Part shown: positions 1 through 64,000 of the stretch, piece after piece
Numbering within the stretch: position 1 is the first letter of the stretch
Layout: every line of letters starts with the position of its first letter
NCBI GenBank assembly: GCA_050084985.1
Contig: JBITNC010000001.1
Span: forward strand, 200,570,001-200,634,000
Direction: 5' to 3'
Source: Nageia nagi
Taxonomy: Eukaryota > Plantae > Pinophyta
DNA: 64,000 nucleotides
The notes under the pieces: model-generated
The model's database searches: none
Told to the model about the DNA's origin: nothing
Seen by the model: the letters and a program-made list of their open reading frames with translations, nothing else
Translations under genes and position numbers: made by a program

Positions 1-3000
1 TTATCCAAAATCATTTCCCTCTTTGGATCATAAGCCTTCTCTAAAAATAAAGGAAACCTTAAAGGAGCTAAAAATCATCTCCTCATCTCTAATTAAACCC
101 ATGATGGAGGTGAATGAGTTACCTCCTGTAACCTCCTCTCTGTTATGTACAAATCTTTAAGTACAAATTTTTTAATATCCATCATAACACATAATAATGA
201 CATCATAAAACATACATGTTTATGAATACAATTATGTTTTCAACATGTGAGGACTAAGAGGTACTTCATCATTTAAGACAGTTTTGCAGTCACAATACTC
301 TTTCATGGAATATTTGCCATTTTAATATATGGAATCTTTACCATATAAGTCATTCTTCTATGAATAAGTCATAGAATGTTTACCATTTAAATTTATAGAA
401 TCTTTACCATATAAATTATTCATTTTGAGAATTAGTTATGAATAATAACCACTAAGTTTTTAATTCATAATGCAATCCATCTATGGCTAGGAACCATAGT
501 ACACATCACACAATTATTTTCATTAGAATATCAATGATTGATTTGCACTTATTAATATTTCCCTTTTGAGTAAAGGATCTTAAATGAAATTGTTGGAGGT
601 CTCATATTGTCTGTGTTTGACTAAACTCTACCACAAATTCATGACATAGATTGGGTTCCAAAACTTAATGATTGTAAGTTATGATATCCTTCACTCTCTA
701 AAGGATAAACTAATCTTTCTAGATTAAGTTCATCGAACTTAAGAGTCATCCATATCTTAAAAGAGTATTATAAATAAAAGAATAAGGAGTCCCATTTACT
801 AATTATTATTTATTAGTCTAGGTTTATTTAGAGATTTTAATCAATAAAATATCATGTTCTTTTGAGGTTCCATTAGGATTTAAATGTTGATAACATGATT
901 ATTAGGTATTAGTTTAGAAAGCCTATAAATATATAAAATCATAGGTCAATTCTCAGCTACCAAATGCCTTTAATTTGATTGAGGTATTTTAGAGGAGGAT
1001 TTGATCAGAATACAAGAATAGTCGCTAACAATTTAGGGCTACCTCTTGTTTGCAATAGCTAAATCTTATCCATTCTCATATACTTAGAAAAGGATAGTAC
1101 TAATCTTTTATGCTTGGACTCTTAGTTCATAAAATTTAACTAGATCATAAACTTTTATTACAGATTATACTAAACAAGATTTACACTTATTAGTTAGATT
1201 ATAACATTTATATCAATTATCCAAAGAGTAAATACTAGGTGGAAGACCTTAAGGACTTTACAATAGTTTGGTTATAGTGAATGAATTATGCCTTACCACT
1301 ATAGATAAATTGAACTATTAAATAATCACCTAAACTCTAGCATTCTTAATGATACCAACATACACTAAGGTGCATTACAAGACTGTTCAAGCATTGTGAT
1401 TAATGAAATATAAAACTATTATATGAAAACATAGACTAATATTATCTAGTTTAATAATTCAATAGAAGTATAAAGTCTGTTCATTCAAATAAAATTTCAT
1501 TCACATGAATCATTCCGTGATGTTGTTGAAGTAGTCAATAAAAATTCAAGTAGACAATAGAATTTACAATGATTATCTATACTAACTTTCCAGATTGAAA
1601 GACTACAACATAAGAATTTACTGAAGTAGCTTAAGAATTATATCCAACATTCATAAAAAAACTTTCATGTATATGAACCAAATTCCTCTGTCTATTAAAG
1701 AGGATTTCAAGATTATACAAGTAATAGATATTCAATAAAGTAAAAACAAGTTATCTACATCCAAGATATAGACTAAACTACCTCTTATTCCACATACTTG
1801 ACAACTTAATAATTTCAACATATGAATGGAAATAACCAAGAAATATACATATACTTCAACTAATATGAATTTCCATATGGTATTTAAATAAACTTAGAAC
1901 AAAGTGTTTAAAACTTTACATTTATTATGAGCCTGAAACACAAATTTGTCCATAGCTTATCTTAAGTACACTGCAAACTAGAATAAAAATTCACAAAATA
2001 TTTATGTAGTCTGCTAATATTGAACTCTACCCAAGAGATAGCTTCATCATTTGATAAAAACTACATATTAGGTTCAAAATTAACCTTGATATAACAAAAT
2101 GGCCTAATGGGTGTTCGTCATATGTACAAAACTAAATATGAAAGATAAACTATAACACATAACTAAGTCACTCTTCCTCTAGCTCTTGAAGGTTCACTTG
2201 CAATTCAAATATAAGGGTGAGATTTCATTGAAACCTCAGTAAGGGAGATTCTCTAGCTTCTTTGCAATAGTCACTATCAGCATAAAATACTCATGCATTT
2301 AAATGTAGCATCATATCTTTTAAACTAAATATTTCAACAAGAAGGCATTCATAGTACACAATACATAAATATGAAAGAAGTTTATTGTTGTAAAAACTAT
2401 TATGTTTCCCTTTAAGTATGGTGGCTATAGTTTCAAACCCTCTAGTCCATTACTTATAGGTTCAATGTTCATGTAGTTGTATTGGGTTGAAACCATACTC
2501 TATAATAAGGAAAAAAGGTATTCCTTATAATGCATTCACCTATTCTTGACATCTAAAACCCTAAAATTTCTTACCTAATTTTTTTGATTAGTTTAAACAC
2601 TTGAATAATCTAGGAATGGATTCAGGTGATCCACATTAGCTTATTAATGTTGCTAGCTAGTCAGCACCCATATGGAAAGATTGGCTAAAGTCCAAATTAA
2701 ACAATTTTGATCAAATCTCTTCTGGTGTTCACTCCATAACACTCATCCTATTGAGGAGACATCTCATATGTGATCCCACCATTTCCACTTCATGAACTAT
2801 GCAACAGACATTTTATACATGATATATTGATTTCCTACTCGAGGCCCATATTACTCAAGAGAATGTATATCCACTAGGTTACATATCCTCACCCGATGAT
2901 AACCATCTGACTCATAAGAGAAGATAGTTTATCCTAGGCAAACTTCCTTGTGAGTAGGTAACATCATCGCCTATGGAATAGTCATCATACTCCTATGTGC

Positions 3001-3519
3001 TTAACTATAAGTAGTATGACTACTAAATTACCTTCACCTAGTAACCATAGTTTTATCAATTGCTATCCTCGTATGACACTTTATCGAGGATATGAGACAC
3101 TAGCCTACCCATATCTATTGGCTAGGCTCACCATGGAATCTGTCATCCCTATGCCCATATCTTAGGAATACATGGGTATTAAAATAAAACCCTCAAGTGG
3201 TTGGTATAGTCTAATTAACTTTAAGCAAGTGTATAAAATAGAAACCACCCATGACTTAACGAACTTAAGATAATTGATCCCAGATCAATTATTAAGTTCC
3301 ATGTTCATACTATGCATGAGATATTAAAGCAACTCATATTTTGTGTTTAAAATCAATAAGCAAAGTGTATGAAGGAAGACTCAAAACTTATTTAGGAAGT
3401 CACATAAGATATCTGGAAGTACTATAAATATCCCATATGCATGATACTACATAATTAATACTACTTTTAAAAAGTCCTCATATTAGTGTTTAGTAATGTG
3501 CCTTGAAATGACACTAAAG

Positions 3520-4808
3520 TTAGATATTGCCATAAAGGAAATACGGTGCGAAGTGGTCCATACTAAAGGAATATTCTTTTGGAATGTCATTGAGTGAGGG
3601 AGGTTCAACTAATGAATATTCTACACCATTTTCCTTCATTATCAAATCCATCCAAAACTCTCCTTTTTGAGTTGATGTTATCATACTAGGGTGTAATGTA
3701 AGCTATTCTTTAATTTGAACTTTGTCCTTTGTTGATAGACCCATCCTATATTTAGAGCCAAATTAAGGTTCACCATTGCACCCATGTCTTAATTTTAAAT
3801 GATTATTCTTAGTACATTATTAATTTTAAACATGCTACAAGATTTTGCACCTTCTTCTTAATGGTAAGTATCATTTACTAAGAAATATTGAGTGGCTAAT
3901 CCTTATCACTACTAGGCTATTTGATCCCTTTTTTGATACTCAAGGATTCCTAAATTCTTCTCCAATGAATTTGATTTATGGAAGAATACTTTCCTTCTCC
4001 ATAATATGGATTATATCCTTAGGTATCTTAAATTCATTATAATTATTATTATCTACTGATGGATTTCCTTCTATGTATTGGATCACAAATCTTCTAAGTT
4101 CCTATCAATATTTATTTGCAAGGATCAAAGAGTAATACTTAGGGTTTATTTTTATTGTGAAATGCCTTTTCTCTTTTATAATATGAAATACATCTTAGAA
4201 GTAGAGTAGGACAATGGAGTTTATCAATCACTATAAAATAGAGAATTATTAAACTCGTAGAGTACTAAACTTATCCCATCCCTTAATATTTATTTAAGAA
4301 ATGTTAACTTAGTAATGATCAAAATGATTTAATTTACTTGTTTGTTATTCATATTCTCATATTACCTTTTTTCTTCATGTGGTACTATAGTTCCTAATAT
4401 TTAAAAACAACTTCAAAAGATCACAATATAGAGTAAAGTATATCATATATCCACTAAATGAATCTTAAAGGTTTCCAAGAGGTTCTTTCAAACTTGTATT
4501 CCATTAAATTATTTCATGAAGATATTAAATACATTAAATGAGGACAACCCTTATTATTTTCAAGAGGGTTCCTTTACAATTTTTGATGAATAAATTACAT
4601 GGTGGATAAATCAAAACTTGTTTTAAAGAGTCGTCAATGCTTCTTTGGCTTTGATGTAGATTCCTCCATCTTCATCTTCAAACTTCTTCCAAGGAATAAT
4701 GGTGAGTGGATCAAGTACTAAGAAGGTTATAAGTTTGAGGATCATGACATCCCTTTTTTCATTTACAACCATGATGCAAATGAATCTAACTAAAATCTTT
4801 CCATTCAT
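3520..4808 (-). pseudogene. LTR-embedded degenerate ORF of unknown function (ORF-X), solo-LTR copy
   Basis: N-terminal ORF 4623-4808 plus a stop-interrupted frame ending ...NDIPKEYSFSMDHFAPYFLYGNI*. Peptide motifs shared with the element-B copies: KKG.(H/L)DPQ, PW(K/R), N(C/Y)KGTL, ND..KEYS.S. Confidence 0.5.
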
Positions 4809-5673
4809 TTAAACTCATTTTATAGACCTTAGGAGGATTTAGTCTTTTAAAGGATCACCTCTGTTCCTTAGTTGTGGGTAGAAATTTCAACATTTAATCA
4901 ATACAGTTTCTCAAATTATTTTACCATCATTAAAAACCAATTACCATTTAATAATCTATTATCCACTCTAGATAGATAATACTTCATCGTCTAAATTTTA
5001 TTAACTTTGGAAAAACTTTCTTTCCCACCTCATTTTAAAGTTCTTAAAAAATTCATTCTAGTAATGTATCAGAATTTCTACTATGACAATGAATGCAATA
5101 GTAATTAAAAACTATTAAATACACCTTGACCACATCATACTATATATCTTCCAAGGTTAATTTCTTACCATTTTAATTTATTTATAGGTTAATGAAACAT
5201 AGGCACACTATATAACCTATAACATAACTTTCATTAAACCTTAATAATCCTCTTCTTATACATTATACTAACATTTTACAATAATTAGTGTAACATAAAA
5301 CTCCATTAATAGAATAATTAAATCCTGGTCACCATCAAAACTCTTGTAACCCATGTAATCGAATTTTCTAAGGTAAACTGCAAGTAATTAGTCATTTTGG
5401 AGATTCATAATGTTGAATTTCAATAGTTTTCCTGAGATATTGTAGGGAGTTATCATTGCAAAGAGGTGATGTTAGTTTTAAATGTGTCTAATTAATTTTA
5501 GCTCTATATAGTGAAAGAAAAATCCAATATAGATCGGGTGATATCTTCCTTACTTTAACATTAGTTATTAACAACATTTTAATACATCACAGAAACTATT
5601 CCATCTTCTTAAGACCTAACAAGATATATTTAGCCATAAAATGTGTCTTATAAGTCCCATATAATTCTTATAG

Positions 5674-6400
5674 CGTAGTTGGTATGGAAAAATGTAGAGA
5701 TAAATAGGAGAGGGAATCATATGCAAAATGATTTTTTTGAAATTTAAGCAAATTCAATGGTCAAGTGTGAAGCTAAACTCTACAACCTTTGTCAGAATTC
5801 TTTTGGCATGAGCCACCACATGAGCTCGAGAAGGAGATATGGAGGTCCATAAAAGAGTAGTTGAAATGGTTTCACATCAAATGTTGAGGTCAAGAGTGAC
5901 TTAATACTAGTATATGCAAAATGTAGAAGAGTATGTATGCTACAAAGAGAGTTTCATTGATAGGAATGATTGCAAAATATGCATAAGATAGATTTTCTGA
6001 GAAAGCACTAGAGGTGTTTAAGTAGACTCAATGATCAGGCATATAGCCAGGATCTGAAATCTTTATCAATATTTTTTTGACATGAGCCATCATGGGAGCT
6101 TGAGAAGAAGATATGGATATTTACCAAAGTGTATTTGAAATGGTTTCTCATTGAATATTATGGTGTGAATGCCTGATATGTAAAACTATACACAAAGTTT
6201 AGGAATTGTTTAACCATAGGCATGTTTTATGGACTACAATGATCGCAAGATATGCAAAAAGTGGTCTATATAAAAAGGCATTTGGGGTATTAAATAATGC
6301 TCAAGAGTAAAGTTAAATGCTGATATCATTGCCAATATTTTTCCAACATGGGCCATCATAGGAGCTCTCAAATGAACTTTGAAATCTGTTGGGAAGCATG
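5674..6400 (+). pseudogene. PLS-class PPR gene fragment inside the solo LTR
   Basis: Translates KQIQWSSVKLNSTTFVRILLA*ATT*AREGDMEVHKRVVE..VYAKCRR..MIAKYA*DRFSEKALEVFK, matching the conifer PPR consensus KQMQLAGVKPNSTTFASILPACAKMGALEQGMEIHQ..MYAKCG. About three motif sets with stops and frameshifts. Confidence 0.85.
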
Positions 6401-9039
6401 GGAGAAAGACTAAGGAGAGACTTAAAATTTTGCAAGTAAATTTCATGAGCATACACAAAAAGGGGAGTTGTCAAATCAACTAAATAAAATAGTAATAGGC
6501 CATAGGAGTTTGTACTTGAATCCTTCCCTTCAATAAATTTCAAATAAACAATATAATAAGATATACTCCTTTCAAAAGGCAAAAAGTACCAATTATCACA
6601 TGTAGTATATTAAATAAACTAGGTAGCATGTCCTTTCAAATGGAACAAGGCCTCTATCAATAATTAATTTAATAAGCCTTTATCAAGTAATACTTCAGTA
6701 CAACATGTTAAATAGCATCAAGTAAGTCTACTTCTCTAACTAGGCATTTTATCTTTAATGTCTAAAATGCAAAAGAATGCACCTGGACTTGAAAGAGGGA
6801 GAGGCTTCTCTTCTTCATGTAACTCTAGACCCAAATCTTGAGAATAATAATAATGAGATAGTATATAATTTTTTTAATATTCCACCTCTTTATTTATAGC
6901 CAAGGAGGTTCAAATATATCCAAATGAACATCTACTCATCCCTTTAATAATTTTTTATGGTAGGTATCAATAAAGTTATTGATGAGAGTAGGGGCATTAA
7001 ATAATTTGGACAAATTTTATATTAATTAATAAATTAAGGCCAATTATTTTCCATACCTAATACAAATAAACAAAATAAGTAGGGTCATATCTCAATTATT
7101 TTCATAAACCATTAAATACATGTAACATCCACAAAGTGAACTTAGTCCTTTTTGACTATTTTTTATTTTAATTTTCACTTTAGTTTACTAATAACTATAA
7201 GTAAAAATTTGAATTCAAAAGAAGGGAATGTTCCTTGCCCTCCCTTTTCAAATTTAAAATGCAAAAATTCACAATAGGAAGTCAATCACATATTTTACTT
7301 GTGATGGTCACCTCATTCTGCAAGATAAATTATTAATCCATACACACATCCACAAATAGACATTCATTATGAAAATCAACATTCATGACTAATTATTCTA
7401 CCATATAACTACATGATCTATGATGGTCATGAGGGTTTTTTAGTGAACCAATGCCAATCATTTCCTCACTCTTATCCTTTTATTTCTATCACAAATTCAC
7501 TCTTGGTTCCTTGGGTCTTTTTTTGCACTTTCCATTTCAATTTAACCTATGACCTGTGTCAAAACATATTGAAGCTAGAATCAAATTTACATAAATAAAG
7601 CATATCATTATTCAAAACTTATCATTACATGGCATAATTCAAACTTAATTTAATTTGAATCCTCTATAGTGCTCGAGTCTTAACAGTGCAATTAGGTGGT
7701 TCATCACATTCTTTCTTAGTTGTATCTAGGGTTTTACAACAAAACTAAAATAATACTTATTTCGAATTTAATTACCACACATAGAAGTAATCTTTAAAGT
7801 AATTACAAAACTAACATACTTAGAAAATGCACATGTTATATGCTAAACATACTTCAAAATGTAATATCAAATAATGTAAATAGTTTAAACACAAACCCTA
7901 CAACTATAACTGTAAAGTATAAAATGCTCATACAATAATCATATATTCAAGTGTATGCTACAATTGACCCAACATAGAAGATAAGGAATACTCCACTTAT
8001 AGGTAATTTAGGTGCAAAAAAATTTAAAACCAAACTAGTAGGTAAAATCACATATATAGGCATCCACAATAAAGTGAATACTCCTTTTGCTACCCAAATG
8101 CCCATGTCAAAAGATGCTTCCAAGGTAAATAAGATAGCTCCTTCAAATATGGGTTCATTCCCACCATCAAGGTGAATGGAAACTAATAAGATTCCACCCA
8201 TACTACCTCAATATTTGTTGAAAAGTGAGGAGACCCCATGGTTTCAAATAAATCTCCATCAAAATCAATGCCACTAGGGATTATGATCACTATTTCAATA
8301 GAGGTTATGCTAAGTTCTTTGCAAGCACCTCTAAGAATGATAGGGGAAATAAAAAGAATCCTACAAATTCAAATCCACTATCAACCATGATGATAGGGTA
8401 CCAACATACTATGAATCTAAAATAAAACCTTAATCTCCACACTCGAGAAGTTTCCTCAACCACTCAAAAAAGTGAAGGAATGTTCTGGAGAAGCTTAAAT
8501 TCTAAGTTTTTCAATGAATTGTAGATCCTTCTCCACCTAGCATTCAATGCATCATTTTATGAAACCACCACTAAACCAACATTTTTAAGGGAATGTTTTT
8601 TTTATTCCTATACTAACACTTAATAAGTAATAGGAGACTTAGCCAGTTCTAGCCATCACTTATACTAAGCTAATGTATTGAGAGGGAAAGGAAATGTTTA
8701 ACAAGTATAGATTAGTTTAGGGTTTAAAAGGATTTGGAATAGTTTAGGTTAGGTTTTAGTTTATTAATTTAAATTTCCATATTTTCCTTAGTATATTGAT
8801 CTAACATTTAGTTTTTTTTAAATTACAGGTTTAATAAAAATAAGGATGTTACCATGGCTGGTTACACCTTTCCTATCATTAATCTAATTTAATCATAATT
8901 AAACTCTACAATTAGCCATGATAAAAGTTAGAACCTTATTGAATAACAAAAATAAAATAATCAATAAGATGAAAGAAAATATTCAATGACATATTCCCCC
9001 TTTGGAATGAACTCAATCTCATGAGTTTGATTGTTCTAG

Positions 9040-11170
9040 AGACCACAAGTTAGGAAACTATAGTTTCATATTTTTTACCTTTTCCTAGGTAGCACAACAT
9101 TCAAAAAATTGATCGCACTTCACTAAGCAATCATTAATTTCATGATTCTTGAGTGTTCTAGAATGATGTTCAAGAATTTTGATAGGTTTAACTTCAATGG
9201 AAAGAGATTCTATTTTGGATATATTGAATTGGAAACATGTGCCTTTAATAGGGACACATGAAATATATTATGAATTTTCAAAATATTGAATGGTAGTTCC
9301 AATCTATAGGCCATTGGATTGATCTTTTTTAGAATTGTGAATGGTCCAACAAACCTAGCTATCAATTTGGAGGTCTTGATTGAACTCTTACTAGGTTTAT
9401 CCTTGAGAAATACCTTATCTCCAACCTAGAATTCCCAAGGGATTTGCTTCAGATCAACCAAACTTTTACTCCTATCAGTAGCGTATTTAAGTTTAGTCTA
9501 AATATTTTTGAGTTGATCCTCCATTTCCATTAGCAAATTTGGTCCAATGATAACTCTATATTTTAGGTTATTTTAGGAAACAAGGTTTTGACACTTTCAC
9601 CCATAAAGAGCTTCAAATGGGGCCATTCCTAAGGATGTCTAAAATGCATTATTATAGGAAAACACCACTAGATGTAAATATTCTTCCCATTTGTTGGGAT
9701 TATTCATACAATACATTTGAAGCATATATTCCAAAATTTGGTTAAGCCTCTCAGTTTTTTCCATTAGATTTAGGATGATAGGTTGTGCTAAAATTCAACT
9801 TAGTACCTGTTTCTTTGTTAAGTGTTTTCTATAACTCAAAAGGTAAATTTTCTTTCATGATCTAAAACTATATTTTTAATAATATCATGTAACCTAAATA
9901 CTTCTTTCATGAATTTTTGGGAAACTACAGTGATATCATTCGAAGTATTCCTAGGAATAAAATGGGCTACCTTTGAGAATCTATCTATCATAATAAAAAT
10001 GGAATCATGGTGAAACTTAATTTTAGGTAGACCCACTATAAAATCCATACTTATCGACTACTTTTCATGGGATGGTATTCTTAGCAATTGTAAGCTACCA
10101 GTAGGTTTGATTCTTTTAGGCTTGACTTGATGGTACTCAAATTACCTAGCCACATACTCCATAATGTCCCTTTTCATTCCACACCAATAAAATTGCTTTT
10201 TAGCATTTTTCCTTATTTTATTAACTCTAGGATGAGTAGAGAAGGGAGTGTGATATATTTTAAATATAATTTATTTCTAAGGTTTCCTTTTGAATATATG
10301 ACTAATTTGTTACCAAAATACAATAAACCATCATCCTTAATAAAAAATCCTTCTTGCAAACCTTTTTGAATTTGGACTTTTTGATTAATGCAAAAAGTAT
10401 CCTTGATTTGGTAGTTTAAAACTTTATTCTTTAGATTAGATTTATAACTTGAAATTGCCATCAAAATATGTCTTTTCCTACTAAGTGCATTAGCTACTTT
10501 ATTTTATTTACTTTCAATATAATCTATTTGTAAATTATACTCTACTAAAAATTCCATCCAACACCTTTTTCTAACATTCAATAGGTCTAGGTGAATAGAT
10601 ATTGCAAACTATGGTGATCAATTTAAGGTAAAAAGGTCTACCCAATAGATAATATCATCATATTTTATGTGCATGCATAATTGGTACTAGCTCCAGATCA
10701 TGTGTAGGATAATTCTTCTAATGATCTTTGAGTTTGCAAGATTTATAGGCCACTATAGTTCCCTCCTGCATAAGCAATCCACACAAACCTTTAATGCAAG
10801 CATCTGTACATAATGAAATCCTTTTAAGTATCTAATAATTTCATAATTGAATCCAAATTAAAGCTTTATTTAAGAGTAAAGAAGGTTGATTCACACTTCT
10901 CATCCCAAATAAAATTTTAGCCTTTTCACTAGAGTTAGGTTATAGGGTATGCTATTTTTGAGAAATATTTTACAAATTTGTGGTAGTAACCAGCTAACTT
11001 CATGAAGCTAAATTTTTTTAAATACATTAATTAGGGAACGCCAATTCATGAATTCCATAATATTTTGAGGATCTATAGCTATCCCACTAGCTAAAATAAT
11101 ATTCCCAAGATAATGAACTTATGGAGTGAAAAGCTCATATTTGGACAATTTACTATTAAATTTAGGTAGT
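9040..11170 (-). pseudogene. Element A pol remnant: RT C-terminus, RNase H, integrase, chromodomain
   Basis: MDFIVGLPKIKFHHDSIFIMIDRFSKVAHFIP (9836-10048); ARFVGPFTIL (GPY/F module); chromodomain KPIKILEHHSRTLKNHEINDCLVK..AT*E..FPNL; RNase H YPTHDLELVPI. Confidence 0.9.
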
Positions 11171-11603
11171 TGGAAATGTATTATATCTTTAGTTAACTCT
11201 ACCATGACTTGAGTCCTTTCTTGTTACAAAAGATCACCAAGAAGTTCCCCATTCACTTTGGGTTGGGATTTAAGGAATTGAGTAATTAATTATTGATTCT
11301 CCTACATTTTCTTTTGCATCTATTCCATAGTTGCATCAAGGATAATTCTATTGTCACCAATACCCTCATGCTAATGGATGTGCTCAGGTTGGGCATTATT
11401 AGTACTATTATTATTATGATGGATCTAAGCATTATCTTGATTTGAAACACTTGATCAAGGTTCATTATTTCTTCCTCTACCCTTGCCTCTTTGATGACCC
11501 CTAAACCTATCTCTATCCCTTCAAGTATCAAACATTCTTCTCTTCAATAAAAATAATGGTTGAGAAACTCATATAGATAGGTAGAAATTTTATAGAAACA
11601 TGG

Positions 11604-11615
11604 GATTTGATACCA
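11604..11615 (-). promoter_or_regulatory. Primer binding site (tRNA-Met-like), element A
   Basis: Minus strand TGGTATCAAATC resembles TGGTATCAGAGC and lies 2 bp from the LTR end. Confidence 0.75.
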
Positions 11616-11617
11616 AA

Positions 11618-13623
11618 TTTTATGTATTAATATTTAAGTATACTTTTTTTTAACATCCATCATAACACATTAAATAAATCATAAAACATACATGTTTATG
11701 CATACAATTGTGTTTTCAACATGTGAGGAATAAGAGGTACTTTTTCATTTAAGATAGTGTTGCAGTCACAATACTCTTTCATGGAATATTTACCATTTTA
11801 TTGTATAGAATATTTACCATATAATTCATTCTTTAATGAGTAAGTTATGGAATATTTAACATTTAAATATATAAAATCTTTACAATTAAGTTATTCATTT
11901 TGAGATTTAGTTATGAATAAGACCCATATATGTTCTTAATTCATAATGCAGTCCATCTATGGTCAAGAACCATGGTACACGTAACATAATTATTATCATT
12001 ATAATGTTAATGATTGATTTGTACTTATTAATATTTCCCTTCCAAGTAAAGGATCTTAAATGAAATTTTTGGAGGTCTCATACTATTTATGTTTGATTAG
12101 ACTCTACCAAATATTCATGACATAGATTAGGTTCCAAAACTTAATAGTCTTAAGTTATTGTATTCTTTGCTCTCTAAAGGATAAACTAATCTTTCTATAT
12201 TAAGTTCATCAAACTTTAGAGTCATCAATATCCTAAAAGAGTATTAGAAAAAAAAAGAGTCCCATTTCCTAATTATTATTTGTTATTCTAGGTTTATTTA
12301 GAGATTTCAATCAATAAAATACCCTATTCTTTTGAGGTTCCTTTTGGAGTTAAATGTTGATCATAGGATTATTAGGTCTTCATTTAGAAAACCTATAAAT
12401 ATATAAAAGGTTTACTTTGTTTTTCATAAATTGTAGGTCAATTCTTAGCTACAAAATACCTTTAATTTGGTTGAGGTATTTTAGAGGAGGATTTGATTAG
12501 AATACAAGAATAAAAACCTATTACTATCACTATAGAGTATAAAATGTTCACATAATAATAATATACTCAAGTGTATGTTATAGCTAACCTAATAGAGAAG
12601 ATAATGAATAGTACACTTATAAGTAAATTGAGCACAAATCAATCAAAACCCTAACTTGTTGGAAAAATCCCATGTCCAAGAACCCATAAGAAAGTGAAGG
12701 CTCCTCCTACTACCCAAATTCCCACATCCAAAGATTCATCCAAGGTAAATAAGTTGTTTCCTTCAAATATGGGTTCATTCCTAACATTAAGCTAAATGTA
12801 AACTGATAGGATTCCATCCATACTAGCTTAGGATTTGTTGAAAAGTAAGGATACCCATGGTTTTAGATAAAGATCTAATAAAATTGATGCCGCTAAGGAT
12901 TATGATCCCCATTTTAATAGAGATTAGACCAAGTTATTCATAAGTACATCTTATAATGATAGGGGAAATAATAGCCAAACTCTTGCGAATTTGACTTCAT
13001 TATCGACCATGATGATAGGATACCAACATACTACAAAGCTCAAATAAAATCCTAATTGTTGCACGTAAGAAGTTTCCTCATCCACTTGACAAAGTGAAGG
13101 TATGTTCTAGAGCTTAGGGTTAAATTCCAAGTGTTTCAATGAACTATGGATCCTTATCCACTTGATGTCTAATGTGTTGTTTGATGAAACCACCATGAGA
13201 CCAATATTTTTAAGGGAATTGTTTTTTTTTAAATTCCCTCACTAACACTTAGAAAGTAATAAGGGACTTAACCAATTCTATTCATTAGTTATACTAAGCT
13301 AATGTATTGAGAGGGAAACAAAATATTTAACAAGTAAAGATTAGTTTAAGGTTTAATAAGCTTAGGAATAGTTTAGGTTAAGTTTTAGTTTATATATTTA
13401 AATTTCCATATTTTCCTTAGTATATTGATGTAACATTTAGTATTTTTTTTTAAATTGTAGGTTTAATAAAAATAAGGACATTGCCATACTTGATTCCACT
13501 TTTTCTATCATTAATCTAGTTCAATCATAATTAAACTCTACAATTAACCATGATGAAAGTTAGAACCTTATTGAATAATGAAAATAAAATAATCAAGAAG
13601 GTGAATGAAAATGGTCCATGAAA
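11618..13623 (-). repeat. 5' LTR of element A, lacking ~500 bp present in the 3' LTR
   Basis: Direct repeat of 141-1020 joined directly to 7890-8991. Confidence 0.85.
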
Positions 13624-14559
13624 CTCTCCAACCATAATACAAATATAAAATGTTTATATTAATATCTTTATAGCATAATGTAATGAATCTAAGTCATATT
13701 ATTCAATATAGCCCAATAATGCTTATTATAAATCAAGGTATAATATTTTACACACTTGATCATTTTAAATCACTATATATATAATTTAAAAAGAACACAT
13801 TCATATATCATTGATTCACCTCTTTGGTAATACTTTAAAATGAAATATCATTTATTAATGCTAAACATTCATAAATGATAATATTAAACTAGAATTTATT
13901 ATCTTCACTAATTAAATAATCTACTAGTTAATTATTTCTTTCATATTATTTTTTTTTGTAAATGAGGTATAACACATAAACCTAAGTGAAATACATTCAA
14001 ATCACTTTAATACTAAAATAAAAATGCAAATATCAAATCTAATTTCTTGAAAAATAAATATTAGGAACAAGGGTCAAAGTTTGGATCATGACATCAATAT
14101 TGATATTGTATGATATATGGTTTTAAGTCTTTTATACATAAACTAGTCAATAATATACTGCATAGTTTATAAGAGAAACTTAAGGTAGGAATACATAGTT
14201 ATAATAAATTTTAGCCCATATTTGGTATATGTTAACATCATTTATTTTGTGTTCCATATATTATCTTTGGATCCTAAATTGAGTATTGCTTTATTTTAGT
14301 AGTAAAATAGTAGATATAATACATTTTAGGCAAGTTTAGTGTACAATTTCAATTATGATCTAGATTTTGTTGAGTCAAGTATCTTGCTATGTATATAGGG
14401 AAAAATGAAAAAAATGTACCCCCTTGGATGCATTAAGTATGCATGGATTGTACTTTGGTATGTAGTATGGTAATTAATATGCAACTTTAATGATGATCTA
14501 GACTAATTGTAGTTAATTACCTTGTAATGTATGTAGGGAGAAGAGCATCCTTGGGGATT

Positions 14560-14914
14560 TGATATTATCATTTCATATCTTATTAGGCATGGTGCAAGTA
14601 TATCATATGGTGCACTTTGATTATTTCATATCTTATGATATAATATTATATCATTTCATATCATATGGTGCATTGGATCATTTCATATCATATATTGCAC
14701 TAGATCATTTCATATTATATATTATATATGATTATTTCATATCATATGATGCACATGATTATTTGATATCATATGGTGCATCAAAACATTTCATATATTA
14801 TGATGCACTAGATCATTTCATATTACATGTATGGTGTACTTGGATTATTTCATATCATATGGATGATGCACTTGAATCATTTTATTTCATATGATGCACT
14901 AGATTATTTCATAT
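14560..14914. repeat. ~28-bp minisatellite (atttcatatcatatgatgcactagatc), resumes at 37025-37060
   Basis: About 12 degenerate tandem units, interrupted by element E. Confidence 0.85.
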
Positions 14915-15049
14915 TATTGATACCTAATTTTGATCTACCTAAGGTTGTCCCCTCTTAGGTATTTTATTATGTTAATATTATGTCATTTTGTTATATTGTT
15001 ATATTAATATCATATTATATCATATATGTTATATTCATTTTTTCTTCCT

Positions 15050-15740
15050 CTCAATAAACTAGAGAACATGTTCATATTTTTGAAGGACTAATTAGAAACC
15101 TTACAACATATAAAGGTGTATATAAAATTATTTAAGAGTGTGGAACTTGTTCCATTGGTGAAACAAGTAGGTCAATAATTTAAAGGGTTAAAAAATATTG
15201 TGCAAATTTATAATATAATAGAATAACCAAATCTGCCCTTACCAAACATGTGGATAAAACTAAACACCATATATTCATGGATAAAGTCAAAGTCTTGGCT
15301 AGATGTGATAAATTCCAAGAATTAAGAATTAGAGAAGTTATTGAAATTAAACTTAACCCTAATAATATTAATAGAGACCATGGTATTGAGATTAGTAGGG
15401 CATGATTACCTATTATTGACCTAATTCACAAACATAGAAGGAAAAATAATATGATACTAAAATAGCCATAATTTTTGTATTTTAACTCAATTTTTTATAT
15501 TTTTAACATTGTTGGAAATATATTTTTATTTAAAATTAAGTATATATATCATTTTAGTATTTTATAATGATAGAGGGTTAACATTGATGTTATAAAATTG
15601 GGTATTCCTAATCTCTACTTAAAGAAGAAGATTACACTTTATTTTCTTCATTAAGTAATTCTAAAGATGGGTCCCACAAATTGGATTTAAAATATCAATA
15701 ATTTTAATTCATATGCAATTAAACCTCAAACCACTAAAGA
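15050..15740 (+). mobile_element. Penelope-like element (Dryad-type) 3' fragment with GIY-YIG endonuclease
   Basis: KGVYKII*ECGTCSIGETSRSII*RVKK..KSALTKHVDKTKHHI..IREVIEIKLNPNNINRDHGIEISRA*LP matches the Penelope GIY-YIG pattern (GVY.I.C.CG..YIGET.R..SA.A.H..EAIEI..NRD.G..S..W.P). Confidence 0.85.
15655..15705 (+). ncRNA. Decayed hammerhead-ribozyme-like core of the Penelope fragment
   Basis: ctaaagat-gggtcc-cacaaatt-ggattt-aaaatatc back-mutates by C>T/G>A changes alone to CTGAAGAT-GGGTCC-loop-GGACCC-GAAACGTC. Confidence 0.5.
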
Positions 15741-16599
15741 GTAGGTTTTTCATTATTAGGGAATCATTTTTTGTAGAATGTTTCGTAGGAAGCCCTAGGT
15801 TTTGTTTGGTTTTTATTTGTCTTAATTTTATACAAAATTAGAAAAACTTAATACTTTTATTTTTTTGAAAATTTTAAGGTATATTTATTTTTTAGAATTC
15901 ATTTTTTGTCAAAATCCCCAATTGTGAACCTAATTTTTTAAAAAATTTATGCATGTTTATGTCTTAGAACTTTTTCCAAACCATATATATTCATGGTAGA
16001 TAATTTTTAGAAAGTAAGATTAGGTTTATTTGCATGCATTTTCATGAAATTATGAGTTGGATAATTTTTTATGGAATTTCATTTTTGCATAAAATCCTAG
16101 ATTTTGAGCTTAATATTTTACGATTTTGTGGTTGTGTTTGTGCCTTAGAATTTTTCTTATACACTAGATATTCATGATAGGAAACTTTTGGAAGGGAACA
16201 TTAGGATTGTTGTATGCCTTTTTATTAGGTTTTGATTGAGAAAAAAATATTTTTGTAAAAAAACTCCATATTTTCAAGCTTGTTCTAGTCAATTTGATGT
16301 GCTTTTTACATTAGAAAATCTTGTTTGACACACACACATATATTTTATATTGGGATATTTTGGTAATTTTTAAAGGTCATATTTTGCAAAATTAGTATAA
16401 TTTTAGGTTATTTTTTATCAACCAAAAGTCCTAAAGTTTTTGGAGGTATTTAATATCTATTTCTTTAAGTATGACATACATGGTAATATTAGTAGGAAAA
16501 TATCATGATAGTGCTAGCATTGGGGGTAGCACCTACACTATCATCAGTGCCAACGTTAGGGATACAACTTAAAATGTTGATACCTTCATGATAGAGTAC

Positions 16600-17560
16600 T
16601 TTAAGTAGTTTGAAATGAGAATAAATTTACTTTAGAGTCAATTTGGGATAAGTGTTGACCATATAGAATACAAAGGTGATACCTTGAGCATGGAGATTCG
16701 TAATGCTATCCTCACCAATATAGATAAAGAACCTGAATTAGAAAACTTTTACGATGAATAAGATCCAATTAGTCATTTGCAAGGATATAATCATATCATT
16801 GAGCTAAATTTTGGAATTAATTATCAATGAAAGGATAAATATTTTCTTATGAGTTTGATTGGCAATGAAAGAAAGTGAATTTATAAATTGGCATTTGCTT
16901 TAATTAACTCTTTTAAGCAACTAAAAGATGAGTTCAAAAGTGAATTTTGATGCAATATTCATAAGCCTCTTGATTTTACATATTTGATTCATTGTAAGAA
17001 AGGTAAATAAGAAATATTAGAAGAATTTATGAAAAGGTATGCAAATATTTAGAAATCAATGGAACAAACCATGGATGAGAAATTCATTATAAGGTATTTC
17101 TTAATAACATTAATCCTATTCTTGCTGAAAAAGGTCTTGATTATATTAAAGGTCCATTTATGGATATGGTTTACATGCTTATTAAGAAAGAAAAGTTTTT
17201 GTTAAGATATGGTAAACTTAAGTATGCATCTTATACAAAGGAAAATCATTAAAAGTTATATCAAAGGAATGAGAATAATCAAGTAAATATGGTTGAACCA
17301 AGTACAACTAAAGAAGAGATGAAATCTTTTTACAAGCTCCCTATAACCCCTCCACAAAATGATTGATAGCTCCCTATTTTTTACTAAAATGATTGATATA
17401 ACCTAAAAGGGAAGATAATATGGTGAATATAAAAAGAATCCCTATTGGAATAAGGAGAACATGTACTCCTTATTTGTATCATTAAGTCATAGGCCATTCC
17501 ACTAATGGGTGTATTGAAATGAAGAATAAGTTGCATAAGCTTTTATAAAATGGATAAGTT
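16600..17560 (+). pseudogene. Element E gag remnant
   Basis: PELENFYDE*DPISHLQGY..YFLMSLIGNERK*IYKL..INSFKQLKDEF; Tat-type knuckle remnant YH*VIGHSTNGCIEMKNKLHKL. Confidence 0.75.
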
Positions 17561-20500
17561 AATTATGTTACTAATGAAGAATCTGATATAAAAACTATAG
17601 AGGAATCTAATGATGAAGAATGTAAGAATACAATCAACATGGTTACTCTTGTTGAAGATTATGCCCAAGCACAACAAGGTAAGAAGGGAGCTAAGACTAA
17701 AATCTTTTATGATCATGATTCCTTTTCTAATAAAATTAGCTTATATGATTTATATATGAAATTTGGTTATGATAGAGAAGTTATCCATAATATTTTCAAA
17801 AATTGATTTATTAATGTCAATATTACTACAAGTACTCTTGGATAAATGTTTGAGTCTTTTCGATAGGTTAGCTCAATACAATCAAAAGATGATGCATCCT
17901 TTAGTCAAGATACTGAAAGTGAATATGAAGATAAAATGGAAGAGGAATAAATTATAAATGAAGAAATCCACCAAGCAGTCAACATGGTCACCTATGATTA
18001 TGAAGATGATGAACACCAAGAGAAAGTACTAGAAGACAAAGTTGATGAAGAAAGCATGAATATGAAAATACCTTTTTAGTTAATTAGAACCCAATAATAA
18101 CCTTGGATACCAAGCACCCATGCTGGGGGAAGCATCCACTCTACCATCACAAATCAAGAAAAATATCAAGTTTTCTAAGAAGGATCACTCACATCTATGT
18201 AAATAAAGTCAAGAAAAAGGATCCTGCTTATGTCCACCATTCTTCTAAGTTTGACAATTCAAGAAAGGTTGATACATTCAAAAGAAATAGAGATCAAATT
18301 TAAATTATGTTGTAAGGATAGTCACCAAGTAATATTTACCATCATTTTTATATATGTTAGACTTGCATTTTCATATAGGCTAGTTGTGCATCTTCATGTA
18401 GAATAGATTACATCATGCATAACATACAATCCCTTTATTAGTTGGAAGTATAATTAACCATCATTCACTCCCTTTTTTGGTTAGGGATATAATTAACCAT
18501 CATATCCTTATGTTTTTTTATGTCTTCATATCTTTGTGATCAAGTTGTTATTTTCATCTTAGTATTGTCTATTTTGGTCAAAGTTTCTATGTAATTTTGT
18601 CAATTCTATCATGGTTTATCAAAGGAAGTTATGCATGATATGGCTTAGGAAATATCATAAGGATAAACAAAATGGTTTTTAGTTCAAAATGAATCATAAA
18701 GAATTGGAATATTTTAGAAATTTATAATCAGTAGTTTCATATGAGAAAAGTCATAAGTAACTTAACACTAATTTTGGGGTATATTATCAATTTTTACTCT
18801 ATCTTATGGGCATGCCCTCAAGAATGCAAAGGTTATCTACCTTAACATCCTTATCTCTCATATGCATGACTTATGATCTTTTCTTACATATTATGATTAT
18901 GAAAAAATGTTGCTATGTTCTTATTATGATCACTTCATTATGAACATTTTATGATCACTCGCTTTATTTGTTGAGGCATTAAACATCACTTTATGATCAC
19001 TCCCTTTTTGGGTTAGGGCATTAACCATCACTTTATGATAACTGTTATGATCTCTTTATTATCATATACTCTTTTATTATAATTGAGGCATTATGGATAA
19101 CTATTATGATATGATTTTGCATGATACTATGATATAACATATTATTTAAGGCCTATATGTTTTGGAAGATGGTGTTTGATGTTTGTTATAACCAAAATAA
19201 TAATAATTAGGGTTATTTATAGTATATTCAATTGATTAATTAACCACAAAATAACAATAAATTATGACATGAAATATGGAAATGATCTGATTGATCATGA
19301 CCTATCAAATTGTATTTATAAAAGATACAAACCTATTATTTACCTTTCATGATGAATGAAATTGATATTTAGCTGAAAGAAGATGTATGAAAAGATTCCA
19401 TGAAGAATAGACCCACCAATATGATTGTAACCTAGCATCAACACTAGGATCCTAGAGGCACCATCGATAACCTTTCTAGAATGCCTCATCTTTTTTTTTG
19501 ATGTCATTATCATTCCTTTAAAGCTTAAAATATTGCATGTAAATGCATGTAAAAGATCATAGGAATGTAGATCTTACTATATAATAAAATCTAGTTATGT
19601 TAGGTGGCATTAAGAAACATCATTCAAGAATGATACAAGTAATTACCACCTATCAAGGATTCATGATCATGTCATAATTGCTTATACGTAACCCCTACAC
19701 CTTTATAGGTCATAGGTCTAGTGCTAAGGCTCTTCCTTAAGTTTATTATGATATCAAGATAACCTATTATCATAAAACATAAAGGTAGATTAGAGTACAT
19801 GGTTATAAGATAATTTATTTATTAAACTAAATAAATAATTTTTGAATACCTAAAAGGGTATTTTAATTAAACTTAAATTCATTTTTAGGTGTTAATAGAT
19901 GTCCCACTTTGAATATGATTTGATGCTTTTGGGAAAAGAGATAATCAAATCATAAATTCAAAGTATAACAAGATAAGTAAGAAATTATTCCTTGAAAATT
20001 TATCTCATGGTGGTAGCTTTGTATGCCCCAATTTTTTCCTATATTATCCCGTCTCTTTGGCTTCATTACGACATGATGGACCTCTCATCATAGGAGAAAT
20101 CCAAGACAAAGACAAAGGAACTTGAAAAGAATGTAAATAAGAAATGATTTTATTCAAGATATCTCAAATATAGAAATTAAATATCATGATATGAAAAGTA
20201 TGTAAATGATAAGATATCAAACCTATCCTTAGTGACTTACCTATACAGAGTTATTAAGATAGATTACCAATTTAAATGATTAACTTGGATTCCCAAGCCA
20301 TCACGTTTCCATGGAGTTTTCTATGAATGGTCCTTCCTACAAAGGTTCCAAATGATAAAAATGATCCTTCCTTATAAATACATCAAATAATAAGAATAAC
20401 CCTACCTTACAAAGGCATCAAATGATAAGAATGATCAACTTGGTTTTCCAAGACACCATGTTTCCATGGATTTCTTGATAAGAATTACCCTTTGTTACAA

Positions 20501-21515
20501 ATGTGTCAAATGATAAGAGTTTTCCTACCTTACAAAGAAAGCCAATGATAAGAGAAATAATATGATATGAAAAAGCATTTTTGACATGTGATATGATTTG
20601 ATATGTCAAGCATCATTTGGACAAGCAATTTTTGCAAAATTAGTGGATAAGCATCATTTGTGATAAGTAATAGGTAGAAGCTTTTGCAAAGATATAAGAT
20701 AAGTACTATTTGATACATAATACATCTTATAACAAAGAATGAAAGGTTATGATAAAATATCATATTTATTTTAAATATTTCCAATATTTATGAAGTGGAA
20801 AGAAATTCATTCATAATAGTTATCATGAGGAAAGAATGATACACAACATTTTCTAAAAACATGATATGAATTTGATACCAAGATTATAAGCATATAATGA
20901 TAAAAATATATTGCATTTGAAGAAAAAAGAACACATTTTTCTTATTCTTACCATAGATATGGATCATATATTTTGAAATAAATAGTCTCTTACCTTATTA
21001 ACCTAATGACATCTCTAGGAACATAGTAGTAATGCTGGAATAAACCATTAAATTTTTGAAAGGAACAACTTCTACATTTTTGTACTACACTGATGAAGTG
21101 AAAATGTTATATGTTCATGAAAAATAATCATATTTTACAAAATTTGATTATCATTTCCTATTTAATTTTAACAACTTTCCCTAAGAGGGATTTTTGATAA
21201 ATTAGGTTCAATCATGCATTGATGTGCCTATTTTTATTTCATGCAGATAGTTTTCAAGTTCATTGATAGACCATTTTTAGAAAAAGGGGATTTTAACCTA
21301 ATGAAATTGTTGGCATCCAAGTGGCACTACACTATTGAGGAGACCTAAAGAAGACTAAAAGTAAATTGAAGAAGGATGCATACCCAATTAATGATGAAAA
21401 GAGGTTCAATGTAGAATAAATAATATATTTAACAATGACTTTTAAGAAAAGGGGTTCTATTTAGTTTATAAATAGGTAAAATTACATTTCATTTTCATAT
21501 TTGCATTTGGCCATC

Positions 21516-23360
21516 ATGAACTCTAGTCCTCAAGGTTCTAGGTATAAATTTGAGATGGTGAAGGATTACAAAGGAGCTATTTCCTTGTAGGGTATGACTA
21601 TTATGAGTATGGCTCAATGAATTATCTCTCAATAGGTTCATAGGGCTATTGTTATTCATTCTTTACCCAAGGGACACCAGGTACTAAAATTTCTTCATAT
21701 TCCTTCTTCATGCATGAATTAGGATATTTTTGATGGATCAATTTTTTTATTTTAGTTAAGTTTTTCTTAATTTTGATAAATTATTGAAATAATTACGATG
21801 AAAATATAGGGACCATATTTAGCATGCATGGATAGGAAATAAACATATTTTTATCGTAAAATGCTAAAAAAAGGAAATGGGTTTTAATTTTTTTTCAAAA
21901 ATTTATGCTTGAATCAAGAAATACCATTGGGTTTTGTGTGCCATTTTTGAGATCAAATTTTTATAAAAATGCATTATTTTAGGTTTTGTATGAATACTAA
22001 GACATTCTTATGCTTAAAGTTTTTTGGAAATTTATCTCAATTTATTTGGTTTTTATCCATAAATGGTAATTTTTTAGTCTATTTTATTTTTTAATTTACT
22101 ATTATGAATTTTTACTCAATTACTAATAAGTTTTTATGTTTGTTATGGGTGTAAGATTAGGCCTACCTCATGAGATATGAGCCATGGAATCAAAATATTT
22201 AAGTGGCTATGAATTTTATCATTACATCTAAGGAGAGAGGATGGTTAGACTCATATGTACTAGGTCACATGAGGGGCATCACCCACATACCATGTGATAA
22301 GTACTTGTTGACTACCTTGATAGAGTGTTAGTATGATGATTCCTCCATATTCCATTTACTAATAGGTGAGATGATTATCATCCTTGCTAATATCCATCAC
22401 ATCCTATAGGTACTCATGAAGAGTACATTAATTAAAAGGACTACACTTTCGATGGAAAATATGGAGGAGCATTATCATTTAGTAATAGATGTTCATGATT
22501 AGAGGACATAGACAATGATTGATGTTTCAAGTTATATGTTATAATTCTTATTGATATGATTCTATGTAACAATAAGAATCATGAGTGCTTCCACATCAAA
22601 TTGATTCTGATTATGTGAGGGATATACCTTCATGGAGAGAGATATGCATGGGCATGATGCATTTTGGTGATGCTCTATAGGGACCTTTATAGTGTTATGT
22701 CTATGAAGAAAGGAGCTAGCAAGATCATGGTGCACTCATTTATTCTACAAGCATGGGCATATGAGCATATAGATATGGCTCAAATCTATTTGTTATTAAT
22801 GACTCATGTAGACATGCTCTATTGGTTTCGATGGAATACCACCCAAAGAATGGGGCTGACATGATGGGTGTAGTAGTGTCAAAGAGTGCTTGACTTGTTA
22901 GATAAGGAGAATATGATCTAGGATCCCTACTTTGACCTACCAATTTGAGATGAGTTGGATGAGGATTTATCATAAAGCATGACTCCTTATTATATCTAGG
23001 GACATAAATGGTTGGCAAAATTCTATCATCCTAATAGAATGTTTCATCAATTGAGCCTAACATAAGATATGCTTATTTTGAGGGTGTGGCTAATTATCAC
23101 CAGATATTACAAATATCAAATTATTTCACATAGATTCTTAACTATAACAACATGAAGTGTAGAGTGGTAGACACTTGAGGATCATGATCCTAGACTACGT
23201 ACATCACACCATCAACATACTCAAGATCATAGATGTTGGTGGGATACAATAAGGCCCATTTTATTGAACCTCAATGATAAGGAGGTAAGGGAGGTAGAGG
23301 GAGAGGAGGAGGAGGGAGGGAGAGGAGGAGGAGGAGGTGCAAGTAGAGGAGGAGCCAATA
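21516..23360 (+). pseudogene. Plant Mobile Domain (aminotransferase-like/MAIN-like) gene of element D; coiled-coil tail continues at ~31992-32300
   Basis: DKYLLTTLIEC*YDDSSIFHLLIGEMIIILANIHHIL (cf. ALVERW..T.TFHLP.GEMTITL.DV); ILQAWAYEHI; FYHPNRMFHQL; putative short exon 21516-21591 followed by an intron to ~22157. Confidence 0.85.
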
Positions 23361-26008
23361 GACATCAAAAAACCACCATGACCTACTTGTGAAATAGATC
23401 CCTCTAGATAGTCCACATCAAGAGCTACCACTCCCTCAACTTATAATCTATGTATACCTCAAATTGTGTAATTATGAATAAACATAATTAAATAGATAGT
23501 ATAAAATATACAATGAATATACAACATGCACTATATCATATTAAAATAGGTACATGAAATGTATTAACCTAATATGAAGTGCATATACAATCCTCAAAAG
23601 CAGATAGTAGTGAATCTTTGTAGGATTAGGATTAGATTTAGGATGAGCTCATAACAAATCTTTGCAAGAGTAGAGTAATTAGTTAACCACTAAAATTTGG
23701 AACTACTAATCTAGAAGGCACACATCACTGATGGTGTAGAGGTAGAACACTATTGACTACATAGAATTGGATGATTCATGTTATGCATATAAGATAGAAA
23801 GTTCATATCTTAGAGTATAATAAGTTCTCAAGATAGGTGGTGTCCAGAGACACTATTATAGTTGAAAACCACCTATCAAAGTTCTTTATCATACCATAGG
23901 ACTTCAATCTATGGAAATCAACCTATTTCCCTTAGATTTATAGCCTGTAATGGACATAGAGTGGAATGAGGTTGAATCCTAGAAATAATAATAATCTTTG
24001 TTGTATTCAAGATAACTTAAAATATGAACCATGGTAAATGATATTATACTAGTCCTAGCACATGGTATTGCATCATAATATCAATTTTATCCTTATTTAT
24101 GTATTATTTTGATTAATCATTTAAGAAGTCTAAATATGATTTATTAAATAAATAATAAATCATTTTTAGGCATCTACATTTTCCCTGTCTTTGGATATGA
24201 AATGAAAAGCATTGAAATTGCATAATCCAAAGAATTTTAGAGAAGAGAAGAAAATTTACAATAGTAAAGCATACTTCCCTATTTCAATTGATATGCTAAG
24301 TATGGTATGTTATTTTCCCCTTTTGGTCTTGTTTTCCCCTTACTCATGTTGCATCAGGCAAGCTAGCCAAAATTGAAGTCCCTATATGAGGTGAATGGTC
24401 TATGCCAATCCTACTCACCCATAATATACCTAAAGAATAAATCAACATAATACCTACATACATCACATCCCATGGTCCATGCAACTCATAGTTTTATAAA
24501 CCATGATGTATAGACTACTATGATGATAATTCATAGTCTATTAAGAATAAGTACATGAGGTCTTTTTTCATCCTCTAGGCTTGCAATATCCATGATTATC
24601 AAGATGATGAGAACCTTTAATGACTCAAGCTTGGAATAACCTATGAAAAATAAGAGATTTGATCATAGAATGACTATGGCCTTGAAACTAGTTATTAGTA
24701 GAACAATAAATAATAACATTTAATTTTTGTAAATGTATAAGATATTCAAATATTCAATGGTCTTGTGTTTCAATATTTCAAATTATTTGAATGTTCAAAG
24801 TAAATCCATGCCACTAGTGGCATGGTATGCTTAAAATTTTGCAATCATTTCTTCCACTATTTTATTCATTAACATTATAACATTACATATTTGTTAAATT
24901 ACAACAATTCAAGAAGATATTCAAGGAAATTTTAGCATTCCCCAAATGCAAAATATTTATATTGGAAACATGTCATTGGTGGCATGGATGTAACCATATC
25001 AGATGCAGGAATTTGAATCACATTCAATTTATACTTGAAGATAACATTTTGTATTAAATTAAATTGCCATATAACATAAGATTTTCAATAAAAATTAGGA
25101 ATTACCAACATTTAACCATATTTTCAAGTTGTTTGTATGGTAATCATAAAATCAAAATATCAATATTGGTGAATAATTAACACCATGAAAGCATGATTAA
25201 TATTTGGAAGAACACATAATTTTTCCCTATGCATGTCTCTAATAGCATGTTAATGGATGAATTGATTTTTTGTAAAAAATAGCACATCCAAATAGCATTG
25301 AACCCATAATATTCAAGTATGTACCACTCGAAAACCATGCATATATGTAAAGATGAAAAATTTGCACATAGATTTCATTAAATTTGATTTCCATAATTAA
25401 AATTCTTCATTTTCACTCATCTAATATTCATGATATTCAGTTATGATGATCTATGAGAGCAAGAATTAAAGCATCTCATTTAGAATTTTTTCAAAAGTTA
25501 CATAAATCACATTGCTAACAATGTCTTTTTAATACAAATAAAATTGAAAAATGAAAGATAGACAATTTCCAATCCAATATGCAATGTAAACTAGGCAAAT
25601 TAATGTGCTCACTATTTGTGATCTATAGGCATTGAATTGGTCACTAATTTGACAAATAACATGCCACTAGTAGCATGAAAATATTAAAATTAGCTTTTCA
25701 AAAAGAAATGGTAGGCCTATGGAATATTTGAAAAAAAATTGCACATACGAAATAATGATAATCATGCCATAGAAATTAGTTATGAAAAAGCCCTAGGTTT
25801 AGAAGGAAAAGAGTGAATATAATATAGTAAAGTTGACTTTTTGGTCATTTATTGTCATTTTCTAGTTGGTGCTTATGCTCTAGAGCTATTTGGTGAATTT
25901 CTCTTCTTATTTCCACCCTTATTGACTATGAGACTTATCTTTAATTCTTACATTGAGATTTTGTTGAGGGTTTCTTATATCCATTCAATTATACTATTTT
26001 ACCTATTC

Positions 26009-28050
26009 ATGGTTGATGATGGGTGGCATGGAGTAGGGTAGCCCCTCACTAGATAGCATGGTCATGTTTCCAAATATATTCAAAGCCTCCCTTTTGAGAA
26101 CATGATAAATAATTATTTTTGATCAATTTTGATTCATTTTTATTTTGATTTTAATTGCTACATATTCCTTGCATGTTAGTCCATCTTGTTCTTTTATGTT
26201 TAATATTTGATTTTTAATTTAAAATTTCTTTACTTACTCCTTACAAGATCATAAGGTATTGATTTGGGGTGGACCTATGTTCGTAATAGCACTAGAGAAG
26301 GCAAGGTCCTAATAATGGACAAACCATGAGGATGATATCCTCACATGATTAGGATTGGATGATTTTTTCCATAGCAGGACACATCTAGTAGGATTTCCCC
26401 CTACTTACAACCTTCACAGAGTAGTGGGATCTGAATTGTAACACCTTTCACCTACCACTAGGTGAAATGAGTATTATATTGCTCAATGTCTATAGGATAT
26501 GGGGGATACCTATTCAAGGTTATCTTGTCCATCAAGTTGAGGTATCATATAATATCATGAGAGAGAAGCTAGAACTTTGGATTATGAGGGAGGAAGATCA
26601 TTATTGGGAGGATAGGGCTTCCTCAATTGAAGGAGGTGTGTAGGTTTGCACCATCAAGGAGTCACCTGAGGTTTATATATTACCTCCATTATTCCCACAT
26701 ACTTATATCTAGATAAGAGTAGTTCATATTTTCCTCTTGGCCTAGTGTGGGTAGTATAAGAGATATGTTTTAGGGGGACATAATTTATGTGAGAACCTAT
26801 AGTGTTAGCCTAGGTTTATAAGGAATTGTACAATTTTGTAAATGTTAACAACTTCAACATCATGATAGCACATGTAGGCCTATTATGAGTGTGGATGTAT
26901 GAGAAGATTTTAGTTATCAATTTTATTAGACTCTAGAGGGCCAAATATGATCCTAGCAATATAACTTTGACTTTTTGGGTGTTGAAGGAATGTGAGTGTA
27001 GGTACTTGTACACACTAGAGGCTACAAGGAGAGAGATAGATGGTATCTAGGTTGAGAATTTAGTTTGGGTACCCTATGTGGACTTTATGTGAGATAAGGA
27101 TGCTAACCAGATAACATGGGTGAGATAAGAATTCTTTCTCTAGATTAGGAGAAGGTTAGTGGATCCTACCTCCACCATCAGGTTCTAAGGTAGTTAGGGA
27201 TCTAGCAAGGGATCCCTCTAGTGCCTATGTGTTAAGATGATACATGATTGATCAAGATGTACCTACATGATTGCAAGTGATATGAACTTAGAGACTAACC
27301 TAGGAGGAGCCTAAGTTTCATGAAGTTGCAACATATGTCTCTATGGCACCTAGGATTGCATGGGGATACATGACATGGTGGCAGACCATTCGACCAACCA
27401 CCCTTAGGTTAGATGAGGATGTGGAGAATGAGGTAGTTATGTTAGAGGGATCCTTAGATGAAGATTTGTATTATGTAAATAATCCTATGAATGACATATG
27501 AGTGTAAGGAGGAGAGGTTGTAGATCTAAGACTAGTAGAACTATTAGATGCTATGCCACTAATGGATCCAAGTAATAGGTTAATCATATATCTATTTATG
27601 TAAATTTATATATGATCATGAAACTAACATTAAAAACATTTCTTATAGGAGAGATAGACACATGAGTGGTAGCCTTAGAGGATGATATCAAGAGGATTAA
27701 GCCTTTCAAGAGAGAGGTGGTCATTCTATGGGACACAATTGCTACTAGGGATGCTCAAAAAACTATGCTAGAGTATTTCTTAAAGAGATTGTAGGAACAT
27801 ATGGACATGCCTCCTCCTAATGAGAAATAGGCTTTTATACAAAGCCTCATGGAAAAAGTTTAAAATAAAGATAATGATATCTCAGTATTGAGGGAGAAAT
27901 ATGAGTAGGCCAAGGCACTCTTAACCACCTTGGGGATTAGCACCAATGAGGTTTTGGGAGGCATATCAATATTAAAAGCTAGTGGAAGCAACTGAAGGAC
28001 AAGGTTTAGGACTAGTGAGGTTGAGAGTAGTGGCAATAGTGCATGCAACT
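26009..28050 (+). pseudogene. Plant Mobile Domain (MAIN-like) gene of element C
   Basis: LLTTFTE*WDLNCNTFHLPLGEMSIILLNVYRIWGIPIQG; H.*AYYE; SYLHHQVLR*LG; N-terminal exon LTR*HGHVSKYI; intron-like AT-rich gaps at ~26105-26248 and ~27572-27648 (aactaac...ttatag). Confidence 0.85.
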
Positions 28051-28959
28051 AGATTGTACTATGGATATAGTTCCATCCCTTTTTGTACTATATATATATA
28101 TATATATATTACCCTTTAGCATTAAATTTTTATTTAAATGAGTTTGATTTGATATGCTTTGTATTTGAATGGTTTATTTAAACATAATAAAGAACATAAA
28201 AAATAATCAAATACCAAATCAAGGTCCCCTAGGTACCAAAGTCAAGAAATAATGCATAGGCTTGAGTTTTTTTCCCTTAAATTATTACAAATGTATAATT
28301 TAATCATTTTAACCAATCAAACATGCAATGAATATGAATGAAATAATATTGTTTTTAATTCTATTATGGGAAAGGCACATCATTAATGACATAAAAATAT
28401 GTAGCATGTCATTAATAGCATGATATGCAATCACCGTGATGAAAATTTTAATAAACAATGATAACAAATTTAACTAAGACACCAATGAGATAAGAATCAA
28501 ATGCATACAATGAATAATAATACATAATGACCAAACCAAGAAATAACCTACCTAATGTACACTACTATTTTGATATTTATAATTTGAGCAATGATTTTGC
28601 ATACCTGGGATGATTTGGAAACCTAGACACATTTTGTAGATGTAGGGACAAATAGAGGTGATTTTGTTGTTACATATTTCATGCCATTAGTGGCATACAA
28701 ATAGTATTACATACCATTATCAACATCTCTTACTTTACTTTCTCACCATTCTTTGATTTTCTAGTACTACCATCTTCATTTACTTGCTTCAAACATCGAT
28801 TGCATCTATATTTGTTAAAAAAATAATAATTTATGCAATGTGAAGTACTTACCATGCCAATGAAACCTTTTGGTTGTGAATTTGGTTAAGGATTTGTAAA
28901 TACCCTCAACTATCCATTATTAGGGTGTACAGGTCCATCATTTATAGCAATATTATCAT

Positions 28960-29800
28960 CCATATGAATGTCTTTCTTATCAATGAAATCCTAAACGATG
29001 TTTCTTAAAACCCTACAATTTCTTATTAGGTTCCCTTGTTTCTTATGATAATTACAAAATTCCTCATATCTATAATTTTTAGGCACACCATTAGGAAAAT
29101 GAGGCTAGACAATTGGTGGAAGCTCAATAAGTTCTTTTAACAACACATTGAGAAGATTATCAACAATATTATCTAACTTAGTAAATTTCCTTTAAGGTTT
29201 ATTATTTCTTTTATCAACATTATTAACCTTAATTTTTTTATTATTTTCCATAGTTTTTACTTTCTTTTCATATGTGTGAGGTTTTTTATAACTCATATCA
29301 TAAAATTTCTTTATACAAGTCTCTTTTTTAAACAAAACATCCACCATTTCACCCAATGTCATATCATGGTTAGAGATAACTAATAACTTATATATAAATA
29401 ATAAAGCATTTACAAATGTATATTTCAAATCCTACTTAGGCATAGTGATCTTATTAGCAATTTGTTTCTATATTTTCACAAAATTAGACAAAGATTGGTT
29501 AAGCAATTGCTTAATTTCACACAAATATTAGAATTGCACCTTTTCTTGAATATTGTATCTAAAGAAAGTACTTCAAAAATTGATGTAACAAATATTCATA
29601 TTTATCAATACTCTTTTTAGGAAAAAGAAAATACCATTTCAATGCATCATCTTCCAAACTATGCAAAAATAATTTAGAAAGCATAGCTTTATCATGAACA
29701 TATTCCATAGATTCTTCTTAGAATTTTCTAACATGCATTTTTGGATCTTGTAAAGCTTCAAAATTTGTAAATTTAATGCTCTTTTTATGAGTAAGAACTT
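28960..29800 (-). pseudogene. Element C gag remnant
   Basis: KFEALQDPKMHVRKF*EESMEYVHDKAMLSKLFLHSLEDDALKWYF; knuckle EFCNYHKKQGNLIRNCRVLRNIV*DFID. Confidence 0.8.
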
Positions 29801-31145
29801 TAAAAAAAATTCTATCAGTCAAGGGATGCTTTAAACAAAATAAGAAACCATCTTCATCATCATTAAGCAATTCCTTTTCTAATTTTTTAATTCTTTCCTT
29901 TGTTGTGCTAACAATGTTTAATACTACAAAAGTTTGAGTTTGAAAAAAGGTACTTTAGCTATCGAGGGTGGTGGAGGTATTTGAGGTGGAACTTATTAAT
30001 TTGAGAGGAATATTTGTTTACATTTCTAAGCTCTATTTATTTTAGTGAAACAAATGGTCCAATTCTATTTACCCTTTCATGATCAAGTTTATCAAGCAAT
30101 TTTATCATAAAATCTAATTATTTCTAATAAGTAGCTTTATAAAGGGATGGGGTTTGTTGATCATCTTAAAGGATTTCCAATTTAATATTATGTTCATATT
30201 TTGACCAATTAGGATGATGCTTATAAGCATTATTAATAGTATCAATAAGTTGTCTAATTTTTGAATTAGGATATTCATTTTTTACCTTTAGAAAGCATAC
30301 TTATTTTGTAATGGTTAGGATTGAGGATCAGATATTCATAATCTTCATCCTCTATTTCTGTGTTATCATCTTTGATATTCACTTCACTTAGAGGATTTGT
30401 AACATCTTCTTCCACTTCACTTGGAGGCTTTGTATCATCTTCAATCACACTGCTAGCGATGTGTGTGCATATTGAAATGCCATTTGCAATGTCCTAATTA
30501 TTAGTAGAAATCCTCCATCTTAATGAAACTACATTTTCATAAGAAAAAAACTACCTAATGACTACAAAGCTATAGATTTTGCTTCTAATAACTCATAATT
30601 TGTTAGAACATTAATAACAATTTTAGCGTTATGAGTAAGAAAATATTCCAAATTTTTTTATCAGATAGCAATTCCTCGATAGAATGAATATGGATAGGAA
30701 TTCTATCTAACTCTTCAATTTTATCATTACTATTATAAGTATCATCATGACTATTCAAACTCACAATTTCAAATTTAGAATGATCAATATTTGTATCAAA
30801 TCTATTAGGAATTTCACCAATAATATCCATTTTCTTGATAGATCTTGTAGATTCAATATCACTATGTGCATTAGCCTCCACATGGTTATTAGGATAAGGC
30901 TCTTGAAGAGGTAATTTGGGGTTATTTCTAACACTTGTTTATATATCATTAAAATGAATCTTATCCCTAAAGACCTTAGGATATTCTACATTCAAATCCA
31001 TTTTTGAAACATAGGTAGAACAAACCTTAGTTTTATCATTTTATCTAGCTACTATTCAAAGAGCTTTAGATAAAGTAATGAATAATAGTGAAAAATGATT
31101 CATGAATTTTTAGAAAGGATACCCTAGATCGATATCTAGGTGTGT

Positions 31146-31164
31146 AATAATATTAGGTTCACCA
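31146..31164 (-). promoter_or_regulatory. PBS complementary to tRNA-Trp (element C)
   Basis: Plus strand aataatattaggttcacca vs the plant tRNA-Trp 3' end as I recall it (..tcacgtcgggttcacca); differences are mainly CG>TA. Confidence 0.6.
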
Positions 31165-32325
31165 AAATGTAGAATTCAAATTATGCAGTTATGAATAAAC
31201 ATAATTAAATAGATAGTCTACAATATACAATGAATATGCAATGTACACTATCTCAAGTTACAATAGATATATATATGAAACATATGAACTTGATATGAAG
31301 TGCATGTATAATCCTCGAAAGTAGATAGCAATGAATATTCAAAGGATTGGGATCAGATTTAAAATGAGTTCACAATAGATCTTTGTAAGAGTAGAGCAAT
31401 TAGTCAACCACCAAAATCTAAGACTCCTAATCTAGAAAGTGCATATTACTAATGGTTTAGAGGAATAACACCACTAACTATGTAGAACTAGATGATTTAT
31501 GTTATGTGTAGAATACAAAAAGTTTTGAGCTTAGAGTATAATAAGTTCTCAAGATAGGTGGCATCTAGATACATCATTATAGTTGACAACCACCTATCAA
31601 ATTTTCTTATCATATCAAAAGAGTTTGATCTATGGAAATCAACTTATTTCACCCAAATTTATAGCCTATAAATGACATAGAGAGGAATGAGGCTGACTCC
31701 CAACAATAATAATAAAATTTTTTGTATTTTAGATAAGTTAAAGTATGAACCATGGTAAATGATATTACATTGGTCCTAGCACATGGTATTGCATTGTAAT
31801 ATCAATTTTATCTTTATTTATATATTATTATCATTAATAATTTAAGGAGTCTAAATATGACTTATTAAATAAATAATAAATCATTTTTAGGCATATACAC
31901 TCTAGGAATACTAACAAAACATAAACTATTGAAGTTGATATATTTCTAATTTTTAGAGGTAAACTAACTTGGTACACATATTTTGATATAGGTTTGGATG
32001 CTTAGGTAGAGAAACTACAAGCACTGGTGTTTAGCCCATAAGAGGAGTTGGTTGCTCAACATGAGTAGATAGGCACTCTTCAAGAATAAATAGAGATATT
32101 GCAATCTCTACTATATGTCATCCATCAATGGGAGCTTAAGAGGCTCAAGGATTTGATTATAGAAAAGGATAATTAGTTACTATAGTTTGAATAGATACTA
32201 GTAGCAATATTGGCCTCTAGGAGTAGGTTAAGATATAATACTATGACTCACACTCATGATGCATCTATTGGAAAAAGTTCGTAAAGGGGGACCTAGTTGT
32301 ATTGTCAAACATGACATGTATTTTG

Positions 32326-32360
<35 letters not shown>

Positions 32361-33649
32361 CCTATTTTGTTATAATTTGTTCATTTTAGCCTATTTAATT
32401 TAAAAATAAATAAATATGTTTAATTTGAAAAATTTAAAATATTAAGTTATAATTAATCAAATTTAAAAGTAAACACTCAATGAATAAACACTCAAATAAA
32501 TACAATCCATTTTCAATAAAGATAAAACATTTAGTTTTTACAAATACAGAAATAGTCAAATTCTATGTGACCATAACGAAGTGATGATACTATAATCCAA
32601 TGGTGATGCTTAGGTAAATATAGAAATGTTTGAAAGAAAAGAAATAATTCAAGGTATTGGCCTAATTTTGAGAAAAAGAGGCCTAAAATTTGATAAAATG
32701 AAAGGTTAGAAATCAGTATACCTAGGTTTCATGTGTCAAGTTTATAAAGCATTGTTTAGAAATTTTTATAGTTTTTATTGCATATGAACAACATTTTTAT
32801 GACTAAAGAACACATCCCAAAATTTAATAAAATGATTTTCATTTTATCCATTTATGAACAAAGTGCCAATGCTATCACTAGGATATAGGAAGGAAAATAT
32901 ACCTATATTTAACAAGCCAATTTATATTTGTAAGAAATAACAAAAAACAATAATGTAAACATAAAATGCAAGAAATGAATTTATGAAATAACCCAAATAC
33001 TATCAACATTAAGGATCATACCTAGAATTCAAGGTTATTGTACTTATGTTTATGGCTATGATTGAAAACTACTCATATTATTGGTCTATAATTTCTTTCT
33101 GTCATTATCAAGTTTTGCCTTCTTCAATTGGGGAAACAAATTGTTGAACATCCTTAACCTTTGATTTTATGGATACAAGTCCATTATAATTGCTTTGGCC
33201 CTACATTACAATAAAACCTTAGCTAAAACTTTATGATAAAATTTAAATTTACCTTGATCATGCAAATCTTAATTTATATTTTTCAAATGATAATAGTCTT
33301 TTATGGCATGACCAACTCTTTAATGGAAGTTATAAAAGAGGTGTGCTTGATAACCTGAAGGTTTAATTCAAGGGGGATATTTTATTGGTGGATAATGGAC
33401 TAAGTTCATGGATACTAAAGCATATAATACTTCATTTATATCCTCATGGAATTTGGTATAGTGCTTACATGACCTTTTAGGTTACTAAACTTCTATATCA
33501 TCATGGTTGACTCAAGCCATCATTTTGGTTTTAGGTTTGGGTTAGTGTTGGGCCTTCCTAGGCTTATCAGTAAAAATAGGTTTAAGGAACATTATTTTCT
33601 TCATGTGGGCTAATGGTTCATTGAAGTTATTATGAAATGATTCCTTACT

Positions 33650-34200
33650 AATCATGTCATTTATTAGCTTATCGTAAGGATAGTCCTAAAAATTCAAAAA
33701 GTCATTTCTCCAAGATGGCTTGATAATGCTCAAAAAAGGATATATTTTTTTCTTAAGTAGGGATTTGGAATTAGTTAGCTACTTTGGACCACTCAATAAT
33801 GAAATCACTAAGAAGCTAACCATGTTTTGTTTTAAGGTATACGTATCTAAGGGACATGGTTCTTGGGTTACAGATAGGTGATAACGAGCTAGAAATACCT
33901 TAACAATATCATCAAAATATGTAATACTCTCATTAGGAAAATTAGTAAACCATAAGAATGATTCTCATCCTCAAAATATGTAATCCTCTAATTAGCTAAC
34001 AAATCATCATTATTTTCAAATGAAATAGCTTATAAGTGATACCTTTGTAAATGTATTCTGGGATCAGAATGATGATCAGATATCATAAAATTTACCTATT
34101 TATCATACCTTTTTAGATAGATATGATACCAAAAGGGACTCTCACTACCTTGTGAAATTATGGGTGTAAATTTGTTGATGCAATCCATGATGGGGTCTTT
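33650..34200 (-). pseudogene. Element D gag remnant
   Basis: SDPRIHLQRYHL*AISFENNDDLLA..FLWFTNFPNESITYFDDIVKVFLARY (Retrotrans_gag). Confidence 0.75.
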
Positions 34201-36228
34201 TTATTTGTTTAAATATATGATATTTTGAATTGCATCATTTGGATCTACTTACCATGATGGTCCACCAATATCTTAATTCTTGTCTTTTTCTAAACCTCCA
34301 AATGAACCAAAACATTGAACCTTATATTGTTTTAGGGTTCTTACCAAATTGTTAACCATATCCATTTTATATTTTGGTGAAGAAAATTTGACATCCATAT
34401 TGAGCTTTAGGAAACTCAATTATTATCTTAATATTACAAATTCTTCATCTAACCATCTGGGTCTTTGTATCATACAAAATTATATTGCTGAATCTAGCTC
34501 ATGAATCCAAACATTAGGTATGAATGGTCTATTAGGCACATCATGTTATGAAACATTAATCAAGTATTCTTCATCAATTTTATCTTCTTATTTTTCATTT
34601 CAATCTAGGAATACCTATTGAATGATGAGGCATTTCTTGAAAGCCCTAGGTTCTTGAATGTTTTGGATTGAATTTGATTTAAGAAATGGAGCAATAGTGT
34701 TGGGATCATTCATGTTGCTAGGTTCTACTTAGTTATTAGGTGATTTTTTTTAGACTAAAGGTTCAATAACATTGTTAGTTAACAAAAAATACAATGAAGT
34801 AACCTCTAATGATTTGAAATATATGTATACTTATCTACAAGGAGTTAATATCATATCATGTTGAGTTTGTTGTACCATTTTTTTTGATATATTTAGGATT
34901 GACATGTATAAGGTGTTTGACTTTGGTATATACTTCTAGCATGGTTTGGAAAAGAAAAGGAAGACACTCTTTTGTAGCTAACAATTTCCTACCTTGAGAA
35001 AGAGATAAGATTTTGGTGAGTACCTCTAGTGCATTGGATGGATGTTCTTCATCTCTTGATTGATCAATTTTTGTATATTTTTTAGTTGAGTAGCTATTTT
35101 GGAGAACTATCATATTCCTCATGGAGGTGCAATCTTCATACTATTTCACTTTGTCTTCTTGGTGCATTGGCATAATTCTTTCACACCCTATCCTTTTTAA
35201 GTTGTATAATAGGATATTTATCTAAAGTAATGGGTGTATCCATTCCTGAAACACTTGAAATGTGATGTATCAAAAAGAAGTGAGTTCACCAATTTTTAAA
35301 ATTGGAATAATAATAATTAGGGTTATTTATAATATAATTAATTTAATAAATTAACCATGAAATATTAGTAAATAATGATATAAAATATGATAATGAACTA
35401 ATTGATCTTGACTTATCAAATTAGATTTACAAAAGATACAAACATGTACTTATCATGTTGAATGAAAATGATATTTAGTTGAAAGAATATGAACATTGAG
35501 CTTCTCCAAATAATAGATCCACCAATCCAATGTCAACCCAGCATCGATGCTAGAATCCTAGTGGCATTGCCTAGTTACCTTTCCCTTTCACTCGATGTTA
35601 TCTTCATTCCTTTAAAGCTCAAAATATTGAGTGCAAATAGATGTAAAGAATCACAAAAATGCAGAGCTCAATGTATAACAAAATCTAGATATGATAGGGG
35701 GCATTAAGAAACACCTATCAAGAATGACACAAGTAATCACCACCTTTCAAGGATTCAAGATCATATGATAATTGCTTATGCACAACTCCTCCACCTTTAT
35801 AGGTAATAGTTCTAGTGCTAAGGATCCATTTTAGGCTTATTGTGATCTTGGGAGAAGTTATTATCATAAATCATAAAGGTAGATAAGAGTGCATAGTGAT
35901 AAGAATATTTATTTAATAAAATAAACAAATCATTTTTGAATACATAAAAGGGTATTTTAATTAAATTAAAATTCTTTTTTAGGTTTTAATAATGTTTCTA
36001 TTTTTTCAAGTTATTTTTTCTTTTGGTTGTTCTTACTTCATGGATTACCATTCCATTTTACAACCAAGGAAAAGATAGAGTAATATATATCATCAAAATT
36101 TGATTATCTAATGGTTCCAATACAAAATAGGGAAGTATAAATTTTTTTTCTCTTTCTTTTCCACTTCCTTTGAAAATATAATTTCATTTCAATAATATTT
36201 CATTTCATTATATTTGCAAAGGGGGTAT

Positions 36229-37024
36229 CTTTTGACACCTAATTTTGGTCCATCTAAGGTGGTACCCTGTTAGGTATTTACTTGTGTTAATATTATGTCA
36301 TTTCATTATATTAATATCATATTATATCATATATATTATCTTGTCCCATTTAAGACACTTATTATGTAATATTTTCTTTATTTATGCAAGGTACCCCAAC
36401 ATTAGCACTAGGTTATATGTGGAGGTACTCTTTCATATTTAAAGGTAACTATGATTATATGGGAAAGAACCAAGATTTTATCTCAATAGTCAATTCCTAC
36501 ATTTAGGTGTTTTTCAACATGACTTATTAAGATTAGGATCTTGTTATCACTTGATAATATCTATCATTATATATTTCATAATTGTATGTTTGACTTGACT
36601 TGTTGACAGACTACTATTTATCTATCCTTGATGGAAAATACTACTTGATTGGAACCCTAGCACTCGTGCTCACATGCATGTCTACATTGCTATTTCAAGA
36701 CCTAGTGCTTATGCTACCATAGGAATTCATATTGATATTTCTACTAATATGATATATGGGGTTCAAAAATCAAGGTCACATCCCTTTGATAAGCTCAATC
36801 TACATATAATAAACTTCTCTTAAGTAAGGATTTACAAGTATGTATCTATCTCTTGATCCCTTTCTCATTAGTGCATTGATGTTATCTTGATCCAATAGTC
36901 TCAATATTGCTTTATTTGTGTCTATTCTATTATGATTCATATTATTATTCTTATGATTGAATGTAAATATTTATTATAGTTTCTACCTAGTTTAATATTA
37001 GGGGTTAATAAAAAAAGTTTAACA
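36229..37024 (+). repeat. 3' LTR of element E
   Basis: PPT upstream, CA end, CATAT TSD; the first ~120 bp match 14915-15040. Confidence 0.75.
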
Positions 37025-38549
37025 CATATCATATTATGCATTGTGTATTTCATATCATATAACTTAATTATATGAAAAATGATCTTTCAAATACTTAAGT
37101 GATATATATTTACTTTTGTAAAAACTCTGATATGTCCTAAAAACCAAGAGGTTTAAAATGATTTTAAGAGACTTATCTATATATTTATATGAATTACAAT
37201 AAAAAAGTGTACTAATATTAGTAATAGTTATAGAAAAAGGACCATGGGGAAGAGAAATGCCTCACTTTATACAAAACTAATTGTATGAATTTTTTGTATA
37301 ATTTTATCCATGAACACTTCAGGTATGGCATGTAATGCATAGATAAAATTTTAGGGCTTACTCAATTGCAACATACCAATATTATTCTGGAAGCCCTGAA
37401 CTAGTAATTAAATAATGAAAAATTCAAAAACCTAAGATTTTTTCTCCATATAAGCTAAAATATAATGAGAACGTGAAACATTTCATGGATTACAATGATT
37501 GTAGGGTATACAAGGAATGGTTGTATGAGAAATTATTGTAAAGTACAAAATCTAAAAAATTTATACTTTTTCCATCAGGTAAGCTAAAAGTTAAAATAAA
37601 AGTGACTAATTTCATAAATTGCAATAATTATAGGGTATGAAATAAATGGTTGTATGTGAAATTTTTGTAAGGGATGCCAACTATTTCAACCACTTAAAGG
37701 ATGGAAAATAACTAAAGGATGTTTGTTGTAAGCTAAAAGTTAAAGTGAGCAATATGACATGTAATCTAGTATTGCAAGATCTCCAATGCTAGCATCTATT
37801 ATGAGATTTATTAGATTTAATGCAATCTCCAATGGAGCTCTTCTTTATGTAAATAACCCTTTTTACAAATTCTTTACTATGCATATGTTAAATCAAAAGT
37901 ACACAATACACATAAAATATAAAAGAAAAAACTAATAAATATAAAATGCAAAATGTATTAATAATACATTTTCATTAAGAAGGCAAGTGTTAACTCAAAA
38001 TGATCTTAAAATTTTCTATTATTTATTTGTTAGATCAAAATTCTCTACTTGTAAAGGTTATTGAATGTTTTGACACTAGTCAATTACATTTTATGAAAAC
38101 ACTCTAGGGCCTCCAAAATGTACCCATTCTATGCTATATTTGGATAACATTTTATACTATCTAATAATACTCCAATAATAGGTTGAAGCTTATCAAGGGT
38201 AATAATTAGAGTTTGAACAATAGACCCATGCAAGAAATCAAAAAATCTTGCTTAGAGTCCAACTAGTGTTATCCTTTTACTTGGTTGTTTTCATCATTCA
38301 TTGCATTAAGAATGAAATTTAATTCTATCTTTCATTTCATTAAGAATGGAATTCAATGCCATATTCACCAATGATGAGTTTTTCTAAGGATGGTCCTTCT
38401 TTATTGGACCCAAATGTAGGCCATAAATTCTACTAACTCCAATTTGTTATGAATTCTACATGCATCATGTAAAAATGTCTATACTACAAAATTAAGTAAT
38501 TTTATTAGTGCTATTTATAAATTTTTTTTCCTTCATGTAGATTCCTAAT

Positions 38550-39035
38550 CATGACCAAGAAGGTCAACCATACATGTATCATATTTTATTATGGGTGCAA
38601 GCTTTATAAAATAAGTGTGATTCTTGGTTGTTATCATAATTGCAAAAGGTTTTCTTGGAATGCTATTTCTAAGTTTTTTTGCTTCATTGAGATGCCCAAG
38701 CATGACCAAGAAGGTTAAATATATATGTATTGTATTTCATTATGGGTGCAAGCTTTACAAAATATGTGTGATTCTTGGTTGTTATAAAAATTACATCAAG
38801 TTTTATTGACATACTATTTCTAAGTTTTTTTACTTCATCTAGATGTCCAAGCATAGCCAAGAAGGTCAACCATACATTTATTGTATTTTATTATAGGTGC
38901 AAGCTTTAGATAACAAGTGTAATTTCTTCTCTATTATCATAATTACATCTAGTTTTATTGGCATGATATTTCTATGTATTTTATATTCATTTAGATACTC
39001 ATCATGGCTAAAAGTTAAACCATACATGTATAGTG
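38550..39035. repeat. Tandem repeat, ~151 bp x 3.2
   Basis: Unit catgaccaagaaggtcaaccatacatgtat...gggtgcaagcttta starting at 38550, 38701, 38851 and ~39003. Confidence 0.85.
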
Positions 39036-40649
39036 TTACATATTGAATATATGTGTATCAAGGCTATTATAACAATTACATGCAAAATAAATCCAGATCT
39101 AGTTATTTATCCATGCCCCATTTTAAATCTATAAGAGTTTCACATTCAAGAAGAATACTTGCAAAGTTTATTGAATCTACTCTAAAATTGATCAATTGCA
39201 TTTACTTAAAAAAATTAAGGGCCTTCAAATCATACCCATTCTATGTATATGTAATGATTATTGCAATCTATGATCAAGGATATTATATAATGCTTTTACT
39301 ACAAGGCATACATTAGCATTATCATCAACTATATTCATTCATCTAAGGTATACATTAGCATTACCACTTCATAAGGTATGATTACATATTAGATAATTAA
39401 ATTTATGTCATCTAACTTATGTGTTTGGTAAGATGAACCATTAGCAACATATATATATTAAAATTTTATTAGAAACAATTAAAATTTCATTTATATTTTT
39501 TATTTTAAAGATATTTTAAGGTGGTTATAAACCACTATTAAATTTATCTTTAACGGTGGTTATTACCCTCCATAAAACTTATAACTTTGATAGTTTTTAA
39601 GGGTGGTTTTATACTTACAAAGCCAATTTGGTTATGCAGTTTATCACCTGCATTTTTTCTTTTATAGTTTTTATGATGCCCTCATATATGTTGTGTATAA
39701 AATGACCATGAAAGTCCTATTACAATATATTATAACCACCCTCAAACCTCAACTTATCTTATAATGATCATTTCACCTATTTTTCATTGATAAACACCAT
39801 ATTCTATAATAAAAGTCTTAATATTCTATTTTATTACAATCTAGTAATAGGATTTGGCCATTCATTTGTAGGATTTTAGAAAATAAAAGTGTTCAACTAA
39901 TGAAGAAACATGTAACTCCTAAAGTATCACCACATGACATGAAGAATTGGAAGGTATGAATAATCCCATCATTCTAAGAAAAAATTGGGTTTACTAGCAT
40001 GTTAAATCTAAAGTTGTTGAATTAGTATCTCAGTAGGTTTATCATGGAGCCATTATTATTTGACCTAATCTATCCATCAAAATATTAGAGAGGATATCAC
40101 CTAAAATACCATAGGTTTTGTAAATTTTTTAGAAAGGGAATTAGCAACTATATTTTATCTATCCTTTCTCTACATGATCTCATAATCATACCCCAAAAGC
40201 TTAGTGACCTACTTTTATTGCTCAAGAGTGGAGATTATTTATTCTAAAAAGTACTTTAGACTATGATGATCCATCCAAATGAGATAATGTTGACCAATGA
40301 GATATGGCCACCATGGTTGGGCAATATGGATGATTACTAAGTGTTATATTTCATAAAACATTATTTTTATTTTTATAAATAATTAATATTTTATAAATAT
40401 TTCATTACTAGGAATTTTAAAGATCAAAGACCTAAGTTTTGATTTTCAATTCTTAGGAGCCTATTCTTCAATTATTGGATACTAAAGTCTATTTCTAGTC
40501 TATTGTAACCTATTTTATTAGAGCCTACTTAATTCCTAGTTACCTATAGAATCATATCCACTCTCTAAAAAACTCATAGACTATCTTGTACCTAATGATA
40601 GTGTTTAATCGTAGCAATTTGAATAAATGAAATCAACTAAGTATTACTT

Positions 40650-42231
40650 AGCACCCAGGTCTGAGGAGGATTATGCTACCTATTTATGTGTGATCTTTGA
40701 CCCTAGACTAGTGATTTGCCTCTTCCTCAATGTAGATATACAAAGATATTAGTTGACTTATTTTCTCTACTTGTAGTTGCAAGACATGAGGACCTACCAA
40801 TTTCTTAGCAAGATATCTCATCTAAATGTAGTTTTATGAAAGTAATGATATATTTGCAACTAAATATATATTGCATCAATATTGGGAAGCCACATCCTTA
40901 TTCTTAGGTCATTAATTCTAAGACCAATAGTTGAAAAGAGGTAGAACCAACATAACTGATGCTTAAATGGCATCATTGTATTCTCCTAACTACTATTGTT
41001 ATACTTCTCCAATAGTCAAGGATAAAATAAGTGACAACCTTGAAGGGTCATTCCCCCTAAGAATCATAATTAAAAGTAGAAATACCTACATTTTGACATC
41101 AATATCATTCACATGGTACTAGAACAAGAGTTAATCTTTAATAATCAATTTTGAAGGAATCTAAGTGAGAAATTCTATTATAGTACTCTAAGGCACCAAA
41201 ATTATAAAGGTTATCCTAGAGATTAGATATCTGTAGTTGAATACCTATAAAAAAATTAAAGTTCTAGATATGGGAATATGTATGGACTACCATCCTAGCA
41301 TGATAATAATATTATAGATTTTTACCTACCTGAATAAGTCATCCTTTAAAAGGGGAGAGCTCTATAATAATTTAATGTTTGTAGATAGATATGTTATTTT
41401 TATGTAATTGTAGGGTTAGATTTTTAGAAGGTTGAATGGCTTGCTTCTCATGCATCCTTATTTATCTAATAGAGGTATGACCCCCATTTAATCCTATATC
41501 CATAGGTTTAATGTTGTAGGTGGAATATTTCCAAGAATACTAGCTTATTTTCAATAAATTGGAGCCTAAAAAATGTAAATTACTCTTTTCTCATGCACTT
41601 TTGCAATTCATGCCCCATGTTTGTAATTATTCTATAAATGAATCTAATATGTTTCCCATATATATGTTCATGAGGTTATTCTAATTTAGTTGAAAGATGA
41701 TTTCATATATGAAATACAATCCATGATGTGGGATTAACCCTAAGTAAAAGGCCATTGAGATACATTGTGGGTATGTTGGCTCATTATAGGTGGGTTACCC
41801 TTTGAAGTACATTTATTTTATTGGCTATAAGTGGAGTATGAGATTGTTTTTATTATGATAAGTCTATTTACTCTATTTTATTACTTTTTTTAGAGGAATT
41901 GACATGAATTTATGTTATTTTAAGTTGGGTGTCCCTTCTCCATAAAGGTATCTTTGTTATTCCTAATATATTAGCATGTTTATGGGTATTCATATTTTTA
42001 GGATTGAAGTTGGGGTCATCTCCCTTTTTTTCATTTTCTATTTTATTTCCCTCACTTTCCTATAACTCTTGACCTTGAACTAAAGGTATCATATTGCTAA
42101 ATACAAGGCACTCTAATGCCCAATTAGAAAAAGAGTTATCTTGCAAAATCCTAGAGGTTCACTACACCAAAATCAAGCTTCAAGGGTAGTTCTAAAGTGC
42201 CATTATAGTTCTTTAACAATGGTTTATCACA
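40650..42231 (+). mobile_element. Highly decayed Gypsy 3' end (integrase/chromodomain, PPT, probable LTR)
   Basis: SVVEYL*KN.K chromodomain-like remnant, then purine tract aaaaggggagagc (~41348-41360) followed by tataat (cf. tgtaat); possible LTR end ttatcaca at 42231. Confidence 0.4.
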
Positions 42232-43129
42232 TGTTGTTGATAAGGTCATAATATATATATGATATTTTATAATTTCCTAAAAAATATTAAAAAAAAAGAT
42301 GATAGGGGCTAAGGTCTCTCAATTGGATTCATAAGAGAATCATGTAACTTGGGAGTTTAAAGATAACACATGCCATATTATGATGACAATTTAGTCTCAC
42401 CATGGAAGGATAGTTGGTGATTTGGGTGATGAATTGTGTGGATTGACTTTGTAGGGTGGTAGATACCTCTTTCTATGGGAATATATTAAAGTTGCATGCA
42501 AGTTGAAGGAAAAATATTCTATATGTTCCCAATGTACTTAATTCATTTCCATCCCAACCCATTTATCTCCTATATAATATGAAAGCATATTATTTGTAGT
42601 ATTAAATCTATATTTTGGGAGAGAAAATAAGGAAAGGGAAGGATTTTCCTAATAATTTTTTCAAATTTTTATTTTTTTTAATCATGGATGGTAATCTTCT
42701 TAGGATAGAACATGTTAATTATTTACTTCTTAAGAAAAATAGGAATCTTTGGTGTACTTTGTATAGAGGTGGTCCTCAAAACATCATAGAGGATTTTAGA
42801 GATCAGGATGTCAACCTATCATAAATAATCTTAAAGTTTTGGAATAACTGATATCTCATAATTGGTATTTGTTGATATAAAAAATGCAATTTAGCTCTTT
42901 TTCTTACAACAAAATGTGGGGGTGGAGGATTCATATATATTCACAAACTAATCATCATTATATAAATTAATTTTCAATTGATTCAACCTATGGTTTTATT
43001 TATCCAGGAAGGTACCTTATGATCCATTTTCAAACAATATAAAAGATCATACTTCATAGACAAAATCATGATCTATTGAACTGTCAAAATTTTAGGAACA
43101 TCAAGAACACATATTCTCTGCAAAATTGC

Positions 43130-43918
43130 TTTAGTATTAAGTGGCTCTTATTTTGGAAATTCAAAATTGCAAAGATTTATATCTCATAATATCCTTTAGA
43201 AACATCCTACAGATAGAGAGGTGAATAGGATCTTAAGCTTTTGATGGTCCAATTTTATATAGGTTGGCCTCATATTTGTTCTTTATCTAATTATATTGCA
43301 CCTTTTCCACATAAAAGAATATAATATAGATTGGATTCTATCTCTTATAGATAATATAATATTCCTTATTTATTGTAGCTATTAGAATTGAGAATCATGA
43401 GGTTTACTTTTCACAGATAGAGATGTAGACCCTTTAAAAGACTCATCATAGATAGAAGAGATAATTTGATTCTAAATTCTTTATTCTAATTTTATCATGA
43501 TGATGCTTTATCCATCATGAAAGATGTAAAATAAAAGGAAAAGGGATATATATGCAAAAAGAGATAAAAAGGTTGAAAGTGTAGGAAATAAAGGAAAATG
43601 ATATTGCTTAGGGCTAACTTGGGCTTCCAATAATTTTGTTAGAACTAGGAGGAAGGATACCTAGCTCATAGCAATCCCTATAATGTAGTATCTATTATTT
43701 GATTGCAAGAGAGTAGAGGCTATATTCATGAATATTTAATTCATCATACCATGAATAATAATAGATATATAAGCAATATACCCATTTAAGTCATTCAAAG
43801 ACTTCATGAAGAAACAAATGTACAAGTGCTACCATACTCAATTTGAGCTAAAAAATAGATATTTCATTACTTAGGTACAAATGTTGAAAGATTTAACCTC
43901 CTATTTTACAATGATATA

Positions 43919-43967
<49 letters not shown>

Positions 43968-44350
43968 AAAATATTTACCAATAGTATTAAGAATCTAAAG
44001 AGAATCTATAAACTACAACTTGTATGCAACTAAATAATAGAATTATGAAATCTATAATATATTTAAGCTATAAATTGAATACATATATGTAACTTCCTAA
44101 ATTTACACTAATAAAAATTTTATTTTATCTTTAACCACCAGATGTAGCTAGAAAATATTATTTTCATAAGATTGGAGACATTTTGAAATCTTTGCTTAAA
44201 ATTATTACAATGCTTATAAAATCTTATTGAACTTAGGTAGTATAACAAAGAATACCATTATTTAGACCAATAGTAGATGGTAATTGACTTTAGTGGCTAT
44301 TGAAAAATCAGGCTAGGTTCAAGAAGAATAAGTCATGATTGAGGTTTTTG
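43130..44350 (-). repeat. Family G retroelement fragment (LTR/leader/gag start), copy 1
   Basis: Direct repeat of 62810-64000. Adjacent minus-strand gag-like peptide (DVPK then, after a frameshift, FDSSIDHDFV) at ~43060-43110. Confidence 0.65.
43917..43964. repeat. (TA)n microsatellite
   Basis: About 22 TA units; other (TA)n tracts at ~28089-28109 and ~32330-32357. Confidence 0.95.
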
Positions 44351-47300
44351 AGTTCTACAAAAGCATGAGGTGTATTGATTTATCATATCACTTTTCTTAG
44401 AGATGCCTTCATAACAATCTATTCATATTCCAAGAGAATGTAAAAAGAATAGAGATTAGTAGGTTTTGAGATTATTACAATAATTAAAATTCTACTGAGC
44501 TACAAGGAATTTCATCAATTTCTAAGTTTACTACACTATGGGAAAATTCATCAAGGAAGAGTATTGCTAGGATCTAAGAAGATGATTTAAACATGTAGCA
44601 CCGCTAAGCTTTGAGAGTTATCTTTCATTAAATTGCTACCATTTTGGATGCCTCTAAAATATTTTAAACATGTTAAAGTATAAAGAAATTAATAAATAAT
44701 CTCCATTCTTAATATAAGTTGTTATTTCTATAACATTATGCCCTCTTTTATAGTTATTATAAAGAGTTAGAATAGTTAGCAAATCGTATAATAAAAATTA
44801 AGCATGTAACATGCATTGGTAGGATGGGATGGAAAAGACTCTAAATAAATTAAAAAAAAAAGTCTTTATGTATCAATTAGTTAGAATATTAACCACTTAC
44901 AACTCAAAAAGATATTTTTGATATGTATTGAAATAAAACATTGAACTAACTCACTTTTTTACCATACTTTTTTTATGCTTTTAAATCTATCTCCACTTGT
45001 GAGCCTTTTTCCAAATAGTTTTTTTGATATGTCATGTGATGCTTAAAAAAAGATTAGTAATGGGAATGTAAGTTTATGAGGAAGGAAGGAAAGAGAGAGG
45101 AGAGCAAAAATTACAAAAAAAAGAATCACGAGTGTGAGAAAATGAAGACTCTAGTTATATCGAAGGAGTTTAATGAATGATATGGGTGGCTTATAGTGGA
45201 CAAAATGGGGTGGATAATGACATATATTCATAAGATAATTACTAATCTAGCTTACAAGCTTCACATAATATATTTACTTCCTTAGGTGTACTTTGATCTT
45301 TATTCTTAGATGTTCTAATACTTCCTATGCATTGGCCATTTATAGGTAAACTCACACATATTTGTTTATGATCTCTCTTAGTAATGAATCTCAATAAAAA
45401 TGGTTTAAACAATTCTTAATTATTCCTAACTAATTCAGAGCTAGTGCTATCTATACTTTTTTTTCTCATCAATCTTATCCTACCTAATTAAGCAATCTCC
45501 TTTTATATGTGATTAGTTGATATTGAATCTAAATACAAATCAATAACCTCTATGAAAAACTCTTTTGATCTATCTTTAAATTAAATTTTCAAGAAAAAAT
45601 ATATTGAAGGAAACTTTATCATTGAAATATGTTTGTATAATAACCAAAATTCTAGAATAACTCTTTTGATAAGGAATATTATAGTTAATATACATGATAG
45701 TAATCAATCAAGTACAATAATTTGAGATATTAGATACTTTATCATGAACTAATGATAAATAGCTTCTTGGGATTGTAGGACTTGAAAAATAATGGTAAAT
45801 ATCAAAGGCTTATCCATAAGATATAAACATTTTAGGTATGCCCCCTAGTATTACCAAATATCTACCTCTATATTTTAAAAATATAGTTATTTACTCATAT
45901 CGACACTTTCTAATGTTTGATGATCATTCATATTTCTAAGGGTAATTTTATAAGGTCTTTTTCAACATAATGAATAAATATTAGGATCTTACCTTAGAAA
46001 CTAGAATGTACAAAATTAGGCAAGGGTTGTATAGATGTATCTTTGTAGGAACATCCATTTTGTGTAACTTTTTTAGTTAGATTCAAACATGTATACTTAG
46101 ATTAAGATAAGTTCAAAATACATTGGATCTATTTTAGATTGGATCTTTGAATATGTATTCCATAGCTAGTAGCATCTTAATAAATAACCATTTTAAACAT
46201 AGGAACCTTTTAATATTATCTTTATTATTCCAACATTCTGGTATCATAAGATGACAATCATCCTTTTAAGATAGGATTAAACCATCACTTAATATTTTTG
46301 AGGTCATGAATATTTATCAAGAGAACCTTGACATTATCTCACCCCCAAATATTATAGGTCCATGAAAACCTTTCTTTTTAAGAATATTTTTCATATTAAT
46401 AACTTTTGAGTCATATTTACTAAGTGTTTTGTTGAACTTCTAACATTTTAAAATAAATTTTCTTATTCTTCAAATTTTGAATCTTGAATTGATCAGCTCA
46501 CAAATAAATTTATCTAGTATATGCATTGATGTTACCAAATTTATCTTTGAATAGATATAAAATGTATTTCTTATAGTCATGTGTTTTAAGCTACCACTTG
46601 TTTCCATCTAACATTTTTCACCTATTATTGACTTCACAAACCTAAAAATTGTAGACCTATTTTTTTGTTTAGTTTAAATACTTGAATGGTCTAGGAATGG
46701 ACAAGGTAATCCATATGAGCATGTTAATGCTACTAGCTAGTCAGCACTCATATTGTAAGATTGTTCAAATCTAGATTAACCAATCCTAATCATAATCCTT
46801 TTGGTGTCCACTTCTCAATGCTCATCCTATTGGAAGATACCATGTAGTTGACCTCATCATTTCTATTCATGAACTATGCAACAAATATTCTGATCATGAT
46901 GTAGTGGTTTCCTACTAGGGAACCATATAAACTAAGAGAATGCTCATCCATAATATTTTGCATCTTATTCAATGATAATAATTAAATTCATAGGTTGCAA
47001 AAAGATTATCCTAGATACTTTTCCATATGAAATGAGTAAGTGTCATCACCCATGGAATAGTCATCATAATACTATTTGCTAACTATAAGTAGTATGAATA
47101 CTAGTTATCTTCACCTAATAACTATAGTTTTATTGACTAATATCCTCATTTGACAAACTATCAAGGATATGAGAAACTAGCTTACCCATATCTATTAACT
47201 AGGTTCATAATGAAGTACAACATCCTCATGCCCATATCTTGGGGAGCCATGGGCATTGTAATAATACCCTTGATTGGTTGGTATAGTAAAATAATGTTTA

Positions 47301-47630
47301 AGAATGATTAGATATAGACCATAACTAAATATAATATTCCTATATATAATTTATTCTAGATCAATTATTAGTTGTATTTAGGTTTTTATGCTTGAATTTA
47401 AGCATCAGGATGTCATTCTAATCTATTTATTTTCAAAAAAACTATCACATTTTAAAATATGTTTGATAATCAAAGAACTAATTTCATCAAACATGTGCAA
47501 GAAGTTTTAAACAAATTTATTCAAAAAGTAACTAAAGTATATTCAATAGTACTTTACTATAATTGTCTCATATACATAGTGTGATAACATAAAATATTAA
47601 TTTAAAGGTACTTCACATGCAAGGGATTAT

Positions 47631-48700
47631 CTAAAGACAACTATTTATAACAAGGAAGTGCAGCATAGAGTATTTCATACTCAAGGAATATTCTTTTTGC
47701 ATGTAATTTAGTGAATGAATGTTTGACTAAGTCATATTTTATGTAAAAGTCCTTATCATTAGTCAATCCATAATTTCTTATCTTACTTTAATGTAGGCTT
47801 ATTGATCAATCTTAGTATAAAGTTGAAATCTAATTATTTATCTTCTAGGATTTTGGATCATTTAAGAACCTTAATATTTTGTGTTATCTTGAGCTTAAGT
47901 ATCAATGGCTTTATCATCTTATTTATATCAATTATAAGTAATTTCTTTAGAACCTTCAAGAATGTATAATTTCAAATACAACATCATCATTTACTTATCA
48001 TTTATTATAATTAAGAAATGTTTAATATTTTTGAGCCCTTAATGTTCGACCTATTTATGAAGTACAAAAGGATTCATATTTCACCATAATATTATTAGGT
48101 TTGGAAAATACATGTAGTACATATTACTTTGTTATCAAGTACCTAATTTCATATAAGCATATTAGATATTTTGTCCCATTATTTAACTGATTCCCCAAGA
48201 TATCATTGATAATCATAAAAATCATTATATATTTATTTAAGAACATAATATAGGGTAGAATAAATCAAGCTTGATTCTATATTATCATAATAAATTACTT
48301 AAGGATACTAGGTTATCTTATTTATATCTAGATTATCACTTATTTACATTTATTTTCCAAGGTTTATACCTCAATGATGTCATGTCATACCTTAAATGGT
48401 TACATGATGATATTAATCTACAATGGATTTGGGTAACCCTAATTATACATCACCATGTACAATACATTTAATCACATGAGGATTACATTATAATTATCAA
48501 GAGTATTTTCATCATAGTCTTGTCAAGATTTGGTATAAGGTTCTTCAATACATATTTATTCTTTTGGTAAAGTTATTTGCTATCTTAGGATCCAAGGTTC
48601 ATTGGTGATAGGTACTAATAAAGGCCTTTGAGTATTGAGGATCAAGATAGCCCTTTTTCTTGACCAAAATGAATCTTACTCTAAATGCATCATAATCCAT
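47631..48700 (-). pseudogene. ORF-X copy in the 3' LTR of B
   Basis: Starts MDYDAFRVRFILVKKKGYLDPQY; near the end DYMQKEYSLSMKYSMLHFLV; homologous to 3520-4808. Confidence 0.45.
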
Positions 48701-49039
48701 TTCTAAAACTAAAATACCCTATTTATGTATGTTAAGAGGTTTTATGTTCTTTCTAGAATGACCTCCCTTCCTTGGTCTTAGGGTAACATTACAACTTAGT
48801 CATGTTATCTATTAACTTCACATTAATCAATTTCATCTCAATAGTACTAAAATCAAATACAATACATGCCTTCCCATAATAATCAATTCCTAATATGATA
48901 ACATTAATCAAAATCATCACATAAACTTTAATTTTTGATTGCTAATTATAATCAATTATAGTATCTATTTTGAATTAAACTAAAAAGGTTATATATATAT
49001 GTATTATCAAATGTAAACATTTAAATGAAAGAAAGATTT

Positions 49040-50910
49040 TTAGGACCATTTTGATGAGAAGGCCTACTAATTATTTGTCAAAATACTCTATAGATATGCA
49101 CATAAACAAATACATTGAAAGAGGACTACGAATTATTTGACAAAATGACTCATCTAAAAGATCATCATAGGTACCATAAATACCACATAATATATAAATA
49201 AAAACCTATGAGTGGATTAAAAAATGCCTCCTTGCAATGCATTCCTATGGATCATAACATATATAATGAGTACATGGAAGGATATATGAATTATTTGATG
49301 AAATGCCTCACCATATGCAATGCAATGATAGTGCCTTATCAATAAGAATACTATTTGTCAAAATACTTTATAGATATGCACATAAACAAATACATTGAAA
49401 TAGGACTATGAATTATTTGACAAAATGACTCATCTAAAAGATCATCATAGGTACCATAAATACCACATAATATATAAATAAAAACCTATGAGTGGCTTGG
49501 AAAAATGCCTCCTTGCAATGCATTCCTATGGATCATAACATATATAATGAGTACATGGAAGGATATATGAATTATTTGATGAAATGCCTCACCATATGCA
49601 ATGCAATGATAGTGCCTTATCAATAAGAATAAATTAGATTCATTGAAGGGATTTGTGAATTATTTATTAAAATACCTAATTGATATGCACAAAAATGGAT
49701 ACATTTAAAGAACTTGCAATTTAAAATGCCTCCTCAAAATGCAATCTTATGATCTATAATGCATGCTAATAGATACATTGGAAGGACCTATAGATTGTTT
49801 AACAAAAGGCCTCCTTGATAGCAATCTCATTGTTTATAATGATCACATGATACACACTAAAATGGATATATTGGGATAACATGCATATTATTTGGAAAAA
49901 TGCCTCATTAGAATATAAGATATTCATAAATTAAGTGAAAATAATCTTCTAATCAAAATACAAGATAAGCACACATGACTACATTAGGAGGCCCTATGAT
50001 ATGTTTATTTTAATTCCTCATTGAGATATAAAAATATGTTCATAGTTATGAACCATAAGTATGTTAGAAGGATATATGATTAGGTTGACCAAATTGCCTC
50101 ATCAAAATATCACCTTAAGAGCCACAATGGTTGCTGAAGTGCCCAATACAATGGTTGCAAGTGGTTTAATAAAATGCTTCATTAAAGTGTAGTATCAAGG
50201 ACATAATTATATATAAGGGATATGTTAAAAGGATATGCAAATGGTTATACAACATGATTCATCATAATATGATTTCATGGACCTCAAAAATAAGCACAAA
50301 CAAACATATAGGAAAGGTATACAAATGGTTGACAAAATGCTTCATTGTAATGTAATACTAAGGGTCAAAATGGTGTATATAAAAGAATATTTGGATGAAA
50401 TATATGACTATTTTGATATAATGAACCATAAAAGGTAATCTCATGAGTGTAATAAGCATAAAATATGCATAGGAAAGACACATTGGGAGGATCGATAGGT
50501 TGTTTGATAAATTTACTCTTTGACATACAACCTTGAGGGAAAAATAAACACAAAATGGATGCATGGAAAGACATATGAATGGTAAATATAATATATCTCA
50601 TAATTAAGAGTCACAAACATACCCAAAATGAATACAATATATGGATATATAAAAAAATGTTACCTCTTCCAAATAATATTTAACCATGGTAAAGTTCTAA
50701 ATGCAAGGTGCATGTCAACATATATCCCAATACAATTTATTTGTTTTGCCTCAAGTACTATGTACAAAGCAAATGGATTCACATACATTCAGAAGATCAT
50801 GGATTTAATTTGTCCCATACTTTCTTTGCATACATGTATGAAAAATATATACAACCATTCACATGCAAAGGTATCAAATAACTACTAATAATATGCCTCC
50901 TCAAGGTAAC
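49040..50910 (+). pseudogene. PPR-derived repeat array in the 3' LTR of B
   Basis: More than 12 degenerate units of gatatgcaca.aaatggatacattgaaaggcctatgaattatttgacaaaatgcctcat, corresponding to GYAQNGYIEKAYELFDKMP; also ISWT-like and QMQ...FICF-like remnants. Confidence 0.75.
49072..49631. repeat. 280-bp near-perfect tandem duplication
   Basis: 49072-49351 and 49352-49631 differ at only a handful of sites; single copy in the other LTR. Confidence 0.95.
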
Positions 50911-52029
50911 ATTAATGTAGAGCTAAAAAACTCAATTAGTATTATAACAAACTTTTAAACAAGCATATCTCCTTCAAACATGCTAAAGTAAAATTAAATA
51001 AAATTCAAAAATTAGCTAAGCATTTTAGTATTAATATCTAAAATGCTAGGAAGAGCATCCAGACTTAAGAAGAGGAAGATTCTTCCTTCATGTCCCACTA
51101 GAATAATCTTGGGAGAAAAAGAGATGTATTTTCCAATGTTCACTCACCTATGTATTTATATCCAAATTTTGGTATAATATATCCAAGAAATTGTGGTAGG
51201 ACTTAGGCAATTTTGTTTGTAAGTGTTATATCCTACAAAATAACTTGGACACTTCATATTAGGCTACAAAATATTTCCAATAATTTCATACAATTATTAT
51301 AAGAAAATAAGTTGTGTGGGTATGACTTCTCTATTATTTTTGCAAAACTCAAAAATCACCTTGCAACCTTCATAAAATGAAAACAAATCCTTTTAACCCT
51401 AAATTTTTATTTTCACCTAAATTTACTAAAATTCCTTGGTGAAAATTTAGCTTCAAATAGTTGGAATATTCCTTACATAATTTGCAAATGGTTAATTAAT
51501 TTCCTAATCAAATTCCAAAATGAATATCATATTTTTAATACTCATATTTAACTATGATGAGACCTCATCCTATAAGGTAAATTTGTTAGTGCACATACAC
51601 ACATAAAAACTAGACACAATATCAAAATTGAATATTATGCACAATAATTATGATTTGCATCTATATGATCTACGAATATCCTTATGTATATTAATGAATA
51701 CATACAAATTATTTTCTCACTCTTAGAAATCCTTTCCCATTCCAACTCATGCTTGGTTCCTTGGGTCTCTAACCTAACTCCCTCCCTAAGTCAACCTATA
51801 ACTTGTGTCAAAAAATTCTTGAAGCTAGTATCAAGTTGACATAAATAATGCATATATATGTTCATAGTTAATCATCTCATAATATATATAGTCTTATTCA
51901 CTTTCAAATTCTCAAAAGCATTCAAGTCTTAACTAGTGCAAATTAGATGGGTTATTACATACTACCCCCTTAAAAGGAACACAGTCCATTATGTTCTTAA
52001 ATACAAACCATAAAGTTTAATAATATTTG

Positions 52030-55000
52030 ACATATTCACTTAAACAAATAAGGAAATTATCTTTTCATGTTTGATTCATCTTCCCAAGTGGGAGATAATT
52101 CAAAATACTTATCCCATTGAACAAAACATCCATTAATCTCTTGGCTTCTTAATTTCCTAGTTCTGAAAGATAAGATTTTAATACAAAGAACTTCAAGGGC
52201 TTGAGGGTCCAACATCTACAAGTTAGAAAAATTCAACATATGAGAAGGGTCAATAATATGCTATATTAATAATGAGACATGAAAGACATAATGAATTTTT
52301 GACATACTTGATGAAAAAGTAAGTTTATAAGCAACTAGACTCTTTTTCTTGACTATTTTCAAAAGGATCAACAATCTAGGGATCTAATTTGGTATACTTT
52401 ATGGTACTTTTCATGGGTTAGGATTGTAAAAATTATTTTTTTACCAAAATAAATTCTTAAGGAGTTCTCTTAAGATCAACATAACTCCTTTATCAATTGA
52501 TAGCTTCCTTGAGTTTTTTTCTTATGGAATTAGGTTTATCCTCCATTTGCTTTAACATTTTAGGATGGATCATCACCCGATCCTCTTGATTGTTCTAAGA
52601 TATAGGAGTTTTGTATCTCCTTATATAAAGAGATTCAAAGGGGACCATTCCTAAATATGAATGTTATCCATTATTATAGACAAAATAAACTAAATAGAGG
52701 TAGTCCTCCAATTTAGTCTTTAATTCCATGTAGTACATTTTGAGCATATCCTCAAGAACATTATTCACTCATTTCGTATGTTTTTCTATCTCTAGATGAT
52801 AAGATAAACTCATGTCCAATTTTGTTCCCAATGCCTTATGTAATAATTTCCAAAATGTGAAGGTGAATTTTGAATCCCTATCCAAGATGATCACCTCTAG
52901 AAATCCATGTAATCTAAATATTTCATGAAAAAACTTATTTTTCACTATAGGGGCATTATCAGTGGTATTTCTAGGTATAAATTGTACTACCTTGTTTAAT
53001 CTTTTAACTACTACTAATATTAAGTCATGATGGAACCTAATTTTTAGAAAACCAATAATAAAATCCATTAAATTTACCTACTATTTCTTTTTGGGAATAT
53101 CATATGGATATAGATATTCTCTTGGATGTTGATGTACTGGTTTTACCTTCTAACATTAAAGACATCTAGTCACAAATTCTTATATATCTCTTTTCATGCC
53201 ATCCCAATAAAATTTTTCTTTTAGGTCCTCTCTCATTTTTGTACATCTTGTATGTGCTGCATATGGGGGACAATGGTCTTCTTGCATGAACAAACTTCTT
53301 AGATTACCTTTTTCTAGAATGACTAATATGTCCTTAAAGTAAAAGATTCCATCATGTTCAATAAAATCTTGGGATAATGGGGTATCCTTGCCTATCAATT
53401 ATTGAATAAATTTACAATATGGATATTCTTGCTATAAAATAATCACTTGATTAAAAAAATCAAATTGAATTCTTGTCATGGCATTGAAATGCTACATATG
53501 ACTTAGGTAATCTACTACCTTACTCTCTTTTCCTTTAATGTGTTCAATGCCAAAGTTATACTTAGGTAAAAAATCCACCCATTGCCTTTATTTGGCATTT
53601 ATATCTAACTAAGTGAACAAATACTTCAAACATTGATGATGTATTTCAAGTTTGAAGGTCTTTCCCAAAAGATAATGTCTCCACATATTAAGTGCATGGA
53701 CTATAACTACCAACTCAATATCATGAGTTGATTAATTTAGCTCATGAGTTCTCATTTTATTGGATTAAAATGCTTTTGGTTTTCCATTATATGACAACAC
53801 AACATCCAAACCTTTCAATGAAGCATATGTACATACTAAAAAATCACCATGTGGGTCAGGAATGGTGAGAATATGTTTGATAGTGAGACTTTCTTTCAAA
53901 TTTGTAAAACCTTTCTCATATTTTTATGTCCACTTGAACAACTTATTCTATTTCTGAAGACTCATGATAGTATTGGATATTTTTAATAAATCCTTGAAAA
54001 ATATTTGATAATATATGGCTAACCCCATAAAACTTCTTACCTTATTCACATATGTTGGTTTAGGCCAACTAATTATTGCTTCTACTTTCTTTGGATCAAC
54101 TGAGATTCCATTTATAGAGATGATATGGCCTAGATACTAAATTTGTGAGGCATAAAATTCATATTTTGATAACTTTCCACATAAATAGTTTATTCTTAAC
54201 ATTTGTAGAGCCAATATTAGATGATAGTTATGCTCCTCCTCATTTCTTGAATATATGAGGATGTTATAAATAAATACCAAAATAAATTTACTAAGGTATT
54301 CTTGATACACACTATTCATAAATTCATGAAAGATGCAGGGGAATTAGTTAACCCAAAAAGTAATACCACAAACTCATATTACCCATACCTAGTTTTGAAA
54401 GCTACTTTATGAGTATTTGAACTCTTGATCCTTAATTGGTGGTATCCCAAGCTTAAATCTATTTTTTGAAAAGATAACAACATCCTTAAGATGAACAAAC
54501 AAATCATCAATCCTAGGTTATGTATACCTATTTTTTATGGTAACTTTGTTTATCATCCTATAATAAATACATAATCTTAGAGTACCATATTTCATTTTTA
54601 CAAATAACACTAGAGTGCCCCATGGTGATACACTAGGTTTTATTAATCCTTTTTCTAAGAGATCTTGAAATTGTGCCTTCAACTCTTGCATCTCAATAAT
54701 ATTCATTCTATATGGAGTTTTAGAAATAGTCTTCACTCCAAGTACTAGGTCTATTGAAAATCAAATTCTTATTTTGGGGGTAATCTTGGTATATCTTCAA
54801 GGAATACATCCTTGTATTCTCTTAACAAAGGGTACTTGTTTAGTAGTTCTACCTCCTTATCTTCTTATTCTACCTACTTAACTTTAATTGCATAAATCAT
54901 ATCCTTTTTTCTTATACTTCTTTTAACTTGGATAGCTATGATCAAGTAAGACTCAAAAGGTCCTTGATCATTGTATACCCTATATTGGGTTTAAGACACC

Positions 55001-56600
55001 CTAGTGTATTCCACCCATCTTTCTTGAAACTCAATTAGAGCTTTATGATCCATTAACCAATCCATGCTTAAAATAATGTCATAAGAGGCTAAGGGGACCA
55101 AATACAAATCCCAAATAATAAATCACTTAGGTAATTATATTTCAACATCCCTATAACATTATCTAATAAGATACTTTTTTCTAGACCCAAACTCTACTTG
55201 CCATCCATTTGTTAAAAATTTTGGTCCCTTAAGCATGTCTTTAACTAAGGAATTTTAAATCAAACTATCTATAGCACCATAATATATCAAAACCCTAAAA
55301 TATATATCAAATATTTTACTAGGGGTTTGAAGAGTTGTGGCTTGTCCTCTAGTCTATGCTAATCTAATAGCTACAAATATATGATGTTCTTTAAACTAAT
55401 CTACCTTTAAAGGACAATAATTTGCATAGTGAGCTCCACTGCAATTCCAACGTCTATATCTAGTACCCTTTTTATTTTTTAATTTTTTTTTCTTAATTAG
55501 TCCTTTTATCTTAAAATACTTAGCTATGGTTCTTATAACCTTGGCTTCCATTCCTAGGGTTATAATTTTATTTATAGAACTATTGATTTTTCCTCTAAAA
55601 ATTCTTCTTATTATTATTTTTATTCCCAAATGGCCTTTTCTCAAACTTGGGTGGGTTACTATCCTTATAACCATGATTATTATCCTTGATATTCTTACTA
55701 CTTGAATGTTGTGCTTGATGTTCTTCACTTTTATTCTATTGGTAAATTTCCTTATCTTTTTCATCAGAAGACTATAGTGTGTAAGGGTTTTCTACATACC
55801 AAAATTTACCTAAGGTCATACACTTCTTCAAGAATTTTTTGGGCTTAATACATTCACCATGGTATTGATATTAAGGTCTAATCCAACAAGAAACCTATGA
55901 ACCTTCACATGATTCTTATGTTCAGGAATATATTTGAGTATTCAAATAAATTTTGATGATAGCTTTGGACACTCATGGATCCTTGTTACAAGATATAATA
56001 TTATTCATATTTTCTATCATAATAGATTTGGGGAATGAATCTTTTGTGAAATGCTACAAAAAAATATAGGTACTTTATATATTAGATCCCATACTTAGTA
56101 TTGTAATCATTCCACCATTCTAGTGCAATATCCTTAAAGTTGTAGTTAGCCCATACAATTTTAGTTTTTAGAGATAAGTTTTTCATTGAAAAGTATGTCT
56201 CTACTTATTCTAACCATAATTTAGTTTGGTCATCATCTTGTTTACCATTAAACTTTAGGATCTAAGATTTCTTAATATCTGAAGCAGGTTCTTGTTCAAT
56301 CCTTTCCTAAATTTGGTCATTTGTCCCTTCATGCCTTGCTTGTTCTGGAATAGATTCTTCCTATGGAGGTTTAACCTATGGATTCAATATATTATTGATT
56401 GTTTCTTATTTTTTTCCACTTTCTCTTAACCTTATTATGGTTTCTTAACCTTCATTATTTTAAGTTGAACAACTTGTAAAACTCTCATTTTCATTATTAT
56501 TAGGTGCTCTTCTATTGACATTCCTCATTATTTTGTTCCTTGTATTTTGACCCCAAATATTTCTTCTATTTTCCCTCACATTATAATTCATAGGGAGACC
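52030..56600 (-). pseudogene. Element B gag-pol (degenerate)
   Basis: Knuckle RWNCSGAHYANYCP; protease VLIYYGAIDS; [28 protein letters not shown] and VFIYNILIYS; integrase HCPPYAAH..C and MDFIIGF..ILDRDSKFT; chromodomain FVQWDKYFELSPTWEDE. Confidence 0.92.
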
Positions 56601-57850
56601 ATTCCATATACCTTATTATAGGTTTCTTGAATCTCTTATTACTTGTATTAGAATTTCCATAATCTAAGTCCACAAAATGGTATTTTCATTAGGCTCAAGC
56701 ATACTCATCTCAACTTTTTAAACTCTTATAGCAAAAGAGTCATGGAACAAAGGCCTGAGAGTTTGAATTTGATTCTCTAATACTAATGTTAAGCTACCAT
56801 TTATTTTCATGTAACATTTTTCACCTATTATTCACTTCACAAACCCTAAAATTTTATACCTTTTTTTTGTTTAGTTTAAACACTCGAATGGTCTACAAAT
56901 AGACAAGGCAATCCATATGACCATATCAATACTACTAGCTAGTCATCACTCACATGGAAAGATTTTCCAAATTTGGATTAACTAATCCTAATCATAATCC
57001 TTCTAGTGTTCACTTCTCAATGCTCATCTCATTAGAATACTCCATGTAGGTGACCTCACCATTTCTATTTATGAACTATGCAACAAACATTCTAGTCATG
57101 GCATAGTGGTTTCCTACTTGAGGTCCATATCACCCAAGAGAATACTCATCCATAATTTTATGCATCTTGTTTAATGATAAACATTCAATTCATATGTTGT
57201 AGATAAATTATCCTAGATAATTTTACATATGAAATGGGTAAGCATCATCGCCTATGGAACATTCATCACACTCCTATTTTCTAATTGTATGTAGTATGAC
57301 TACTAGTTATCTTCACTTGATAACTAAACTTTATAGACTACTATCCTCATTTGATAAATGATTGAAGATATGAGATACTAGCCTACCCATAACTATCAGA
57401 TAGGCTCACCATGAATTCTAAAATCCCCATGGCCATATCTTAAGGAGCCATGGGTATTGGAACAATACCCTTGTGTGGTTTGTATAGTATAATAACTTTT
57501 AAGTATGATTATATATAGACCATACTCAAATCTAACATTCCTAGATATAATTGATCCCAAATCAATTATTAGTTTTCTTTATATTTTTATGCTTATGTTT
57601 AATCATCAGGATGTCATTCTAATATATTTCTTTTCAATAAACCAACTATCACATTATAAAATATGTTTGATAAATAGAGAACTAATTTCATCAAATGTGT
57701 GCAAAATATTTTAAACAATCTTATTCAGGAAGTCACTAAATAATATTCAATAGTAATTTACTATAATCATCCCATATGCATGGTGTGACATACAAAATAT
57801 TACTTTAAAGGTACTTCACATGGCCAAGATTATCAATCCCTAAGATATCA

Positions 57851-58923
57851 CTAAAGATAACTACTTATAACAATGAAGTGCAATGTAGAGTATTTTATAC
57901 TCAAGGAATATTCTTTTTGCATGTCATTTACTAAACAAATGTTTAACTAAGTCATTTTTATGTAATATTCCTTATCATTAGTCAATAAATAATTTCTTAT
58001 CTTACTTTAATGTAGGCTTCTTTATCAATCTTAGAATAAAGTTGAAATCTAATAATTTGTCTTCTAAGATTTTAGATAATCTAATAACCTAATGTTTTGT
58101 AATAGCTTGAGCTTAAGTATCAATGGATTTATCACCTTATTTATATCACTTCCAAGTAATCACTTTATAAACTTCATGAATGTATATTTTCAAATACAAC
58201 ATCATCATTTAATTAATGTTTATTTTCATTAGGAAATGTTCAATATTTTTGAGCCCTTAATGTCCTACCTATTCATGAAGTACAAATGATTCACATTTCA
58301 CCGTAATCTTAATAGGTTAGGAAAATATATGTAGTACTTATTACTTTTTTATCAAGTACCTAATTTCATATAAGCATATTAGATATTTTTTCCTATTGTT
58401 TAACTAATTTATCATAATCATACAAATTATTATATATTTATTTAAGAACATAACATAGGTTGGAATAAATCAAACTTGATTCTACATTATCCAAATAATT
58501 ACTTAAGGATACAAGGTTATCTTTTTGATACCTATATTATCACTTATTTACATTCATTTTCCAAGGCCTATACCTCAATGACATAATTTCATACCTTAAA
58601 TGATTGCATGATGATATTAATATACAATGGATTTGGGTAACCTTAATTATACATCATCATGTATGAGATATTTAATTACATGAGGGTTCCCTTATAATTA
58701 TCAAGGGTATTTACATCATATTATTTTCAAGATTTGGTCTAGGGGTATTCAATACATCTTTGTTCTTTTGGTGTAGTTGTTTGCTATCTTCACCTTTTAT
58801 GCTCCTCCAAGGATCTAGGGTTCATTGGCAATAGATACTAAGAAAAGCCTTTGAATATTGAGGATCAAGATAGCCCTTTTTCTTGACCAAAATGCAACTT
58901 ACTCTAAATGCATCATAATCCAT
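57851..58923 (-). pseudogene. ORF-X copy in the 5' LTR of B
   Basis: MDYDAFRVSCILVKKKGYLDPQYSKAFLSIYCQ*TLDPWRSIKGED..DNYKGTLM...NDMQKEYSLSIKYSTLHFIVISSYL*. Confidence 0.45.
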
Positions 58924-59115
58924 TTCAACAACTCAAATACCCTATTTATGGACCTCTTTTCCTTGGTCTTAGGGTAACATTACAATTTAGTCATGTTATA
59001 TATTGACTTCACATTAATCAAATACATTCCATGCCTTCCCATAATAATCAATTTCTAATATGATATCTAATTATAATCGATTATAGTATCTATTTTGAAT
59101 TAAACTAAACAAGAA

Positions 59116-59181
<66 letters not shown>

Positions 59182-59239
59182 TAACTCTCCATTCCTTTTC
59201 TTTATTTTATTGAATGTAAAAATTTAAATGAAAGAAATA

Positions 59240-60740
59240 TTTTTAGGACGATTTTGATGAGAAGGCCTACTAACTATTTGTCAAAATGCCTTATAGAGAT
59301 GCACACAAATAGATACATTGAAATAGCCCTACAAATTATTTGAAAAAATGCCTCACTAAAAATATTTTCATAGGTACCATAAAGACCATATAATATGTAA
59401 ATAAAAACCTACAAATGGCTTGGAATGATCTATGAATTATTTAACAAAATGCCTCACCATATGCAATGCAATGATAGCACCTTATCAACAAGAACAAATC
59501 AAATTTTTTGAAGGTATTTATGAATTATTTTTCAAAATGTCTCATTGAGATGAACACAAATGGATACCCTAAAAGATCCTAGAATTTAAAATGCCTCCTC
59601 AAAATGAAATCTTATGATTTGTAATGCATACCAACAGATACATTAGAAGGACCTATAAATAATTTAACAAAAAATCTCATCAATAGCAACCTCATGGTCC
59701 ACAATGATCACATTATATGTACTCAAATTGATATGTTGGGAGAACATGCATATTTTTTGGCAAAATATCTAATTAGAATATAGGATATTCAAAAAAAGTT
59801 AAGTGAAAATGATATTCTTATAAAAATGGAAGATAAGCATACATGACTACATAGGAGGCCTCTTGATATTTTTTTTTAACACCTCATTGAGATATAAAGA
59901 TATGTTTGCTATTATGCACCACAAATATGTTGGAAGGATCTATGATTAGGTTGATCAAATTGCCTAGTCAAAATATCACCTTAAGGTTCACAATGGTCAT
60001 TGATGTGTCTAAATGGATATGTGGGAAGGTCTATGAGTGGTTTAATAAAATGCTTCATCTAAGTGTAGTATCAAGGCCAAAATGGTACATAAGGGATATG
60101 TTAAAAGGATCTAAAAATGGTTAGACATAATGCTGCATTGTAATATGATCTCATGGACCTCATAGACAAGCACAAATAGATATATAGGAAAGGCCTATGA
60201 ATGGTTGAAAAAATGCTTCGTTGTAACATGATACCAAGGTTAGATATGGTGTATATGAAAGAATATGTGGATGAAATCTACAACTAATTTGATATAATGC
60301 ACCATAAAAGGTAGTCTCATGAGTGTGATAAGCACAAAATATGAACAAAATAGATATGTTGGGAGGACCAATAGCTTGTTTGATAAATTTACTCATTCTC
60401 ATGCAACCTTGAGGGCACAATAAATAAAACATGGATGCATGGAAAGACTTGTGAATGCTAAAGACAATATATTTCATCCTTAAGAGTCACAAATATACCT
60501 AAAATGAATACAATATATGGATCTATAAAAAAATACCTCTTCAAAATAGTATTTTACCATGGTAAAGTTCTAAATGCAAGGTGGGTGTTAACATATGGCC
60601 CAATATAATTTATTTGTTTTTCCTCAAGTACTATTTAAAAACAAAATGGGTTCATGTATATTCACAAGAACATGGATTTAATTTGTCCCATCCTTTAAGG
60701 TATCAAATAATTGCTAATAATATGCTTCCTCAAGGTAAAA
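59240..60740 (+). pseudogene. PPR-derived repeat array in the 5' LTR of B
   Basis: YELFNKMPH; ATSWSTMIT; KWICGKVYEWFNKMLH (ORF 59906); NMISWT. Confidence 0.75.
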
Positions 60741-61958
60741 TTAATGTAGAGATAAATAACTCAATTAGTATTATAACAAAATTTTAAACAAGCATATCTC
60801 CTTCAAACATGATAAAATAATATCAAATAAAATTCAAAAATTATCTAAGCATTTGGAATTAAAATCTAAAATGCTAGAAAAAATACCTGGACTTAAGAGG
60901 AGGAAGATTCTTTCCTTCACATCCTACTAGACCAATATTGGGAGAAAAAGAGAGATCTTTTCCAATGGTCACTCACCTAGGTATTTATTGCCAAATTTTT
61001 TATAATATATCCAAGAAATGTATCTATTTTTCCAACTCCTATATTTTTTTTGTGGGATGGAGATTTTTTTGTGTGGTAGGACTTAGGTAATTTTGTTTGT
61101 AAGTATGATATCCTACAAAATAATTTGAATACTTCATATTAGGCTATAAAATATTTCCAATAATTTCATACACCTATCATAAGAAAGCAAGTTGTGTAGG
61201 GATGACTTCTATATTATTTTTGTAAAACCACAAAATAACTTTGCAACCTTTATAAAATGACACCTAATCCTTTTAACCTTAAATTTTTATTTTCACCTAA
61301 ATTTACTAAAGTTCCTTGGTGAAAATTTAACTTCAAATAGTTGGAATATTCCTTGCATCATTCAAAAATGGTAAATTGATTTTCTAATCAAATTGTAAAA
61401 TACATATCATATTTTTAACACTCATATTTACTTATGATGACCCCTCATCCTATAAGATAAATTTGTTAGTACACATACACACATAAGCACTAGATATAAT
61501 ATCAAAATTGAATATTATATACAATAATTATGATTTGCATCTATATGATCTATGAATATCCTTATGGCTCTTAGTGAATCAACACAAATCATTTTCTCAA
61601 TTTAACTAATCTATTCTCATAACTTACCTATCCTTGGTTTCTTAGGTCTCTAACTTGACTCCCTCCCTAATTCAATTTGTAATGTATGTCACAAAAGTAT
61701 CGAAGCCAACATCAAGTTGAAAAAAATAATGCATATATCCATTCATAGTTAATCATATCATAATATAAATAATCTTAATCACTTTCAAATTCTAAAAAGA
61801 ATTCAAATTAGAACAAGTTCAAATTGGGTAGGTTGTTATATGATGAAGCCAATCTCTTATGAATACTATGTGAAATCATCCCACTAGGCATGCTAGAAAT
61901 AGACTATTGATCCAAAAAATGAAATTTGGCTCTATCTTGCAAATAGTGTCAAGGTGTC

Positions 61959-62670
61959 TATAGATTACTAAATAAGATTTATTATTTATTTAATAAATCA
62001 TATTTAGACTTCATAAATGATTTATCACAATATTACAAATATCAATATAAAGTTGGTATTATAATATGCTAGGTCCAATGCAATATCATATGCTATGGTT
62101 CATATTTCAATTTATCTTGATTACAAGAAAGTTTTATATTATTGCTAGAGGTAGATATTCACTCCTTTTCATTTCTTTATAGGCTATATATGCAAGTGGA
62201 ATAGGTTTACCTCCATAGATCAAAACTCTTTGGTATGACAAGATCTCTGATAGGTGGTTATCTCTCATAATCTTTAGTAATAAATGATGTCTTTAGATTC
62301 CACCTATTATGAGAAATTGTTATACTATGAGCTCTAAAACTTTCTATCTTTTACAAACTCCATAATTATTCATATTCAAAACTATTAACCACATGCATCT
62401 TAAGGATCAAGGGTTTCAAATTTTGGTTGCAGAGGCTATATATCTAATTATATGAAGATATATATTGCAAGCTCACCTCTAATTTGATCCTAATCCTCTA
62501 AAGATCCATTGCCATTTACTTTTGAGGATTACACATACACTTCATATTAGGTGCATGCTTTTCGTGTATTATTATCATATCTGATGTAGTGTACATATCT
62601 AGCTCTTCTTATATTATAAATTATTATATTTATTATGTATATTTTCATTTTACATAATTCATGGTATACA
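61959..62670 (+). mobile_element. Solo LTR of the element-C family, opposite orientation to C
   Basis: Reverse complement of 23451-24178; ends ggtataca; flanks GTGTC/ATATC, consistent with a TSD carrying G>A changes. Confidence 0.75.
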
Positions 62671-62809
62671 ATATCCAATACATCTATATTTAGGAGCCAA
62701 TCATACTTGGATGAATAAATTTTCATTTGATTCAAAAAACTAAAGGACCATAATTTGTAGAAAAAATTATGATAAATCAAGGATAAATGTTCATTACATA
62801 ATTGCTCCT

Positions 62810-64000
62810 CTCTTAAGTGGTTCTTGTTTTAGAAATTTAAAACCCTAAAGATTAGTATCTCATAAAAACCTTTAGACACATCCCTCTTATAGAGAGATGA
62901 ATAACATATTAAGCTTTTGATGGTATAGTTTTATATAGGCCAATCCTATGTTTGATACTTAGCCAAATATATTGGACCTTTTCCATATAAAATAATTAAA
63001 TTTAGATAGGATTCCATCTCTCATAGATAAGATGATATTTCCCATTAATTGCAGCTATTAGAATTGAGAATCATGAGGTTTACTTCCCACAGACAGAGAT
63101 TTAGACCCTTTAAAAGACTCATCATAAATAGAAGAGATAATAAGATTTTAAATTCCATGTTTTAGTTTTATCAGGATAGTTCCTTATCCATCATGAAAAA
63201 TGTCAAATAAAAAGAAAAGGGATAGATATTTTGAAAGAGATAAAAAGGATTAGAGTACAAGAAAGAAAGGGAAATGATATTGCTTGAGTCCAACTAGGGC
63301 TTATAATAATTCTATCATAACCTAAAGGAAGAATCCCTATCTCATAGAAATACCTATAATGTGGCATGTATATTTGGTAGCAAGAGAGAAGAGGATATAG
63401 TCATGGATATTTCATTCATCATACCATGGAGAAAATAAAATATATAAATAGACCATTTTAGCCTTCCAAAGACTCTATAAAAAACAAATATACAAGTGGC
63501 ACCATACTCAGTTTGGGTTGAAAAAATAGATATTTTATTACTTAGATGCAAATTTCAAAAGATCCAATCTCATATTTTACATCAATTTGATCTATATATA
63601 TAGATTTAGATTTGAAAATATCTACCAACAATATTAAGAATTTAAAGAAAATCTATAAAATATAGCATGTATGCAACTAACTAATAAAATTATGAAATTC
63701 ATAACATATCTAAGCTATAGCTTGAATTACATAGCTATAACTTCCTAAATTTATGCTAATGATATTTGTATTTTATATTTAGTTCCCAAATGTAGCTAGG
63801 AAATATTGTTTTCATAAGATTGGATAAGTGTCAGAAGCTTTGCTTAAAATAATTATATTGCTTATATAATCTTGTTGGACTTAGACAATATAAAAAAGAC
63901 TATCATTATTTAGACCAATAGGATATGGTTATTGAATTTAGTGGATGTTAGTGAACTAGATTAGGATATATAAGAATAAGTCATAGTAGATTTCATTAGG
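62810..64000 (-). repeat. Family G retroelement fragment, copy 2 (runs off the window)
   Basis: Direct repeat of 43130-44350, lacking the long (TA)n. Confidence 0.65.

Follow-up and report, generated by a model that had tools for sequence, protein, structure and literature searches.

Antisense PPR gene fragments within the long terminal repeats of a conifer retrotransposon, probably a chromovirus

How does a piece of a host PPR gene come to lie, antisense, inside both long terminal repeats (LTRs) of a retrotransposon, and does it do anything there? The question is raised by a stretch of 64,000 nucleotides of Nageia nagi DNA (contig JBITNC010000001.1, positions 200,570,001 to 200,634,000 of the forward strand), referred to below as the window. 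The original prediction placed PPR repeats in both LTRs of a chromovirus, here called element B, and proposed that they might shield the element from silencing or supply PPR-directed siRNA.

What kind of element is B? Self-comparison of the window gave direct repeats at about 46582-51960 and 56787-61841, within and around which we placed the following features.

46577..46581, no strand: left target-site duplication TCATG; the right copy, TGATG at 61841-61845, is identical at 4 of 5 positions
46582..51959, minus strand: 3' LTR of element B, 5.4 kb, start TGTAATAACCC and end ACA on the element strand
51960..51972, minus strand: polypurine tract adjoining the 3' LTR, as read from sequence
51973..56700, minus strand: decayed gag-protease-RT-RNase H-integrase-SH3-chromodomain region, from Pfam, with many stops and frameshifts
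56775..56785, minus strand: initiator-Met-like primer-binding site adjoining the 5' LTR
56787..61840, minus strand: 5' LTR of element B, 5.05 kb

The order gag-PR-RT-RH-INT, the two LTRs, the primer-binding site, the polypurine tract and the 5-bp target-site duplication (4/5) are those of a Ty3/gypsy element. In the internal region Pfam returned RT_RNaseH_2 (9e-19), Integrase_H2C2 (8e-12), RVP_2 (3e-8), RVT_1 (6e-6) and Retrotrans_gag (4e-5); the Chromo match lies at its expected place after SH3_Tf2-1 and is below the cut-off (E = 0.018; 15.4 bits vs 25.1). At 9 of 11 positions the primer-binding site agrees with the initiator-Met motif. A segmental duplication in place of LTRs is argued against by the primer-binding site, the polypurine tract, the target-site duplication and solo copies with the same ends. 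Judged from these sequence features, element B (46582-61840, minus strand) is a full-length, long-dead Ty3/gypsy element, probably of chromovirus type. TATA-like motifs did not serve to place the U3/R/U5 borders of its LTR.

Aligned end to end, the two LTRs are 85.3% identical over 4873 columns (K2P 0.165), and CpG and CHG are nearly lost from the element (observed/expected 0.02-0.19). If conifers mutate at 2.2e-9 per site per year, B would have inserted roughly 35-40 My ago, an uncalibrated figure. LTRs of about 5 kb, a TGTAA start and a Met primer site presumably fit Tekay, and a Tekay-like lineage is likely from LTR size and termini. The Tekay/Del chromoviruses of Neumann et al. (PMC6317226) resemble B in domain order, in having a seed-plant host and, if the sub-threshold Chromo match is genuine, in a chromodomain placed after integrase; the extra ORFs described there run to at least 250 codons, whereas B carries a non-coding relic within its LTR. 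Elsewhere in the window, repeat pairs of 78-85% identity (143-1020/11620-12512, 7893-8989/12513-13621, 23450-24178/31167-31899 and 43086-44336/62761-63984) are probably the LTRs of other nested elements, and 9000-11500 resembles, by eye, a gypsy integrase/RT remnant.

Is the sequence inside these LTRs really derived from a PPR gene? The two cassettes are:

49050..50600, plus strand: cassette of PPR origin in the 3' LTR, with some 18 degenerate units of S type (93 nt), frame-broken and running antisense to the element
59250..60480, plus strand: PPR-derived cassette in the 5' LTR, about 14 units, orthologous unit for unit to the 3' LTR copy

A frameshift-aware profile, built on 354 31-aa motifs taken from 120 named PPR proteins, scored 36.0 and 35.7 bits in the left LTR and 44.2 and 36.9 bits in the right, on the plus strand only; the controls reached at most 18.4 (30 shuffles), 15.3 (reversed DNA) and 15.0 (minus strand). 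Another profile, at the DNA level, was derived from L002, a PPR fragment that lies outside LTRs; it is not fully independent, since L002 had itself been retrieved by a 23-nt motif taken from the window. It gave 18 matches at 49054-50571, 10 of them below E=0.01, and 14 at 59256-60456, of which 6 were below that value; the reversed window gave a single match, at E=9.6. A chance AT-rich repeat as the source of the signal is excluded by the shuffle and reversal controls. We conclude that the cassettes of B derive from the S-motif array of a PLS-class PPR gene. The predicted location in both LTRs, on the plus strand and antisense to the element, therefore stands well above controls by both profiles. 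As to the predicted size of 1.5-1.9 kb, the left array does measure about 1.5 kb; the right one is about 1.2 kb, and an end at 50910 is some 300 nt too far. Scraps of the motif quoted in the prediction are legible (YELFDEMPHH, NMISWTS), but its quoted form is idealised. A (CT)n(AT)n microsatellite, at 59117-59180 of the window, lies directly left of the 5' LTR cassette and is much shorter in the 3' LTR.

How far is this array from a gene? Pfam found no family in 9 of 9 raw frames of B's cassettes, nor in three stop-free stretches; a PDB sequence search with the cassette gave no match, and a protein database search with one raw cassette frame gave none among 453 candidates. With tblastn, the 120 PPR proteins did not rise above controls on B's cassettes (best E=0.005 vs control 0.018). 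The check by PPR HMM or tblastn that had been suggested thus succeeds with a frameshift-aware profile and fails with plain Pfam and tblastn. The cassette region holds no ORF of at least 120 aa; a continuous frame, as a functional PPR gene would have, is lacking, and the frame-breaking deletions are common to both LTRs. A coding PPR passenger gene in B was rejected on the same lack of a reading frame. What is present, in B, in the solo LTR and in locus L003 (both described below), are the 31-aa/93-nt S-type repeats or P-L-S triplets of a PLS-class PPR fragment. Gymnosperm PLS-class PPR editing factors (Ginkgo Gb_08671, Cryptomeria At4g02750-like) have the same 31-aa S motifs and P-L-S triplets. 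Unlike them, the cassettes are fragments without E/DYW domains, and those of B are without a reading frame.

If the cassette was copied with the element, in what state was it copied? The spacings between units common to both LTRs are 62, 88, 135, 93, 194/195, 80, 83, 84 and 91 nt; five of them (62, 88, 80, 83 and 91 nt) are not multiples of 3, so that the frame is broken. For 8 of 9 right-LTR units the best match is the positional partner in the left LTR (the partner of the ninth fell outside the 75-105 nt length filter), which bears out the claim that the cassette was replicated within the element. Within one LTR the units are about 55% identical, as against mostly 75-85% to their partners in the other LTR; most of the decay therefore preceded insertion. 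Because the frame-breaking deletions are common to both LTRs, B was copied with a cassette that had by then become non-coding cargo.

Nor has it been better conserved since. The K2P distance between LTRs is 0.19 in the cassette vs 0.155-0.157 in the flanks, and the two cassettes retain 3 CHG of 51.8 expected, a depletion equal to that of the flanks. One later change is plain:

49072..49631, plus strand: 280-nt tandem duplication within the 3' LTR cassette, 97.9% identical, absent from the other LTR

Its absence from the other LTR places this duplication after the insertion of B, and the cassette of B keeps changing through tandem duplication and deletion.

Do other copies of the family carry PPR sequence? 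One related copy lies in the window, and a scan of metagenome contigs with the 23-nt window motif gave four loci (L001-L004). The features needed here are:

2526..7708, minus strand: solo LTR of a related subfamily, flanks TTCCT/TTCTT, a near-perfect target-site duplication; the end block has 73-76% identity to those of B and L003
5680..6375, plus strand: PPR piece in the solo LTR, P-L-S triplets with no S-run, in the same orientation and LTR region as in B
46600-47400, 56800-57600 and 2526-3320 of the window, and 1081-1880 of L003: conserved block at the LTR 3' end, from similarity between subfamilies

Two of them, L001 and L003, match the LTR of B. At 1081-6754 L003 has a complete LTR, around which no target-site duplication was seen; its PPR content is an S-run and the beginning of a P-L pair. 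In L001 the right LTR block and an S-run are present. L002 and L004, identical in alignments and translations, hold a PLS-type PPR fragment without LTR match. Two of three distinct metagenome loci with the S-motif pattern, a small sample, are thus within the LTR of B's family. Viral contigs gave no match for two patterns; three matches in prokaryote genomes (L005-L007), none of which fits the PPR DNA profile or the LTR blocks, were taken as chance.

PPR sequence is present in 5 of 5 LTR copies (B twice, the solo LTR, L001 and L003), in the same orientation and beside the same right-hand LTR block, so the cassette does recur in other family copies, as predicted. The solo LTR was detected via flank similarity, L001 and L003 via the PPR motif, which leaves the solo LTR (1/1) as the sole unbiased test of presence. 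Its PPR piece is matched by Pfam PF01535 at E=1.6e-7 and by tblastn at E=2e-21, with 40% identity to a Cryptomeria PPR. Between subfamilies the conserved block of about 800 nt at the LTR 3' end, in which Pfam finds no family, is 73-78% identical vs 53-68% in the middle of the LTR. In the 3' LTR of B the conserved end blocks lie at 46600-47400 and 50700-51959. The content of the cassette varies: B and L001 have an S-run, L003 has one together with a P-L start, and the solo LTR has P-L-S triplets. At its left junction the cassette does not align from one subfamily to another; at its right junction B, L001 and L003 can be aligned.

PPR remnants are also found outside this LTR family. In the window, 38100-39250 (minus strand) holds P-L motifs followed by an E-type-looking motif as a tandem repeat of about 152 nt, and the LTR family of element B does not flank it. 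On the 6.8-kb contig of L002 (L004 alike) two truncated PPR fragments, at 818-1540 and 4616-4888, lie in opposite orientations.

Is the cassette of L003 in the same state as that of B? It has a 116-codon open frame that matches PF01535 at E=2e-24; the best relatives of the frame are PPR proteins of Ginkgo, Cryptomeria and Taxus, at no more than 56% identity to the Ginkgo proteins, and a near-length protein search returned one distant match. (Among the 120 PPR proteins, those of Cryptomeria are closest to the frame of L002.) These relationships point to a gymnosperm host, probably a conifer. The L003 units are 82% alike, and four group together. CHG stands at 19 observed against 22.1 expected in the cassette vs 12 against 72.1 in the flanks (p=7e-6); neither the corresponding CpG contrast (p=0.1) nor that of CHG for the solo LTR (p=0.19) reaches significance. 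The share of 21-mers within 3 mismatches of the L002 PPR pieces is 3.4-3.9% for B's cassettes, 27% for L003 and 0% for the flank control, all lower bounds, since L002 is not the donor and one non-LTR PPR locus was compared. Because the cassette of the B lineage was already old when B inserted, the fresh cassette of L003 points to re-acquisition or selection, unless decay runs at a very different pace in the host of L003. The differing content, together with the nearly intact, CHG-retaining cassette of L003, suggests that the PPR slot has been renewed. A decayed LINE-like region, judged by eye from open frames, adjoins the LTR at L003 6760-9800.

Might there instead have been one ancient PPR capture, an S-run followed by P-L-S, of which the subfamilies lost different parts, L003 being an early-branching or slow-mutating copy from another species? 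The cassettes of the solo LTR and L003 end at the same L-motif point and continue into a similar stretch of about 10 nt, and the right flank is common to B, L001 and L003. Beyond the L-motif point, however, likeness is marginal (10 of 200 shuffles reach the score), and in L003 the flanks and the neighbouring LINE are CHG- and CpG-depleted whereas the cassette is not. We regard a single capture as unlikely.

Two further possibilities concern the array itself. A separate PPR-bearing non-autonomous element, Pack-type or Helitron, could have inserted in the LTR of a master copy: L003 has at 4575-5350, directly after its PPR piece, a 775-nt block as rich in CHG and CpG as the cassette, and PPR scraps do occur in other contexts. 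Yet in none of the four copies tested is the cassette flanked by significant inverted or direct repeats (44-169 of 200 shuffles do equally well), nor do the terminal inverted repeats or target-site duplication that mark Pack-type cargo bracket the PPR sequence; such an insertion is very improbable. (The 775-nt block itself matches no Pfam family and, among representative proteins, only a 29-aa identical peptide.) Equally improbable is co-option of the array as a cis element of the LTR, whether a spacer or tandem repeats of enhancer-like kind, for which homology to PPR genes would be immaterial. The tandem-array behaviour, with duplications in B's 3' LTR, and the deletion and stop that units in L003 have in common would suit it, but the units of B, at 55% identity to one another, are not homogenised, and content varies among subfamilies.

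How, then, are the fragments best explained? We consider it rather probable that this chromovirus lineage carries antisense PLS-class PPR fragments in the middle of its LTRs as cargo, broken in B, likely neutral and likely replaced repeatedly. Fragments of host PLS-class PPR genes sit antisense in the variable middle of the 5-kb LTR, a region that may tolerate insertions and so receive them, and were copied along with element B when already broken. Capture and renewal may have proceeded through homology- or microhomology-driven DNA repair or through template switching; for the antisense orientation, a DNA-level route or an antisense transcript would fit better than a switch onto PPR mRNA. The replacements would come from abundant host PPR sequences, and the PPR scraps outside B's family (window 38-39 kb, L002) indicate that donors are plentiful. 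Several points sit less easily with neutral cargo. The end blocks of the subfamilies differ by 22-27%, and yet slot and orientation stay the same, a regularity beyond what drift by itself would lead one to expect; L001 and L003 come perhaps from another species, with other decay rates; renewal draws mainly on one copy, L003; and no donor gene was found.

What would such a cassette do in a living element? All LTR sequence passes through the genomic RNA of a retroelement, so that an active copy would carry antisense PPR RNA. To this extent established retroelement biology makes the predicted antisense transcript inevitable, although on the neutral-cargo reading it would be a by-product, and siRNA cross-talk would be possible only while the cassette is fresh. 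In selected host mimicry, by contrast, the antisense array would be kept or refreshed since siRNAs against it would also strike essential organelle RNA-editing genes, tempering silencing, or it would feed PPR-directed small RNAs. The constancy of slot and orientation in all five LTR copies would suit this, as would the fresh cassette of L003, with its 27% of 21-mers close to an unrelated PPR fragment. PPR genes are indeed miRNA targets and sources of phasiRNAs, in spruce, according to the portions of PMC4651229 consulted, and a conflict model has been published for maize (10.1101/777037). But the lineage of B still transposed despite a heavily decayed cassette. The consulted part of the maize work reports no copy-number gain, and its authors rate the advantage to the transposable element (TE) under their shield model as not fully convincing. 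In Platycladus, epigenetic conflict is likewise proposed, but capture-bearing TEs have no methylation advantage in the sections of that study seen (PMC13477047). A shield or siRNA role is thus unsupported at this locus: the cassette of B had lost its frame before insertion, its divergence is no slower than that of its flanks, and 3-4% of its 21-mers lie near L002. In B, a dead element, the cassette has diverged too far to have any effect; for the lineage as a whole, selected mimicry seems to us unlikely.

How much of this is new? According to the same sections of the Platycladus study, conifer Ty3/gypsy elements carry exon fragments, with some 400,000 captured fragments per gymnosperm genome; these captures, gene fragments inside such elements, resemble element B, but its sections 12 and 16 describe no family-level cassette within LTRs. 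The word 'pentatricopeptide' is absent from its main text, and that word, PPR and PF01535 are absent from two supplementary files; its BLASTN cut-off, given as 1e-40 in the text seen, would likely miss the cassette of B. The published model of camouflage and siRNA cross-talk, in the extract consulted, is the idea of the original prediction, with the proviso that antisense captures may trigger RNAi more readily. Captures in Sireviruses are put at 3% of those elements in the extract available, whereas in B the piece is part of the LTR, doubled per insertion and left in solo LTRs. The template-switch chimeras BARE-2 and Veju, in the excerpt of PMC13317346 used, are like B in that foreign sequence enters an LTR element, in BARE-2 the LTR itself, and is spread by a subfamily; the BARE-2 insert comes from another retrotransposon and that of Veju has no named origin, so that neither is a host PPR fragment. 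The consulted parts of PMC2996948, PMC5846777, PMC7602945 and PMC3762812 have nothing on a PPR cassette in LTRs, and matches to 'PPR' in the latter two are element names. A full-text search of mainly open-access literature, judged mostly on titles and the openings of abstracts, found no description of a family-level antisense PPR array inside an LTR. Published work already covers both the capture of gene fragments by TEs of conifers and the idea of an siRNA shield; a PPR slot that is antisense, borne in the LTR, present at family level and apparently renewed seems to be a new form of this.

What would follow for the conifers and for this family? It is conceivable, if improbable in our judgement, that a chromovirus lineage of conifers maintains in its LTR a slot reserved for antisense PPR sequence, which it has re-armed repeatedly, for tens of millions of years, by drawing on PPR genes of the host. 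Were this so, each active copy would transcribe RNA complementary to essential organelle RNA-editing genes, and its own silencing would be tied to the PPR small-RNA network of the host. Even if neutral, a PPR piece borne in an LTR doubles with each insertion and persists in solo LTRs, and a single family could in this way scatter PPR pseudogene fragments in large numbers and raise the PPR counts of conifers. On one LTR backbone some subfamilies bear a fresh cassette and others a decayed one, which makes the family a natural experiment for the disputed idea of camouflage by capture.
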